Assembly: GCA_016748015.1 (NCBI GenBank)
Contig: JAAOMT010000070.1
Location: 186,001-250,000 of the forward strand
Direction: 5' to 3'
Length of the DNA stretch: 64,000 nt
DNA from: Geosiphon pyriformis uo1
Taxonomy: Eukaryota; Fungi; Glomeromycota
The position numbers were made by a program, and so were the translations under genes. The notes under the pieces were generated by a model. The model had not been told where the DNA came from and did no database searches. It worked only from the letters and a program-made list of their open reading frames with translations. Each line of letters begins with the position of its first letter. Position 1 is the stretch's first letter. Positions 1 to 64,000 of this stretch are shown one piece after another.

Positions 1-2108
1 GCTTGTTAGCCACTGCATTGCTAAGTAAGAATGGTGATTCATTTGCTTCAAATTCAAAAGAAAATATATTTGAAAGGTTGGTGTTTTCAGCAATTCTGGC
101 TGGTGGGATTGTGGTAGGAGTATAAGAAGGGTTTTGTTGTTGTGCTGCAGCTCTATCTTCTAAGAGTACAGTATGGTGAAAATTCTGTTCTTTTGACATC
201 ATAAGATAACTAGTTTGAGTATGATAGTAGTTGGGTCTTGGTTGAGCTGAATTTCAGAGAACCAATTGGTTGTTCGAATTGATCCTATTGTTGTTTACTT
301 GGTATTGGTTTTGTGGTGTGAATTGATTTTGCGGAATCAATCTTCGAGCAGATATTTGATAATGTTGTGTGGGTGGTTGTTGGTATTGCTGTTGGATTGG
401 CTGTGGGGCGGGCTGATAATAGTTACTTTGGTATTAAGGTCTTGGTGGATAGTAAGCTGGTGGTGGTGGTTGATAATAAGATTGCTGTGGTGGAGGGTAA
501 TGTTGATTACTCTTATTTTGTTGGTTTCATTGTAGCTTTCTGCAATCTTTTTTTCTAGTGGCCAGGAATTCCACAGTAATGGCAATTCTGAGGCTGGTTA
601 TTAAAAAGTGGTGCAAAGTTATTTTGATTTTGTCTTTGTAAGGGTTGGTATCTTTGTGTTTATTGTGATTGCTGTGGCTGCTGTTGTTGCTGTTGGTTGA
701 TAAAGTAGTGTTCAACTTTTTTGGTTAATTGGTCAATCTTTTCTTTAGCTGCTGAACTGGTTTTTCCAATAGCCAGATTAACAAGTTTGGTACGGTTGGC
801 TTCTTCTATGGCCATTTCATAGTTTTTTGCCTGTTGAATAGCAGTGGCTAAATCTTCTGGTACATGTGAGCGAACTTTCTTAATCAGTTTATCCTTTAAA
901 CTGGCAATAAATTGATCCAAGATTTGAGCATTGGAATAATAATTATTAGTTTTAAGTTGGCAAATTTGTCTAAGAAGTTTGTTAAATTTCCCAATATAAG
1001 TCATGACAGATTTAGAAGATTCTTGTTTAATATTACGAAAATGATTTCGAAATGTGATTGAGGTGTTGTTATCAGTGAATTGTTCTAAGAAGACAGTTTT
1101 GAAAGCTGTCTAGTCATTAAAAGGGGTGGTCAAGTTTTCGAACCATTTGCCTGCTGTTTCTTTGAGAAAGTAGGGAATTGTTCTTAACATTCTGGCAGCA
1201 TTCCATCCATTTGCATCTCCAGCTTTAGTAACTTGGTCAAGCCATTCTTGGGGACTGGTCTCAATATTTTCTTCATTAAATTCAGAAATTTTTGCAATAT
1301 AAGTTGTCATTTCATCTTCTTCCTCATTATCTGTTAATTCACTTTTTTTTTTGGATTCTACTTCTTCTTTAATGGATTCAGAAACGTTTTTTTCATTGGC
1401 TAATGTTTCAGAGTGTTCACTTATGTTTTTTGCTAAATAGTCAAGAAGATTGGTACTAGTCTGAAGGGTTTTTTGTTGTCTGATGGGACTTCTAGATGAT
1501 GTATAATCTTCTAGTCTTGAAAATCGATTTAAAGGTGAATTAGGAATTTCTGCTTGTGTAAGTGAAGCTGGAAAAGATGTAATAGTGAGTGGGAGTTTTG
1601 AACTGATTCCTTGTTCAGATGTTTGTTAGTGTTTGGTAGTTGTTTTTGGTAGTATTGGAGTATTTAAGGCAGTTTTTGAGTATTGCTTCAATTTTTGTTT
1701 GCCTTTGTTGCTTGTTTCTGTCTCTGATTCAAAGTCAAAAAAGTATTTAGACTGTACTGGGTATTTTTCTTCACAATACTCAATAATGTTAAAATTAAGT
1801 TCTTGGAAGTAGGTAACAAGTGTTTCACTGTTCAGGTCTTCTGTTCCCAATTGTGAATAGTGCATTAAATTATTATAGAGGTTGCTTCTAACTTCTGAAA
1901 TGTTGTAGTTTCCAAAAAGATAATTGTTGATGCGGTTTTTAATGTATTGGTATACTGATTTTTTGACAACTTCAATTCCGTCTGGAATGTTGAATCTTTG
2001 CTTGCAGTGTGTGTAAATTGACTAGTAATACTCTAAAGTTGCTGTGTCTGGTGTGATCACTACTTTGAATTTGTTGTTGCTGTATTATTTTCATGGGAGA
2101 GCACCAAA

Positions 2109-2907
2109 TGTTACCAGAGGTTTTTGGTCTCTTTTCTGTAATGTTGTTGATGCCTGTTTGCTGTGAATTCACGTTTTCTGGATGTGGTTGAACCTCCAGT
2201 AACTGAATTTATCTTCAAATTATCTTTTATAATTTGAACTGCTGGGCTTATAAGTGGAATGGCCAATTCCATGCCAGTTGTTTTGTGTAGTTATGTTGTA
2301 GTAAACATCAACTCTTTCCCAGGAATTGCTCATCTGAAAGCTCACTAAAATGTGTAGTTACTTTGCTGTGAAAATCAACTCTTCTACAGGAATCTTGTCN
2401 NNNNNNNNNNNNNNNNNNNAGTGCAATAATTAAAGAATTTGGTTTTTCAAATTATTTGATATTTATTTCTTTTTGTGTGTATATAAAATGGTTCTAAGTG
2501 ATAAATCTAAAGTAAAATATATTTTCTCGAAGAGAGAAGCTCTTCTTTTATACAACTTGTTGTAACACTATTCTATGAACTTGAACTTTGCTATTTTCTA
2601 TAATTTTGCTGAACTAAAGATACATTTCAGCAAACTACAAGTTATTTCTGCAAACTATTAGATATTTTGGTGAACTATCAATTATTTCGGCAAATTTCTT
2701 ACAATTTTCAGCAAACTTTTTGAATGTTACATAGTTTGGGGTATTGCATGATTGATCATCACAATTAGGTTATTAATTAAATGATAATTTTGGATATTTT
2801 GTTAATATAATAAGTAATAATTTGAAATGATAATATATGCTAATTAATGATAAGATTTATAAGGGTAATTTTATGCTAAACAATATCTCTAATTTTGTTT
2901 AGTAACA
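2109..2907 (-). repeat. 5' LTR of element A (contains assembly gap)
   Basis: TGTTAC at 2109 and GTAACA ending 2907; homologous to the solo LTR at 19206-20179. Confidence 0.88.
2400..2419. other. Assembly gap (N run)
   Basis: Run of n characters. Confidence 1.
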
Positions 2908-3690
2908 CCGCTTTATCAAAGACTTTTCTAAATTAGCTCAACTATTCCATCATTTACAAACCAAGAATGTAAAGTATGAATGAACAGAAGCCCAACAAAG
3001 AGTTTTTGATACATTAAAAAGAAAACTTATCTAAGCTTTAGTATTAATGTATTCAAATTACAACAAGCTATTCATTATTACCACTAATGCATTAAGCCAA
3101 GCATTGAAAACAGTACTATTACAGAAAAGACCAGATAGAAGAAAGCATTCAGTAGCTTATGTCAGTAGAAGCTTAAGTCCAGCTGAAAAAAACTATGGAA
3201 TCCCAGCACTGGAATACTTAGCTATCTATTGGGCTGTCACCAAATAGAAGAAATACTTGAGCCAAAAGTTTGATGTGTATACTGACCACAAAAGATTGAC
3301 TTCAATTTAGAAGCAAAAATTTGAAGACAATTGCCATGCAAAATAAAAAATAGCACTATTACCATATACATTTACAGTATATTATAAAAAAGAAAAAAAC
3401 AATGTAAATGCCAACAGATTGTCATAAATGAGACAAATTTAAAAAAACATTTTAACCCAAAAATATAACAAAAAAGATGAATATACAAAAATACAAACAA
3501 CTCTAACATTATATAGATATTCAATTGTTCAAGGAGAAATTATCTCAAAAAGAACAAAACAACATAAAACAGCAATTAAAATATTTTATTAACCATCAAA
3601 ATACACTTTACCAAAAGAACAAAAGAAATCCAGATCAACCAACCAGAGTAATCACAAAACCAGAGAAAGAGATAATATTATTCAACATGC
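2908..3690 (+). pseudogene. Element B pol fragment: end of RT, RNase H, start of integrase
   Basis: RFIKDFSKLAQ..., FIITTNALSQ, VAYVSRSLSPAEKNYG, DVYTDHK, NVNANRLS motifs; cut by element A on the left and element C on the right. Confidence 0.9.
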
Positions 3691-4728
3691 TGTTACAGAT
3701 AAACTTGGTGGATAATAGAGATGATAACGTTTGGTGCTCTCAATTATTGGTGATGTGTCTTCTGTGTAATTCTGTTGGCTTAGTCTCAATTATCAGTCTC
3801 TGAAGGTTTATTTCTGGATGTGGATTTACCTGTTGAATTCTTTGATTATAAGGCACAGAGTTCGTCTTTTGTCAATTGCAATGTCTTTCATAAATGTGAG
3901 CTTTCTTCTCTGAGCTAACAAGCACAGTCATTAGGGTCTGGTAGTGTCTTTTCGCCCTTCTGGTAAGCTAACAAGATAATGTTAATATCCAAAACTTAGA
4001 GGAAGCCTCCTTTTTTTACCAGGCTATCACGAAGTCTATTTCCAGACAGTCAATTTTACTATGTTGCCACTTCACAAAAGAAAATAAGAAAGAAAAAAAA
4101 AGAATAAATTAGTATCATCAATCACCATAATTAAGAGCAATTGGTCCAAATTGTTAATGATCCAAGGTGGTTATGCTAAGAGCATCTGTCCTAAAACAAA
4201 GATACGAAACAATGGTTTATTCACATAAATCTCATATAGTTTGAGAACATGAATTCATGATTCTGATTTCTTTAATAATTGATTTATTTCAGAAGATGAA
4301 TATGGAAATATAATAACTGAGGAGAAGTGATGGATATTTGTTTTTTGTCTAGTGGTTTGTATCTATCTGTCCTTTTTTCTACTTTCTATTACTACTCACT
4401 TTTATACATTCTTTTGGTTTTACAGGATTGCTTCTGATTGTTTTATTATTACTAACTATTGATTTGTTATTTCTGTTATTGCTTCATTCTTCTATATTAT
4501 TATTAGTTATCCTATGTTATAACATATTATCTAGTGTTATTCTGTGTTATCTCATATTGTAACACATTATCTTGTGCTATCCTAAATTATAACACATTAT
4601 TCAACGTTATTGCATGCTATCCTAAGTTATAACATGTTATTCAACATTATTGTATGCTATTCTGTGTTATGTCACATTCTGGTCACGTTTCTTTATAACT
4701 TTGGATCAATTTTTCTACTCAGGTAACA
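3691..4728 (-). repeat. 3' LTR of element C
   Basis: TGTTAC...GTAACA; aligns end to end with 14155-15191; tandem array at ~4500-4680. Confidence 0.95.
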
Positions 4729-4742
4729 TTATCTCTCTTTTT

Positions 4743-5540
4743 TTAGAATTGAGCTCCTGTGAAATTGTATGTATCTGTTCCTATGTCTTCATTTGTGTAA
4801 TATTCAATTGTTGTATTGAGTATTGTTTTTCGTAAGTCTTCAAACTGTTAATTGGTAATTTGTCTTATGTTGTTAACTGTTATTGTCTTTATAGATCCAT
4901 ACAGCAGTACGTTTAGACAATGTTGGAAAGTGACATATAGTTAGTATGCTGTTTTGTAATATAAAATCAGATTGCTTCTTCCTATGAATTTTTCTACTTG
5001 TTGCATTGCTTCTTTGTTGAAAGCTTTCTGGCTGAGATCTCCATATAGTGTTTTCAAATCTAATTGTTCACCAATTTTGTAGAACCAATATGTTGGAGGC
5101 AGTTTTTTTTTCTATTTCTGGGCATTGTCAGGTGTCCACTTCCCTGTTTCAGGGAGTTCAGTCCCACAAGTTAAAGCTTCTTTTATTTTTTCTAGCTCGG
5201 GGACCAAGTATCTTCTTTTATAAAATAATTCTCATTTCTTCACACTTTCTTCAAGCTCTGCCTAAGATGAATTAATTCTTTTTTGTAAAATTCCTTTCTC
5301 AGGTGAAGTGTAGGAATGAGAATGGTTAGTTCTAATTGAACTTTCATCCATCTTTTTCTTCTTCTTATCTCTATATCTTATTTCTTTTCTATCAATTAAA
5401 ATTTCTATTTGAGATGTTGATTTTTGAATTGTTTCAAATAATTGTTTAGATAATTTTAAAATTTGATCTGAAAGGTCCATGTTGAAATTTCTATTGTTTC
5501 TTGCTGCTTTTTGGATGCTATATATATTTGAATTCTCCAC
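4743..5540 (-). pseudogene. Accessory ORF3 of element C (unknown function)
   Basis: Homologous to 54432-55091 and 16389-17047: MDLSDQILKLSKQLFETIQ, YWFYKIGEQLDLKTLY, QQVEKFIGRSNL, C-terminal NFTGAQF*; stops and frameshift present. Confidence 0.75.
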
Positions 5541-5569
5541 TTTAATTTGCTGTATATTGTCTACATTTC

Positions 5570-6730
5570 AATGACAATAATTGGTTCCAAATCTCATGAT
5601 ATATCTTCTGGTCTGATTAATGAAACTTGTGTTCCTAGTTGAGGTACTAATGATGATGATTTTTGTTTTGCATGATAAATTTTTAACCAATTTTCATGCG
5701 CTACTTTTTTTAAAATCCTGTCTTCTAATCATAATTTGTAAGCTTTATTTCCTAACACTTCGTGTATGTAGAATGGACTATCTCACTTTGGGTTGAACTT
5801 TCCACTCCACTGTTTCTCTGCTTTTATATAATGTAACAGTACCTGGTCTCCAATCTTGAATTCCATTGGTTGTTCTGGTAAGCAGTTATTATGTCTTTCT
5901 TTTAGTTATTTTTGAGCGTGACTAATATTGTCGGCTGCTGTTCTTCGATTGCCTTCCAACATTTCCATTAGCTGGTATGTTTTTTGGTATAAGGTAGCTT
6001 TAAAATTTTCTTCATTAATTGTTTCTGTTGGGTATGATAGTATTACTTGTTTAATCAGTAATATAGCTTTTCTTTCATAGATTAGTTCAAAAGGTGTAAA
6101 CTGAGTCATATTTTGTTTCAATGTTCAGTATGCAAAGAATACAGAAGATATGAATAAGTCCTATTCTTGTTTGTTTTCATGACTTATTTTTGCTAGTGCT
6201 TTACACAATGTTCAGTTAAATCATTCTACCAGTCCATTTGTTTGTGAGTGGTATAGTGATGATAAGAGTCATTTTATTCCAAACTGTTGGCTTAGTTCAA
6301 TTAGTGTATTATTAACAAAATGTGTTCTCTGATCAGATAATAATTCTTTCAAGCATTCATGTTAGCAAATTAAGTCTTGATGCACAAATTCAGCTACTGT
6401 TTTGGCATCGGCTACTTGGATTGTTCTGGCTTCTGGCCATTTTGTAAAATAGTCTACAGCTACAGTGATATAGCAATTTTCTTGAGATATAATTGAAAGA
6501 GGTTTAACCAAATTGATTCCAATTCTATCAAATGAATTTCCAACTAGAATGGGTCAAAGTGGTTCTGTTGATCTTGCTCCTCTTCTTTGCTGGCATGCAT
6601 CACAATTGAGCACGTATTCGAAAATGTCTTTGTATATTATTGGCCAATAATATAATTTTAGTGTTCTTTCAAGAGTAGCATTCTTGTTAAAGTGTTCTGT
6701 GGTTGGATCAGAATGCATATTATGTAATAT
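5570..6730 (-). pseudogene. Integrase of element C
   Basis: HSDPTTEHF...YYWP...CDACQ HHCC; IGINLV, YFTKWPEA, ISDQRTHF, HSQTNGLVE, TPFELIY, GPF-type SH3 region. Confidence 0.9.
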
Positions 6731-6959
6731 AGTTTTCTTTTCACTGTTCTTTATAACTTGTTATGGAGTGGAGCGGTTTTAACATTCTTATTAATATAGT
6801 TGGTTGTCTTGAATAAAATAATTTCGGGCTTGTTTTCATATGATATCTCATTCCTGTTAAGATAATATCTTCTTGAAATGTAGTGTTGATAGGTACTGAT
6901 GTAGTCATTGATAAGTGAGTGTGTCCATAAGTCTGGGATTAGGTTTGTGACATCCTCAA

Positions 6960-8260
6960 CAAACTGTTAGCATTGGTGTTCTTGGATCCTTTTTTGTAAT
7001 AGACTTTGAGTAAGAATTGTTGCAGATAAGTACTCTATCTTGCATATTTTTTTTCTAATTGTGGATTATTGAGTAACCAAATAAGTTCTTTGTAATTAGT
7101 ATATAGGTCAAATGGTTGACTGAAGTAATGTTTCCAAGTCTGTATGGCCCAATAAATGACGAGGCATTCCAGATCTGTTGTGCTGTAATTCTTTTTTGCT
7201 GGGCTTGTGCTGTGACTAGCATAGACAACTAGATGTTCTCTATTGTCTGGTCCTATCTGGAATAATACTGCTCCTAAAGCATTTTTTGAGACGGCCATAG
7301 TGACAATAAACCATTTAGTAAAATCTGGATAAATTAAAATAGGGGATGTGATCAAACACTGCTTGAAATAGTCGAATGCTTTCTGTTGATCTTTCTTCCA
7401 CAAGTACAGTACATATTTGGACAACAAATGATAAAGTGGTTTTGTAATGTTTGAGAAACCTTTGACAAATCAATAATAATAGCCTGCCAATCCTAGAAAT
7501 CCTCATAATTCTCTGAGGTTAATTGGAGCTGGAAAATTCTTGACTTTTTGGATCTTATCTGGATCAAGTTTGACTTTATCTTTGCCAATTACATGTCCTA
7601 GGAACTTTAACTCGGTTTTTCCAAAGAAACATTTATCAGGGTTGAGTTTTAATCTGGCACTACAAAGGTGTTCAAAGACTTGTTGCAGATGGAACAAATG
7701 ATCATCGAATGTTTCAGAGAAGACATTGATGTTATCTAGATATACTATGACTGATTTCCACAGAATTCTTTTGTATATGATATCCATGAGGCACTGGAAC
7801 ATGGTAGGAGCATTACAGAGTCCAAAAAACATTATATTAAACTTGAAGTTTCCATCTCGAGTGGTGAATGCTGTTTTTTCTTTGTCTTTGGGGTCTATTT
7901 CAACTTGCCAGTAACCACTTGCTAAATCTAATGACAAGAACCATTTCTTTTTCTCTAGATTGTCCAGAATTTCTTAGATGAGGGAAGTGGGATAATTATC
8001 TTCTTATGTGATGCTATTTAGTTTTTGGTAATTTACACAAAATCACACTTTTCTATTTTTCTTGGTGACCAAAACTACTGAGAAGGACCAAGGGCTTAAT
8101 AATTTTTTGATCAGACTATTGTCAAGCATTTGTTAGACTTCTTGTTTGATAAGGTTGTCACCAGATGGGAGTACTCAGTAAGCTTATTGTTTAATAGGTC
8201 AAGTATCTCTCATATCAATCTGATGCTTTACAATGTTGGTGTGTCCGAACTTATTTTTGC
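6960..8260 (-). pseudogene. Reverse transcriptase and RNase H of element C
   Basis: LDLASGYWQV, KTAFTT, FFGLCNAPTMFQ, VYLDNI, KCFFG, FLGHVI; RNase H motifs LGAVL, YASHST, ECL. Confidence 0.95.
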
Positions 8261-8759
8261 TGGCAAAAACATTGGCATACTGATTCAGAAGGACTTTGAG
8301 TTACATTTGTTGTAAGGTACTTAAGTTTTCTAAATTTAATTTATGGATCTCTTTTGATGTAAACAAGTAACTTTCTTTTGGCAAATTCCATATTTGTGAA
8401 GTGATGTCACAAAATAAAAATAGCTGTGCAAAATCTGGGATAGACTGGAATTTTTCGGAATGTTGAATGTTTGGTGAGATGGAACCAATGAGAGTTCCTT
8501 TAGGGATTTTAATTACACCTTCTGTAGAATTGTGAATGGAGATTTTGAAGTGTTTAGAACTTTGGCCAGTAGGTATAAGTTAGCAACATCAGCTAAAGAA
8601 CAGATTTCAGGATTGGCTTCAAATAACAGAGCTTGATCTTGGATTTTTTGATTCACCTTGAGAAGGTATTGTCAGTAAGGGGGAATGGAGATGACTGTAT
8701 TAGTGTAGATAAGTTCTACCTGATTACTGTTTTCTTTCATGAAGTTGATTGGTATATTT

Positions 8760-9165
8760 CCTCTTCCACTTAATCCAAATCTGTTGATTCCTCAGGCAGT
8801 GAGGTCTAATTCTTTTCAGGTTGTTACTGGAGTTAATTGGAGTATTTTGACTAGGGGTAGGAAGATAGCTTGGGCAATCTTTTCTTATAATTCTATTTTG
8901 TAAGGTCTGTCCGAATTGTTCTGTAGTATTACAATGATGTTTCCTGTGTAACCGGCATTAATAAGTTCTCCTTTTATATTGATTCCTTTCTTAGCTAGAC
9001 TAAATTGAAAGGCAACTTGTACCATTGTACTAACAGGAATTTCTAACACTATCTTAAGATCTATTTTTACAAGAGAATGTGGGGCTATAATGATAGGTGA
9101 TTGTCTGGGGTATTATAGGTCAAAACCAGCATCGGTGTCATGCACTCTTTTGAGGCAAATTTTTT
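8760..9165 (-). pseudogene. dut: dUTPase domain in gag-pol of element C
   Basis: Five dUTPase motifs in order: DAGFDL, FQFSLAKKG (decayed RSS), LINAGYTGNI, KIAQAIF, *GINRFGLSG (decayed RG..GFGSTG). Confidence 0.88.
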
Positions 9166-9339
9166 TTTCGTTGTTACTGTACCATTTTAGCTCTAGTTCT
9201 TTGAATAGGTCAGAATACATGAGATACTGTTCTGTTTTGGTTTTCTTGGTTGAATCTTGAAACAATGTGTTCTTGATGGTCAATTCTTTTTCTTTCTTGA
9301 GCTCAAGTAGTTCAGTGATTGGGAACAGTATTCTGGAGG

Positions 9340-9990
9340 CAGATTGAACATGAGATCACATTCATTACAGTACTAGAAGTGACAAGAGATTAAATAATAA
9401 TTGCACAATTTGGTATTTAAATTAGCTAGTTTCTGTTTCTATTCTTTTTGAGTCAGGGCCAATTCTTGGTAATGGTCTTGAAATGTGTCTGGATCATCTG
9501 TGAAGAAATTTTTAATAAGGTAATTGGGTCCATCATATTCAGGTACAAATAGATTTTCTTTGATTTTTTGTATTTTGCTAAGTATGGCACCTCTAGCTTT
9601 GGCACTGGTCATTCTCCATATTTCATGTTCATTGTGTGGGTAACCATTCAATCAATTGAGTGCTCGTCTCCAGACATCCTCAATTAGGGTTCCCTTTCAT
9701 ACCCAATCATTGATCAAGATGGTATATTGACATGCTTCGTTGCATGTTCCTCCTCTGCCAGGTACATCATTCCAGAATTCTTCATCTGACAGAATCTCGT
9801 CACAAGCAAGGCATGGTGTACTGTCCTATTTGTCTTGTCATTTCGGTTTTCCAAATCTTTCCATTATACATGGTCTGCAATAGTATTTTGTGGTGGTTGG
9901 CCATTTTTTATTATCTCCTATACATGCACTCATGGAGGATAACTTTTTCTCACAGTCGACACAGTTTAATTTTGGGGTTCAATACCATTG
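9340..9990 (-). pseudogene. Cys-rich (CxxC) domain between protease and dUTPase, element C
   Basis: YYCRPC, PCLACD, PGRGGTCNEACQYTILINDWV, GYPHNEHEIWRM, FQYCNEC-type motifs; matches 49830-50470. Confidence 0.75.
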
Positions 9991-10189
9991 ACTTCCTTGA
10001 TTTGAGGTGGAGTAGCCTGTAGATGCTGATTGTAGTTCTTCTGCTTTTCCCTTTCTTTTTTCTTCCCAAGTTGGTAGTGAGGATAACTCTGTTTGGAAAT
10101 TGTGTGCTCACAAAACTTGATAGGTTTCTATAGTAGGTGGTAGTGTTGTGTCTTTGAATTCAATTAGCGGTTTCTCTGAACTTTGGACT

Positions 10190-10620
10190 TGGAAGTGTCC
10201 ACACATAGCTGGGACTTGGGCATGTTATCCATTAAAGGTGATCTGTAATTTCTGTGTGTTCCAGTCAAGAGTGGCATGGGCTTTGGCCAACCAGTCATTT
10301 TCAATGAGGGCTTGATATTGCATGGCTTCTATGACCAGAACTTTAGTAGGAATCTGAATTCTGTTGATCTCAAAAGGGAAATTATTGATTTTTCCAATGG
10401 AAGTCTTAGTATTGCTGTCTGCGGTAATGATTCAGGCAGTTGTGGCACGATCTATTCAGTGACTTAATTGATCTATGAGTTGTTTCATTATTATATTGTC
10501 TGCTGAACTGCTGTCTATAATTAATTTAATATCTATGTTCCTGACTTTAGCATTGGTATACAGAGCCGTGATTGGTTTATCCTGATTAATGGTGGCTTTA
10601 CTGAAAAGGCTAGTGGTGTT
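10190..10620 (-). pseudogene. Retropepsin-type aspartic protease of element C
   Basis: IKLIIDSSSADNII (decayed DSG motif), GKINNFPFEIN, QALIENDWL. Confidence 0.85.
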
Positions 10621-10758
10621 TAAATGGTCAATGTTAAAGGGGAATATGACAGCAAGAATAGTGTCTTTAGTAATAGTGGCAGGTGGAATGGTATTGTTAA
10701 TTTGATTTTGCCTTGAAGAAGTGGAAGTCTCTCCTACATTCTTCCTTTCTAAAGGTGT

Positions 10759-12115
10759 TGTTACGGTTTAAGAATTTAGCAAAAAGAATCATAAAAATAA
10801 TACAAACTATTCAATCATAATATAGCACAGTAATAATCTTAGAAAGGTAATGATTAACATAGTAGCAAACACCATCTCGCAATAGTGGCAAGCACCAGTT
10901 CACAATAGCAGCCAACACCAACTGGTGATAGCAGCAAACACCAGGTTGAAATATCAAAAAAAAAGTATTTTCTCGTAGAACTACAAACATGTATATATAC
11001 AGTAGTTTTAATATTGGGAAATAATAAATCAAGTAATAAAAATCATAACTTATCAAGCAACAGATCCAATTTTTATCCAACAAACTCCACTTTAAAAATC
11101 ATACTTTCAAATTAAATATCCCAAGAAACCTTTAAAAATCAAAAAGAAATGAAAAAAAATATTTAAAACAGAACTATCACAACCCAAAGTATTAAGAAAC
11201 TTATTTGTATTATTTATTGAATGAAACTATCATTCATCAATTGAATCTCTTGGAAGAATAATCCTTGATCAAGATTATTTACGTTGTTACTAATTGATAA
11301 AAGCTTTATTGTGAGAATTAGAAAAGCGCTAAAAACCATTAACATTTTGTGTTTCTAAATTAGAAAAACACATCAGGCAATTGCAAGGATAGCCTCAGAG
11401 AAGACCCCAGACAGTGGGTAGATTTCAGTTCAGCCTCTGAGAAAGAGTACATAAACACACACAACAATCAAGAATTAAAGAATAACTTACATCGCAACAG
11501 TAAAAAAGAAAGCCTTCAATGTAACAGTGACATTATCACACAAATAGAATTGAGGAACTCACGAAAGACTAATTGCAATTAAAGCGGGATATCAGCAATT
11601 AAATATAACAAGAAACCTTTAAAAATCAAAAAGAAATGAAAAAAAATATTTAAAACAGAACTATCACAACCCAAAGTATTAAGAAACTTATTTGTATTAT
11701 TTATTGAATGAAACTATCATTCATTAACTGAATCCCTTGGAAGAATAATCCTTGATCAAGATTATTCACGTTGTTACTAATTGATAAAAGCTTTATTGTG
11801 AGAATTAGAAAAGCGCTAAAGACCATTAACATTCTGTGTTTCTAGATTAGAGAAACACATCAGGCAATTGCAAGGATAGCCTCAGAGAAGACCCCAGACA
11901 GTAGGTAGATTTCAGTTCAGCCTCTGAGAAGGAGTACATAAACACACACAACAATCAAGAATTAAAGAATAACTTACATCGCAACAGTAAAAAGAAAGCC
12001 TTCAGTGTAACAGTGACATTATCACACAAATAGAATTGAGGAACTCACGAAAGACTGATTGCAATTAAAGCGGGATATCAGCAATTAAATATAACAAGAA
12101 AACCATCCCGTAACA
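10759..12115 (+). mobile_element. Solo LTR D with internal 487-bp tandem duplication, inserted in gag-pol of element C
   Basis: TGTTACGG...CCGTAACA termini; perfect TSD GTGT (10755-10758 / 12116-12119); removal restores host frame FYSSTPLERK; TATA-like ATGTATATATAC at ~10989. Confidence 0.9.
11122..12095 (+). repeat. Two tandem ~487-bp direct repeats (11122-11608, 11609-12095)
   Basis: Both begin CAAGAAACCTTTAAAAATC; they differ by scattered transitions. Confidence 0.95.
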
Positions 12116-12119
12116 GTGT

Positions 12120-14130
12120 AGAACTATAAAAATCCTGATTTTTAGTGAGACCAAGATATAAGGCTTGGTTAGGATATCTGGTTGGTGCTGGTCGAGATGA
12201 GACATTACTACGATTTAGGGATCGCAATGGTATACTGTTAGTTAGTTTCTGATTGTTGTTAGAGTTTCTCCATCCTTGGTTGTAATTAATTGCATGATGT
12301 CTAGATTGGCTATTAACAGGGTTTTGGTACTGGGGTGCTGCTTGAGCCATTGGCTGTGAAGACTGGTAGTAGGTCTAAGGCAGTTGCTGGGTATACTGTA
12401 TTTGTTGTAAGTATTGAGGTGGTTGATATTGAGGCATGGGGTATTAGAATACCATGTTTTGAGGATATCTCAGGTGCTGATATTGATTTCTTTGATTTTG
12501 GTCTATTACTTTTTTATAGCAGTCCTGGATGATATGTCCAGATTTCTGACAATAGTAATAATTGCAAGGATTGGATCTCCAAGGTTGTTGTTGTTGCTAG
12601 TGATTCTGTTGTTGTTGGTATTTGGTGTTATTATTATCTCTTTGTTGTGGTGGTTGATAGGGTCCTATGGTACTGGTTAAAAATCTCTCAATTTTTTGAG
12701 TTAATTTCTCACTTAATTGAGTTATTTTTGTGTTGATATTAGATGTTCTATTGATAGCCAGATTAATAGCTTGAGTATAGATAGCCTCTTGTTCTACTGA
12801 CTTAAAGTCACGAGCAAGAGTAATTGCTTCTTGTAGGTTTGTTGGGTGGTGAAGTCTTACAGATCAGAGGAGACTGCTTTTTAATTCTTTAATAAATTGG
12901 TTAAGGATTTGTGCCACAGTGTAGTAATTTTTTTTAATGACCTGGATTTGACAAAGAATTTGGTTGAATCATCCAAAATAAGTGGTTACTACTTTGTGGT
13001 CTTTTTGTTTTATGATACTGAACTGATTTTGTAATCTGATGAGAGTGTTGGGGTCACAGAAGTATTGCAGAAAGACAAGTTTAAAGGCAGTGAAGTCAAT
13101 TGGTTTTTCTGCAAAGCTTTGATACCATGAGTCTGCAGTTCCAATCAGAAAGAATGGCAATGGTTGAATAGTTCTATTATTATCCCAATTGTTGGCAGTG
13201 ATGGCTTTCTCAGCTTTCACAATCCATATATATGCATCATCTTCTTCATTAGAGAATTTCTCTAATTTGGCGATATCTCGGTAAGCCATGATCTGGTGAG
13301 TAGGTGGAATCTTACTGATTAATGCTGGGGGGTTTGGTGTTTGCATGCTAGAGTGTTCTCCTGGTGCTAATTCTGGTTGTTTCCTTTTGTTAATTTTCCC
13401 AATGGGCTGAAGAATAGCTGTTTCTTCAGAAGAGGTGATTGATGATTCAGTCAATGGTTGGGTTGGCAGTAGTTCCCACATTGACATATTTCTGTCTGTT
13501 TTGTTAAGTGTTGAGGAGAAATTTCCAAACAATGATCCATATTCTTCTAATGATTTGGTCCAACTATGTTGATTCCAAGAATATGGATTTCCAGGAGTTT
13601 GTGGTGTTTCTGACTGGGTTTCTGAAGGTGAGTTGAATACAATTCTACTTTGGAGTGTCTGATGGTATGATGGAGTTGTTGGGGAGAGGAATCTTGGTTT
13701 CTTGTTAACTGTGGACTTGGCTTGGGCAGTTATGGGGTTGTTGAATTTGTTTTTGTATTCCTCAGGGTTGGATTTCACTGGTTGTTGTACTTGAAGGAAT
13801 TGTTTTGCCATGTAATATTTAATGTTTGTATCGATTATGCACAAAGTTTTAGTGATTGTTTGGGTGGTTATGGCTGTTGAGTATCCTAATAAGCTTTGAT
13901 GGATTTGTTTTTCCAGTCTTTCTGTGTCGGTTGCACAGCCTAATAAGCAGTCAATTTTTGCATTAATATAGTTACAAAAATTACTTTCTGTGTAAATGGT
14001 TTTTGCTGGTATTTCTAAGTCTTTTTGAAAGTATTAAAATAGTGATTTTCCATATGGGGAGTGGTCCTTTCTTACTGTTCCAATAGTTGCCACTTTTGTG
14101 TATTTTTGGGGTGTTCTGTCTCTGTGGATT
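12120..14130 (-). pseudogene. gag of element C (N-terminal domain, capsid, CCHC)
   Basis: MAYRDIAKLEKFS...ADSWYQS capsid motif; QILNQFI; decayed YYCQKSGHIIQDC knuckle. Confidence 0.9.
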
Positions 14131-14154
14131 TATAACTTTACAGGAAGCACTAAA

Positions 14155-15191
14155 TGTTACAAATAAACTTGGTAGGTAATGGAGATGGTAATGTTTGGTG
14201 CTTTTAATTATTGGTAATGTGTCTTCTACATAATTCTGTTGGCTTAGTCTCGATTATCAGTTTCTGAAGGTCTATTTCTGGATGTGAATTTACCTGTTGA
14301 GTTCTTTGATTATAAGGCACAGAGTTTGTCTTTTATTGATTGCAACATCTTCCATAAATGTGAGCTTTCTTCTCCAAGCTAAAGAGCACAATTATTAGGG
14401 TCTGGTGGTATCTTTTTGCCCTTCTGGTAAGCTAATAAGATAACATTAATATTCAAAATCTAAGAGGAGCCTCCCTCTTTTATCAGACTATCACGAAGTC
14501 TATTCTTAGACAGTTGATTTTACTATGTTGCCACTCCACAAAAGAAAATAAGAAAAAAAAAAAAAGAATAAATTAGTATCATCAATCATCATGATTAAGA
14601 GCAATTGGTCCAAAGTGTTAATGGTCCAAGGTGGTTATGCTAAGAGCATCTGTCCTAAAACAAAGATATGAAACAATAGTTTATTCACATAAATCCCATA
14701 CAGTTTGAGAACATGAATTCATGATTCTGATTTTTTTGATAATTGATTTATTCAGAAAATGAATATAGAAATATAATAACTAAGAAGGAGTGATAGATAT
14801 TTGTTTCTTGTCTAGTGGTTTGTATCTATCTGTTCTTTTTTTTACCTTCTATTACTACTCACTTTTATACATTTTTTTGGTTTTACAAGATTGTTTCTAA
14901 TTGTTTCATTATTGCTAACTATTGCTTTATTATTTCTGTTATTGCTTCATTTTTCTATGTTATTACTAGTTATCCTATGTTATAACATATTATCTAGTAT
15001 TATTCTGTGTTATTCCACGTTGTAACATATTATCTTGCACTATTCTAAGTTATAACACATTATTTAACGTTATTGCATATTATCCTAAGTTATAATACAT
15101 TATTCAATGTTATTACATGCTATTCTGTGTTATGTCACATTCTGGTCATGTTTCTTCATAACTTTGAATCAGGTTTTTTACTCAGGTAACA
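14155..15191 (-). repeat. 5' LTR of element C
   Basis: Paired with 3691-4728; adjacent PBS TTTAGTGCTTCCTG (decayed TTTGG). Confidence 0.95.
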
Positions 15192-16360
15192 ATGTATTTA
15201 AATCCAACAGTGGAACATTTTCATAAAAAAACAATTATGGAAAAGATCAGAAAAAGATACTATTGGCCATCAATGTATCTAAACATCATTCAATATGTTC
15301 AAAATTGTAATGCTTGTTAGAAAAGAGGAGAAACAAAATCCAGTGAACTATTGAGACTAACCAAAGTGGGACAACCATTTGATCACACTGGAATTGACTT
15401 AGTTAGACCATTAACCATAACCAGCAGAGGCAATAAATATATTGCAGTAGCCATGAACTATCTTACTAAATGGCCAGAAGTAAAAGCCATTCAAAGAGCA
15501 GATGCAGAATCCATTACTGAATTTGTTCATCAAGATTTGATATGTCAACATGGATGTTCAAAAAAATTATTATCAGATCAAGGAACCCACTTTGTGAATA
15601 GAACACTAGCAGAATTAAGTTAAAGATTTGGAATTAAAAGACCATTATTATTATCATATCATCCACAAACAAATGGATTAGTTGAAAGATTTAACAGAAT
15701 ATTGTGTGAAGCCATTGCCAAGATCAGTCAAGAAAACTAAGACAAATGGAACTTGTTTATATCATCAGTATTATTTGCTTATCAGACAATGAGACAAGAC
15801 ACTACACAAGCAACACTATTTGAATTAGTATATGGTAGAATAGCAACATTACCAGTTGAGATAGAAATCAATACTTATCTAACAGAACCAATAACTGAGG
15901 ACAATTTTCAGGAAACATTGCTAAGAAGAACATATGACTTGATGGAAACACTAGAAAACAAATGGCGAAAAGCAGCTGATAACATCCAAAAGTCACAAAA
16001 AAAACAAAAAAAAAGACATGATAACCAACTATTAGATAAACCAGTTGAATTCAAAATTGGAAACAAAGTACTTCTACATCATATTAAAGCAGAAAAACAA
16101 TGGAGTGGAAAATTTAACCCCAAATGGGATGGACCATTTTACATAGAAGAAAGTCTTGGAAATAAAACTTATAAATTAAGATAAGACAACAAAATCTTAG
16201 CCAAAGCAGCACATAATAATCAACTGAAACCATATCACCATATAGTGTTACCATCCATCAGTAATATTTCACAATTAGAAGTACAGTGAATATTAGTCCA
16301 ACCAGATAAGATTTTACAAGATCTGGAACCAATCATAATCATTAGAACAAACATGTAAAA
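15192..16360 (+). pseudogene. Integrase of element B (continuation of 2908-3690)
   Basis: YYWP, CNAC, GIDLV, YLTKWPE, LSDQGTHF, HPQTNGLVERFN, KWDGPFYI. Confidence 0.93.
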
Positions 16361-16388
16361 TTGAACAATAAAAAGAATATATAAAGAC

Positions 16389-17047
16389 ATAATAGACATG
16401 ACAAAAAACTCTAGAAAAATGAAAATCACTGATAATATTTACTCACTAGCACAACAATTCTTCCAACTGATTCAACAACAGAATATGAAAATTACCATTA
16501 ATCAAAAAACCATTTGATACCAAGATACCAGAAAGAGACCCAAATACAAAAGTCAAAAAAAAACAGAAAACACTATCAACAAAATGATTTTAAAAATAAA
16601 AATAGCAATAGAAGAACTAATAAGTGTCATCATATATTAAGAGTTAACCAAAAAGACTTGTAAATAGTGGATACACAAATTTCCAAGGAACTTTTGTTAT
16701 TTCCACTTGGAACAATACTTGAACATTCAAAACTTATACATAGATAAAACAAAATAATTATTCAACACAACAATATTGCAACAACTAGAACAATTTGTGG
16801 GAAAGAACAACATGACTACATAGGCAAGAGTCATATATTAGCTATATACAAGATTTCAAAACAGACCAAAAATCTTACTTAATTCAGAAATAGACTCTAT
16901 TATAGTTAACTAAATGAGAAAAATAACCAACATCCAATTTGAAGAATTACAGAACAAGATAACTCAAGTAATTCTCAAAAAAAAGTTCAAGAAATACTCA
17001 AAGATGAAGAATTAGAATTGGAAGATCTCAATAGAGCTCAATATTAA
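16389..17047 (+). pseudogene. Accessory ORF3 of element B
   Basis: MKITDNIYSLAQQFFQLIQ...FHLEQYLNIQNLY...QQLEQFVGKNNM...RAQY*; homologous to 54432-55091. Confidence 0.8.
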
Positions 17048-17061
17048 AAAGAAGAAAATAA

Positions 17062-17906
17062 TGTTACTTATAAAATATAGGAAGTATATTAGCATATAAA
17101 TTAACCAATCAAAAGTAGCCATAGTAAATGTGAAATTCCAGAATTTCTCTCAAGAGAAATTGTAGGATTCCAGGAATTTCAGAATTTTCATGTAAGAAAT
17201 CGCAGAATTCCTCTTAAGAGGAATTGCAGGATTCCAAGAATTCCAGAATTCCTGGTTTGAGGAATTAAGGAATTAAGGAATCTCAATTATGTATATATAG
17301 CAGTAGTATTAGAAGGAGAAAAGACAGAATCTTTAGTTAAAGACCTCTCAGTTTAGATTTAATCTAAGCAACTTTCCAATTCTCTAATATTAATAAATAA
17401 TTATTCTCTATCTCAAATTCACTCTCCACTATCAACATTTCATGTTGATAATAATTGATACTTAACCATACTAGAACAATAACTCTTGATTACAGCTATT
17501 AATGGAATACTAATTATTATTGCCTTGGCTTATTTCTTATTCCTTTTATTTTATTTTTTTTCTTTTGTTGTTATTTACTAATTGATTAAAGAGAAAGTGC
17601 TAAAATACAAATATCATAGGAACTGGTAAAAGACCTGTAAAACAAGGGTAGAACACCCATAGATTTGAGGATAGCTTACCAGGAGGATTACTGGCCACCA
17701 TGCTAAGAAAAAAATTCAATAGAATTGTGATTTCGAAAGGTTACTAAAACAATTATTGAATCTCTGTCTATTATATAAAGGACTCAACCAAAACCTTCAG
17801 ATACAAACAATCTTCAGATTACTAACACCCTTATCGTGAATAGCTTCTGAGCACCAGGTTATGGGTTTTGTTATTTGATTTGAGACTCCAAATATCATCT
17901 ATAACA
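17062..17906 (+). repeat. 3' LTR of element B
   Basis: PPT TAAAAAGAAGAAAATAA then TGTTAC; GAATTCCAG-type array; TATA ATGTATATATAGC; decayed TATAACA end; related to the LTRs of E. Confidence 0.85.
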
Positions 17907-18334
17907 CTACTTAGATAAGCCATTTTCAAGTCTCTTACCAATTTAATAATTATATTATTAGTAATTTTAATACATCTAAACACAGATAAAGTTTCCAGAT
18001 ATTAATTTTTAAACACAAAACCCTTATACAAAACAGTATACACTCCTAAATTAAAAGTATATGTAGAGAACATCTGCATGATACAAAATAAAAACAGACA
18101 TAGTAATATTTTTTTGTATTTAATTTAAATTTTTAATTAAATTATATTATAATTAAACCAATTACTAATTTTTTATTTTTTGTTATTAATTAATATTATT
18201 AAATTATATTTAATAATATTGGTATTTTTTACTTAATTTTTATGTTGATTTTATAATATATATTGTAATTTTTTGCATAAAAAACTGTATAATATTATTA
18301 AAAAAGCCAAAATAATATTAATTAATATTGTATC

Positions 18335-20219
18335 AGTGAGAGATTAGTCTTGATTGTAATGTGGTTTCTAGTTCATTTGTTATGAATATTGATTGGGACA
18401 TTACTGCAGAGATTTGGCATTCAGACTTACACATACTTGCTGGTTCTATAAGTTAGAAGTCATTCAATCTTTGTACTTACTTAATGAAAGTGGTATATGC
18501 ACAGTTGTTTATAGCTGTTAGAAAGAAATTGTATAATAGAGGTTATTTTGGTGCATTGTGTTTATTGTATGGTGAAGTGGAGTTATCAGATCATGTTTTC
18601 ACTTGTAGTTAAGATGTTGGTGTTTGGAATGAGATTTTGGCAAAAGCCTTTACACGATGGACTGCTTTGGCTGGTGTTTTTGATCTGCCTTCTTTTTCTG
18701 TTATTTTAAGAATGCTTTCTTATTGTTTGTTGAACTTTAAAACTTATGTTGTTGTGTGTAAAAAGTTTGTGCTTAGAGATTGGTTTGCAAAGGCTGTTAA
18801 GATTTTTAATTGTAAAAAGAAAGCCACCTTTGCTGTTATTGATTTTATGAGATACTTGGTAGAGCTGCATTGTTTTAGAGTGTGGCTATTAAGGTCTAAA
18901 TTTAGAGTTGATATAAAAAAGGCTGGTTTGGTTAAAGATGAGAGTATAGTGTCAAGTTTGTTTTGTAGTTTAGCATCTATTTTTTCAGATGTATGGTCAA
19001 AATGCTTGGTATTATTGAGTTTTTTGCTATCAGTTTTGGCCATTAAAGGTCTTGTCTTTTTTATTCTGGTTTGGGTAGTGATATTTGTGTTCATATAGGT
19101 ATGTAATATTACCTTGTCTGGTCTGAGTGGCTAGCCACATGAAATGAGTGTATGAATTATGTTTAATTTGGGCTACTTAGTCTGGCTTTATATACTAGAT
19201 AGTAATATTACTAAAAGTTTTTGGTCTCTTTTTTTGAATGCTGTTAATATTTGTTTGTTGCTAATTTCACGTTTTCTGGAAGCAGTTGAATTTCCAATAA
19301 CTGAATTTATCTTCAAATTATTTCCTATAATTTGAACTGCTGGGCTTATAAGTGGAATAACCAATTCTGTGCCAGTTACTTTATATAATTACATTGTAGT
19401 AAACATCAACTCTTTTTCAGGAATTGCTTATCTGGAAGCTTACTAAAAATGTATAGTTACTTTGCTGTAAAAGTTAACTCTTCTACAGGAATCTTATTTG
19501 TAGACTATCTTAATGATTCTGATAAGAAAACAAAACAAAAATAAAAGAAATATAAAAGAAATAGAATTCTAACAAGGAAAACGTTTTCTATCCAGGCCTG
19601 GAGTTACTAACAGATTACTAAAATTGGTAGCTAATTAATTTCAAAATGTTAATTGTGTTGAGGGAGTTTCAAATGTAATAATCAGAGGATTTGGTTTTTG
19701 AATATTTTAATTTTTATTTAAATGTATAAAAGGTGATTTGTTCTAATTAAGATATTTTAAAGTGAGATATTATGTTAAGATATTATAAGAAAATACATTT
19801 TCTTGAAGAGAGAAGCTCTTCTTTTATACAACTTGTTATAATACTAGTCTTTGAACTTGCACTTTTTTCTTTGCTACAATTTAGGTAAACTAAAAATACA
19901 TTTTGGTAAACTACAAGTTATTTCACTGAACTATTGATTATTTTGGCCAATTTTTATTAATTTCGGCAAATTTTGACTATATTAAATAATTCAGAGTATT
20001 GTGTAATTTGATTATCTTAATTTCTATTGTACAAATTGGATTATTAATTAAGTAATGATATTTGATAATTTGATTAAATAATAAGTGTTAATCGAAATAA
20101 TAATAATATATGCTAATTAATAATAAAAATTATGAGGGTAATTTCATGCTAATTAATAGCTAAAATTCTACTGATAATAGTGATTGGGCTTTACTTGTTA
20201 AGCTTTAATAAAAAAAAAA
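18335..20219 (+). mobile_element. 5'-truncated LINE 3' fragment (ORF2 C-terminus, 3' UTR, poly-A), split by a solo LTR
   Basis: WHSDLH...CLLYGEVELSDHVFTC; 3' UTR GTGGCTAGCCAC...TATACTAGATA|GTAA resumes at 20180 as GTGATTGGGCT...AATAAAAAAAAAA. Confidence 0.88.
19206..20179 (-). mobile_element. Solo LTR of family A inserted in a LINE 3' UTR
   Basis: Aligns with 2109-2907; decayed termini TATTAC / GATAATA; TSD GTAA (19202-19205) / GTGA (20180-20183). Confidence 0.85.
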
Positions 20220-22490
20220 TATATTGTATTGTTAAAATTTAGTTATATCTATTTATTATGATATAAATAATATTATAAAAATGTTTTTTTAATATATTAA
20301 TTATTAATACTTTTATTTTAATTAAGATTAATTTCTTATAAGTTTTTTAATTTTATTTGTATAATAATATTAAAAATTTTTTTATTAATACTATAATATA
20401 AATTATTTTTTAAATTTTAATTATTATATATATTTATATATTTTTTTTCAAAAGCTAATTTGAAATTTATTTACAATAGTAAAATCTTTTTAAGACTATT
20501 TTTACAATTGTTTAAAGTATTTTTTTAATCTAAAAACATAAAATATTAATAATTTTTAATCCTTTTTTTAATTTTTATAATAAAGTATTTATTAATTAGT
20601 AATATATAAATAATTTTAATCAAAAATTATTTTTTTAAAAAATTTAGCTAATAAATAATAGTTTTATTTAATAATAACACAAGTAAATTTTTTAATATTT
20701 TTGATTGTAATAATTTAGGTTTTAATATAATTTCTTGTTTTTTTTTAATTAAAATTTTTTTTAAATATATATTTAAAAATAAAGTCTGATAAATAATTAA
20801 TATAGAAGATTAAATTATTAAATTGTTATTTTTTTTTAATATTAAAATTATTATATATATATATGTTTATAATTCTATAAGAAAACATATTATAATACTT
20901 TTTTTTAATATTTTAATATAGTATTTATTGTTATTATAAGATAATATTTGTTGTCAATACTATTTGATAATTATTGTTATATTAATTATTATTTTTTTAA
21001 AATTATATTATAATTAGATAATTTATATTATTTTATAATTTTATTAAATTTTTAAACTATAATAATAGTTAAAATATATATAATTTAAATTGTTTTTTAT
21101 AATTAAAAAAAATATTTAAGTTTATATAATATAATTAATAATATTACTGTATTTTTTAAAAATTAAGTATGAATATTAACATATATGTTTTTGGTTTAAT
21201 TTTGTTAATATTAGCTGAATTACAAATTATTTTTTTAATTTTAAAGTATATATTAATTTTTAATGTAATAAAATTTTATTTTAATAGTTAAACTATTTTT
21301 AATACTTGTATTTTTAAGTTTAGTTTAAAATTATTTGATATTTATAATAGCTGTTAAATTAAAAAAAGACAAATTGTTAATTTTATTTACAAAAAACATT
21401 TTAGTTATTTAGTTTAAAGTTAAAAGCTGTTTTAATATTATTAACAATAATATTGTTAATATTTTAACTAATAAGACTTCTTATTTACTTTTTTATTTTT
21501 TTGTTTTAATTTATGAAAAGTTTTTTTTAATTAATAATATAGTATTTTTAATAATATTTATTGTTTTTTTTATAATATTTATTAAGCAGTATATTATACT
21601 TAATAAGAAATTAGACTAAAAATTAATATTGTAATTAATAATATAATTAAAAATATAAATTGAATTTATACTATTTAAATATAATATTTTAATTTTTATA
21701 TGTATTTTAGTATTACTAACAAGTTTACAATCAGTTTACATATTTATTTAATAAAAATAACTTAAAAATAATTATTTATTATTGTTTAAAAACATTTATA
21801 TAATAAGTAATATTCTAAAAAAATTTGTTTTTATTGTAAAAAAATAATATTTTTAAATTATTTTTTATATATAAATTAAATATTGTAGTTTATAAAAAAT
21901 TATTATAGATTTTACTAAATTTTAAAAATTATTTATTAATATTTTGTTTTTATTATCTTTAATTTTAAAGATGTTTATTTTTTATACTTTTAATAATACT
22001 TTTTATATAATTTTTTGCAAAAATTTTGTTTTTAAGATTTAATTTATCAAGATTATATTAGTTTTTAAGAATATTAAATTAATATGTTTATATTTAATTA
22101 TTTATATATGATAGTTAATATTAAATTATAAAAAAAATATAATTATATAAATTTATGTATAAAGTTATTATAAAAAAAGTAGTTTAATTAGTAATAATAT
22201 GTTTGTTCTTTATAATTTATATAGTTATTTAATAGTTTATATAATAAAATAATCACATATTAAATATTATTAAAGCTTTTACAATTAATTTTGATTTATA
22301 TAATAAGTATTTGTTTTTTTTAATCTAAATAATAGAATTAGTGTTTATATAAATATGTAATATAATTTTAATTAACTTAAATAATTAGTTATATATAATA
22401 AATATGTATTTTATATTTAGTTATAAATATTTAATTTGTTTATATATATTAAATAGTAATTAAATTATATTTATTAAACATAAAAAACAA
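20220..22490 (+). mobile_element. Hypermutated fossil LINE (AT desert); 5' boundary approximate
   Basis: 22260-22360 reads LNIIKAFTINFDL...LNNRISVYINM*, matching LSIVESFAVSFGH...LGGDVCVHIDV* of the LINE ORF ending at 60988. The following ~130 nt is the LINE 3' UTR with nearly all C>T and G>A. Confidence 0.7.
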
Positions 22491-23104
22491 ATTAAGAATT
22501 GATTTGATTTTTTTATATATATTTAAATACATTTTTTTAAATTTTATTATTAATTAATTAAAACATTTCAAAATATTTAACAAAATTTTTTAATATATTA
22601 CAAATTTATAATATTAATTTTAATAAAAAACTTATTTTTATTATAAATATATTTAAAATTAAAATTAAAGTTATTTAATTACAAATTAATAAAACAATAA
22701 ATAATATATAATTATATATATACTAATAAAAAATTAAGCTTAAATAAAAATATGATTTAACTTATAAAATTAAATATTTAATTATTATTTAAACTATTAA
22801 ATATTAATCTTATTTTAACAATTATTTAATATTGTTTATTAATTATAAAAAACTTGTCAAAATAGACAAAACTCAATAAAATAAAACTAATATAAATTTT
22901 ATTTCTGTAAAAATAAATTTAACTGGCCTTTTTTTAAAATTTAAACATTAATAAGATTTTTTTACTAAGCTATATTTATAAAAAAATATTCCAAAATGGG
23001 TTTTAAACCCGAGTAATCTTTCTAAAAAACCAGATATTTATAGATTATCTGTAATACATACTCAGGGTTAAAGGTAGTCATCATTATCGCGCTTCTTCAC
23101 GATT

Positions 23105-24100
23105 CGCGCCTGTGTATTCCTACAAATGTTGTTGGACAGGTAAATATAGTTGTTTTTTGAAGTTCAAATTTTTAGAAACAATTAAATTCACTTAAGGTTG
23201 AAAAAAATCCTTTTACGGGTTCACTTTCACATTTTTAATAAACTCCACATTTTTACCATTGTATTTTCTGCTTATCTTCCAGTAATTCTCCCTCTTACAC
23301 ACATAATGGGAGCTATATCGCTTTGAACCGATTTTCCTTATCCTACGTACCTATTAGTTTTGGCTGGTTTGAGGATGAAAAATTATTCTCCTCTACATTG
23401 CCTAAAAAAACCACGATATTTAAAAAATCGCGACTTTATTCATCCACTGTGTATGCAAAAACTGTAAACAACAACCACAATCGCGAATCTTCTCCAAAAC
23501 TTTTCTTTCCTCCAACATCGGGATCGCGCCACTACCTTCCCTGTGCATTCCCACAGGTGGGTTTGGACAGGTAAATATAGTTTATTTTTTGAAGTTCAAA
23601 ATTGTAGAAACAATTAAATTCACTTTAGTTGAAAAAAAACCCTTTTACGGGTTCAACTTTCACGTTTTTAATAAACTCCACATTTTTACCATTGTATTTT
23701 CTGCTTATCTTCCAGTAATTCTCCCTCTTACACATAATGGATTGAAAGAAGGAGCTTTATCGCCTTGAAGCGATTTTCCTTATCTTACGTACCTATTAGT
23801 TTTGGCTCGTTTGAGGGTAGTGGCGCGATCCCGATGTTGGAGGAAAGAAAAGTTTTGTTTTACTCCTGGAGAAGATTCGCGAATGTGGTTGTTGTTTACA
23901 GTTTTTGCATACACAATGGATGAATAAAGTCGCGATTTTTTAAATATCGTGGTTTTTTTAGGCAATGTAGAGGAGAATAATTTTTCATCTTCCCTGTGTA
24001 TTCACAGGTGTTTTTGGACAGGTAAATATAGTTTATTTTTTGAAGTTTGAAATTGTAGAAATAATTAAAATCATTTTAATTGAAAAAAACCCTTTTACGT
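23105..24100 (+). repeat. ~430-450-bp unit in about 2.3 tandem copies upstream of the TERT pseudogene, with one internal segment inverted in copy 2; CGCG-rich putative promoter
   Basis: CTGTG(T/C)ATTC...GGACAGGTAAATATAG at ~23110, ~23541 and ~23994; segment ~23373-23536 recurs reverse-complemented at ~23816-23988. Confidence 0.9.
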
Positions 24101-24184
24101 CCCCCATTGCCCTTCCCTCCTTTGTCCGATCCTATAGATAGCATCCAATCAACTTCAGAACCTAAAACAATTCAAAATTATGCG

Positions 24185-25890
24185 ATGTCTTCTTCAATTA
24201 AGAAAGTTTGTCCGACTTCAAAAAATACCCTCATCACCGATAACTCACAACATCCTTTGGGTCGAGTATTGAAACTTATCTATTCCAAAATTATGTCGAT
24301 GAAAGATTATCTCATATATAAAAAAAACTATAGGCCGAAAGCATTTTTACAGAATGACGATCCGGAAGAATATAAAACTTTTATCAATACTATATTTGTT
24401 CAGCCTGATACAGATAATGGTCATTAATCCAATAAATTGAACCGGAATATATGATGACGTTGCAAGAGGTATAAGATTTAACTTTGTTCTTTTGCGTTTT
24501 AACCCTAAATATTTTCATCAACTGCATTTTAAATAGGTCTTGATCACTGTGATCAAATGGCTCGTTGAAAAATATAAGCCCCAAACATTCAGTGATTATG
24601 ATAAACCTAATGTTCTCATGCGAGGTTATTGGAAAGTATGGTTTTATTAAAAAAATTTTGTCACCTGAAAGTACTCACATATAAAGCGATCATATATATT
24701 ATTATTTTCTTTTCTATATAAACTATTAGGGAAGTAAAAATTCCGAATATACCAATCATTACCCTAATAGTATTCTTAGCGAAATACATAACTCATCCTC
24801 TTAGCAGATTCTTTTTCATCGGTTAGTCAATATATTAAATCTTGGGTCTTCCTTATTTCATGAGTATCTTTTGGAACCATATTAATGACAGAACTACTAA
24901 ATTATTGTTGATATTAGGATTGGAAAATGTGAAACGGCACATCTGCTAAGATGGACATCCATTTTCATTCACTTGCAGAATGATTGCCATTATTAAGCTA
25001 CTGGTAAATTTTTAACCACTGATTGATCTATTCATTAGATCATCGCATTGATTATCACATTTAATACAGGTGTCCCCTGTGACAGTCTAGTAATAAAAAG
25101 TTCTCATGGGGAGTGAATCAAGATGGTTCATCCTCTCTTTCAACGATAAACTTGAGCCTTCAAGAACCTGCTAGAAAAAAAATTTTCCGATTAGAAGCGC
25201 TGTAATCGGTATTTTTTTGAATTTAATGATGGATCATAATAAGTGCTCTTTCTTTCTGAAGTGAACAACAATTAATCCACTGAAGGTGTTCCGAAATTTC
25301 CCAATTATAGTAGGCAACAACAATCAGGAAAGGAGAGTAATTCATTACCTCAAGCAAAAAGAATAACATTAAACCAAAGAAACTATACAACGAAACCATT
25401 GTTGGTTTATCTTCTACTTCAGAAATGAACCTGATGTTTTAAGAGCCTTTCAATAAACTTCCTCGATTAGAAACTCTTTGGAGGAATTTTCATGAAATCT
25501 TATTGTTTATTGATTTGGATAAAATTTAACATTCCTCTATCTCTACAGTAAAAGAACTGATACTGCGTAAATGCACAAAAGGGTGTATATTTTTTATCGT
25601 GGGCCCATTTGTATTCCTGCTACTGATAAAAAGACTGTTTGGTTAGGGTTAACCGCCTCAGCTTGAACAATTTACTCTATAATTCGTTCTAGGTTACATG
25701 TGAATCAATTAACGCAACTCTAATATGATAATAATTCAGATGTGTTAACCCAAGCTAAGCGATACGAATGTAATGCTCAATATATTCTCGGTGATTTTTC
25801 CAAAGCAGTTTCAATTATTTAAAGTTAAAAAGATCCAAGGCTCCTTAAGCAACGTCAAATTGAATGAAGAAAAAGTTGGAAAACAGATTC
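24185..25890 (+). pseudogene. TERT: Spliced telomerase reverse transcriptase pseudogene, N-terminal part (TEN/GQ domain plus TRBD-type motifs)
   Basis: GT-AG introns at 24469-24536, 24636-24729, 24822-24917 and 25004-25069. Spliced product: VLKLIYSKIMSMKDYL / FLQNDDPEEYKTFINTIFV / TLQEVLITVIKWL / PNVLMRGY / YPNSILSEIHNSSS*QILFHRIGKCETAHLLRWTSIFIHLQNDCHY*ATGVP, colinear with the TERT TEN domain. Downstream RVYIFYRGP...WLGL and IFPKQFQL match fungal TRBD-type motifs. Frameshift near 24425; stops at 24802 and 24994. Confidence 0.88.
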
Positions 25891-26149
25891 ATTATCGATG
25901 TCTTGTTTTGCTAAAAACCTTGTTTATACCAGTCATTATTTGTAGTGGTTTATGCGCTCTAATGGTACATAAATGTCTTTATCACATGTTGTATCTTCTT
26001 AATATGTTTCATAATATGCTTTTTGTAGTTATATTTCTCATAATATTCCCGTTATTCTTTTAATTTTTCTATTTGTGTTGATAATCCTGTTCTTGGTATT
26101 CAGATTTTTTCATAATGCATGTTCGTAAGATATTATACCAATTATGTTT

Positions 26150-28900
26150 AATACAAATTTTAATAAATACATCAAATCTATACTTATTAAATATCTTATT
26201 TGAACACCATATTTTCCTATTTTTTTTATTTATTTAATATGTAAGTCCAATCACTATCTAATACAATATTTTGCTATCTTATTTATTTGATCATAATTTG
26301 TTATTATTTATATTTAATTAACACAGTATATTTATTATTAATAATGTTGGTTTTTTTATATTTGTTTTAATTTTAATTAATTTTACTATCTTAAATTTAA
26401 TTTAAATAAATTTTTGTTATATTAAAGATATAATTTTTAAAAACAAATTTTTTAAACAAATTTAAATACAAGTTTAAGTAATTTTTTATTAGGATTTTAA
26501 AACAAAATTTAATAATATATTTATATTCTTGTTAATATTAATATTTATTATTTAATTTTTGAAATTTTTTTAATATTTTCAATATTTTTATTTTAAAATT
26601 ACATATAATTTAAGTACTTTTTTTTATATTTTTATAATTATAATTAAAGCAAAAAGTAAAAAATTGCAAATCTTTTATTTTTTAAAACAATTAATAGTAT
26701 TTTTATTAATAAAGCACTTATAATTATAAAAACTGTTTAATAATGCTTTATAAAAACACTTTTTTTTTATAAAATAGTAATTATCTAATTTTTTTTAGTT
26801 TTAATATACTTTTTTGGCTTTAAGTAAAAGTTTTTTTTTAAAATAATATATTAAAAATAATTTTAATATGGTCACTATTTTATTAAAAAATCAAAATTTT
26901 TAATTATAAACTGGTAACCAAACTGTTATTTTTTTTTTACTATTTTTTTTGTTGTTTAAATAATAAAAAAAGCCAAAACAACAAAAATACAATTTTTTTT
27001 CTCTTTTAAATTAATTGTTAATTCATTTGTAATATTAAAAAACTTTGTTTTTTTTGGCATTTTCAGTAATATTTTAGTTTTATTAAAACTGGTTATTTTA
27101 ATAAAAAATAAAACTTTGGTTTTTTTGGTTTTTTTAATTTTTTACAAGTTTTATATTATTTGTATTAATTATAATATTTATTGTAGTTATAAATAAAAAT
27201 AAATCTTTTATTTTAAACAAAAATAATAAAAAACATGTTAACTAATTTTGTCTAAATTGGTTTTTAAACAATTTTTGGCAATTTTAAAAGCAAACCAAAT
27301 TATGTTTTTATATATATTTTTAATTAATTAACATATTAAATTATCTAATTTTAAAAATTAGATTAATTAAATAAAAACTGGATTTTTTTTCTGTTTATTA
27401 ACAGTTGTTTTTAGTAATATATGAAAAATAATTATTAATTATTAAAAATTTTTTTGAATAAATAATTTTTATTTTAGTATTTGATGTTTTTTTAAAATTA
27501 AATTGGCTTTAGTTAAGACTGTTTTTTAATTAATATATAATTTTATTAATGTAAAATTTGTGTTTAAAAATAATATAAAGTTATTTTATATAAATTTGTT
27601 TTTTAAGTTTTTTTAAATACTGGTTTTTAAATTAAGTTTATTAATTTTGTTTATTTTTTTACTTTTAAAATTATTAAACATTTAGTAATTTTTAAATCTG
27701 TTTCTTTTTTTGCTATTTTTATTTTATAAAACATGTTTAAGAATATTATTATTATTAATATTAAAAAAGTTTTTGGCATTTTTGGTAAAATTTCTAAAAT
27801 TATATTAAAATATATTAATATTTAATAATATGATATTGTTTATTTTAAATTTATAAATACTATAATTGTTTTTTATAATAAGGTTAAAACTAAATTAATT
27901 AATTTTTTTTTAAATACATTGTTTTTAAAATTAATATATTGGTTTTTTAAATTTATGATTATATATGTTTTATTTTTTACTTTTTTGTTTTTTTTTAGTA
28001 ATCATAATATATAATTATTACTTTTAATTCTTAAAAAAATTTAAATATTGTATTTATTAAAATTAATATTTTAAAAAAATATAATATTTAAAAAAAACTT
28101 TTAATTATTAGTATTGTTTTAAATATTAATATTTAAAATATTTAACTTTAAGTTATTTGATTTTTTATTTGTTTTTTTTAAGTTTTTGTTTAAATTTGTA
28201 ATTATTTTTAAGATTTTTAAATTTTATTTTGTTAATACTAAGTTTTATATTAAAATTTTGGTTTATTAATTTTTTTTGCTGCTATTATGTTTTTAAGTAT
28301 TTCTGTTATTATTATTATTGTAAATTTTGTAATTAGTTTTAGATTGGTTTTTTTAAAATTTGAATTGGTTATATTGGTTTTATTAATTAGATCTATTATT
28401 AAGTTTATTAGTGTTTTGATTATTTTAATTACTAATTATTTAATGTTTTTTTTGTTTTATATTTTGAATTAAAAAATTTATATATTATATAAGTAAAATT
28501 TAATTGTTTTTTATTTATAGTTTCAGAATTTATATAAAAGTTTTAATATTATACTTTAACTATATTGTTTTAATTAATAATTAATAATTTTTTTATATTT
28601 AATTTATTATATTTATTTAGTTATTATATATAGAAAATTGCTAAATCAATCTACTCTTTTTGCTATATTAACTTACTACTATCATGTGATATTATTATGT
28701 CATAGTTTTGTATTCAAAAAAAATTTTGATTTATAAATTTTTGAGTTTTAAAAATATTTTTATTGAATTTAAAAAATAAAAACTATTTTTGTTTGTTTTA
28801 ATACAAAAATATTTTAATTTTTTAAATTAAAATTATTTATTTATATACATATTTTTAATTTTATATTATTATTAACTATTTTAATATTATTTTTAATTAT
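26150..28900. other. AT desert, probably a hypermutated retroelement remnant (family unassigned)
   Basis: Extremely AT-rich with residual N/Q-rich, gag-linker-like text on the minus strand near 28260-28480; no motif decoded with confidence. Confidence 0.3.
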
Positions 28901-29063
28901 TATATATTATTATACAAAAAAAAATTTCTTTCTTTCCTTCATCCCAAATTTCTAAAAAAAAGTCATAAGTTTTTTGAAAAGAAGTTTTTTTACAATTCAG
29001 TACAATAAATCCAAACCGTTTCTACTTGATTACAAGGCCATTGTTGGTTCCAGTATTGCTGTA

Positions 29064-30852
29064 ATGAAGAAGTCTGCCAAAAGCTTTAGTGCTGATACTG
29101 TTAGTAAGGACATTGCTTCTAGGAAAAAAAGAAAAAGTGGTGTTCTAAAGGATGGTGCTGCTCAAAAAATAGTTGTGTCTGATAAAGCAGTTGGTAGTTC
29201 TTGGGGGTCTGAGACTGGAGATACCACTGAATCTGACAGTGTAGACATGAAAGAGGAGTTTTTGATCGAGAAGACTAGTGTAGATTATGGAGAAGGTGAT
29301 TTTTTAGAAGGAAAAAATGTTAACCAAACACCCAAAGAATCTAAGATGGTTACTAAGCAAGCTTTGGGTAAACCTCTGGGCAAAATTAATTTTCTGGGCA
29401 ATAATGATGATGATGATATTCTGTCAGGTGGTCATTTGGAACTTCCTCCTTCTTTGAAAAATCTGGTTAATGTCTCTGTTCGAAAGTTATTTGCTTTGGA
29501 TATTGGGTTGGAAAAAGTGACTGGGAAATCCTTTCAAGAGAAACTTTCTGCAGTCAGAAAATTATTTTTAGGGATCAATGGTTTTAGGAGGGCTTCTATC
29601 CTCTCAAAATTTGCTGGAATCATTAGAGCGATATTCACTTCTGAATTAAGCTTGGCGCAGACTTCAAAAAAGACTGGGGATGCGAAAATCTTGGTTAATA
29701 CCGATCTTAAGAAACCAACTGGTCGTTCAGATCAGACTGTGGTGGTGAAGGAAATTCCAGTTGGAACATCAGTTGAGGCTGTGCACACTGCACTTTCTGA
29801 ATTTGGTTTTGTTGTGTTGATCAAAATACAATTGGTAGGGCTATGGCAAAAGACAGTGGTTGAATTTGCCCAATTAGATCAGGCTAATTTGGTCACAGCT
29901 AGATGGTCTATCTTGATTGGAAAGGATGCTGTGAGAGTGGCTAAAGCTAATTCAGACAAGGAATCATGGGACACAAGAGATCAGCATAGGGCTTTGCTCT
30001 ACACACTGCAATGGGCACTAATGCACATAATATCTGGGATTTCATTGGTTCTGTAAGTGGAAAAACATGTGTCATCGATCAACACCCTATTACATATGCC
30101 CAGACCAGGTGTGTTATTGTCTGTTTTGACTCTGCTGCTTCGATTAATGCAGTTATGGAAACTACATCTGTCTTGAAGAGCACCAATTTGTGTTGGACTC
30201 ACCTGAGTTCTGCTAAGTATGCTAAGTGTAAGAATTTGAGTTATACATCTCTGGATTGTTCTGTAGGTGAGAAAACTTTCTCTAGTGAACTAGCTCACAG
30301 AATATTGTCTGAGAATAATAAAAACAGACTGGCTTCTATTTATGCAAGGTGCTTTGCTCCAATTTCTTGTCCTATGTTTTTTGGTGGTGTTTTATGGGCC
30401 AATATTGTTGGTGGGTCTTCTTTTCCTCCTCTCTCTGTACGTGATAACTTAACTTCTTCTGGTTTCTCTTCAGAAATGAAACCTACTCCATTGGTGTCTG
30501 TGGAATTAAATGATAGATTTGCCACTCTTGAGCGTAGTCTAGCCAGCCTCGTAGAACATGTGGACAAGTTGGCTAAGAGGTTAGACTCACCTGAGCCAAT
30601 GGTTTCTCAGCCTAGCCCTAGATATCAGCCATTGGTGACCCTTTTATCACAGAATCAAGGGGTGAATATAGTGATGAGTGAAAGTTCAGGTGTGGTTACT
30701 GGTAGTAAGACTATTGCGAAAGTGGTGGTCTTTGATTCTTCAGTTGTTTCTAAAATGGAGGAAACTCTGTGCAATCTTTCAGTCACAGTTATGGGCCTTT
30801 TGGCCAAATTGACAATGCTGATTTGGTTCCCAATGTTTATTTTTTTCAATGA
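29064..30852 (+). pseudogene. LINE ORF1 (two RRM-like domains, decayed CCHC, coiled coil)
   Basis: VVVKEIPVGTSVEAVHTALSEFG; LLYTL.MGTNAHNIW...CVIVCF; YAKCKNLSYTSLDC; LNDRFATLERSLASL; frameshifts near 30010 and 30808. Confidence 0.85.
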
Positions 30853-33800
30853 TAGAGCTGGTTTGGAAAATTGCAACATGTAATGCTCATGGTATCAATG
30901 TCTCTGCCAAGCAGAAAGATATTGTTTGTTGGCACATTGATTCTGAGAATATGGTTTTTATTGTTACGGAAACGAAGTTGAGGTCTAATGTTAAGTCTTG
31001 GATTATAAACAAGTTCAATGGAGTGAGAATATTCTTTTCTGGTTTGGACAATAGATTTCTTGGTGCTGGAGTGATAATTATTGTAAACAATTCTCTTGCT
31101 CATCATGTTTCTAAGGTTGAAGAGGTACCTGGTTGTTTTTTCTCTGTTCAGCTCCTTTTTAAGGACAAGTTGTCAGTAGTGATTTTGGGCCTGTATGTAG
31201 GTGCTTCTGCTGAAACTAGATTTGGCCAAGCTTGTGAAATTAACTCTTTTATTGCCAAGACTGCTAATTCTTTCACATTCATGGTTCTGGGTGGTGACTT
31301 CAATGAGGATGGATCTAGAAAGAGTGCTAGTCTTAAGTTTTGCTCAGATTTGGGATTGGTTAACTCCTTTAGTGGACATCCTCTGGTTAAAGCTTCTACT
31401 TGAGACAATTCTTGGGGTGTCATGAAGGTTATCAACTACATTTTTGTGAACAAGAGTTTGTCGTCTGCTTTGGCTGGTCATGAAATCACTTCTGTTTCTG
31501 ATTTCTTTAACACTAATCATAATGCTGTTTTGGTTTCTGTTGGTTTGAGTGGTCTCTTAGATTTCTGTCTCAATGGTGAGTGTAAATAGACCAATAAGGA
31601 TAAGTGGAAATTCAAGATCAAGGATGCGGATGCTAATAAGTGGTCACACTTTAAGGAATGTTCTTTAGACAAGTTCTTGGAAAATATGGTTTCATTCAAT
31701 GATGTAAAAATTAATAGAGATTTAGATGCCATGTGAAGGATTCTTAAGGATGTGGTCTTAAACTCGGCAGATAAGGTGTTTTCTAGACATTGGTTTAGTA
31801 AGTTTGACTGTTCAAAAAATAAGCTGTCTTTGAAGTTTTTCAAGTTGGAATTGTTGGTGGCCAAGTTGGTGAAATATTTGAGCTTGGTTTAGGAATCGGA
31901 TGCTGCTTGCTTCTTTAAGGTGTGGTCTAATCTTGATAATAAGAGGGCCTCCAAAGCATGCACAATGTTTGATGATAATGAGAACAGGGTGAGCATTCTT
32001 CAACACCTATCAAGAATCAGAAAATTGTACTGAAAGTCTAAATACTATGAGTCTAGGGTGGCCAGAAATATTTCAATCAGAAGAGCAATAGACAAATGAA
32101 TGGAAAACTTTAGCTCCAATAAGGGACTTATGATCAAGAGTATTTTGAATCGGCCATTCAAAAAAGTTGTGTTGGACCATCTAATATTAGACGATGAGTT
32201 AATTTTGAAGCCCAAGGAGGTTAAATCTGCTGTTAATGATATCATGGAGGGATAGATAAAAAAACGGGTTGTTCCTGTCTCTCTGCCTGTTCATTGGTCT
32301 AATCAATATGCTCCCTTAGACCATGTCAGTGATGATGCATTCTCAAAGATTATGAATATGATTGAATTGGATGAGTTTCTCTTAGTGGTCAAAGAACTGT
32401 CTAATGGGAAAGCTGCTGGCATATCTGGTATTCCTAATAAGCTTTGGAAGCATGGAGATGTTCAGGTTCTGAGTAGTCTGCTTAACATTCTTAATGTGTG
32501 CTTAAAGTTAGGGGCAGTTTCTTCACAGTGGAGGCAAGCCTGGGTTTCCATGATACCAAAGCCCTATGATTGAAAAGGAACACTTACCAATACTAGGCCA
32601 ATAGCTTTGATTGAGACAGCCAAAAAGATACTGTTTAAAGTTCTGTCTAACAGAATATCTCTGGCTTGTAGTGTTTCTAATGTCCTTCATGAAGACAATT
32701 TTTCAGTTTTAAAGGGTATATCTACTCAAACTTCTATTTTCACTATTGGTTCTATCATTAAAGATGTACTTGAGAAGAACAGGGAGCTGTGGCTGGTGCT
32801 TTAGGATATGCAAAAAGCTTATGACTCAGTCAGATGGCTCCATCTGTGGAATAGTCTAACTAGGATCAAAATGTGTCCCTGTTTTATTGAACTTTTTGGA
32901 AATATACACAATAATCGGACCAATCAGATAATGACAGACTTTGGTCTAACTGATGAATATGCTGTTCATAATGGGTTGGATCAAAGAGAAGTTTTTTCAC
33001 CATTGTTATAAAGAATCTTTTATGACTCTCTGCTTTGTGAGATCAAAAAACATGAACAATTGTGCAGCTATAGGTTGGATTCTAAATTTTTTACCAGGAC
33101 AGGTAGAGCTGACCCTAAGGGTAGCAAAACCTCCCATTTTGCAGCCAGTGCCTTTGTGGATAACACTATTTAGATTGGGAATTGTCTGGTAGCCACACAA
33201 TGCATTTTGGACATTGCGAGTGAATTTTTTTTAATTAATGATATTGCTATCAACACAGATAAGACAGTTGTCATTCTTATCAATTGAGGAGCCAGGAAGG
33301 TTTTTTTGTTAATCAGTGGCTTTAGGATTTCTATTGCCAAGAAAAGTGTGTCTTACCGATACTTAGGAATTTTTTTTTCTACAGATGGTCTATCTAATTC
33401 AAGTTTGGCCAAAGCCTATTCGGATATCAAGTTCTTTTTAAATGTAGTATTAAGGAAGACTATTACTGAGAAGCAATTTTTGTATTTGGTCTCTGCTGTT
33501 TTGCAGTCCATAATTAGTTACAGGCTACAGTTTAGTTGTATCTCTAAGAGTGTTTGTAAAAAGTGGGACAAAATATTGAAGAAAGAGTTAAAGCTTAAGA
33601 CCAATCTACTTAAGGATTTTCCAAATGAGGCTTTGTATCATCTGGAATTATACAGTTTAAGAACTTTTAAACAGGTGCTGGCTGAGAATATATTGGCTGG
33701 CTTAGTTGTGTTCGCAAATGCTGGTGGAATCCTTGGTAAACTATTCGAACACAGAGCCATGGAGTTGCAGGCCACTAGCTGGATGCTCTGGCACCCTCTA

Positions 33801-35536
33801 AGAGTTCCGATCAATTTGCTAATTGATCTCACAAATTGTTTTTTGGCTGGTGTGACACGTGTTCTCAAGTTGTGCAACCTCTCATTGGGTGGTGATCTGC
33901 CTGATGTTTTTCGGGCCAAGAATAGTATTACAGTTTTGGACGTGCTTGGTTTAGAGTCTTATTTGTGTGTGGCAAAGTCTCTTAGGAGGTACGACATAGT
34001 GTTTGTTCATTAGCTTTGGACCACCGAGGTGCATGTTTTAAGTAGAACACTTTTCACAGGTGGAAGAAGCTGGACCTTAGAGGCCCAGTTCCTGTCTGGT
34101 TTGTCTTATTGGTTGAATTTATTAATGGAAGCGGTTTGTCAAATCATGTGGTGTTGTCTCATTGTTCAGCTCTTGCTGACTCTCCTTATGACTTTGGTTA
34201 CATTAATGAGCATTTGCTGAATTCTGATTTGAGTTCTGTGACTGTCTATACAGATGGTTCCGTCAAAGGTTTGGATTCGTTGAATGCTCATGGTGGTGCT
34301 GCCACCTATTTTTTGGATGCAAACGTTAGCATTGGGGTCAAGATAGATGGGTTGTTGTCTTTAACTCTAGTGGAGCTGCAAGTTATTGCACTTGCTTTAG
34401 AGTGTGTGCCTGTTTCTCAGTCTGTTAATTTGTTTACTGACAGCCAGGCTTCACTGGACTTGTGCGAATTTGGTGGTGGTGTGTTTAGTCCTGATTTTTG
34501 TAACAAATGCTAGATCAAGAAGGAACATATTCACTGTATTATCTCTAGAAAAGGCTTGTCAGTTACTTGGAACAAAGTCAAGAGTCATTCTGGTGTTGTT
34601 GGAAACGAATATGCCAATTTTTATACTGATGCTGCTGTTGCTTCTAAGTTCTTTCTGCCTCTTGTGGTTCCTTATCGCTTTCTCAGGATTGAAGACAGGC
34701 CTGTCTCTAGAAATGCTTGTCACATTGCCAAAAAATTGTTTAATGCTGTTCACTCTGTTGGTTGGAAAGCTAAATGTGTTGGTAGCTTTGTTAGTACAGG
34801 TCTCTGTGATCATTTTGATAAGATCAAAACCTTTTGTGTTTGGCATTCTGATGGCAAGATCAAATCTGACTACACCAATAGTGCATCAGTGACACTTTGG
34901 TCATATCTTATGAAGGCACTCCACTACCACTTACCAGTGGCCAAAAGAAAAAGATTGTACAATCTGAGATATCCAAGTATTGTCTGTATTTGGTGTGGGT
35001 TGGTGGAGGACTCTGATCACGTGTTTTCCTACACTCATGATGCCAATGTTCGGAAAACTTTGTTGTCTGATGCTTCTATGGAGTGAAATACAGTGCTGGG
35101 AATTTCTGTTGATAAAAATGCAATTGCTAATTTGCTGCATGAGGCTGGGTCTTCTATCAATCTATTCACAGCGCTGGCTAAAGGTTTTGTGTTGAAAGGT
35201 TGGGTGGTTGACATGGTAAGCCATTTGGGTGCTGGTTTTGGTGGGAGTACATTGGTTGTCAATTTCATTCATCATTTTGCTGAGAGTCATAGGTCAGCCA
35301 TTTGGATACCAGCGGCTAAGTTAAGATCTTATTATGAAAAGCATAACCTTCTGTCACAAGATGGCTCCTTTTTTTCTTCAGTGTCTGGTCTGTCTTCTTT
35401 GTGGTCTGCTGGGTCAATTCGAGATTTTGGTTTCAAGTTGGGTGTTCACATGTGCTTCAGGTTGCACCCATGTCTTACAAAATCGGACTTTGGTTTCTTG
35501 AGTGGTTTTCCTGTAGCGGAAATTCTGGATGCGTAG
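30849..35536 (+). pseudogene. LINE ORF2: APE endonuclease, RT, RNase H, C-terminal zinc knuckle
   Basis: APE: IATCNAHG, VTETKL, GGDFN. RT: KAAGISGIPN, RPIALIE, DMQKAYDSV, QREVFSPLL, AFVDNT, YRYLG. RNase H: VYTDGS, ELQ, TDSQ, KVKSHSGVVGNE. Knuckle: CIWCGLVEDSDHVF. Confidence 0.93.
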
Positions 35537-36934
35537 TGCTGCCTTGGTTGGCCTGAATGGCTAGTCATGTGTAAAAAAAGCATGAGCCATGCTTAATTTA
35601 GATTCTGTGTATTCTATGTACTTAAGTAATGGTTGGGCTGTATTCGTAAAATCTTTAATAAAAAAAAATATTATTATATATCAATTATAATTTTTTATAA
35701 TTAATTAATTTTTTTTACTTAAATAACTATAAATTTACTTGTTAATAAAAATATTTAATAATATAATAGTTTTTCAAAAGTTTTAAACTTTTAATATTAA
35801 AGCTTAATATAAAAAAATATATTATATAAATAAATAATATAGTTTTTAAAAACAATATTTTAATTATAATTTTGTATAAAATATTGTTTTAGATAAATTG
35901 CTTTTATAAGTTTAATATAATTTAGTTTTAATTAGCTTAAATAATTAATTATATGTAAAAAACATGTAATTTACAGTTATTTATAAGATTTTTGAATTTT
36001 ATATTATAATTAATAATTAAGCTATATTTTATTAAAACATAATAAAAAATAAATAAATAAATAAATAAACCAAATTATTAATTAAATTAACATAAATTTT
36101 ATAGAAAACAATTAAAATTGTTTATTATATTTTAAAAAATACATTCTAATATAAAATTGTTATTTTTTTTGAAGTTTTAAAAAATATTTTTTTTTAAAAA
36201 TAATTTTAAAAGCAAAATAGTAAAAAATCGATTTTTTTCAAGTTTAAAATTTTTATTTTCTTCATAATTCTTTTTAATTAACTATAAATATAAAAAATAA
36301 GAATTTTAAAATAAATATTTTTTATTAAAATTATTAAAAAATTTTTTACTATAAAATTTTAAAAACAATTATGTATTAAATTATTAAAAAGTTTTTTTAA
36401 ATCAGTAATATTAATAAACAAATCAAATATTTATTGTGTTATAATGTTAATATTAAAAGCATAATTTAATATCATTTTATAAAAATAATTTAATAAAAAA
36501 ATTTATATTAGACAATTTTTTGTTTTTTTATATGCTTATAAGGATGTAGTCCAATTATTTTCTTGTCATACATTAAAATTATCATATATATTATCATTAA
36601 AGGCTCAACCTCGATGCCATATTTTTCAAATAGATTATTTAATAGATATTCACCAGTACTCGGGTTATCTTATTTCATAACAACCAAAAAATTGTACTAG
36701 TCATAGATAACGAAAAATTTTTTATGCAAGCTAAAGAAAGATTGATAGCTAGAAACTGTGCAACTTGGTAAGGGTAAAACTCTTTGAAGGATCCCGAAAA
36801 AAGGTTTATTCTGTCAAATTCATGACTATAAATGACGAAAATGAAGATCTGTTGCCCAATTTTTTGTATATCAAAAAGTTCCAGTTAATTTAAAGTGGAT
36901 GAGAGGGTAATATTCATATGAGATGAGTTCAAGG

Positions 36935-36960
36935 CTTCCTTTCCTTTCCTTTCCTTTCCT
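36935..36960. repeat. (TTCCT)n microsatellite
   Basis: ttcctttcctttcctttcctttcct. Confidence 0.9.
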
Positions 36961-37986
36961 AAAAATTATTCTAGCCACAGTTATTCTGTGTAGTTTCGAT
37001 TGAAAGGTTTTTTCAATGATTCAAAAACTCTTAGACTTGGAAAATTTTCCCCGAATTGACTTGATGTGATTGGGTGATGCTGTTTAACAGCAAATTCTCT
37101 ACAGAAAATAATAAATATTAAGTAAATAATACTAGGAAAGTTAACTAATTTCTTGAAAGATCTACCTACATAACAGAACTTTTGATTTTTTGTCTTTGGG
37201 TTCTCGCAATTAGTGACGCACTTGTCACGCAAAATGTGACATTTAGTAAGAGTTAACTGTGATGAATTGAATTTAAAAAAAAAACCCCCTCATCCTCCTC
37301 CATTTTGAGTAAATTATTCACACTAAAAGTATAATGAGAAGCTCAAAGAATTTGGAATTGTGACAGGCTTCACCATAAATTCATGCATTTTTAGTAATTT
37401 TCCCAACAGAATATTCTTGGAAAGAATTTTCTGTTCAACACTTAGAAGTTGTGAGTACTTATATATATATTTCTACAATGGTACAAAGTTGAGAAATTTG
37501 GTAGAAATAACACTGCTTCTTTTTTGTTTATTTTGCGTGTGACAAGACACCAAGCGACAAATTAGAAATAAACCATAGATACATTGGCTCCAATCTGATT
37601 AATGTTAACAGTGTGCAAGCAATAATCTTATTATGCTGCTGCATCATCACTCGTACCTTGATGCTGATAAGTGTTAAGAGCAATGTGGAATCCCAAACAA
37701 ATAATATCGATATATCATCCCTTATAATAACAAAAACTGATAGTAAAAGTTTTCTGAGACATTTCGGCTCTTTCTCATCAAACCCCCCCCCCCTCCACCC
37801 CACCCCCCTCCAAAAAAACTAATTTTTCTTGTAAGACTCGAGTAATAAGCTTGGAACTTACAAAAAACTATTAGAAATCTTGGCAGTTTAACATTTCCTT
37901 TTAGACGAATCCAGAACACAGTTCCCCTTTCCATTTTTTCTAAAATACGTTTCACCTGGCTCCTTGGCACAATTCACTTCAAAATA

Positions 37987-39210
37987 ATGAAGCCTTGTCG
38001 CTTCGTTATTGTTTTCTGGGCGTTCCTATCTCTAACTGCCTTATCGATAGTATGTCCACAGCCAATTTCAATTGGTTTACCTAGTCGCAGCTCCTCTTTG
38101 ACAACAAACTTTCCAAGGCAATTATTCAAACGAGAGATTGAAGAAAAAAATACTCTTTCACCAAATCATAGCAAGACCGCAGATCTTTACACTACACCCG
38201 ATAAGACTTTAACACACGTAAACGCAGAAACCTCACATATAAATTCAACATTAAATCACCCAAACAGTGAAGCCCATAAAAATAGTCAATATCAAGTGGA
38301 AAATACAAATAATTCGATCTATGAAACCGGAGTAGATAAAAAAAATAATACAATTTTTCTAAGCACTCAGGAAGAAATAGAAGCCCTTGAAAAGGAAACT
38401 TCTACGATTCATAAAGTTATAGTAATCTTATGCTCATTGGGAGGGGGGCTTCTTTTGGTGGCTATAGCTATAGCAATTCTTTACTGGAAGGTTCGTCGCC
38501 AACAAAAGATTGTAACCCAAGTGCAATACAATCAAAATCACGATGAGGACGCCACACCTTTATCAAAAGTTTCCGAAAATAATAGTAGCACTGACAGTCG
38601 TGGAGTTAGTATTGGAAATGTCACATCAAATGATGGAGAAAGTGATTTCACACCAATTTCCCAAGAAAAAATGGTCACCAGAGTTCATCATAATTATATA
38701 TTTCCTAATTCACCAATTTCTACTATTCAAATTGAAAGTCTTACGTCACAAACCACTGCTCCCTCAGCTCCACCTGCTGATAAAGTTGAAGCTTTGAATC
38801 ATGAAGTTCAAGTATCATTTCCTATTGAATACTCATTTCCACCCTCCCTTTCATCTCCCCCAGCTTATACACCAACGGCACCACCTCTCTATTCACTCCC
38901 TCATCTACCTATAACTCAAGATTATGTTGATTCTTCTATGCAAGAAATAATACTGAATACTGAAGGCAACTATCTGCCTTCAGTTTCTCCTACATTTCCA
39001 TGTTCAGCTGTTTTACGGATGTCTTCAGTGCCACTACCTGCTCATGTACCATCACTTCGAACAAACCTAATCAGACAAATGTCAAAAACTAAAGATGACG
39101 TAAGTTTTGGACGGTCATTTAATTCACAACCTAATTCCCCGATAGACAACCTAGAATTTCCAGCTTCTAGACGAACACGACATCAACGGCATAATTCTTG
39201 TGAGATATGA
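37987..39210 (+). CDS. Intact intronless 407-aa type I membrane protein: signal peptide, Ser/Thr/Asn-rich ectodomain, single TM, Pro/Ser-rich tail with PY motifs
   Basis: AAAATAATG start context; N-terminal hydrophobic FVIVFWAFLSLTALSIV; dibasic KR; TM VIVILCSLGGGLLLVAIAIAILYW followed by KVRR; PPAY and PPLY; no stops; CpG retained. Confidence 0.85.
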   Translation: MKPCRFVIVFWAFLSLTALSIVCPQPISIGLPSRSSSLTTNFPRQLFKREIEEKNTLSPNHSKTADLYTTPDKTLTHVNAETSHINSTLNHPNSEAHKNSQYQVENTNNSIYETGVDKKNNTIFLSTQEEIEALEKETSTIHKVIVILCSLGGGLLLVAIAIAILYWKVRRQQKIVTQVQYNQNHDEDATPLSKVSENNSSTDSRGVSIGNVTSNDGESDFTPISQEKMVTRVHHNYIFPNSPISTIQIESLTSQTTAPSAPPADKVEALNHEVQVSFPIEYSFPPSLSSPPAYTPTAPPLYSLPHLPITQDYVDSSMQEIILNTEGNYLPSVSPTFPCSAVLRMSSVPLPAHVPSLRTNLIRQMSKTKDDVSFGRSFNSQPNSPIDNLEFPASRRTRHQRHNSCEI

Positions 39211-39240
39211 AAAATATTCGTCTAATTCCTCAAATTCAGG

Positions 39241-39288
39241 ACTACTATTATTATTATTGTTATTATTATTACTATTATTACTATCATA
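39241..39288. repeat. (TAT/TAC)n microsatellite in the putative 3' UTR
   Basis: actactattattattattgttattattattactattattactatcataat. Confidence 0.85.
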
Positions 39289-42200
39289 ATTCTCTCCTCC
39301 AGAAAGTCCTGAACCCTACATTTTTAATCTTAATTGACACTCAATTTTTTTATTGCCTGTTTGTTTTTTCACAAAATTCCCACTCGACGGTTAAAAAACT
39401 GAAAAGACTTTTCAAGTTTTCAAAAGATAATTTTTTTTATCATTTGAAATTTGTCATTGGTGAACCTGACTATATATACTCCTTTAAGAGCATTAGCTTC
39501 GGCACTCTTCTAACTACACGTTTAGGAACTTACTTCAAAAAACACCAACCCATTTTTTTGATCAAATACCACAAAAAAAGGACATTCGACCTATCACCTA
39601 AAAGTTTAATATCTGTGAAATAAAAGGACAACTAAGATTGGTGATGACGCAGGAGGATGATTAATCTAATAGTTGGCAAGGAACAAAAACAGGCTGACTT
39701 GCTGCGTCTGATGAAAAATTCATAGACAATCCTGAAAGGCAAAATCAAAATTGAGAAATAGAAGGTGTTGAAGGATTGCCCGCTGCGAAGTTGACAAGTT
39801 TCAACATATAGAGATGGATGAGGTAGCTTGCTGTTTGGACAAAAAATTTATTACCGGATTCCCATTCGGCATAAGCGCTCAATTTTCTTCACACAAAACA
39901 TTTTAAGGGACAGCAACCACGCTTTGTAGATATATAAAAATATATATATAATTTTTTTAATGAAGTTTCAACCATTCAAACTGATTATTATTGGTTCGTC
40001 TGGTTGTTCACATTTGTTTTAATAATGATGGTGGAGACAACCTTATCTCAATTTGGGATTCCTGAAAGATAGCTTTTCTTACCATTTTGATTTTCGAATT
40101 GGCTTCCAATTAAGATATGGAATGTTCCCACCATTCTTGCTCCGTATTATTTCTTTTTCACTTTGCACCTTTAAAAAAAAATTAAAATTCCATCCTTGTA
40201 GTTTTCTTTGTAAATAGATTAATTTTAAAAATTCTGATGCTGTTTAATAAAACGCTCCTTTCAATCATTGCTTAATGTAACTGTTTTCATAAACGTTTAT
40301 ATTTAGACAAATTTTGATTCTTGAGAGTTAATTTTCTCCAAAAATCCCTTTCTACTCCATAATCATAATTCTTGCATCATACCAATACCTTTTACTCATC
40401 ATGTATTAAGATAGTTAAGAATCGATATTATATTCGCTTGCCAATTGTCATTCGATAAAGCTAACATTGAAAGTCTATAATTTCCAAATTTAATTTTCTG
40501 TGGCTTGAAGGCAGGGGCTTCATTTAATTCCAACTGGATTCTGAAAAATCCGAATTTTCCACGTGACAAACCCAGACAGTGAACATGTCAAATTCGGGGA
40601 TTCAAAATATATTTCAACCTTTGTTTTAAACGAAATATAGGTAACACACATGCAATAAAAATTAACATTAACCGGAAAAGCAGCCTACTTTTTCTTAATT
40701 ATACGTTGGAATTTCAGAATGTCAGGTGTTTGACGAAAGAATTGAGTTCTCTTTAGATTTATCTTTTAAATGTAGTTTATAATATCCTTCATGATTTTTT
40801 GAAAATTGATTCAATATGCTTTTGTATTAAAATGTTTGCATTATATTGTATTAATCTTTTTTTGTTGTTGTTGTTGTTACTATCTTTATTATTATTACTT
40901 TTTGCCAACCATTTTTTTTCACAATTGCTGTCTTTGATTAATATAATTTAAATTATAAAATTTACCTTTTACTGTTATTACTGTTTTAATTATTATTTTA
41001 ATCGAAAAAATTCAAAAAAATAAATTATAAACAGTATTTACTTTTTTCTTTTGTTATTATTGTTATCATTATTTTGCTATTATTTTGATTTAAAATTAAA
41101 AAGTTAGTAGTTTTTAATTACATATATATTTTTTTTTGTATTAAATTTTTAATAAAAAATTGATATATAATTAAATACTTTATGTTATTAGTTAAACCAA
41201 ATTTATTATTAACAATTAACTTTTTATTACAATTAGCTTTTAATTTAGAATTTAAGATGATTGGGCTAGAATGAATTTGGTTTATTGTGAGAAGTGTGGG
41301 CATTTTGGGTATTCAGCTCTTGAATGTGATACTTCAGACATGTTTATACTGCTGTCATCCAAAAAATCATATAAAAAGATTGCTTCAGAGGAAGTTTGCT
41401 TTTGGCTTGTTAAGTTATATAAGAAAAAAAATGTTCTGATCTCTTGTTCTACTGCCTTTGGTGGCAAATCTTGAACCCAAGTGGTTTCACTTGCTGATTT
41501 TTCTGGTGGTACTCATTTTGGGTCTGGTTCTAGTTCTCCTCCTTTTGGTGTTTCAAGTTTAGGTGGTACTTTTCCTTCTATTTTTACTGATACCTCTTTT
41601 TTAAGTAATTGTTTGGCTTTCTTGGAATGTTTCTTGGAACTTTTAACTGATCAAGTTTCTGGTATTATGCACAAGCTCAACAATTTTAAATTGATGTCTC
41701 AAGCTTCTCTTTTTTTTTTCTTAGTTTTGAATACTCCAATGACTGCTAATTTGGATCTGAATTTGACAATGATTTTGGATGGCCCTAACTTAATGTCTCC
41801 ACTTCTTTCTTTTATTGTTTTTGATGTTTCGGTTTTTGGTCTAAGTAGTTCAAAAGTGCCAACTACCAAGATAGGTTTTTTGAAATCTAAGCTGGTGGCT
41901 TTCAATGTCTCTGTTGGCTCAGTGTTGGTAAAATTAGATCAGTTGTGTACTGGATTGGGCTTTTAAGTATCTTTACTCTCCTAATGAATAGTTTAATATA
42001 AAAAGTTGCTACATGCAATGTTTGTAGCATTAATGTGCCGGCTAAGCAAAAAAATATTGTGTGTTGGCACATGAAATCTGGTAATATGATTTCTATAATC
42101 ACAGAAATGAAATTGAGATTTAGTATTAGGCCTTGGATTATAAACAAGTTTAATAGTATGTAGATGTTTATGTTTGGTTTGAATAAAGGTTTTCTTGGTG

Positions 42201-45200
42201 CTGGAGTGGTGATTATCATAAACAATTCCTTGGCTCGACATGTTTTCAAGATTAAGAAGATGTCTGGTTATGTCATTTCTGTTTGGCTTCTTTTCAGAAG
42301 CAAGCTTTTGGTCACAATTTTAGGCTTGTATGCTGGTGCCTCTGTTGAAACCAGGTTTGGTCAAGCAATTGAAGTTAATTTTTTTATTGCAAGGGCAGTT
42401 AATACCAGTACTTTCATGGTCTTGAATGGGAATTTTAATGAGAATAGTTCTAAGAAAAATGCAAGCTTTCAATTCTGTTTAGATTTGGGTTTGGTCAATA
42501 TACTTGGAGATTATCATTTGGCCAAGGCTTCCATATAGAGCAATTTGAAGGGGGTCGAAAAGGTTATTGATTACATTTTTGTTAGTGAGTGTCTGTTGTT
42601 AACAATTGCTGGTTATGAAGTTGCCTCTACTTCTGATTTTTTTAATACTAATCACAAGACTGTCATGGTGTATTTCTGTCAAGTTTTCTTCTGTGTTTAA
42701 TGGGTTCTTATTCGTAAATGTTAATGGAAATCTTGAGAATATGTAGAATTTGCTAGAGAGAGTGATGATAGATTCGGCTAATAAGATTTTCTCTAAACAT
42801 TGGTTTCGCAATGTTAATTGTTTTTTCAACAAACATTTTTCTAAGTTTTTTAAACTGGAACTGCTGATTGTCAAAGTGGTTAAGTTTCTTCAATCTGGTA
42901 ACTTTTTTAGGACTGCTTTACTGCTTGATACTTGGTTAATTGCTGATAAAGTTAGAGCTTTTGAAGTTTAGGACATATTAGATAATGACACCAGCAGAGT
43001 AAACACTTTTAATTGCTTGTCCAGGATTAGGAAAAGTTACTGTTGTTCCAAAATGCATGAGTCTAAAACTGTTCAATCTGTTGCTATTAGATGTGCTATT
43101 AATAAAAAGATGGAAAATTTTTGTTCAGATAAAGACTGTAAGATCAAAAGTATTTTAAATAAGCCATTTCATAAAGTAATCCTTGACTATTTAATTGTTA
43201 ATGATAAGTTGGTGTTGGACTCTGATAAGGTTAAATCCAAGGTAGATACTATAATAGAGGGATGGACCAGAAAACGTTTAGTTTCTGGGTCTTTGTTTGA
43301 TCTTTGGATTTATTAATATGCCCCTTTGTATTATGTAGATGACAATGCCTTTTCTAGTGTCATAGATGCTATTAGTTTCAGTGAGCTGAATCAAGTTGTC
43401 AAATATTTACCAAATAGAAAGGCTGCTGGTCTTAGTGGTATTCCTAATGAATTGTGGAAACATTGTGATAATAATGTTCTCAGGAGTTTTTTTGATCTTT
43501 TGAATTTGTGTTTAAGATTGGAGGCTGTTTCTTTTTTGTAAAAGAGAGTGTGAGTTTTTATGATACCAAAGCTTTATGAATAGAATGGTGTCTTGACAAA
43601 TACTCATCTTATTGCATTAATTGAAACTGCTTGTAAGATTTTTTCTAAAATTCTTTCAAATTGGATTTTTTTTGTTTACAGTAAGTTCAACATTCTCCAT
43701 GAGAATAATTTCTCAGTTTTGAAGAGTACTTCAATGCAGTCTCCTGTTTTTGCAGTCAGTTTGGTGGTCAAAAATGCTTTGGAAAAAGACAGAGAGGTTT
43801 GGTTGGTTTTGTAGAATATGCACAAGACATATGATTTAGTTGGGTGGTATCACTTGAGAACTAGTTTGTGGCATATCAAAATGTGTGAGAGGTTCATTGA
43901 ATTTTTTGGTAGAATTTACAAGAATAGATTGAACAGAGTTATGCCAGATTTTGGCCTTTTAGATAGGTATTAAGTTTTTGATGGCCTCAATTAGAGTGAA
44001 GTGTTTTCTCCTCTTCTTTGGCATATTTTTTATGACCCCTTTTTGTGTAAAATCAAAAGACAAAAAAGTGTATGTGATTACAAGATTGATACCAAGTTTG
44101 TGGCCAAGATGGACAGAATTGATAACATGAGTGGGATGATCTTCTTTTTTGCAACTGGAGCTTTTGTGGATAATACTATCTGAATTGGAAATAGCCAATC
44201 TGCTATTCAGTTTATATTGAACATTGCCAGTAAGTTTTTCTTGATAAATAATATTTCAATTAACAATGACAAAATAGTTGCTATTTCTATCAATAAAAAA
44301 ATAAAAGATGCTGCTTTCAAGATTAGTGGGTTCCCTATTTCGATTGCCAAGTGTGATATACTTTACAGGTACTTGGATATTTTTTTGTCCACAAATGATC
44401 TGTCTAAACCCAGTTTGGCTAAAACTTAGTCTGATGTTAAATTTTTTTTCAATATGGTGTTAAGAAAAATAATTTCGGATAAGCAGTTTTTGTATTTGGT
44501 CTTGACAGTTCTGTAGCCCATTGTTGGCTATTGTATCCAGTTTAGTTTTATACTTTTTACTGTTTGCTGGTATTGGAATGCTTTGGTTAGGAAAGGTTTT
44601 AAGTCAAAAACTGGGCTGCTATGTGATTTTCCATGCAAAATACTATATTATTTAGTGTTATATGGTCTAAAAACATTTAAACAGATTCAGGCTGAAGGAA
44701 AGTCAGCATCAGTTGTCAGTTTTACTAATGCTTCTAAGATTCTTGGTCAGCTTTTTAAGCACAGATTTCTGGATTTGCAAGTTTTGAGCTGGGCTTCTCT
44801 GAACTTTTTGCAATATTCTGTACAGTTATGTGTTAGTCCTTTAAACAATTTTTTGGCTGGAATTGTGTGTGTTTTTTTAGACAATAGTATTTCTATGACT
44901 AATTATTTGCCTTGTGCTTTTTGTTGTCCAAACAGGTTTCCTGTTTTGAAAGTTTTGGGGCCATTATTGTATTATGATCATGTTAGTTCCTTGAAGAGCT
45001 TTGGTGTGGCTTTCTGTGACCAATTTTTAAATAAATGTGATAAGGTTCTGGATTGAAAGATGTTTCGATGTTGAAAGAAATTGGACCGTAGGAGTTCTGT
45101 GTCCTCTTGGTTTGTTTTGGTGTCAAATTTTTTACATAATAATGTGTTCATGTCTATGCCTTCTGATGGAGATTCTATGTTGGATGTTGGTAATATGTTG

Positions 45201-45816
45201 TTGTTTGATCAGTTTTCTGATATTAAGAGTGGCTTGCTTAAAATCTGGTCAAATATTTTTACTATATATATAAATGGTTCTTTAAAAAGACTTGGTTTTG
45301 TTGATGTGGCTGGGGGTGCTGCTGTGTTTTTTTCTGAGATTGATATGGGCATTGGAATTCGGGTTTTTGGGCATTTGTTTTCTATAATAACTGAATTACA
45401 GGCTGTTGCTTTGGCTTTAGAATGCGTGTTCTCTTTTTGTTCAGTGGTGGTGTATTTGGACAGTTATGCTGCTTTGAATGTATGTGTTTCAGAATTGAGG
45501 TTACCTCGTTCTGATTTTTGCAGTTGTTGTTAGATGTAGAGGAAACATATTGTAAATTTGATTGCTAATAAAGACATTCTGTGGTTTGATCAAAAATCAA
45601 AGGCCATTCAGAAGTTCTAGGTAATGTTTGTACAGATGCTTTGGCAGGGGGAGCTGCTCACTTTTTCTTGCTGTTGTCAACTAATGTGTGTAAGCGCTTT
45701 ATTGTGGCTAATAGACTGCCAGTTTCTGATAATGTTTGTCATTTTGTTTAGAATGTTTTTAGATTGGTGAATTGAATACATTGGGAAATTGGTCCCAGTT
45801 TTAGAGTTTTGGGTGG

Positions 45817-46653
45817 TGTTACTTATAGAAATATAGGAAATATATTAGCATGATTATTAGCCAATTAGAAGTAGGCATAGTAAAGGTGGAATTCCAGAAT
45901 TTCTCTCAGGAATTGCAGGATTCCAGGAATTTCAGGATTCCCCAATGAGGAATTACAGAATTCCAAAATTCCAGGATTCTTCTCAAAGGAATTGCAGGAT
46001 TTCAGGAATTCCAGAATTCCTGTCGTGAAGAATCGAGGAATTGAAGAATTTTAATTATGTATATATAGCAATAGTGTTAGAAACAGAAAAGACAGAATTG
46101 ATACCACAGAATTCTTAGTTTAGAAACAAAATCATCAAATAAATAATTATTTCATATCTCAATTTGCTTTCCACTATCAACACTTTATGTTGATAGTAAT
46201 TAATACATAACTACACTGAAACAATAGCTCTTGATCACAGCTATTGACGGAATATTAAATCTGCAAATTGCCTTGGCTTATTTCTTTAGATTTCTTTATT
46301 TTTCTTTATTTTCTGTGATTTTGTTATCGTGCACTAACCAATTGATTAAAAGCGCTGATTACTAATGTCAAGGATTGTCTGGTAAAAGACCTCTGCGAGA
46401 GGGTAGGCCATGTACAGAAGATACGAAATACTTATCAGAGGATTGCTGGCCACCAAGCCAAGAAAAAAATTGACAGACTTGCGAGTCTGGGAAGCTATGG
46501 ATAAAACCATTATTGAATCTCTGTTCATTATACAAAAGACTCCATCAAAACCTTCAGATACAACCCTTTCAGAACATCATCAACAAAAATAGCTTTTGAG
46601 CACCAAGTTACAGGTTTTATTTAATCCAACCAAAGAAATATTCACCTGTAACA
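45817..46653 (+). repeat. 5' LTR of element E
   Basis: Paired with 55106-55919; GAATTCCAG/GGATTCCAG ~9-bp array; TATA ATGTATATATAGC at ~46057. Confidence 0.97.
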
Positions 46654-46671
46654 TTTGGTGCTCCCTGTAAG
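46654..46671 (+). promoter_or_regulatory. Primer-binding site (complementary to a tRNA 3' end ...GGGAGCACCA; tRNA unassigned)
   Basis: TT-TGGTGCTCCCTGTAAG immediately after the LTR CA; same TGGTGCT core in elements A and C. Confidence 0.85.
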
Positions 46672-48760
46672 ATATAATTCTACAGAAAACCAGCACCAAC
46701 GACACCAAACCAAAAGTGGCAGAATCAGAAAATATAGGAGCAAACCATTTAGAATTCACGAAATTCTTGTTTCAACAATACAGCCAATAATTAGGATTGA
46801 ACAGTAATCATTACCCAGCCGAATCAGCCTTCAACTTTTACGTCAACGACAAAATTACTGAATGCTTAGGAGGAACAGGTAACATTAAAGCAGCAAGAGA
46901 AAACTTTTACACAGAATTATTTCAACACATCAACTTACCAAGGAACTATAGTTTTACACCAATAATCAAAAAAATCAACCAAACTATTGAAAGGTACACT
47001 AAACAACAATTTCCCATTACCTATGCAGACAAAGGTAAAGGAAGAATACAAACACCAGCAGCAACACCAAAAGGAATACAGTTACTTAGTTGGAAGAAAC
47101 ACAGAGTAGAATCACTAACCGCTCTATCATATCACTACACACCTGGAAGCACCATTAACATCTCATCAGCAGACACGTCCACCTCAAACACAACATCAAC
47201 ATTTGGAAGATTTTAGTTCCAAAGCAAACAATAGAAGGAAGACTTACTAGGACCATATAGAGTGTATTTTGAAGAATTTAAATCATGATTACCAACTTCA
47301 TCAGGAATTCGATCACTGCCATCTCAACCAGACTTTGAAACCATTACCCCGTAGAAACTATCTGAAGAAGAAGAGAAAGAAGAATCGGAAAGTCAAGAAT
47401 TTATTTATCAAAACCCAATCACTGAAAACCCAGAAGTTGAAACTCTAAATCTTCAAGCTCAGCAAAATCTAAATCTAGAAAATTCGGAAATCGAAACTCC
47501 GAATTATCAAAAGCAGAACAATTCAAATTCCGAATTAATTAATCAGCAAAACTTATCTCCGGTAATTGTCATTGATCAACCACTGATTAATTCCATAGCC
47601 AAACTCATACAACAGCCATTTCAACTACCACCCCAACAACCAGTACAACAACAACTGCTTCAACAGCCACCACAACCACCTAACTTAGATCCAATGGCCT
47701 ATGCACCAATTGCAAAACTTGACAACTTTACTGGCAAAAAGGATGACACTCAAGTATGGCTGAATAATATAGAAAAGGCCATCGCAGCCAACGAATGGAA
47801 TGACGCTCAAGCAATGCAAGCCATTCCCTACTTTCTCAAGGATACCACCGATTCATGGTATCAGAGCTTGGTTAATAAACCACAAGATTTCAATGCCTTC
47901 AAAGCAGAATTTCTAAGATACTTCAGCAATAATAACAGCATCAATCGCCTAGTCAATACATTCACCACCATAAAACAGGGAGAAACTGAAGCAGTTACCA
48001 CTTACCTGGAATGCTTCCATCAAAACCTGCGCCAAATTCAAGCAATTGATGCCAACTATTTTACAGCACCACAGATACTCAATCAGTTTATCCGTGGCCT
48101 GTACAGCAGCATTTTACAACATGTATATCTGTTGCATCCTAGCACCCTTCAAGACACAGTTACATGCACCAGAGATTTTGAATTCACTGAGTTAGAGACC
48201 AACCACGCCCAAGCCATTAACCTAGTAATAAATGGATCATCTGAATTGGATTCCAAATTGGAAAAGTTCAGTGAATCAATTAATAAGAAATTAGAAAGAT
48301 ACTTAGCTGACAATCACACCATTTATTAGCCTCCACAACAACACAATAATCAAAGGAATTCTAATCGTAGCCAAAATCAATCACATCTATCATCTTCAAC
48401 AGCACCTAGTCTAACATGGCAGCCAGAAATGCATGTCTGCCACAACTGTGGTAAACAAGGCCATATTCAAGTTAATTGCCATACTTATAACAATCAACGA
48501 TCAGAAAATCAATACAAAAACCCTGATTACCAGTTCCAAACTCCAAATTGTTATCCAAATCACAATCAAAACCAATATCAAAATACTTACCTGCCAATAA
48601 TGCAGCAACCAATCTACTAACTGCCAGTATATCAAACCCCAGTTTATCAACTGCAGCCACTGGCAATTTATCAATAGCAGTTCCCAATAATTTATCAGCT
48701 GCAGCCCCAAATAATTTATTAGTCTCAACCATCAATTCAAACACCACTCCAAAACTTAGC
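46672..48760 (+). pseudogene. gag of element E (N-terminal extension, capsid 47694-48329, CCHC ~48438-48480)
   Basis: MAYAPIAKLDNF...QILNQFIRGL; CHNCGKQGHIQVNC; same frame as downstream pol. Confidence 0.92.
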
Positions 48761-49129
48761 TATGATGACATCAGGAAACCTGAGACCCAGAATTGCTCAA
48801 AATTGGAGATCGGCGATGGTTGTTCATCAACCGATCCCCAGTTCCTTTCACCAAAGCTTAGGATCCTGTTCTCAGAATTTGGGTACTGGTGCCACTCAAC
48901 ACCCGAATTCCCAAAACTATTTAAGTCTCCTGGTTACTCCAGAAGACATCACATCCAGCAACTTGGAATCAGACCAACCAATAACACTTACCAACAACAT
49001 CCTACCAGCAATAGTCACCAATGACAAATCATTAGCAGCCATCTTCTCTTTTGAACTGGAGGGACCATCCCGATTACTGTTATTTAGTGGAGCCATTCTC
49101 GAGGAGAAACCCATTACAGTGATGTACAC

Positions 49130-49490
49130 TGATGCGAAAGTAGATGGACATCTGATCAAACTCATCCTTGATAGTGGTTCAGCAGGCAGCATTATTACAC
49201 AACAACTTATGGACCAATTAAGTCACTGAGTTGATCGGGCTGCTAGTGCTCATATAATTACTGCTGATGGAGCAACTAAAACCCCAATTGGCGAGATAGA
49301 TGACTTCTCATTTGAAGTCAATAGCATCATCACTCCCATCAAAGTCTTGGTAATAGAAGCCACCCAATACCAAGCTCTAGTTGGTAATAACTGGCTGTTC
49401 AAAACCAATGCTGTTCTGGACTGGACAATGCAAGAGCTCTAACTAAGTGTCAATGGTCAACACACACATGTGCCAGCCATGTGTGGCCAC
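49130..49490 (+). pseudogene. Aspartic protease of element E
   Basis: IKLILDSGSAGSII; ITADGATKTPIGEID; ALVGNNWL. Confidence 0.92.
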
Positions 49491-49829
49491 TTCAAGGTTC
49501 CTTCAAAAGAGGAACTATTGATAGAGCTGGAGGAAAAAAAAAAGCCTATCTGGGAAGCTTTTCAAGTCTCCTGGGCCGATGCTGATCACAATGAACTACC
49601 ACCCATACTCTCATGGAATGACAAGAGAAAGAAGAAAGAAGAAGAACTTACTTAGAAACCAAACCTAGGAGCATGGGGTAAGAATAAACTAAGCAAATTA
49701 ACTGCCAAGTGGACCTGGGAACAAAAGAGAAAAGGGAAAGAAAAAGAAAACGACCAACCACCAAGCACCAATTCAACTCATATCCCATACTCTATGCCAC
49801 CACAAACAGAATACCGTTAACCCAAACTA

Positions 49830-50470
49830 GTATGCATCAGTTGTGGTAAAAAATTGTCAACAATGAGCACATGCTGTAGTAAGGACAAAGAATAGACAAC
49901 AGCAACTGAATACTACTGTCACCCATGTGTTTTTGAATGCAATGGATGACTGCCAAAAATAGGAAAATGGGACGGTACTTTGTGTCTAGCCTGTGAAGAC
50001 ACTCTTTTGGATAAAGGAATGTGGAAAAACATTCCTGGAAGAGGGGGAGCATGCGACAAAACATGCCAATACACAATTCTGATCAACGACTGGGTACGAA
50101 AGGGAATTCCAATCGACAACACCTGGAAGCGAGCATTAAGACGCCTGGAAGGATACCCACATGACAAAAATGAGATCTGGAGAATGGCATATGCTATGTC
50201 TGAAGGCGCTACAACAGAGGAGCTGAGAAAAATTAAGGACAACCCACTATTACTGTCAGAACCAGAATATGTCCAAATGTTTGATGTTTTTGGCAATGTT
50301 GAGGAGAACCCAGAAGAATTTTACGAACACTACCAGTGACTAGCACCCACAAGAGAAAAACAAGAAAAATGTTTAGCACAGCTAAATACTTGATTATGTG
50401 ACTACTGTTTGATTTCATGTGACTTCCAATATTGTAATAAGTGTGACCTCATTTACAATCCACCACCATG
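49830..50470 (+). pseudogene. Cys-rich (multi-CxxC) domain between protease and dUTPase, element E
   Basis: CISCGKK, YYCHPC, CLACED, GACDKTCQY, LCDYCLISCDFQYCNKC. Confidence 0.8.
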
Positions 50471-50744
50471 CATGATCTACATGATCCTCGAAGAAGAAGA
50501 ACTAATCAGCAGCTGCACATCAGAATTGGAATCACCATTCAATTCCAATTCAAACTCTGACAATGACAATAACGAGAATAACGGTTCCAGCTCTGTTCAA
50601 AATAGCAATAACAATGATAACAATATTAACTCAGATTTAAACTCCAACTCAAACTATGAACAATATATTGCACTTCCTGACCTCACCAAGGAACAAAAAC
50701 TAAAATAGTTCAGCGATAATAATGAAGGTATTTTGCTAGAATGT

Positions 50745-51130
50745 GCATACAATACTGATGCAGAATTTGATCTGAGATATTTAGAAAAAGATACCATCAA
50801 ATTGGAACCACATTCACGCACCTACATTGATCTGAAAGTAGCTTTAGAAATTCCAGCAACAACAATGATTCAACTAGCATCTAGAAGTAGTTTAGTGAAA
50901 AGAGGGATAAACATCAGAGGAGGAATAATTGATGCAGGATACATAGGAAATATTATTGCTATGCTACAAAATGACTCTGAAAAGGCCTATATCATAGAGC
51001 CAAACAAAAAGATAGCACAGACAATATTCCTGCCTCTGGTTAGAGTAACTCAGTTAGTATTAGTGGAAAAGAGGGAGAAATTAGGAATAACAGCAAAAGG
51101 AATACAGAGATTCGGATCAACGGGTAGAAT
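50745..51130 (+). pseudogene. dut: dUTPase domain of element E
   Basis: DAEFDL, LASRSSL, GGIIDAGYIGNI, KIAQTIF, KGIQRFGSTG (motifs 1-5). Confidence 0.92.
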
Positions 51131-51589
51131 AGATGTACCAGTTAATATGGCAGAGGAAAAAATTGTTGGGCAAGGAGAAATTATCTCAGCCGGTCAAGCT
51201 ATTTCCATTCCACCATACAACCAGTACATGCTAGCAATAGAAAAGAAGGAAAAAGACCAAGCACAAATTTTTGAAGCAGAAGCCAGTCTTTGTGAATTAG
51301 GAGAAGTTGGACTCATCAATCTCCACATACCAGTCAAAGATTACAGCCACATCAAAATTCCCATCTACAACAACACAGGAAATGTCATAGTAATACCAGC
51401 CAGAATCATCATTGAATACTTAAACACTGAAATAAAGGATTAACCACCAAACTTCATTCCAGACTTTCCACAACTTTGTGGATATGTCAATATCACATCA
51501 CAAACAATATAAGATGAAGTGAATGTTATTTGCTCTAACCAGAACAATTGAAACAAATGAACATGGAAAACTTAGATTCACTCTAACGT

Positions 51590-52945
51590 ATGCAACTCAA
51601 AATGTTGCTCAACCAATTCAATGACATCTTTGTCAGCAAAAATGAGTTTGGCCGAACTGACATCATCCAGCATCAGATCAAGACTGGAAATGCAATGCCA
51701 ATTAAACAAAGAGCATACAGAGTGCCACCAGCCAGCCATGAGATTATTTGTCAAGAGATAAACCGAATGCTTAACAATAGGCTAATTCAGTCATCAATGA
51801 GCCCATGGTTGTTACCAGTGGTATTCGTCTGTAAGAAAAATGGAAAAATCCAATTTTGTGTAGACTACAGAAAACTCAATAGTGTAACTCATGGAGACAG
51901 TTATCCAACTCCATGAATACAGAAATTATTCAATGCTTTCGGTGGGAACAAATGATTCTCAACATTAGATTTGGACAGTGGTTACTGGCAAGTAGCTATG
52001 AATCCAGCCGACAAAGAAAAGATGGCATTCACTACGAGAGAAGAGAATTTTGAATTTGAAGTGATGCCATTTGGCTTAACCAATGCCCCAGCAACTTTCC
52101 AACAGCTAATAGAAATTGTTTATACTAGCTTATTGTGAAAATCAGTAGTTGTATACTTGAACAACACCAATGTATTTTCAAAGATGTTTAATGATCATCT
52201 TCATCATCTTCAACAAGTGTTCGAAAGACTAAAAAGAGCAGGACTAAAGTTAAATGCAACAAAGTACTTCTTTGGCAAGACAGAACTAAAATTCTTAGGA
52301 CACATAGTCAGCAAAGATGGCATCAAAATGAATTCGGAGAAAATAGAGATAGTAAAGAACTTTCCAGTGCTGACCAATATGACAGAACTGAGATCATTCT
52401 TAGAATTCGCCAGTTACTATTGACATTTTATCAAGAACTTCTCCAAGATACTGCAGCCACTCAACCAACTGCAAAACAAAAATACAAAATATGAATGGAC
52501 AGAAAATCAACAAGAAGCTTTTGATATTCTGAAAAAAAAACTCATCCAAGCTCTAGTACTGATCTATCCAGATCACAGCAAATCATTCATCATCACCACA
52601 GATGCATCCAGCCAAGCATTAGGAGCAGTACTATCACAGAAAAAACCAGACGGCAGAGAACATCCAGTAGCGTATGCCAGCAGAGGTTTAACATCAGCCG
52701 AAAAGAACTATGGAACACTGGAACAAAAACACTTAGCAATATACTGGGCAGTCATGAAATGGAAAGAATACTTGAGCCAGAAGTTTAAAGTATACACAGA
52801 TTACAAAGGATTAACATCACTTCAAAAACAAGAATTTGGAGATAGAAGACAGTCAAGATGGAAAATGGCACTCGCATCATATAATTATACTATACATTTT
52901 AAAAAAAGAAAAGACAACAGAAATGTGAACAGTTTATTGTGAATG
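51590..52945 (+). pseudogene. RT and RNase H of element E
   Basis: [38 protein letters not shown] (decayed YLDD), TTDASS, VAYASR, YTDYK. Confidence 0.95.
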
Positions 52946-53229
52946 AGACAAATCTAAGAACATTTCAACCCAAAAATATAACAAAACCAGAACAATACCA
53001 ATGGAAAAATACAACAAAAAAAAAATGAACATACAAAAATATCAACAATTGCAACATTATATAAACACTCAACAGTTCAAGAAAAATTTATCTCAAACAG
53101 AATAAAAGAGTATCAAACAACAATCAAAATATTTTATCACTCACCAAAATATCCTTTATTGGAAAAATAGAAGAGATCCAGATCAACCAACCAGAGTAAT
53201 TACAGAACCAGAAAAAAAGACAATATTAT

Positions 53230-54400
53230 TCAACATGTACTTAAATCCAACAGCAGAATACTTTTACAAAGAAACAACCATGGAAAGAACCAGAAAGAGA
53301 TACTATTGGCCATCAATATACCCAGACATTATTTAATATGTTCAAAATTGTGATGCTTGTCAGTGAAAAGGAGAAACAAGATTCAGTGAACCATTAAGAC
53401 CAATCAAAGTGAGACAACTATTTGACTATATTGGAATTGATTTAGTTGGACCATTAACAATCACCAGCAGAGGAAACAGATACATAGCAGTAGCTATGGA
53501 CTATCTCACTAAATGGCCAGAGGCGAAAGCAATTCAAAGAGCGGATGCAGAATCTGTTGCCAAATTTGTTCATCAGGATTTGATTTGTCAACATGAATGT
53601 CCAAAAAAATTATTATCAGACCAAGGAACTCATTTTGTGAACAAAACATTAACAGAATTGAGCCAAAAATTCGGAATCAAGAGACCATTATCATCACTAT
53701 ACCATCCACAAACCAACGGATTAGTGGAAAGATTTAACAGAACATTGTGTGAAGCAATAGCTAAGCTCAGTCAAGAAAACCAGAACGATTGGGATTTGTT
53801 CATACCATCAGTACTATTTGCTTATTAGACAATAAAACAAAATACTACACAAGCAACACCATTTGAATTAGTGTATGAGAGAACAGCAACATTACCAATA
53901 GAGAGAGAAATTAATACATATCCAACTGAACCAATAACAGAAGAAAATTTTCAAGAGACATTGCTGAAAAGAACATATGACTTAATAGAAACATTGGAAA
54001 ACAAACAAAGAAAAGCAGCTGATAATATTCAAAAGTCACAAGAAAAACAGAAAGAAAAACATGATAGTCAACTACCAGACAAATCAGTTGAATTCAAGAT
54101 TGGAGACAAAGTATTACTATATTGTACCAAAGCAGAAAAACAATAGAGTGGAAAATTTGACCCCAAATGGGACGGACCATTTCACATAGAAGAAATTCTA
54201 AGAAATAAAGCTTACAAATTAAGATTGGATAACAAATTTTTAACCAAAGCAGCACATGGAGATTGACTGAAACCATATTACAACATCATACTACCATCTA
54301 CCAGTAATATTCCACAATTAGGAGTACAGAGAATACTAGTCCAACCAAATGAAATTCCACAAGATCTGGAACCAATCGTTATTATTGACAACAACATGTT
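53230..54400 (+). pseudogene. Integrase of element E
   Basis: YYWP, CDACQ, GIDLVGPL, DYLTKWPEA, SDQGTHF, HPQTNGLVERFNRTL, WDGPF; no chromodomain seen. Confidence 0.95.
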
Positions 54401-54431
54401 AAATTAATCCATCAAAAGAATATATAAAAAC

Positions 54432-55091
54432 ATGGTAGATGTGACAGGAAATATCAGAAAAATGGAAATTACAGACAACATTCACTCACTAGCACAACAA
54501 CTTTTTCAATTAATCCAACACCAGGAAATGGAGATTACAATCAATCAACAAACTATTCGATATCAAGATATTAGAAAGACATTGCAACTTAGAACACAGA
54601 AGAAAACTGAAAATACTGTGGACAAAATTATTGCAAAAGTAAAATTAGCAATAAAAGAGTCAACAAAAGAGTCACTATATCAAGAGTTAACTAAAGAAAC
54701 TTGGAATTGGTGGATACAACAATTTCCACAAAACTATTGTTATTTTTACTTGGGACAACACGTAAATATTCAAAATCTATATATGGATAAAACAAAGCGA
54801 TTATTCGACAAAAGAATACTACAACAATTAGAACATTTTGTGGGAAAGAACAACTTATCCACACAGGCCTAAGTCATATACCAAATACACACAGCATTTT
54901 AGGATAGACCAGAAATATTGTTCAACAAAGCAATAGATATGGTTACCAGTAATCAATTGGGAAAAATCACCAATGCTCAATTTGAAAAATTACAAACCCA
55001 AATAACACAAATAATTCTTGAAAACAAAATCCAGTAAATACTTCAAGAGGGGGAATTAAAGGAGTTGGATTTCGATGGAGCTCAATATTAA
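54432..55091 (+). pseudogene. Accessory ORF3 of element E, ~219 codons, stop overlapping the PPT
   Basis: Single frame with only point-mutation stops, ending DFDGAQY*; homologs in elements B and C. Confidence 0.82.
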
Positions 55092-55105
55092 AAAAGAGGG
55101 AATAA

Positions 55106-55919
55106 TGTTACTCATAGAAATATAAAAAATATATTAGCATGATTATTAGCCAATCAGAAGTAGACATAGTAAAGGTAGAATTCCAGGATTCTTCTTAGAA
55201 ATTGCAGTATTCCAGGAATTTCAGGATTCCCTGATGAGGAATTGCAGGATTTCAGAATTCCAGGATTCCAGGAATTCCAGGATTCCTGTCATGAAGAATT
55301 GAGGAATTGAGGAATTTCAATTATGTATATATAGCAGTAGTGTTAGAAACAGAAAAGACAGAATCGATACCACAGAATCCTTAGTCTAAAAACAAAATCA
55401 TCAAATAAATAATTATTTCATATCTCAATTCGCTCTCCACTATCAACACTTCATGTTGATAGTAATTGATACATAACCACACTGGAACAATAGCTCTTAA
55501 TCACAGCTATTGACGGGATACTAAATCTGCAAATCACCTTGACTTATTTCTTTAAATTTCTTTATTTTTCTTTATTTTCTGTGATTTTGTTATTATGTAC
55601 TAACCAATTGATTAAAAACACTGATTACTGATGTCAAGGATTGTCTGGTAAAAGACCTCTGCAAGAGGGTAGGCCATGTACAGAAGATATGGAATACTTA
55701 CTAGAGAATTGTTGGCCACCAAGCCGAAAAAAGAATTGACAGACTTGTGAGTCTGGGAAGCTACAGATAAAACCATTATTGAATCTCTGTCCATTATACA
55801 AAAAACTCCATCAAAACCTTTAGATACAACCCTTCCAGAACATCATCAACAGAAATAGCTTTTGAGCACCAAGTTACAGGTTTTATTTAATCCAACCAAA
55901 GAAATATTCACCTGTAACA
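55106..55919 (+). repeat. 3' LTR of element E
   Basis: Paired with 45817-46653; preceded by PPT AAAAAAGAGGGAATAA. Confidence 0.97.
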
Positions 55920-56802
55920 GTGGTTTTTTAGTTGGTAATGTTGATTGAATTCATACTGTGGCTGTTTGACATCTCAATTTGCACATGCTATCAGGTTCTA
56001 CAAACAGAGCTTTTGCTGGCTTGTGCACTTATTTTATGAAGGCTGTTTATGGAAGGCTGTCTGTTGCTGTTAGGAAAAGGCTTTATAACAGACATTATCC
56101 TGGTGTTTTATGTTTACATTGTGATAAGGTTTAGTTTTCTGATTATATGTTTACATGTTGTAAAAAGTTTGACTCTTGCAAAGTAATTTTGTTTGAACAT
56201 ATTTCTTGTTGGAAGTTTCTGGCTGGTTCTTATCTTTTTGCCCCTTCTGTAGTTGTGGAATCTCTTCTTTCATGTTTATTTGATGTAAGTTTGTACACTC
56301 TTTTCTGCAAAAGCTATATGCTTATGGGGTGGTTTGAAAAAGCAGTGCAAATTTTCAATGATCATAAAGAGGCTGCTTAAATCTTGGTTAATTTTGCACA
56401 TAATTTGGATGTTCTACACCATTTTGAGTTATGGGGTTTTAGGTTTAGGTTTAGAGTAAATATGAAGAGGAATAATTTAGTCAGTAATTCAGGAGTGGTG
56501 TCAGTGTTGTTCATTGGCTTATTGCCAGTTTTGTTAGATGGAATGGCTAGATTGATTGGTATTGATGATTTGTTTGGGATTAGTTTTGGTTTCTACAAAC
56601 CTTGTTTGTTTTTTACTGGCTTAAGTGGTGGAGCTACTGTTTGCATAGGAGCTTAGTGTTGCTTTAATTAGTTTAAGTGACTGATTACATGTGATAAATC
56701 CATGAATTGCATCTAGCTGGAGTTTATAATTTTGACTCTGTATACTAGATAGTAATTGGGCTACACTTATTAAACATTAATAATAATTTAAGATGAATCT
56801 AG

Positions 56803-59800
56803 TTGTAACAACTTGTTACATAAAATAACTTGTTACATAAAACAACCTATTACATAAAACAATTTGTTATATAAAACAACTTATTACATAAAACAATCTT
56901 GAAAATAGCTTCAATTAGGATTGAAAATTTTATTAAATTTTAAAAAAATAACATGTAATAATAATGTATATTATTTATTTTTATTGGATAAATTAAAGTT
57001 AGATTATTAATTTTACTAAAAATAAATACAATGTTTAATTATTGTAAAGTAAGAAATAAACAAATAATTGATTAAATCTTACCTAATTTTGATATCTTGT
57101 ACTATTATATTTTAAAAGACTACATCTACTACAAATGTATTTTGTGCATAATTTTTTTTTCAGTAGCAGACTTATAATATTTGGTTTTTGGGCATTTTTT
57201 ACATTATAATACTAATGAATTTTCAATTTGTTCAAGCTTATTTTCTTTATTAACATTATTAACTTAATTGTTCTCTAAGACTTAGTCTTAATTTTAAAGT
57301 ATAAGTACTACTTTTTTATATTGGCCAAAAATTGTTTTAACTATATTATTATCTTATTATAATTGTTATATTTAATAGTGAACTGAGCAGTCTGTTATAT
57401 AAGTTCTTATACTTAATCATATTTTTGTTTTTTCTGTGCTGCAAAATATAAAATATTAGTAATGGTCTTAGATATAGTTAAAAGATTTGTAATTACTATT
57501 TTATTAAAAGAATTTTTTGTAGTCTTTTGATTTACAAAGCAAAAAGCTTTAATAACTAAATTATTGTCTTTTTTTTTATTAGTATACTATTGTAAAAATA
57601 TTATTTAAATATAAAACTCCACAATTTTTAAATATAGTATTACTTAAAAATAATAACAACAAACAATACTATAAAATATATTAAACAAATATGAATAAAG
57701 ATAAGAAATAAAATTAACAATTATAATAAAATGTAAATATTTACTGTTTTTTAGTCATAAATTTATAATCTTCTATATTTTTTTAATATTTTTTTATTAA
57801 TTTTAGCAACTATTAATTTCAATAAAATTTGTTTCATATCATACAAATTTTCAATAAAATTATTTATTATATTAAGACTAAAATCTTAAATATTAAAATA
57901 TTGTTAGATAAATAACTTAAAAAAGTACACTAGAAAATAAATTTTTTTACTTTATTATAAGTATTAATATTCAATAATAATTAACTTACAATAAAGTATA
58001 AATATTGTGCCATTTTTAAATATTCTATGGATAAGATATAAAGTATAAAGTATTAAGTTATTTGTTTGTCAATCTTAGAAAAGAGAGCATAATTAATTAA
58101 TATAATTTTTATACAAAATAAAAGTATATAATATTTAAAAAAATAATTTTATTTTATCTTACTTTTAAGTTTTGTGTTTAATACACCAGCAAAATCAAAC
58201 TGCTATTTGCTAAAAGCATATATTTAATAATATTATTGAAACTTTTAATGCAAGAGATAGTTTGAATTCCTATAATAAATATTTTTGATATAAATATATA
58301 GGCCTATGTTTGTTAGCTGGAATAAAGAGCTTTTATTAGATAATTTTTAGCATTAATATATGTTTTAGTAAGTTGTAATTATTATTCATAAAAATTTTTT
58401 TCATATAAACTATTGTAACATAGAAAAAAATCATGAACAAGGCTTTTATATTAATTGTAAAGCTTTAATTTGAGATTTTTTAATAAGTTTTCATTAATGT
58501 AAAAAATACAATAAATTTGATAAGTTGTTTTATATACTTGAGCAACTGCTGCAAAATTAATATTGGTAATAAATATTAATAATTTTGTTATTATTGCTTT
58601 TTTTATGTATTTTAGAATTCATTTATACAATTCAACAGTTTTATCTAATACAAAAACTTGTATAATAAGATAAAATTTTGTGTTATTGTTTACAATAAAA
58701 AAAAAATGGTATCTGATAATAATTAATCTTTGCTATATTGTTATTAAAACAATATTATAATATTTTAACCAAAAAACAACTTGTATAGAAAACATCCAAA
58801 ATATACAAGTAAGCTGATTTTCATTAATTTCAAACTCTATAATTTATTTAGGATTATTTGATTTGCAATTCATAAAAGTTGTCAACAAGCAAAATGTATC
58901 ATGTTTTTTATTGCCATAAATTTTAAATTTTTGTATTGTATTTGTAAAGTCACAATTAAAAATAGATGCTATTGAAAATTTTACTTTTAATAATTTTTTA
59001 GGTAGTAATTAATAGATTTACATATTTTATAAAAAATCAGATTTTCTGAAGAATATTATCTGAAAATTTTCAAAACATTAAAGCATATTTTCTAATATTA
59101 AGATATAATAAATAATTGTATATATCATCAAGAGTAATAAGAGTTATTTTGTATTAGTTTTTAATACAGTTGATATTAACATGCTAATTATATCCTTGAT
59201 ATTTTAATTTGGTATTCTAATAATTTTAAACATTGATTTTTTTTTGGTTTATATTGGTTGCCAAATTTGCATCTAAAAATACAATGTTTAAGATGTTGTT
59301 CTAATCTTTTTTGTATAACTTCAAATTCTTGTTGTTTATTATAAGTCTTTATAATTACATTAATATCTTTTTATGTTTTAAAAACATAATTAGTACAAAG
59401 TTTTATAATTAAATAAATATAAAAAAATCTAATGCCAAATATAACTAAAATTATAACCAAAAATCTTATCTTTATTTATAAGTAGTTGGTTACTTAATTG
59501 GAATAAGTTTTTACTGACATAATTCTAGAATTAATTGGCCAGTTTTATATTAAAAATAGGGTTTAAATTAAGATAAAAATAACTTTAGTTTTTTAATATA
59601 TGGTCTTTTACTAAACATATATATATCCTCTTTTAAAAACAAACTGGTTATTTCTTTTTGCCCTGTATTTATACTAAAATATTAATCTTAATACAATATA
59701 TAATATATAGAGTGTTATATTTAAAATTATCAATATACTATTAATCACAATACTAATTAATACATCCAAGTAAATATTATTTAGAATAGTTTAAAGAATT

Positions 59801-60160
59801 AGACTTTGCATAATTTGTTGTTTTTAATACTTTAAAATCTATAGTTCATATTTGATACACAAATTTTCATGCTTATATTTATAATATACAAGTTTTTCTT
59901 ATAACTTAGACACTGTTTAAAACAAAAAAAACTTCTTGTTATGCAAAAATAAAAGCAGTTACACCAAAATTTTTGATGTGTTTTCGTACTACAATATACA
60001 GATAGCATGTATTAAATTCAAAAACCATATGATATAATATATATAATTTATTTTTAATTAATAAAAATAATTAATATTACATAATTTAAAACAGATTGAC
60101 GAAAAAAATAAAGTCACGTGTCACAATATTAAATCACGTGCTTTTCCGAGGTTGTTACAA
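56803..60160 (-). mobile_element. Hypermutated fossil MULE (FAR1-like) DNA transposon with short TIRs
   Basis: Minus strand reads N(D)NIAK at ~58735, FITNIN...QIYCIFYINENL at ~58490-58575 (TDAD...HCIFH), *AYIFISKIFIIGIQTISCIKSFNNIIK at 58222-58306 (WA..F...FTAG.QTT.R.ES.N), and C-terminal YICSRC at ~57125. TIR TTGTAACAAC at 56803 / GTTGTTACAA ending 60160. Confidence 0.75.
56809..56893 (+). repeat. Five tandem 17-bp units CAACTTGTTACATAAAA at the MULE terminus
   Basis: Directly visible; units differ only by transitions. Confidence 0.9.
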
Positions 60161-60857
60161 ATCTATTAATTTTAGAATTTAATAATAAAATGATTTTTTA
60201 ATAATATATTATTATATTATAAACAAAATATATAATATATAAATCAGTTTTAATAATAATATTAAATACAATAAATAATTTAGTAAACCAATTTTTAATT
60301 GGTTTAACTTGACAATTGTTTATTTAAATAATACAATATTTTAATATATTGTTTTATCTTTAATTGCAAACTTTTAGTTATTAATATACTTTGTTTAAGT
60401 AAATTTTTATTAATAATAAATAATTTGTTTAATACTAATTTGAATATTATTAATATTTACACTAGTTTTTTATAGAATTTAAATATAATTAATATAAAAA
60501 GTAATACTGTTGTGTTTTTTAAAAATTTGAATTTAATTATTGGTTTTAAAGTATTTAAATTGGTTTTTTTATAATATTTAAATTACAGATTATTGTATTA
60601 ATATTAAAATATATATATTTTTTTTAATACCATTGTAATATATTTGAACAGTTAAGCTGTTTTAGATATATGTTTATTTAAATTTAATTTGGTTTTACTT
60701 AACTTTTGTAATTAATATTAACTAAAACAATATTATATTTTAAATATTATTAAAAATAAAAAGCTTTATATTATTTAATTAAAAATTAAAAATTACTTAA
60801 ATATTTTAAGTAATAATAAAACTAATATATTAATTAGGACTATATATATATATATAT

Positions 60858-63800
60858 TTTTTATTAAAGCTTAATGAGTAAAGTCCAACTGCTATCTAGT
60901 ATATAAAGCCAGACTAAGTGGTCCAAACTAAATACAACTTATGCATTTACTACATGTGGCTAGCCACTCAGACCAAACAAAGCAACATTACACATCTATA
61001 TGAACACAAACATCACCACCCAAACCAGAATAAAAAAAACAAGGTCTTTGATGGCCAAAACTAACAGCAAAAGACTCAACAATACTAAGCATCCTAATCA
61101 CATCATCTAAAAAAATATATACTAAACTACAAGACAAATCTGACACAACACCCCCATCTCCAACCAAACCAGTCTTTTCTATATCGACTCTGAACTTAAA
61201 TCTCACCAGCCAAGCTTTGGAATGATGCAGTTCTACCAAGTATCTTGTAAAATTAATGACTGCAAAGGTGGCTTTCTTTTTACATTCAAAAATTCCAATG
61301 GCCTTAGCCAACCAATTCTTAAGCACAAACTCTTTGCACACAACAACATAAGTCTTAGAGTCCAACAAACAAAAAGAGAGTGTCCTCAAAATGACAGAAA
61401 ATAAAGACTATCTAAAAGCACCTGCTAAAGCAGCCCAATGTGTAGAGGCTTCTGCCAAAATCTTATCACAAATACCAGTATCTTGACCACAAGTAAAAAC
61501 ATGATTTGGCAATTCTACTTTACTGCACAACAAGCACAGCATACTAGGATATTCTTTATCATATAATCTTTTTCTAACAACCATAGGCAATTATTTATGA
61601 ACTGCTTTCATTAAATATATGCAAAGATTGGATAACTTTCAACTTGTAAAACCAGCAAGTAAATGTGAGTCTGAATGCCAAATTTTTGCAGTAAAGTCCC
61701 AATTAATTTCCATAATAAGTAAACTGGGAACCATGTTACGACCAAGACCAACCTCCCATTGAGCACAACAAACAGACTGGAAAATATCTCTGACAAAATG
61801 ATAAGCATTGCCGAAAACAGCAGTATTCTCAGCCATCAAAAAATGCTTATGCACACCCATTGGCAAATAATAAAGAGAACCAGCAGCCACACCCACAGCA
61901 GCATCCACCCTAATGTTACCATAAATTTCAGAATGACTCTTGACCTTGACCCAACTAACTGTAAGATCCTTGTCCTTAATTAAATTATAAATATTTCTTT
62001 TCTCAATCCAACATTGATTGTAGAAATCAGATACTGCCAATGCCACCTCCAACACATATGCATCAATAGCTGTTTGACTGTTGAGGTATACAATCAAGAA
62101 ACAAGAAGATGGCACACATTCCAGAGACAAAGTGACAGCCTGCAATTCAGCCATAGTAAAAAAGGCAAAGCCATGCACTCCTACATTAATGCTCATGTCT
62201 AATGCCAGAAAATATGCCACAGTATCACTAACCACATCATCAGGCCCAGTATTCCTCAATGAACCATCTGAATAAACTTCAAACAAGCCAGACCAAATTT
62301 TATGTAAACTATCTTGCACCTTGGCAAACTCATTAGAATTCAGAATGTTCAAACCATCAGCCTGAAGAGACACAGACAGAACCAATGGTGAAAAGCTATT
62401 ACTGTACAGAAACCTTGATGTAACATCAAACCAGTAGGGAACAGAGCCTTTGAAATCCAATCTTTTCCACCAATGGAAGGTTTTCCAATCCATAACACAG
62501 CCCTTTTTATCAAAGAGCTTATCACTAAAAGCAATTTTAAAACATTTCAAAGACTAAACAAAACTAAGATATAAAGTCTTCTCAAGAATAGAAAACATAA
62601 GAAAAACACCAGAACTATGAAAAGCATTAGGCAACTCATTTGCCAATAACAGCTTATTAGCTAAAAAAATCCTAACCACTTTAGCTAAAAAATTGTTTAC
62701 AGGACTAAAAAGCAACTTAACTGAGAACTGCAAGGGATTTAGAGGAGCCCACTCCAAAACCTGCAGATCCAAGAATCTATGATGAAACAACCAACCAAGG
62801 ATGCCAGAAGCATTGGAGAATGAGACCACAGCAGTTAATTTATTCTCTGATTGCACTTGCTCAAAGGACTTCAGACTATAGAGCAAAAAATGGTGTAAAG
62901 CCTCATTAGGGAAATTTCAGGACAAGTGTGTTTTAGACTTGAGGCCCTTTTTAATCATGACATTCCACTTGTTGTACATACTTGATAAGACAAAACTAAA
63001 TTGAGTTTTATAACTAACAATAGGCTGCAAAACAGCTAACATCAAATAGGAAAACTGCTTGTCTATAATAGTCTTTCTAAGCACCACATTTACAAAGAAA
63101 TAAACATCAGCATAAGCCCTAACCAAATTCAGCTTGAAAAGTCTCTCAGTTGACAAAAAAATTCCCAGATATTTGTAAGTCTTGCCCTTTCCAGCCATGG
63201 AAATAGGTTGGCCATTAATACTTAAAGCAGCAAACTTAACACCTTGATTGATTGGAATGATCACTGTCTTCTCATTATTGATGGAAATGTCATTGATCGA
63301 AAAGAATTCACTGGCAATGTTCAGAGCATATTGCATAGAAGCTTAACAATCCTGACCCAAATTGTGTTATTCACAAATGCACCAGCTGCAAAAAATGAAG
63401 ATAAACCACTACTATTCTCAACTCTGCCAGTTTTTGCCACAAATTTAGTATCAATCTAATAACTGCACAAATGCTTATGTCTCTTAACTTTACACAAGAG
63501 AGGATCATAAAAGATTCTCTAAAGAAGGGGGGAGAAAACTTTATCCTGGTCCAATCTATCATGCACTCTATAGCCTTTTGAAAGGCCAAAATCTGTCATA
63601 ACTCTATTGATCCTATCTGTGTGTATGCTACCAAAAAATTTAATAAACCTATTGCATATCTTGATCCTATTTAAACTAGCCTCCAAGTAATGTCAACCAA
63701 CCGAGTCATATGCTTTGTGCATATCTTGCAAGATTAGCCAAAGTTCCCAACTCTTTTCCAATGTGTCTTCTACCACTGAACCAACTGCAAACACAGGAAA

Positions 63801-64000
63801 TTGAGTAGACATACTCTTCAAAACCAAAAAATTATCATCTTTAAAAACACCAAATTTATTGCATGCAGACGAAATCCTGTTGGAAATAACTTTGGAAAGA
63901 ATCTTTCTGGTGGTTTCAATTAAAGCAATAGGTTAAGTATTTATAAGAACTTCATTCCAGTCATAAGGTTTTGGAATCATTGAAACCCAAGCCTTTTTCC
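60858..64000 (-). mobile_element. Decayed LINE, 3' half (RT, RNase H, CCHC, 3' UTR); continues past the window end
   Basis: WVSMIPKPYDW, DMHKAYDSVG, AGAFVNNT, YKYLG, VYSDGS, MAELQAV, KVKSHS, CLLCSKVELPNHVFTC; 3' UTR shared with the other LINEs. Confidence 0.93.

Follow-up and report, generated by a model that had tools for sequence, protein, structure and literature searches.

Extent and identity of the TERT-like sequence

A 64,000-nucleotide stretch of the Geosiphon pyriformis genome (hereafter the window, to which all positions refer unless a contig is named) contains a decayed telomerase (TERT)-like sequence, which could be either a dead duplicate of a working gene or the only copy, in which case telomerase would have been lost from this fungus. 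Searching the Geosiphon pyriformis assembly (G000; 128.3 Mb, 792 contigs) revealed an open TERT gene on the minus strand of contig C572 at approximately 753300–758500, which carries the same peptides as the window copy, but open. The homology in the window extends from 23062 to 25911, wider than the 24185–25890 reported in the first-pass annotation, and covers the upstream region and the first eight exons of the TERT gene with all introns kept. Within it, window positions 24101–25911 align by blastn with C572:756596–758477 (1.9 kb) straight across the introns. The identity between the two copies is 86% with gaps and approximately 93% by substitutions alone. The homology ends abruptly at 25911, inside the exon where the region of the RNA-binding domain starts. 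We conclude that 23062–25911 is very probably an unprocessed, 3'-truncated TERT pseudogene, that is, a DNA-level copy that has decayed neutrally.

The TERT identity of the window copy rests on its paralogue, because the window exon peptides singly match no Pfam family. Six of them, each searched alone against Pfam with E values up to 10, returned no family, at lengths (24–96 aa) that give such a search low power, and the 80-aa peptide of exon 1, compared with 1.84 billion representatives, retrieved no TERT relative, its sole match being an unrelated repetitive protein (P0001). The first-pass annotation had tied its TERT assignment to profile matches of the spliced peptide; the single exon peptides do not provide them, whereas the DNA is collinear, introns included, with a bona fide TERT gene carrying PF12009 and PF21399. 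The order from the N-terminal region through the linker to the start of the TERT RNA-binding domain (TRBD) is kept. Neither TRBD core, reverse transcriptase (RT) nor C-terminal extension (CTE) sequence was found across the 64-kb window by blastn and tblastx, in agreement with the earlier remark that no RT motifs follow. The window copy therefore lacks these parts and cannot encode the enzyme. Rfam and tRNA scans of the window returned nothing.

Exon–intron organization of the window copy

The copied sequence lies on the plus strand and begins with upstream DNA of the TERT locus (23062–24100), arranged as approximately 2.3 units of about 432 bp that are 83–88% identical to C572:758637–758948 by blastn. 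In a whole-genome search, this upstream sequence occurs solely beside the three young TERT copies (the window copy, C572 and a copy on contig C718). The duplicated upstream region also holds an inverted repeat of approximately 170 nt (23371–23539/23813–23992; 98% identity), whose arms are found nowhere else in the genome and which is much younger than the TERT duplication. Directly before the start codon lies a 33-bp leader insertion (24150–24182) that is absent from C572 and C718 in a three-way alignment.

Exon 1 (24185–24468) starts with an ATG at 24185 and corresponds to a C572 exon that is open from MSSS to its donor. In the window copy it is disrupted by a 10-bp deletion after 24420, which shifts the frame and yields a TAA at 24425–24427, and by a stop in the ancestral frame (TCA>TAA, 24433–24435). 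Intron 1 (24469–24536, 68 nt, GT..AG) is evident from the sequence and from a joint, 24466>24535, in a contig of the public run X3, and is followed by exon 2 (24537–24635), whose 33 codons are still open and contain the PNVLMRGY piece. Intron 2 (24636–24729, 94 nt, GT..AG) likewise has, in addition to its sequence, a 94-nt joint in a C572-type X3 contig. Exon 3 (24730–24821) carries TGG>TAG at 24802–24804, at the conserved W, where C572 reads CWQILFNR, and intron 3 (24822–24917, 96 nt, GT..AG) is collinear with that of C572, whose frame stays open across it. The GQ-motif exon 4 (24918–25003) has lost the Q of the motif to a stop (CAA in C572, TAA at 24994–24996), and intron 4 (25004–25069, 66 nt, GT..AG) is again recognizable by sequence and collinear with C572. 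These introns are the four GT–AG introns described by the first-pass annotation, and its quoted peptide pieces are present; its reading of both the W and the GQ-motif Q as stops, and of a frameshift, holds as well, with several further frameshifts beyond the one after 24420.

Exon 5 (25070–25198) is frameshifted by a 10-bp deletion after 25106 and has lost its end and true donor to a 28-bp deletion after 25198; the remnant of intron 5 (25199–25261) is placed by alignment, and a contig of run X2 is spliced across 25209–25310 instead. Exon 6 (25262–25483), a Ser/Asn-rich linker, contains three frameshifting deletions (1 bp after 25263, 19 bp after 25300 and 7 bp after 25343) and one stop (CAA>TAA, 25440–25442). 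The donor GT of intron 6 (remnant, 25484–25548) is destroyed by a 1-bp deletion after 25484. Exon 7 (25549–25662), which contains the RVYIFYRGP piece, has two stops (GAA>TAA, 25568–25570; TTA>TAA, 25650–25652) and one extra base (25646) that shifts the frame, and the donor of intron 7 (25663–25739) has changed from GT to TT at 25663–25664. The remnant of exon 8 (25740–25911), with IFPKQFQL, corresponds to the start of the RNA-binding domain region and bears a frameshifting 2-bp deletion after 25785 and an in-frame 33-bp deletion after 25824.

Neutral decay beside a constrained parent gene

In total, the window copy has accumulated six stop-creating substitutions, nine deletions, one 1-bp insertion and three lost splice donors, the exon frame being shifted by seven of the nine deletions and by the insertion. 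An alternative genetic code of the ciliate type, in which TAA and TAG are read as Q, was rejected, as the paralogue has TGG and CAA at the respective positions and the genome is fungal. RIP-type hypermutation was likewise rejected: 27 of the 69 window-specific substitutions are C>T or G>A, and these favour no particular dinucleotide (contexts CA 9, CT 8, CC 5, CG 5). The substitution spectrum is ordinary and AT-biased, and the GC content is 32.6% as compared with 33.7% in the parent.

Changes were polarised with the third young copy, C718, and the C572 exon columns were joined for codon classification. On the window branch, exons have changed faster than introns (0.049 vs 0.031 changes per site), with 11 synonymous, 36 non-synonymous and 6 stop changes. 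By comparison, on the C572 branch exons have changed more slowly than introns (0.018 vs 0.037 changes per site), with 6 synonymous and 14 non-synonymous changes and no stop. This is the rate pattern of a dead window copy beside a constrained C572 gene. In a tree of six copies, the window copy, C572 and C718 form a group with support of 100/99; within this group the window copy is weakly supported as the first to branch off (84/84), and the branch of C572 is the shortest. The window locus accordingly combines the features by which unprocessed pseudogenes are recognized, namely kept introns, disabling mutations, neutral substitutions and a functional parent elsewhere.

An intact TERT gene and ordinary telomeres

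Several conserved regions of TERT are found in the C572 gene. A genome scan with the Pfam Telomerase_RBD profile found a complete domain, split over exons, at C572:755736–756323 on the minus strand, and weaker pieces on other contigs. PF12009 is distributed over four C572 exon pieces (profile positions 1–30, 27–55, 67–99 and 99–131), and in the genome search it reached 63.1 bits for neighbouring single-frame matches at this locus. Furthermore, a 156-codon open exon matches TERT_C (PF21399; 47.6 bits, E 2.5e-12), a profile matched nowhere else in the genome; this CTE exon is broken in C718 and in an older copy on C608. The motif D/E exon matches human TERT chains (for example 7qxa_A, E 2.5e-10), and the open segments contain, by eye, what we take to be the T motif and RT motifs 1, 2, A, B' and C. 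The eight 5' exons, in their inferred structure, form one open frame of 405 codons. By its sequence, the C572 TERT is intact, judged from exon 9 onward by open segments with every conserved block.

Similarity of the N-terminal region to known TEN domains is slight. The GQ-motif exon of C572 matches Pfam TEN_TERT (PF11474) at positions 109–141 of 156 with an E value of 0.051 and 14.2 bits (cut-off 25), the genome-wide scan with PF11474 gave no match, as in the control genomes, and the TEN region of C572 found no match among PDB sequences. The N-terminal region is nevertheless likely to be a TEN domain.

The telomere repeats give a consistent picture. A pattern of five TTAGGG units has 783 matches in the genome versus 0 for the control, and the arrays lie at contig ends (for example C22:72–185, C28:59–244, C42:4–405 and C334:30034–30135), in the CCCTAA sense at contig starts and, where listed, in the TTAGGG sense late in contigs, which is the orientation of telomeres. 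The first-pass annotation had raised the possibility that the window copy is the sole TERT and that telomerase has been lost, and had pointed to the chromosome ends as a place where this would be visible. The window copy is indeed dead, and nothing else remains in favour of the loss. Against it stand the intact gene with TRBD, RT motifs and CTE, the presence of spliced contigs of C572 type and the telomeric arrays, so that loss of telomerase has practically no probability left. The genome sequence indicates that Geosiphon pyriformis retains telomerase, with a single intact TERT at C572 and ordinary TTAGGG telomeres.

Origin of the copy and its repeat-rich surroundings

According to the model that we favour, approximately 2.35 kb of the TERT locus would have been copied as DNA into a repeat-rich place, including about 0.3 kb of upstream sequence and exons 1–8 with their introns. 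The copied part encodes the N-terminal (TEN-type) region and the linker and extends into the beginning of the RNA-binding domain. The core of the TRBD, the RT and the C-terminal part may have been missing from the outset or may have been lost since, and the copy then decayed neutrally. We infer that it lacks function. No transposon ends, terminal inverted or direct repeats or target-site duplication were found around the fragment, where there are only weak AT-rich pairs.

The window is AT-rich eukaryotic DNA with Ty3/gypsy-type open reading frames, including gag (12972–13844, minus strand; 47694–48326, plus strand), a dUTPase domain in a Ty3/gypsy-type element (50733–51440, E 2.6e-18) and RNase H (61642–62550, minus strand). 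Such a retroelement-rich neighbourhood could suggest a processed, RNA-mediated retrocopy. LINE-mediated copies are truncated at the 5' end. The window copy, by comparison, is truncated at its 3' end, contains all seven introns and an upstream sequence that does not look transcribed, and has no poly(A) tail at 25911, leaving the retrocopy a negligible probability. That the introns and upstream sequence were kept therefore bears out the earlier view of a dead duplicate made at the DNA level.

Equally, the window copy could be an assembly artefact, or an allelic or haplotig version of the C572 gene, given that the genome is repeat-rich and multinucleate and that X1, the best of the DNA runs, probably consists of the data behind the assembly itself. 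However, the sequences flanking the copy bear no relation to the C572 flanks, contigs of X1 reproduce each window-specific deletion exactly, run X3 from a second study has window-type sequence, and the divergence (7–8% plus at least 11 indels) is far above the allelic level. We thus regard an artefact or haplotig as very improbable and retain the reading of a genuine DNA-level duplicate.

On both sides, the 32% G+C TERT fragment is flanked by deserts of 10–12% G+C (20200–22900 and 26000–28900). An insertion of the TERT fragment into a single AT-rich element, of which another copy lies upstream of C572, was considered and is not claimed: both deserts match the same part of that element, and the scores (320, 201 and 140 bits, as compared with up to 129 bits for a Markov control) are only partly above the control. 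The possibility that the desert at 25912–28950 is a transition-hypermutated middle part of TERT was rejected, since purine/pyrimidine k-mer diagonals gave 83 hits as compared with 79 after shuffling. A dispersed repeat of approximately 170 bp, with more than 30 genome copies of 73–79% identity, lies immediately 3' of the intact TERT (C572:753207–753384), and another copy of it is found in the window at 27491–27664, with 10.7% G+C as compared with 21.5% in the C572 copy; G>A and C>T are among the commonest differences between these two. Because the spectrum of the TERT fragment is ordinary between the deserts, the G/C-stripping would have spared the 2.8-kb duplicate or pre-dated it.

Apparent transcription of the window copy and of its parent

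Three public runs (X1, X2 and X3) were examined as contigs; X1 is DNA, the records of X2 and X3 do not identify them as RNA, and a Logan contig may join sequence from different paralogues. In X1, the paralogue contigs diverge at the end of exon 8, with loose ends at 25901 and 25911. An X2 contig is identical to 25069–25207, a stretch that includes two window-specific deletions, and is joined to 25310–25339 through a GT..AG gap (25209–25310), which is a cryptic intron substituting for the deleted true donor of intron 5. In X3, from a separate study, a contig is identical to 24354–24466 (113 nt), the 10-bp deletion included, and is joined across intron 1 (24469–24536); its 3' side has C572-type letters and it may therefore be chimeric. 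A further X3 joint connects a cryptic donor at 25642, a short way 5' of the inactivated intron 7 donor, to the normal acceptor at 25739. Another X3 contig departs from the window at four positions, one of them in the W codon, each time with the C572 variant; it is spliced at intron 2, and the parent gene therefore appears to be expressed.

The simplest reading, and probably the correct one, is that the window pseudogene is transcribed and aberrantly spliced. Promoter-proximal sequence would have come along with the copy, so that the dead copy would still be transcribed, and splicing of its RNA would use the introns that survive and, in place of the destroyed true donors, cryptic sites.

Transcription could also mean that the copy has been kept because it modulates the real TERT, either through a non-coding RNA or through a short N-terminal peptide encoded by the 80-codon open reading frame of exon 1. 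Window-specific spliced contigs in two runs from two studies and the retained upstream sequence are compatible with such a role, and Nicotiana has truncated TERT pseudogenes that are transcribed (PMC7916837). The pattern of change is nonetheless neutral, with an exon rate no lower than the intron rate and non-synonymous changes outnumbering synonymous ones by 36 to 11, splice donors have been lost with cryptic splicing in their place, and the sister copy C718 decays independently. Retention for such a role is accordingly improbable, and we continue to read the locus as a dead copy that is probably still transcribed.

Dispersal of TERT-derived DNA in the genome

Our genome comparison reveals TERT-derived DNA at no fewer than 13 further places, and all of those whose frames were examined are broken. 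The expectation of a single-copy TERT, from which the first-pass annotation had started, thus holds for the intact gene, of which profile and DNA searches count one, and fails for TERT-derived DNA as a whole. The fragments differ in age (64–93% identity), and some are gene-sized. A second young pseudogene (C718:2134988–2138702) is a copy of C572:753188–759233 with 87–93% identity; it lacks approximately 2 kb internally, from the TRBD to the region of RT motif A, has frameshifts in its C-terminal exon and decays independently of the window copy. By comparison, the older copy at C608:677694–680711 (71–81% to C572) holds all except the N-terminal exons and has many frameshifts and stops.

Shorter pieces lie on C343, C344, C392, C412, C563 and C385, with 64–80% identity to C572 and, in one 57-nt block on C392, 95%. 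The C392 copy was considered as a processed retrocopy and rejected, as one aligned block still spans introns. In addition, a composite of two distant TERT pieces, which fuses gene positions ~1518–1677 and ~3204–3374, occurs at two sites on C472 (2061–2453 and 44348–44603) and once each on C562 (20706–21024) and C697 (28173–28491), with 71–80% identity to C572 (91% in one 67-nt block). Three of these four sites lie within blocks that are 92–97% identical over 1.6 to approximately 6 kb, and the fourth is 71–83% alike. An open reading frame with a TLDc domain lies near the composite. Its recurrence may be due to haplotigs, to segmental duplication or to a mobile element that captured it.

For an RPB2-like gene (C669) searched as a control, no additional copy of the coding part exists at the DNA level, and only its flanking repeat recurs. 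Coming from one control gene, this contrast in copy number is suggestive only. It is conceivable, though in our estimate unlikely, that TERT is unusually duplication-prone here, and that a capture mechanism spreads its fragments or the fragments are retained as RNAs which adjust TERT dosage.

Comparison with known TERT copies and implications

TERT is usually single-copy, and truncated, transcribed TERT pseudogenes have been described in Nicotiana, as have extra TERT-like fragments in several diploid plants (PMC7916837). TERT_D of Nicotiana sylvestris and N. tabacum (PMC7916837) resembles the window copy in being truncated, in its indels and premature stops, in its occurrence beside a functional TERT and in being transcribed, which the window copy apparently is too. 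By comparison, TERT_D is a plant sequence examined in work on polyploidy, whereas the window copy is found in a glomeromycotinan fungus, comprises only 2.35 kb of the 5' part and is one of many dispersed fragments. A truncated N-terminal TERT-like locus (208 aa, LOC18443854) and extra copies in Populus, Mimulus and Vigna (PMC7916837) are likewise partial loci beside one working gene, as in Geosiphon; those plant genomes have one extra copy each, as compared with the at least 13 further places of differing ages seen here. With canonical TERT (human TERT, PDB 7qxa; PF12009, PF21399 and PF11474), the C572 parent shares the TRBD, RT motifs and CTE. Among unprocessed (duplicated) pseudogenes in general, the window copy is a textbook case, set apart only by the gene from which it derives. 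A literature search found no paper that describes TERT pseudogenes from arbuscular mycorrhizal fungi or from their relatives.

The locus is a clear-cut unprocessed TERT pseudogene from an early-diverging fungus. The many TERT look-alikes in this genome also call for caution in annotation, as they could be taken for the gene itself or push copy counts too high. That TERT fragments are dispersed and apparently transcribed would be of interest to those who study gene duplication in Glomeromycotina more than to telomere biologists.

Follow-up and report, generated by a model that had tools for sequence, protein, structure and literature searches.

A Conserved Accessory Reading Frame between Integrase and the 3′ LTR of Ty3/Gypsy Elements in Geosiphon pyriformis

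Ty3/Gypsy retrotransposons of Geosiphon pyriformis carry, between integrase and the 3′ LTR, an extra open reading frame (ORF3) that is real and under selection; its protein family is undescribed, whereas a gene at this position is of a known kind. We studied three such elements, E, B, and C, in a window of 64,000 nucleotides (i.e., the whole stretch of DNA that was analyzed, to which all positions refer). Sequence comparison indicates that ORF3 is an accessory gene inherited together with pol in this lineage. Our best reading of its function, which we rate at little short of an even chance, is that of a DNA-binding helix-turn-helix (HTH) trans-regulator of its own LTR, expressed from an internal promoter. 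Little characterization exists of the accessory genes that fungal LTR retrotransposons carry, and the lineage formed by E, B, and C accounts for a high-copy share of the G. pyriformis repeats. LTR sequence makes up 41.2% of this genome according to PMC11952901.

Structure and Context of the Elements

All three elements belong to the Ty3/Gypsy LTR retrotransposons (Table 1). E has direct LTRs with TG...CA ends, a target duplication, a polypurine tract (PPT), and gag followed by RT-RH-IN. Its LTRs are 89.5% identical, both flanks carry the 4-bp target duplication GTGG, and the gene order is gag, CCHC, Cys-rich domain, dUTPase, RT, RNase H, and integrase. C is inserted on the minus strand within the integrase region of B. 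Every copy of the three elements is decayed. CpG is depleted across the window (observed/expected 0.28), and 64 of the 65 LTR differences involve transitions.

Table 1. Features of elements E, B, and C in the window.
Element	Feature	Position	Strand	Remarks
E	5′ LTR	45817..46653	+	TGTTAC...GTAACA ends
E	gag capsid region	47355..48326	+	Retrotrans_gag, Ty3_capsid; CCHC knuckle next
E	Cys-rich domain	49827..50459	+	3′ of protease region; 49% identical to C 9969-9343
E	dUTPase domain	50709..51200	+	Pfam E=1.5e-18
E	Reverse transcriptase + RNase H	51587..52942	+	
E	Integrase	53235..54407	+	H2C2, rve, SH3_Tf2-1; pol stop TAA 54405-54407
E	TATA-like box	54421..54428	+	41 nt before conserved ORF3 start; candidate internal promoter
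E	ORF3	54462..55091	+	209 aa from conserved Met; 3 decay stops
E	GGAGCTCAAT motif + PPT	55078..55105	+	ORF3 stop overlaps PPT 5′ edge
E	3′ LTR	55106..55919	+	U3 array ~55178-55320; TATA at 55326
B	TATA-like box	16378..16385	+	41 nt before ORF3 start
B	ORF3	16419..17047	+	63% aa identical to E ORF3; 7 stops + one frameshift
C	TATA-like box	5519..5526	-	46 nt before ORF3 start
C	ORF3	4743..5480	-	245 aa; frame differs from C pol; 5 stops
C	3′ LTR	3691..4728	-	partner LTR 14155-15191

A preliminary description of this DNA had named the Cys-rich domain, dUTPase, and a gag extension as the set that, together with ORF3, defines the lineage. The dUTPase and the Cys-rich domain, the latter shared by E and C, bear this out, whereas the gag extension of E found no match in C by tblastn (E ≤ 1). 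The Cys-rich domain (~210 aa; 49827-50459 and 9343-9969) lies between protease and dUTPase, contains several CxxC pairs, and matched no Pfam or NCBIfam entry.

The primer-binding site (PBS) of E (TTGGTGCTC, 46654-46672) presumably resembles the 3′ end of tRNA-Ile; a tRNA gene search of the window found none. A U5 stretch at 46597-46606 (GAGCACCAA) is complementary to this PBS, as is likewise the case in C, and U5 could thus pair with the PBS in both elements. Between gag and protease, C is split by an AT-rich stretch holding a 487-bp tandem duplication (11110-12107, 97% identical). Three decayed LINE-like elements with a C-terminal RNase H-like domain occupy 28956-35536, 37849-45533, and 60988-64000, with the 5′ LTR of E coming immediately after the second. 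A search of all three for an ORF3 homologue was negative. A repeat of ~430–450 bp occurs in three copies at 23109-24099, with an inverted 126-bp pair (23371-23496 and 23867-23992, 98% identical).

The ORF3 Reading Frame

The earlier claim of a separate ORF after integrase in E, B, and C was borne out, with 209–245 aa between integrase and PPT. The stretch at 54432-55091 in E comprises 219 codons with 3 stops, that of C 265 codons with 5 stops, and that of B 192 codons with 7 stops and a frameshift near 16975-16985. In 5 of 5 copies examined, the ORF3 frame has the fewest stops of all six frames. Related contigs in DNA run X1 carry a sense base at the E stops 54870, 54900, and 55035 in 71%, 85%, and 70% of the depth, respectively, which makes these stops minority states, and gene model P0004 is open and collinear with E. 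The start had been placed at 54432, an upstream in-frame Met of E that is unconserved; the start that the families have in common is the second Met, which lies at 54462 (E), 16419 (B), and 5480 (C).

All peptide matches quoted among E, B, and C are present in three-frame translation. One of them, GAQY*/GAQF*, is merely how a conserved DNA motif beside the PPT, GGAGCTCAAT, reads when translated, and it is therefore not independent protein evidence. An end of ORF3 exactly at the PPT was found in E, B, C, and one further family, but it is not family-wide: in P0183/P0187, P0204, and locus L001, the same GGAGCTCAAT-PPT-TGTTAC DNA is read in another frame, through the PPT into U3. The exact end and GAQY* reflect a cis element. 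A GAGCTCAAT-like motif before the PPT is shortly duplicated in B (17023-17043), and P0040 and P0032 show similar expansions, so that this motif is length-variable. Conservation in three elements, as described previously, applies to all three; however, since E and B are close relatives, with C nested in B, the window represents two independent families and not three.

The ORF3 Family

Sequence searches with ORF3 brought up 107 proteins for the E query and 29 for the C query, all of them hypothetical proteins of G. pyriformis, and 26 longer matching proteins were likewise all from this species. When 1.84 billion representatives were searched with a profile, 120 matches were obtained. The source was checked for 16 of the new matches, giving 14 from G. 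pyriformis and two metagenomic proteins with intact frames (P0204 and P0210), while the others were placed with Geosiphon families by BLAST likeness only. ORF3 forms at least five families with a mutual identity of 23–45%. In the annotation of the G. pyriformis genome, considerably more than a hundred "hypothetical proteins" can be reassigned to decayed transposon ORF3 copies, and P0204 and P0210 provide natural intact versions.

Integrase sequence lies upstream of ORF3 in 26 of the 32 gene models holding both. At the DNA level, locus L001 combines a nearly intact RT-RH-IN region, a ~320-nt spacer, an open ORF3, and an LTR-like stretch, and locus L002 an integrase end, a further ORF, and then ORF3; the arrangement is therefore not confined to one assembly. 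The additional ORF of L002 (L002:425-808; P0250/P0252/P0253, 128–137 aa) matched no known family. As P0252 and P0204 share a contig of 19,119 bases, this family may carry a two-gene cassette.

Outside these families, the closest Atlas clusters to ORF3 are Mucoromycota proteins without names (score 0.94–0.95), which offer a lead to a wider family; an Atlas search with P0004 gave no usable match. Scans of viral contigs for ORF3 relatives, a tblastn search of phages, and a profile search of bacterial genomes (5 of 5) were all negative. ORF3 may resemble a motif of Rhizophagus repeat proteins. The unnamed Atlas neighbors make a host or other transposon source of ORF3 plausible, and they would also suit a captured host gene fragment of no benefit to the element. 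This latter reading has, in our estimation, a nearly negligible probability: ORF3 is retained across families of 23–45% identity under purifying selection (see below), which largely refutes it, and the frame is open in both metagenomic relatives.

Selection and Divergence

The preliminary description had proposed dN/dS as a check on purifying selection. For ORF3 of E and B, dN/dS is about 0.18–0.20 (NG86 0.20; second estimate 0.18, bootstrap 0.09–0.30), with 0.16–0.23 for integrase (NG86). Neutral decay between the two LTRs of E yields an apparent dN/dS of 0.38–0.50, and by this measure only the E-B pair therefore counts; NG86 values of 0.33–0.47 for distant ORF3 pairs were dropped as evidence, as neutral transition decay alone produces the former range. 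Transversions were compared between 0-fold and 4-fold sites. They are depleted at 0-fold sites in E-B (20/328 vs. 5/24, p = 0.02) and in E-C (79/355 vs. 11/22, p = 0.006), the latter pair sharing 27% identity across 226 columns (E=8e-22). No significance was reached for E-L001 (p = 0.37) or L001-L002 (p = 0.059). Among the six frames, the test is significant in one, i.e., the coding frame. Together, these results show purifying selection on ORF3. An antisense or alternative-frame gene was considered and rejected, as the ORF3 frame has the fewest stops and the transversion signal is found in the coding frame alone.

Compared pair by pair, ORF3 is less conserved than integrase (63 vs. 77%, 34 vs. 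63%, and 27 vs. 58% identity); it evolves faster and is under less constraint. The identity rank order is the same for both proteins, as joint inheritance would predict. Faster divergence in every pair could also point to a protein that counters host defence by contact with the RNAi or methylation machinery, leaving its own DNA unrecognized. The CpG depletion and the prevalence of transitions would agree with such a role, and transposon methylation as well as small RNAs are reported for Rhizophagus in bioRxiv 2021.03.30.436303. Nevertheless, we consider this quite unlikely: no known suppressor was matched, an Atlas row for a closterovirus coat protein shares just 149–156 of 256 features, and the tests run revealed purifying selection and no sign of positive selection.

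Co-inheritance with integrase is equally compatible with a chromatin- or DNA-binding cofactor for integration targeting or pre-integration steps that substitutes for a missing integrase chromodomain. In E, a decayed copy, Pfam at E ≤ 0.1 detected H2C2, rve, and SH3_Tf2-1 in the integrase and no chromodomain at its C-terminus, and a DNA-binding fold would suit this task. We regard it as improbable, as ORF3 is a separate gene and never a pol fusion in 5 of 5 DNA copies.

A Candidate Internal Promoter

A TATA-like box precedes the conserved ORF3 start in E, B, and C (Table 1). Of the 150 ATGs in the internal region of E, a single one has the word TATATA(A/T)A at 25–60 nt upstream, and the same holds for one of the 108 ATGs in the examined 6 kb of C. 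Both are the ORF3 start; the two counts are not independent, because the junctions are homologous. Local shuffles produce such a box in 0.6–2.8% of cases. The first accessory ATG has a TATA-like word 126 nt upstream in L001 and 111 nt upstream in L002. Taken from these positions, ORF3 likely has its own internal promoter. A short subgenomic mRNA would then begin ~30 nt past the TATA-like box and end in the 3′ LTR.

Stop-codon read-through from pol was considered as well. In E and B, ORF3 comes after the pol stop without a change of frame; in C its frame differs from that of pol, and in L001 (across the spacer) and L002 (with the extra ORF between) a long distance separates the two. Read-through is unlikely, since frame and distance relative to pol vary among families.

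The ORF3 Protein

The description of ORF3 as a soluble, mostly helical protein that is not a classical Env agrees with our predictions. None of 8 proteins contains a transmembrane (TM) segment or signal-like stretch, with a maximum 19-residue Kyte-Doolittle mean of 0.27–1.29. The overall pI of P0204 and P0210 is acidic (5.9 and 5.4), which counts against a DNA-binding regulator; basic patches lie in the linker of ORF3. A non-canonical protein of the envelope, particle, or movement kind, spreading the element between nuclei or hyphae, would match the env position of ORF3 (sense, with pol before it and the 3′ LTR after it) and the coenocytic nature of the host group. The hydropathy of all 8 proteins and the lack of a match to viral structures render it highly improbable.

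An initial 16-row alignment gave a fold with a pLDDT of just 50.8, for which PDB returned no match. With 46 aligned rows, AlphaFold2 reached a mean pLDDT of 76.5 (~90 over residues 80–200) and predicted a small N-terminal module of helix plus hairpin at low confidence, then a linker and, at high confidence, a six-helix C-terminal domain (80–200). Prediction of a P0210 homodimer scored 0.01, which speaks neither for nor against a dimer. ORF3 matched nothing significantly in Pfam, NCBIfam, or PHROGs, a PDB sequence search gave importin-5 only (E 1.1), and Foldseek of the model against PDB and viral libraries found nothing at E ≤ 0.001. The earlier note had set Foldseek and identity with a known ORF as checks, and neither revealed a described protein.

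Below the significance mark of each tool, however, several signals lead to HTH domains. In a VIA comparison with 48,161 chains, the best Z was 4.7, to unrelated chains (typical chance bests are 7–8), and a second look with the ORF3 model gave no clear match. ParB-type DNA-binding domains provided 3 of the top 50 rows, aligned across the whole C-terminal domain. Spo0J (Z 4.1, rmsd 4.9, 92 aligned), KorB (Z 3.4, rmsd 5.2, 97 aligned), and ParB 6s6h (Z 3.3, rmsd 3.1, 59 aligned) were all sub-threshold. DUF1016_N, which was picked for testing after a weak Pfam match had been seen, aligned to ORF3 by hhalign over 57 columns at a sub-threshold probability of 11.5 (pairwise E 0.0026), which 1 of 200 block shuffles matched. 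The swapped direction gave a probability of 4, and a narrower DUF1016 set gave a score of 15.8, less than the best of 60 shuffles (18.7). Direct hhalign comparisons with HTH_ParB (0.08), DUF3102 (0.77), and Raf1 (0.15) were negative, while DUF1016_N and HTH_ParB are linked to each other at a probability of 87–89. Across 46 ORF3 members, Pfam reported DUF1016_N in 2 (best E 0.016), and Glypican and GA in 4 each. When the ORF3 profile was ranked against 1036 bacterial ORFs, DUF1016/DUF3102 proteins took 5 of the top 6 places (best 12.4 bits vs. 1.5 for the reversed profile) and 16 of the top 30 (vs. 11 with the reversed profile), a ranking that is suggestive of a link. Within the putative recognition helix, N...RLY..F is kept, and the first half varies by family. 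Overall, we consider it somewhat more likely than not that the C-terminal domain is homologous to the ParB/DUF1016-type HTH group.

The main rival to a DNA-binding regulator is an RNA-level regulator like Rev or CERV of Cer1, which binds the genomic RNA and aids the export, stability, or translation of that RNA. ORF3 is soluble, appears to be separately expressed, and has basic linker patches, helical domains can bind RNA, and CERV sets a precedent in an LTR retrotransposon (PMC10309623). On the other hand, Pfam, NCBIfam, and PHROGs contain no RNA-binding family matching ORF3, the TATA-like box favors an internal promoter over splicing, and the weak fold links go to DNA-binding domains. We therefore judge it unlikely.

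U3 Arrays and Proposed Mechanism

A DNA-binding regulator of the LTR could find its target in U3. E and B contain 8-bp GAATTCCA-like units, C has 18 phased 10-bp units (~4670-4491), and L001 TCTTAAY units. At positions 5–6, the C units vary between CG, CA, TG, and TA, as decayed CpG would. The E-type motif was counted 6, 6, and 3 times in the E 5′, E 3′, and B LTRs and 0 times in C, the C-type motif 13 times in each C LTR and 0–1 times elsewhere, and a third type 7 times in L001; the patterns were drawn from the same LTRs as counted and cover three families. U3 repeats are common in elements lacking ORF3. By analogy, family-specific arrays would fit a protein co-evolving with its sites as in VANC, and fast LTR turnover alone could yield the same picture.

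As a trans-regulator, ORF3 would use its C-terminal domain as a distant ParB/DUF1016-type HTH, with helix 146–160 (P0210 numbering) reading DNA. It might bind the repeated U3 motifs and raise LTR transcription or shield the LTR from CpG methylation, and protein and array would diverge jointly between families. A bolder version has a fungal Ty3/Gypsy lineage that turned into a complex retroelement, captured a ParB/DUF1016-type HTH, gave it an internal promoter, and uses it for family-specific binding of CpG-bearing U3 arrays, thereby overriding host methylation and helping LTR elements to fill ~40% of the Geosiphon genome; taken as a whole, this is conceivable but doubtful. Among the functions suggested originally, a transactivator gains some support from the weak HTH resemblance, the TATA-like box, and the U3 arrays, and our analysis found none for a silencing suppressor or a movement factor.

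Comparison with Known Systems

Elements with a further reading frame after pol and before the 3′ LTR are known, as is a dUTPase in fungal Gypsy elements, and the proposal of an undescribed system stands for the protein, which matches no described family, and not for its setting. For fungal Gypsy elements, a dUTPase between PR and RT is covered by PMC2864245, where a figure legend points out a further ORF whose function is unknown. Our literature search found no description of ORF3; G. pyriformis genome papers, supplements, Repbase, or GyDB may already contain the element. Additional ORFs between pol and 3′ LTR, as presented in PMC7264820 and PMC11963269, include env-like sense ORFs, antisense ORFs in Grande, RIRE2, and Retand (TRP28), and fungal Boty, with TRP28 proposed as a DNA-binding regulator. 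ORF3 shares with the plant ORFs its conserved location, yet it is in sense without a TM segment and has no Pfam match to their domains. In bdelloid rotifers, LTR elements of dUTPase lineages carry ORF3s encoding a GDSL esterase, a DEDDy exonuclease, or fusion glycoproteins (PMC5408684). Common to both is a non-env ORF3 in LTR elements with a dUTPase; Geosiphon ORF3 gave no Pfam match to the GDSL and DEDDy enzyme families and no significant match to a rotifer-type fusion glycoprotein.

With ParB, KorB, DUF1016_N, and DUF3102, ORF3 shares a six-helix layout (predicted for ORF3, all scores being sub-threshold) and, in register, aromatic-x-IG-x-x-L ... G-x-(S/T/N) ... (R)LY-x-x-F. Unlike that group, it has no ParB CTPase or nuclease domain attached. 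VANC of the Arabidopsis VANDAL transposons is an anti-silencing protein acting on tandem arrays of family-specific short motifs, with binding and demethylation shown in PMC5735166. The likeness lies in a transposon-encoded accessory protein and family-specific tandem motif arrays in non-coding DNA. VANC is an unrelated protein of a plant DNA transposon, whereas cognate binding and demethylation are only proposed for ORF3.

In foamy viruses, Tas/Bel1 is a small DNA-binding trans-activator encoded beside the 3′ LTR, transcribed from an internal TATA promoter, and acting on U3, and accessory frames can extend into the LTR. We found no sequence or fold link between ORF3 and Tas/Bel1, and foamy viruses are animal retroviruses with env, whereas the function of ORF3 is only inferred. 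The two resemble each other in a gene beside the 3′ LTR, a candidate internal promoter, and frames running into the LTR. Should ORF3 be a DNA-binding regulator that targets its own element, it would constitute a fungal parallel to foamy virus Tas and plant VANC, and a testable way for a retrotransposon to escape CpG silencing.
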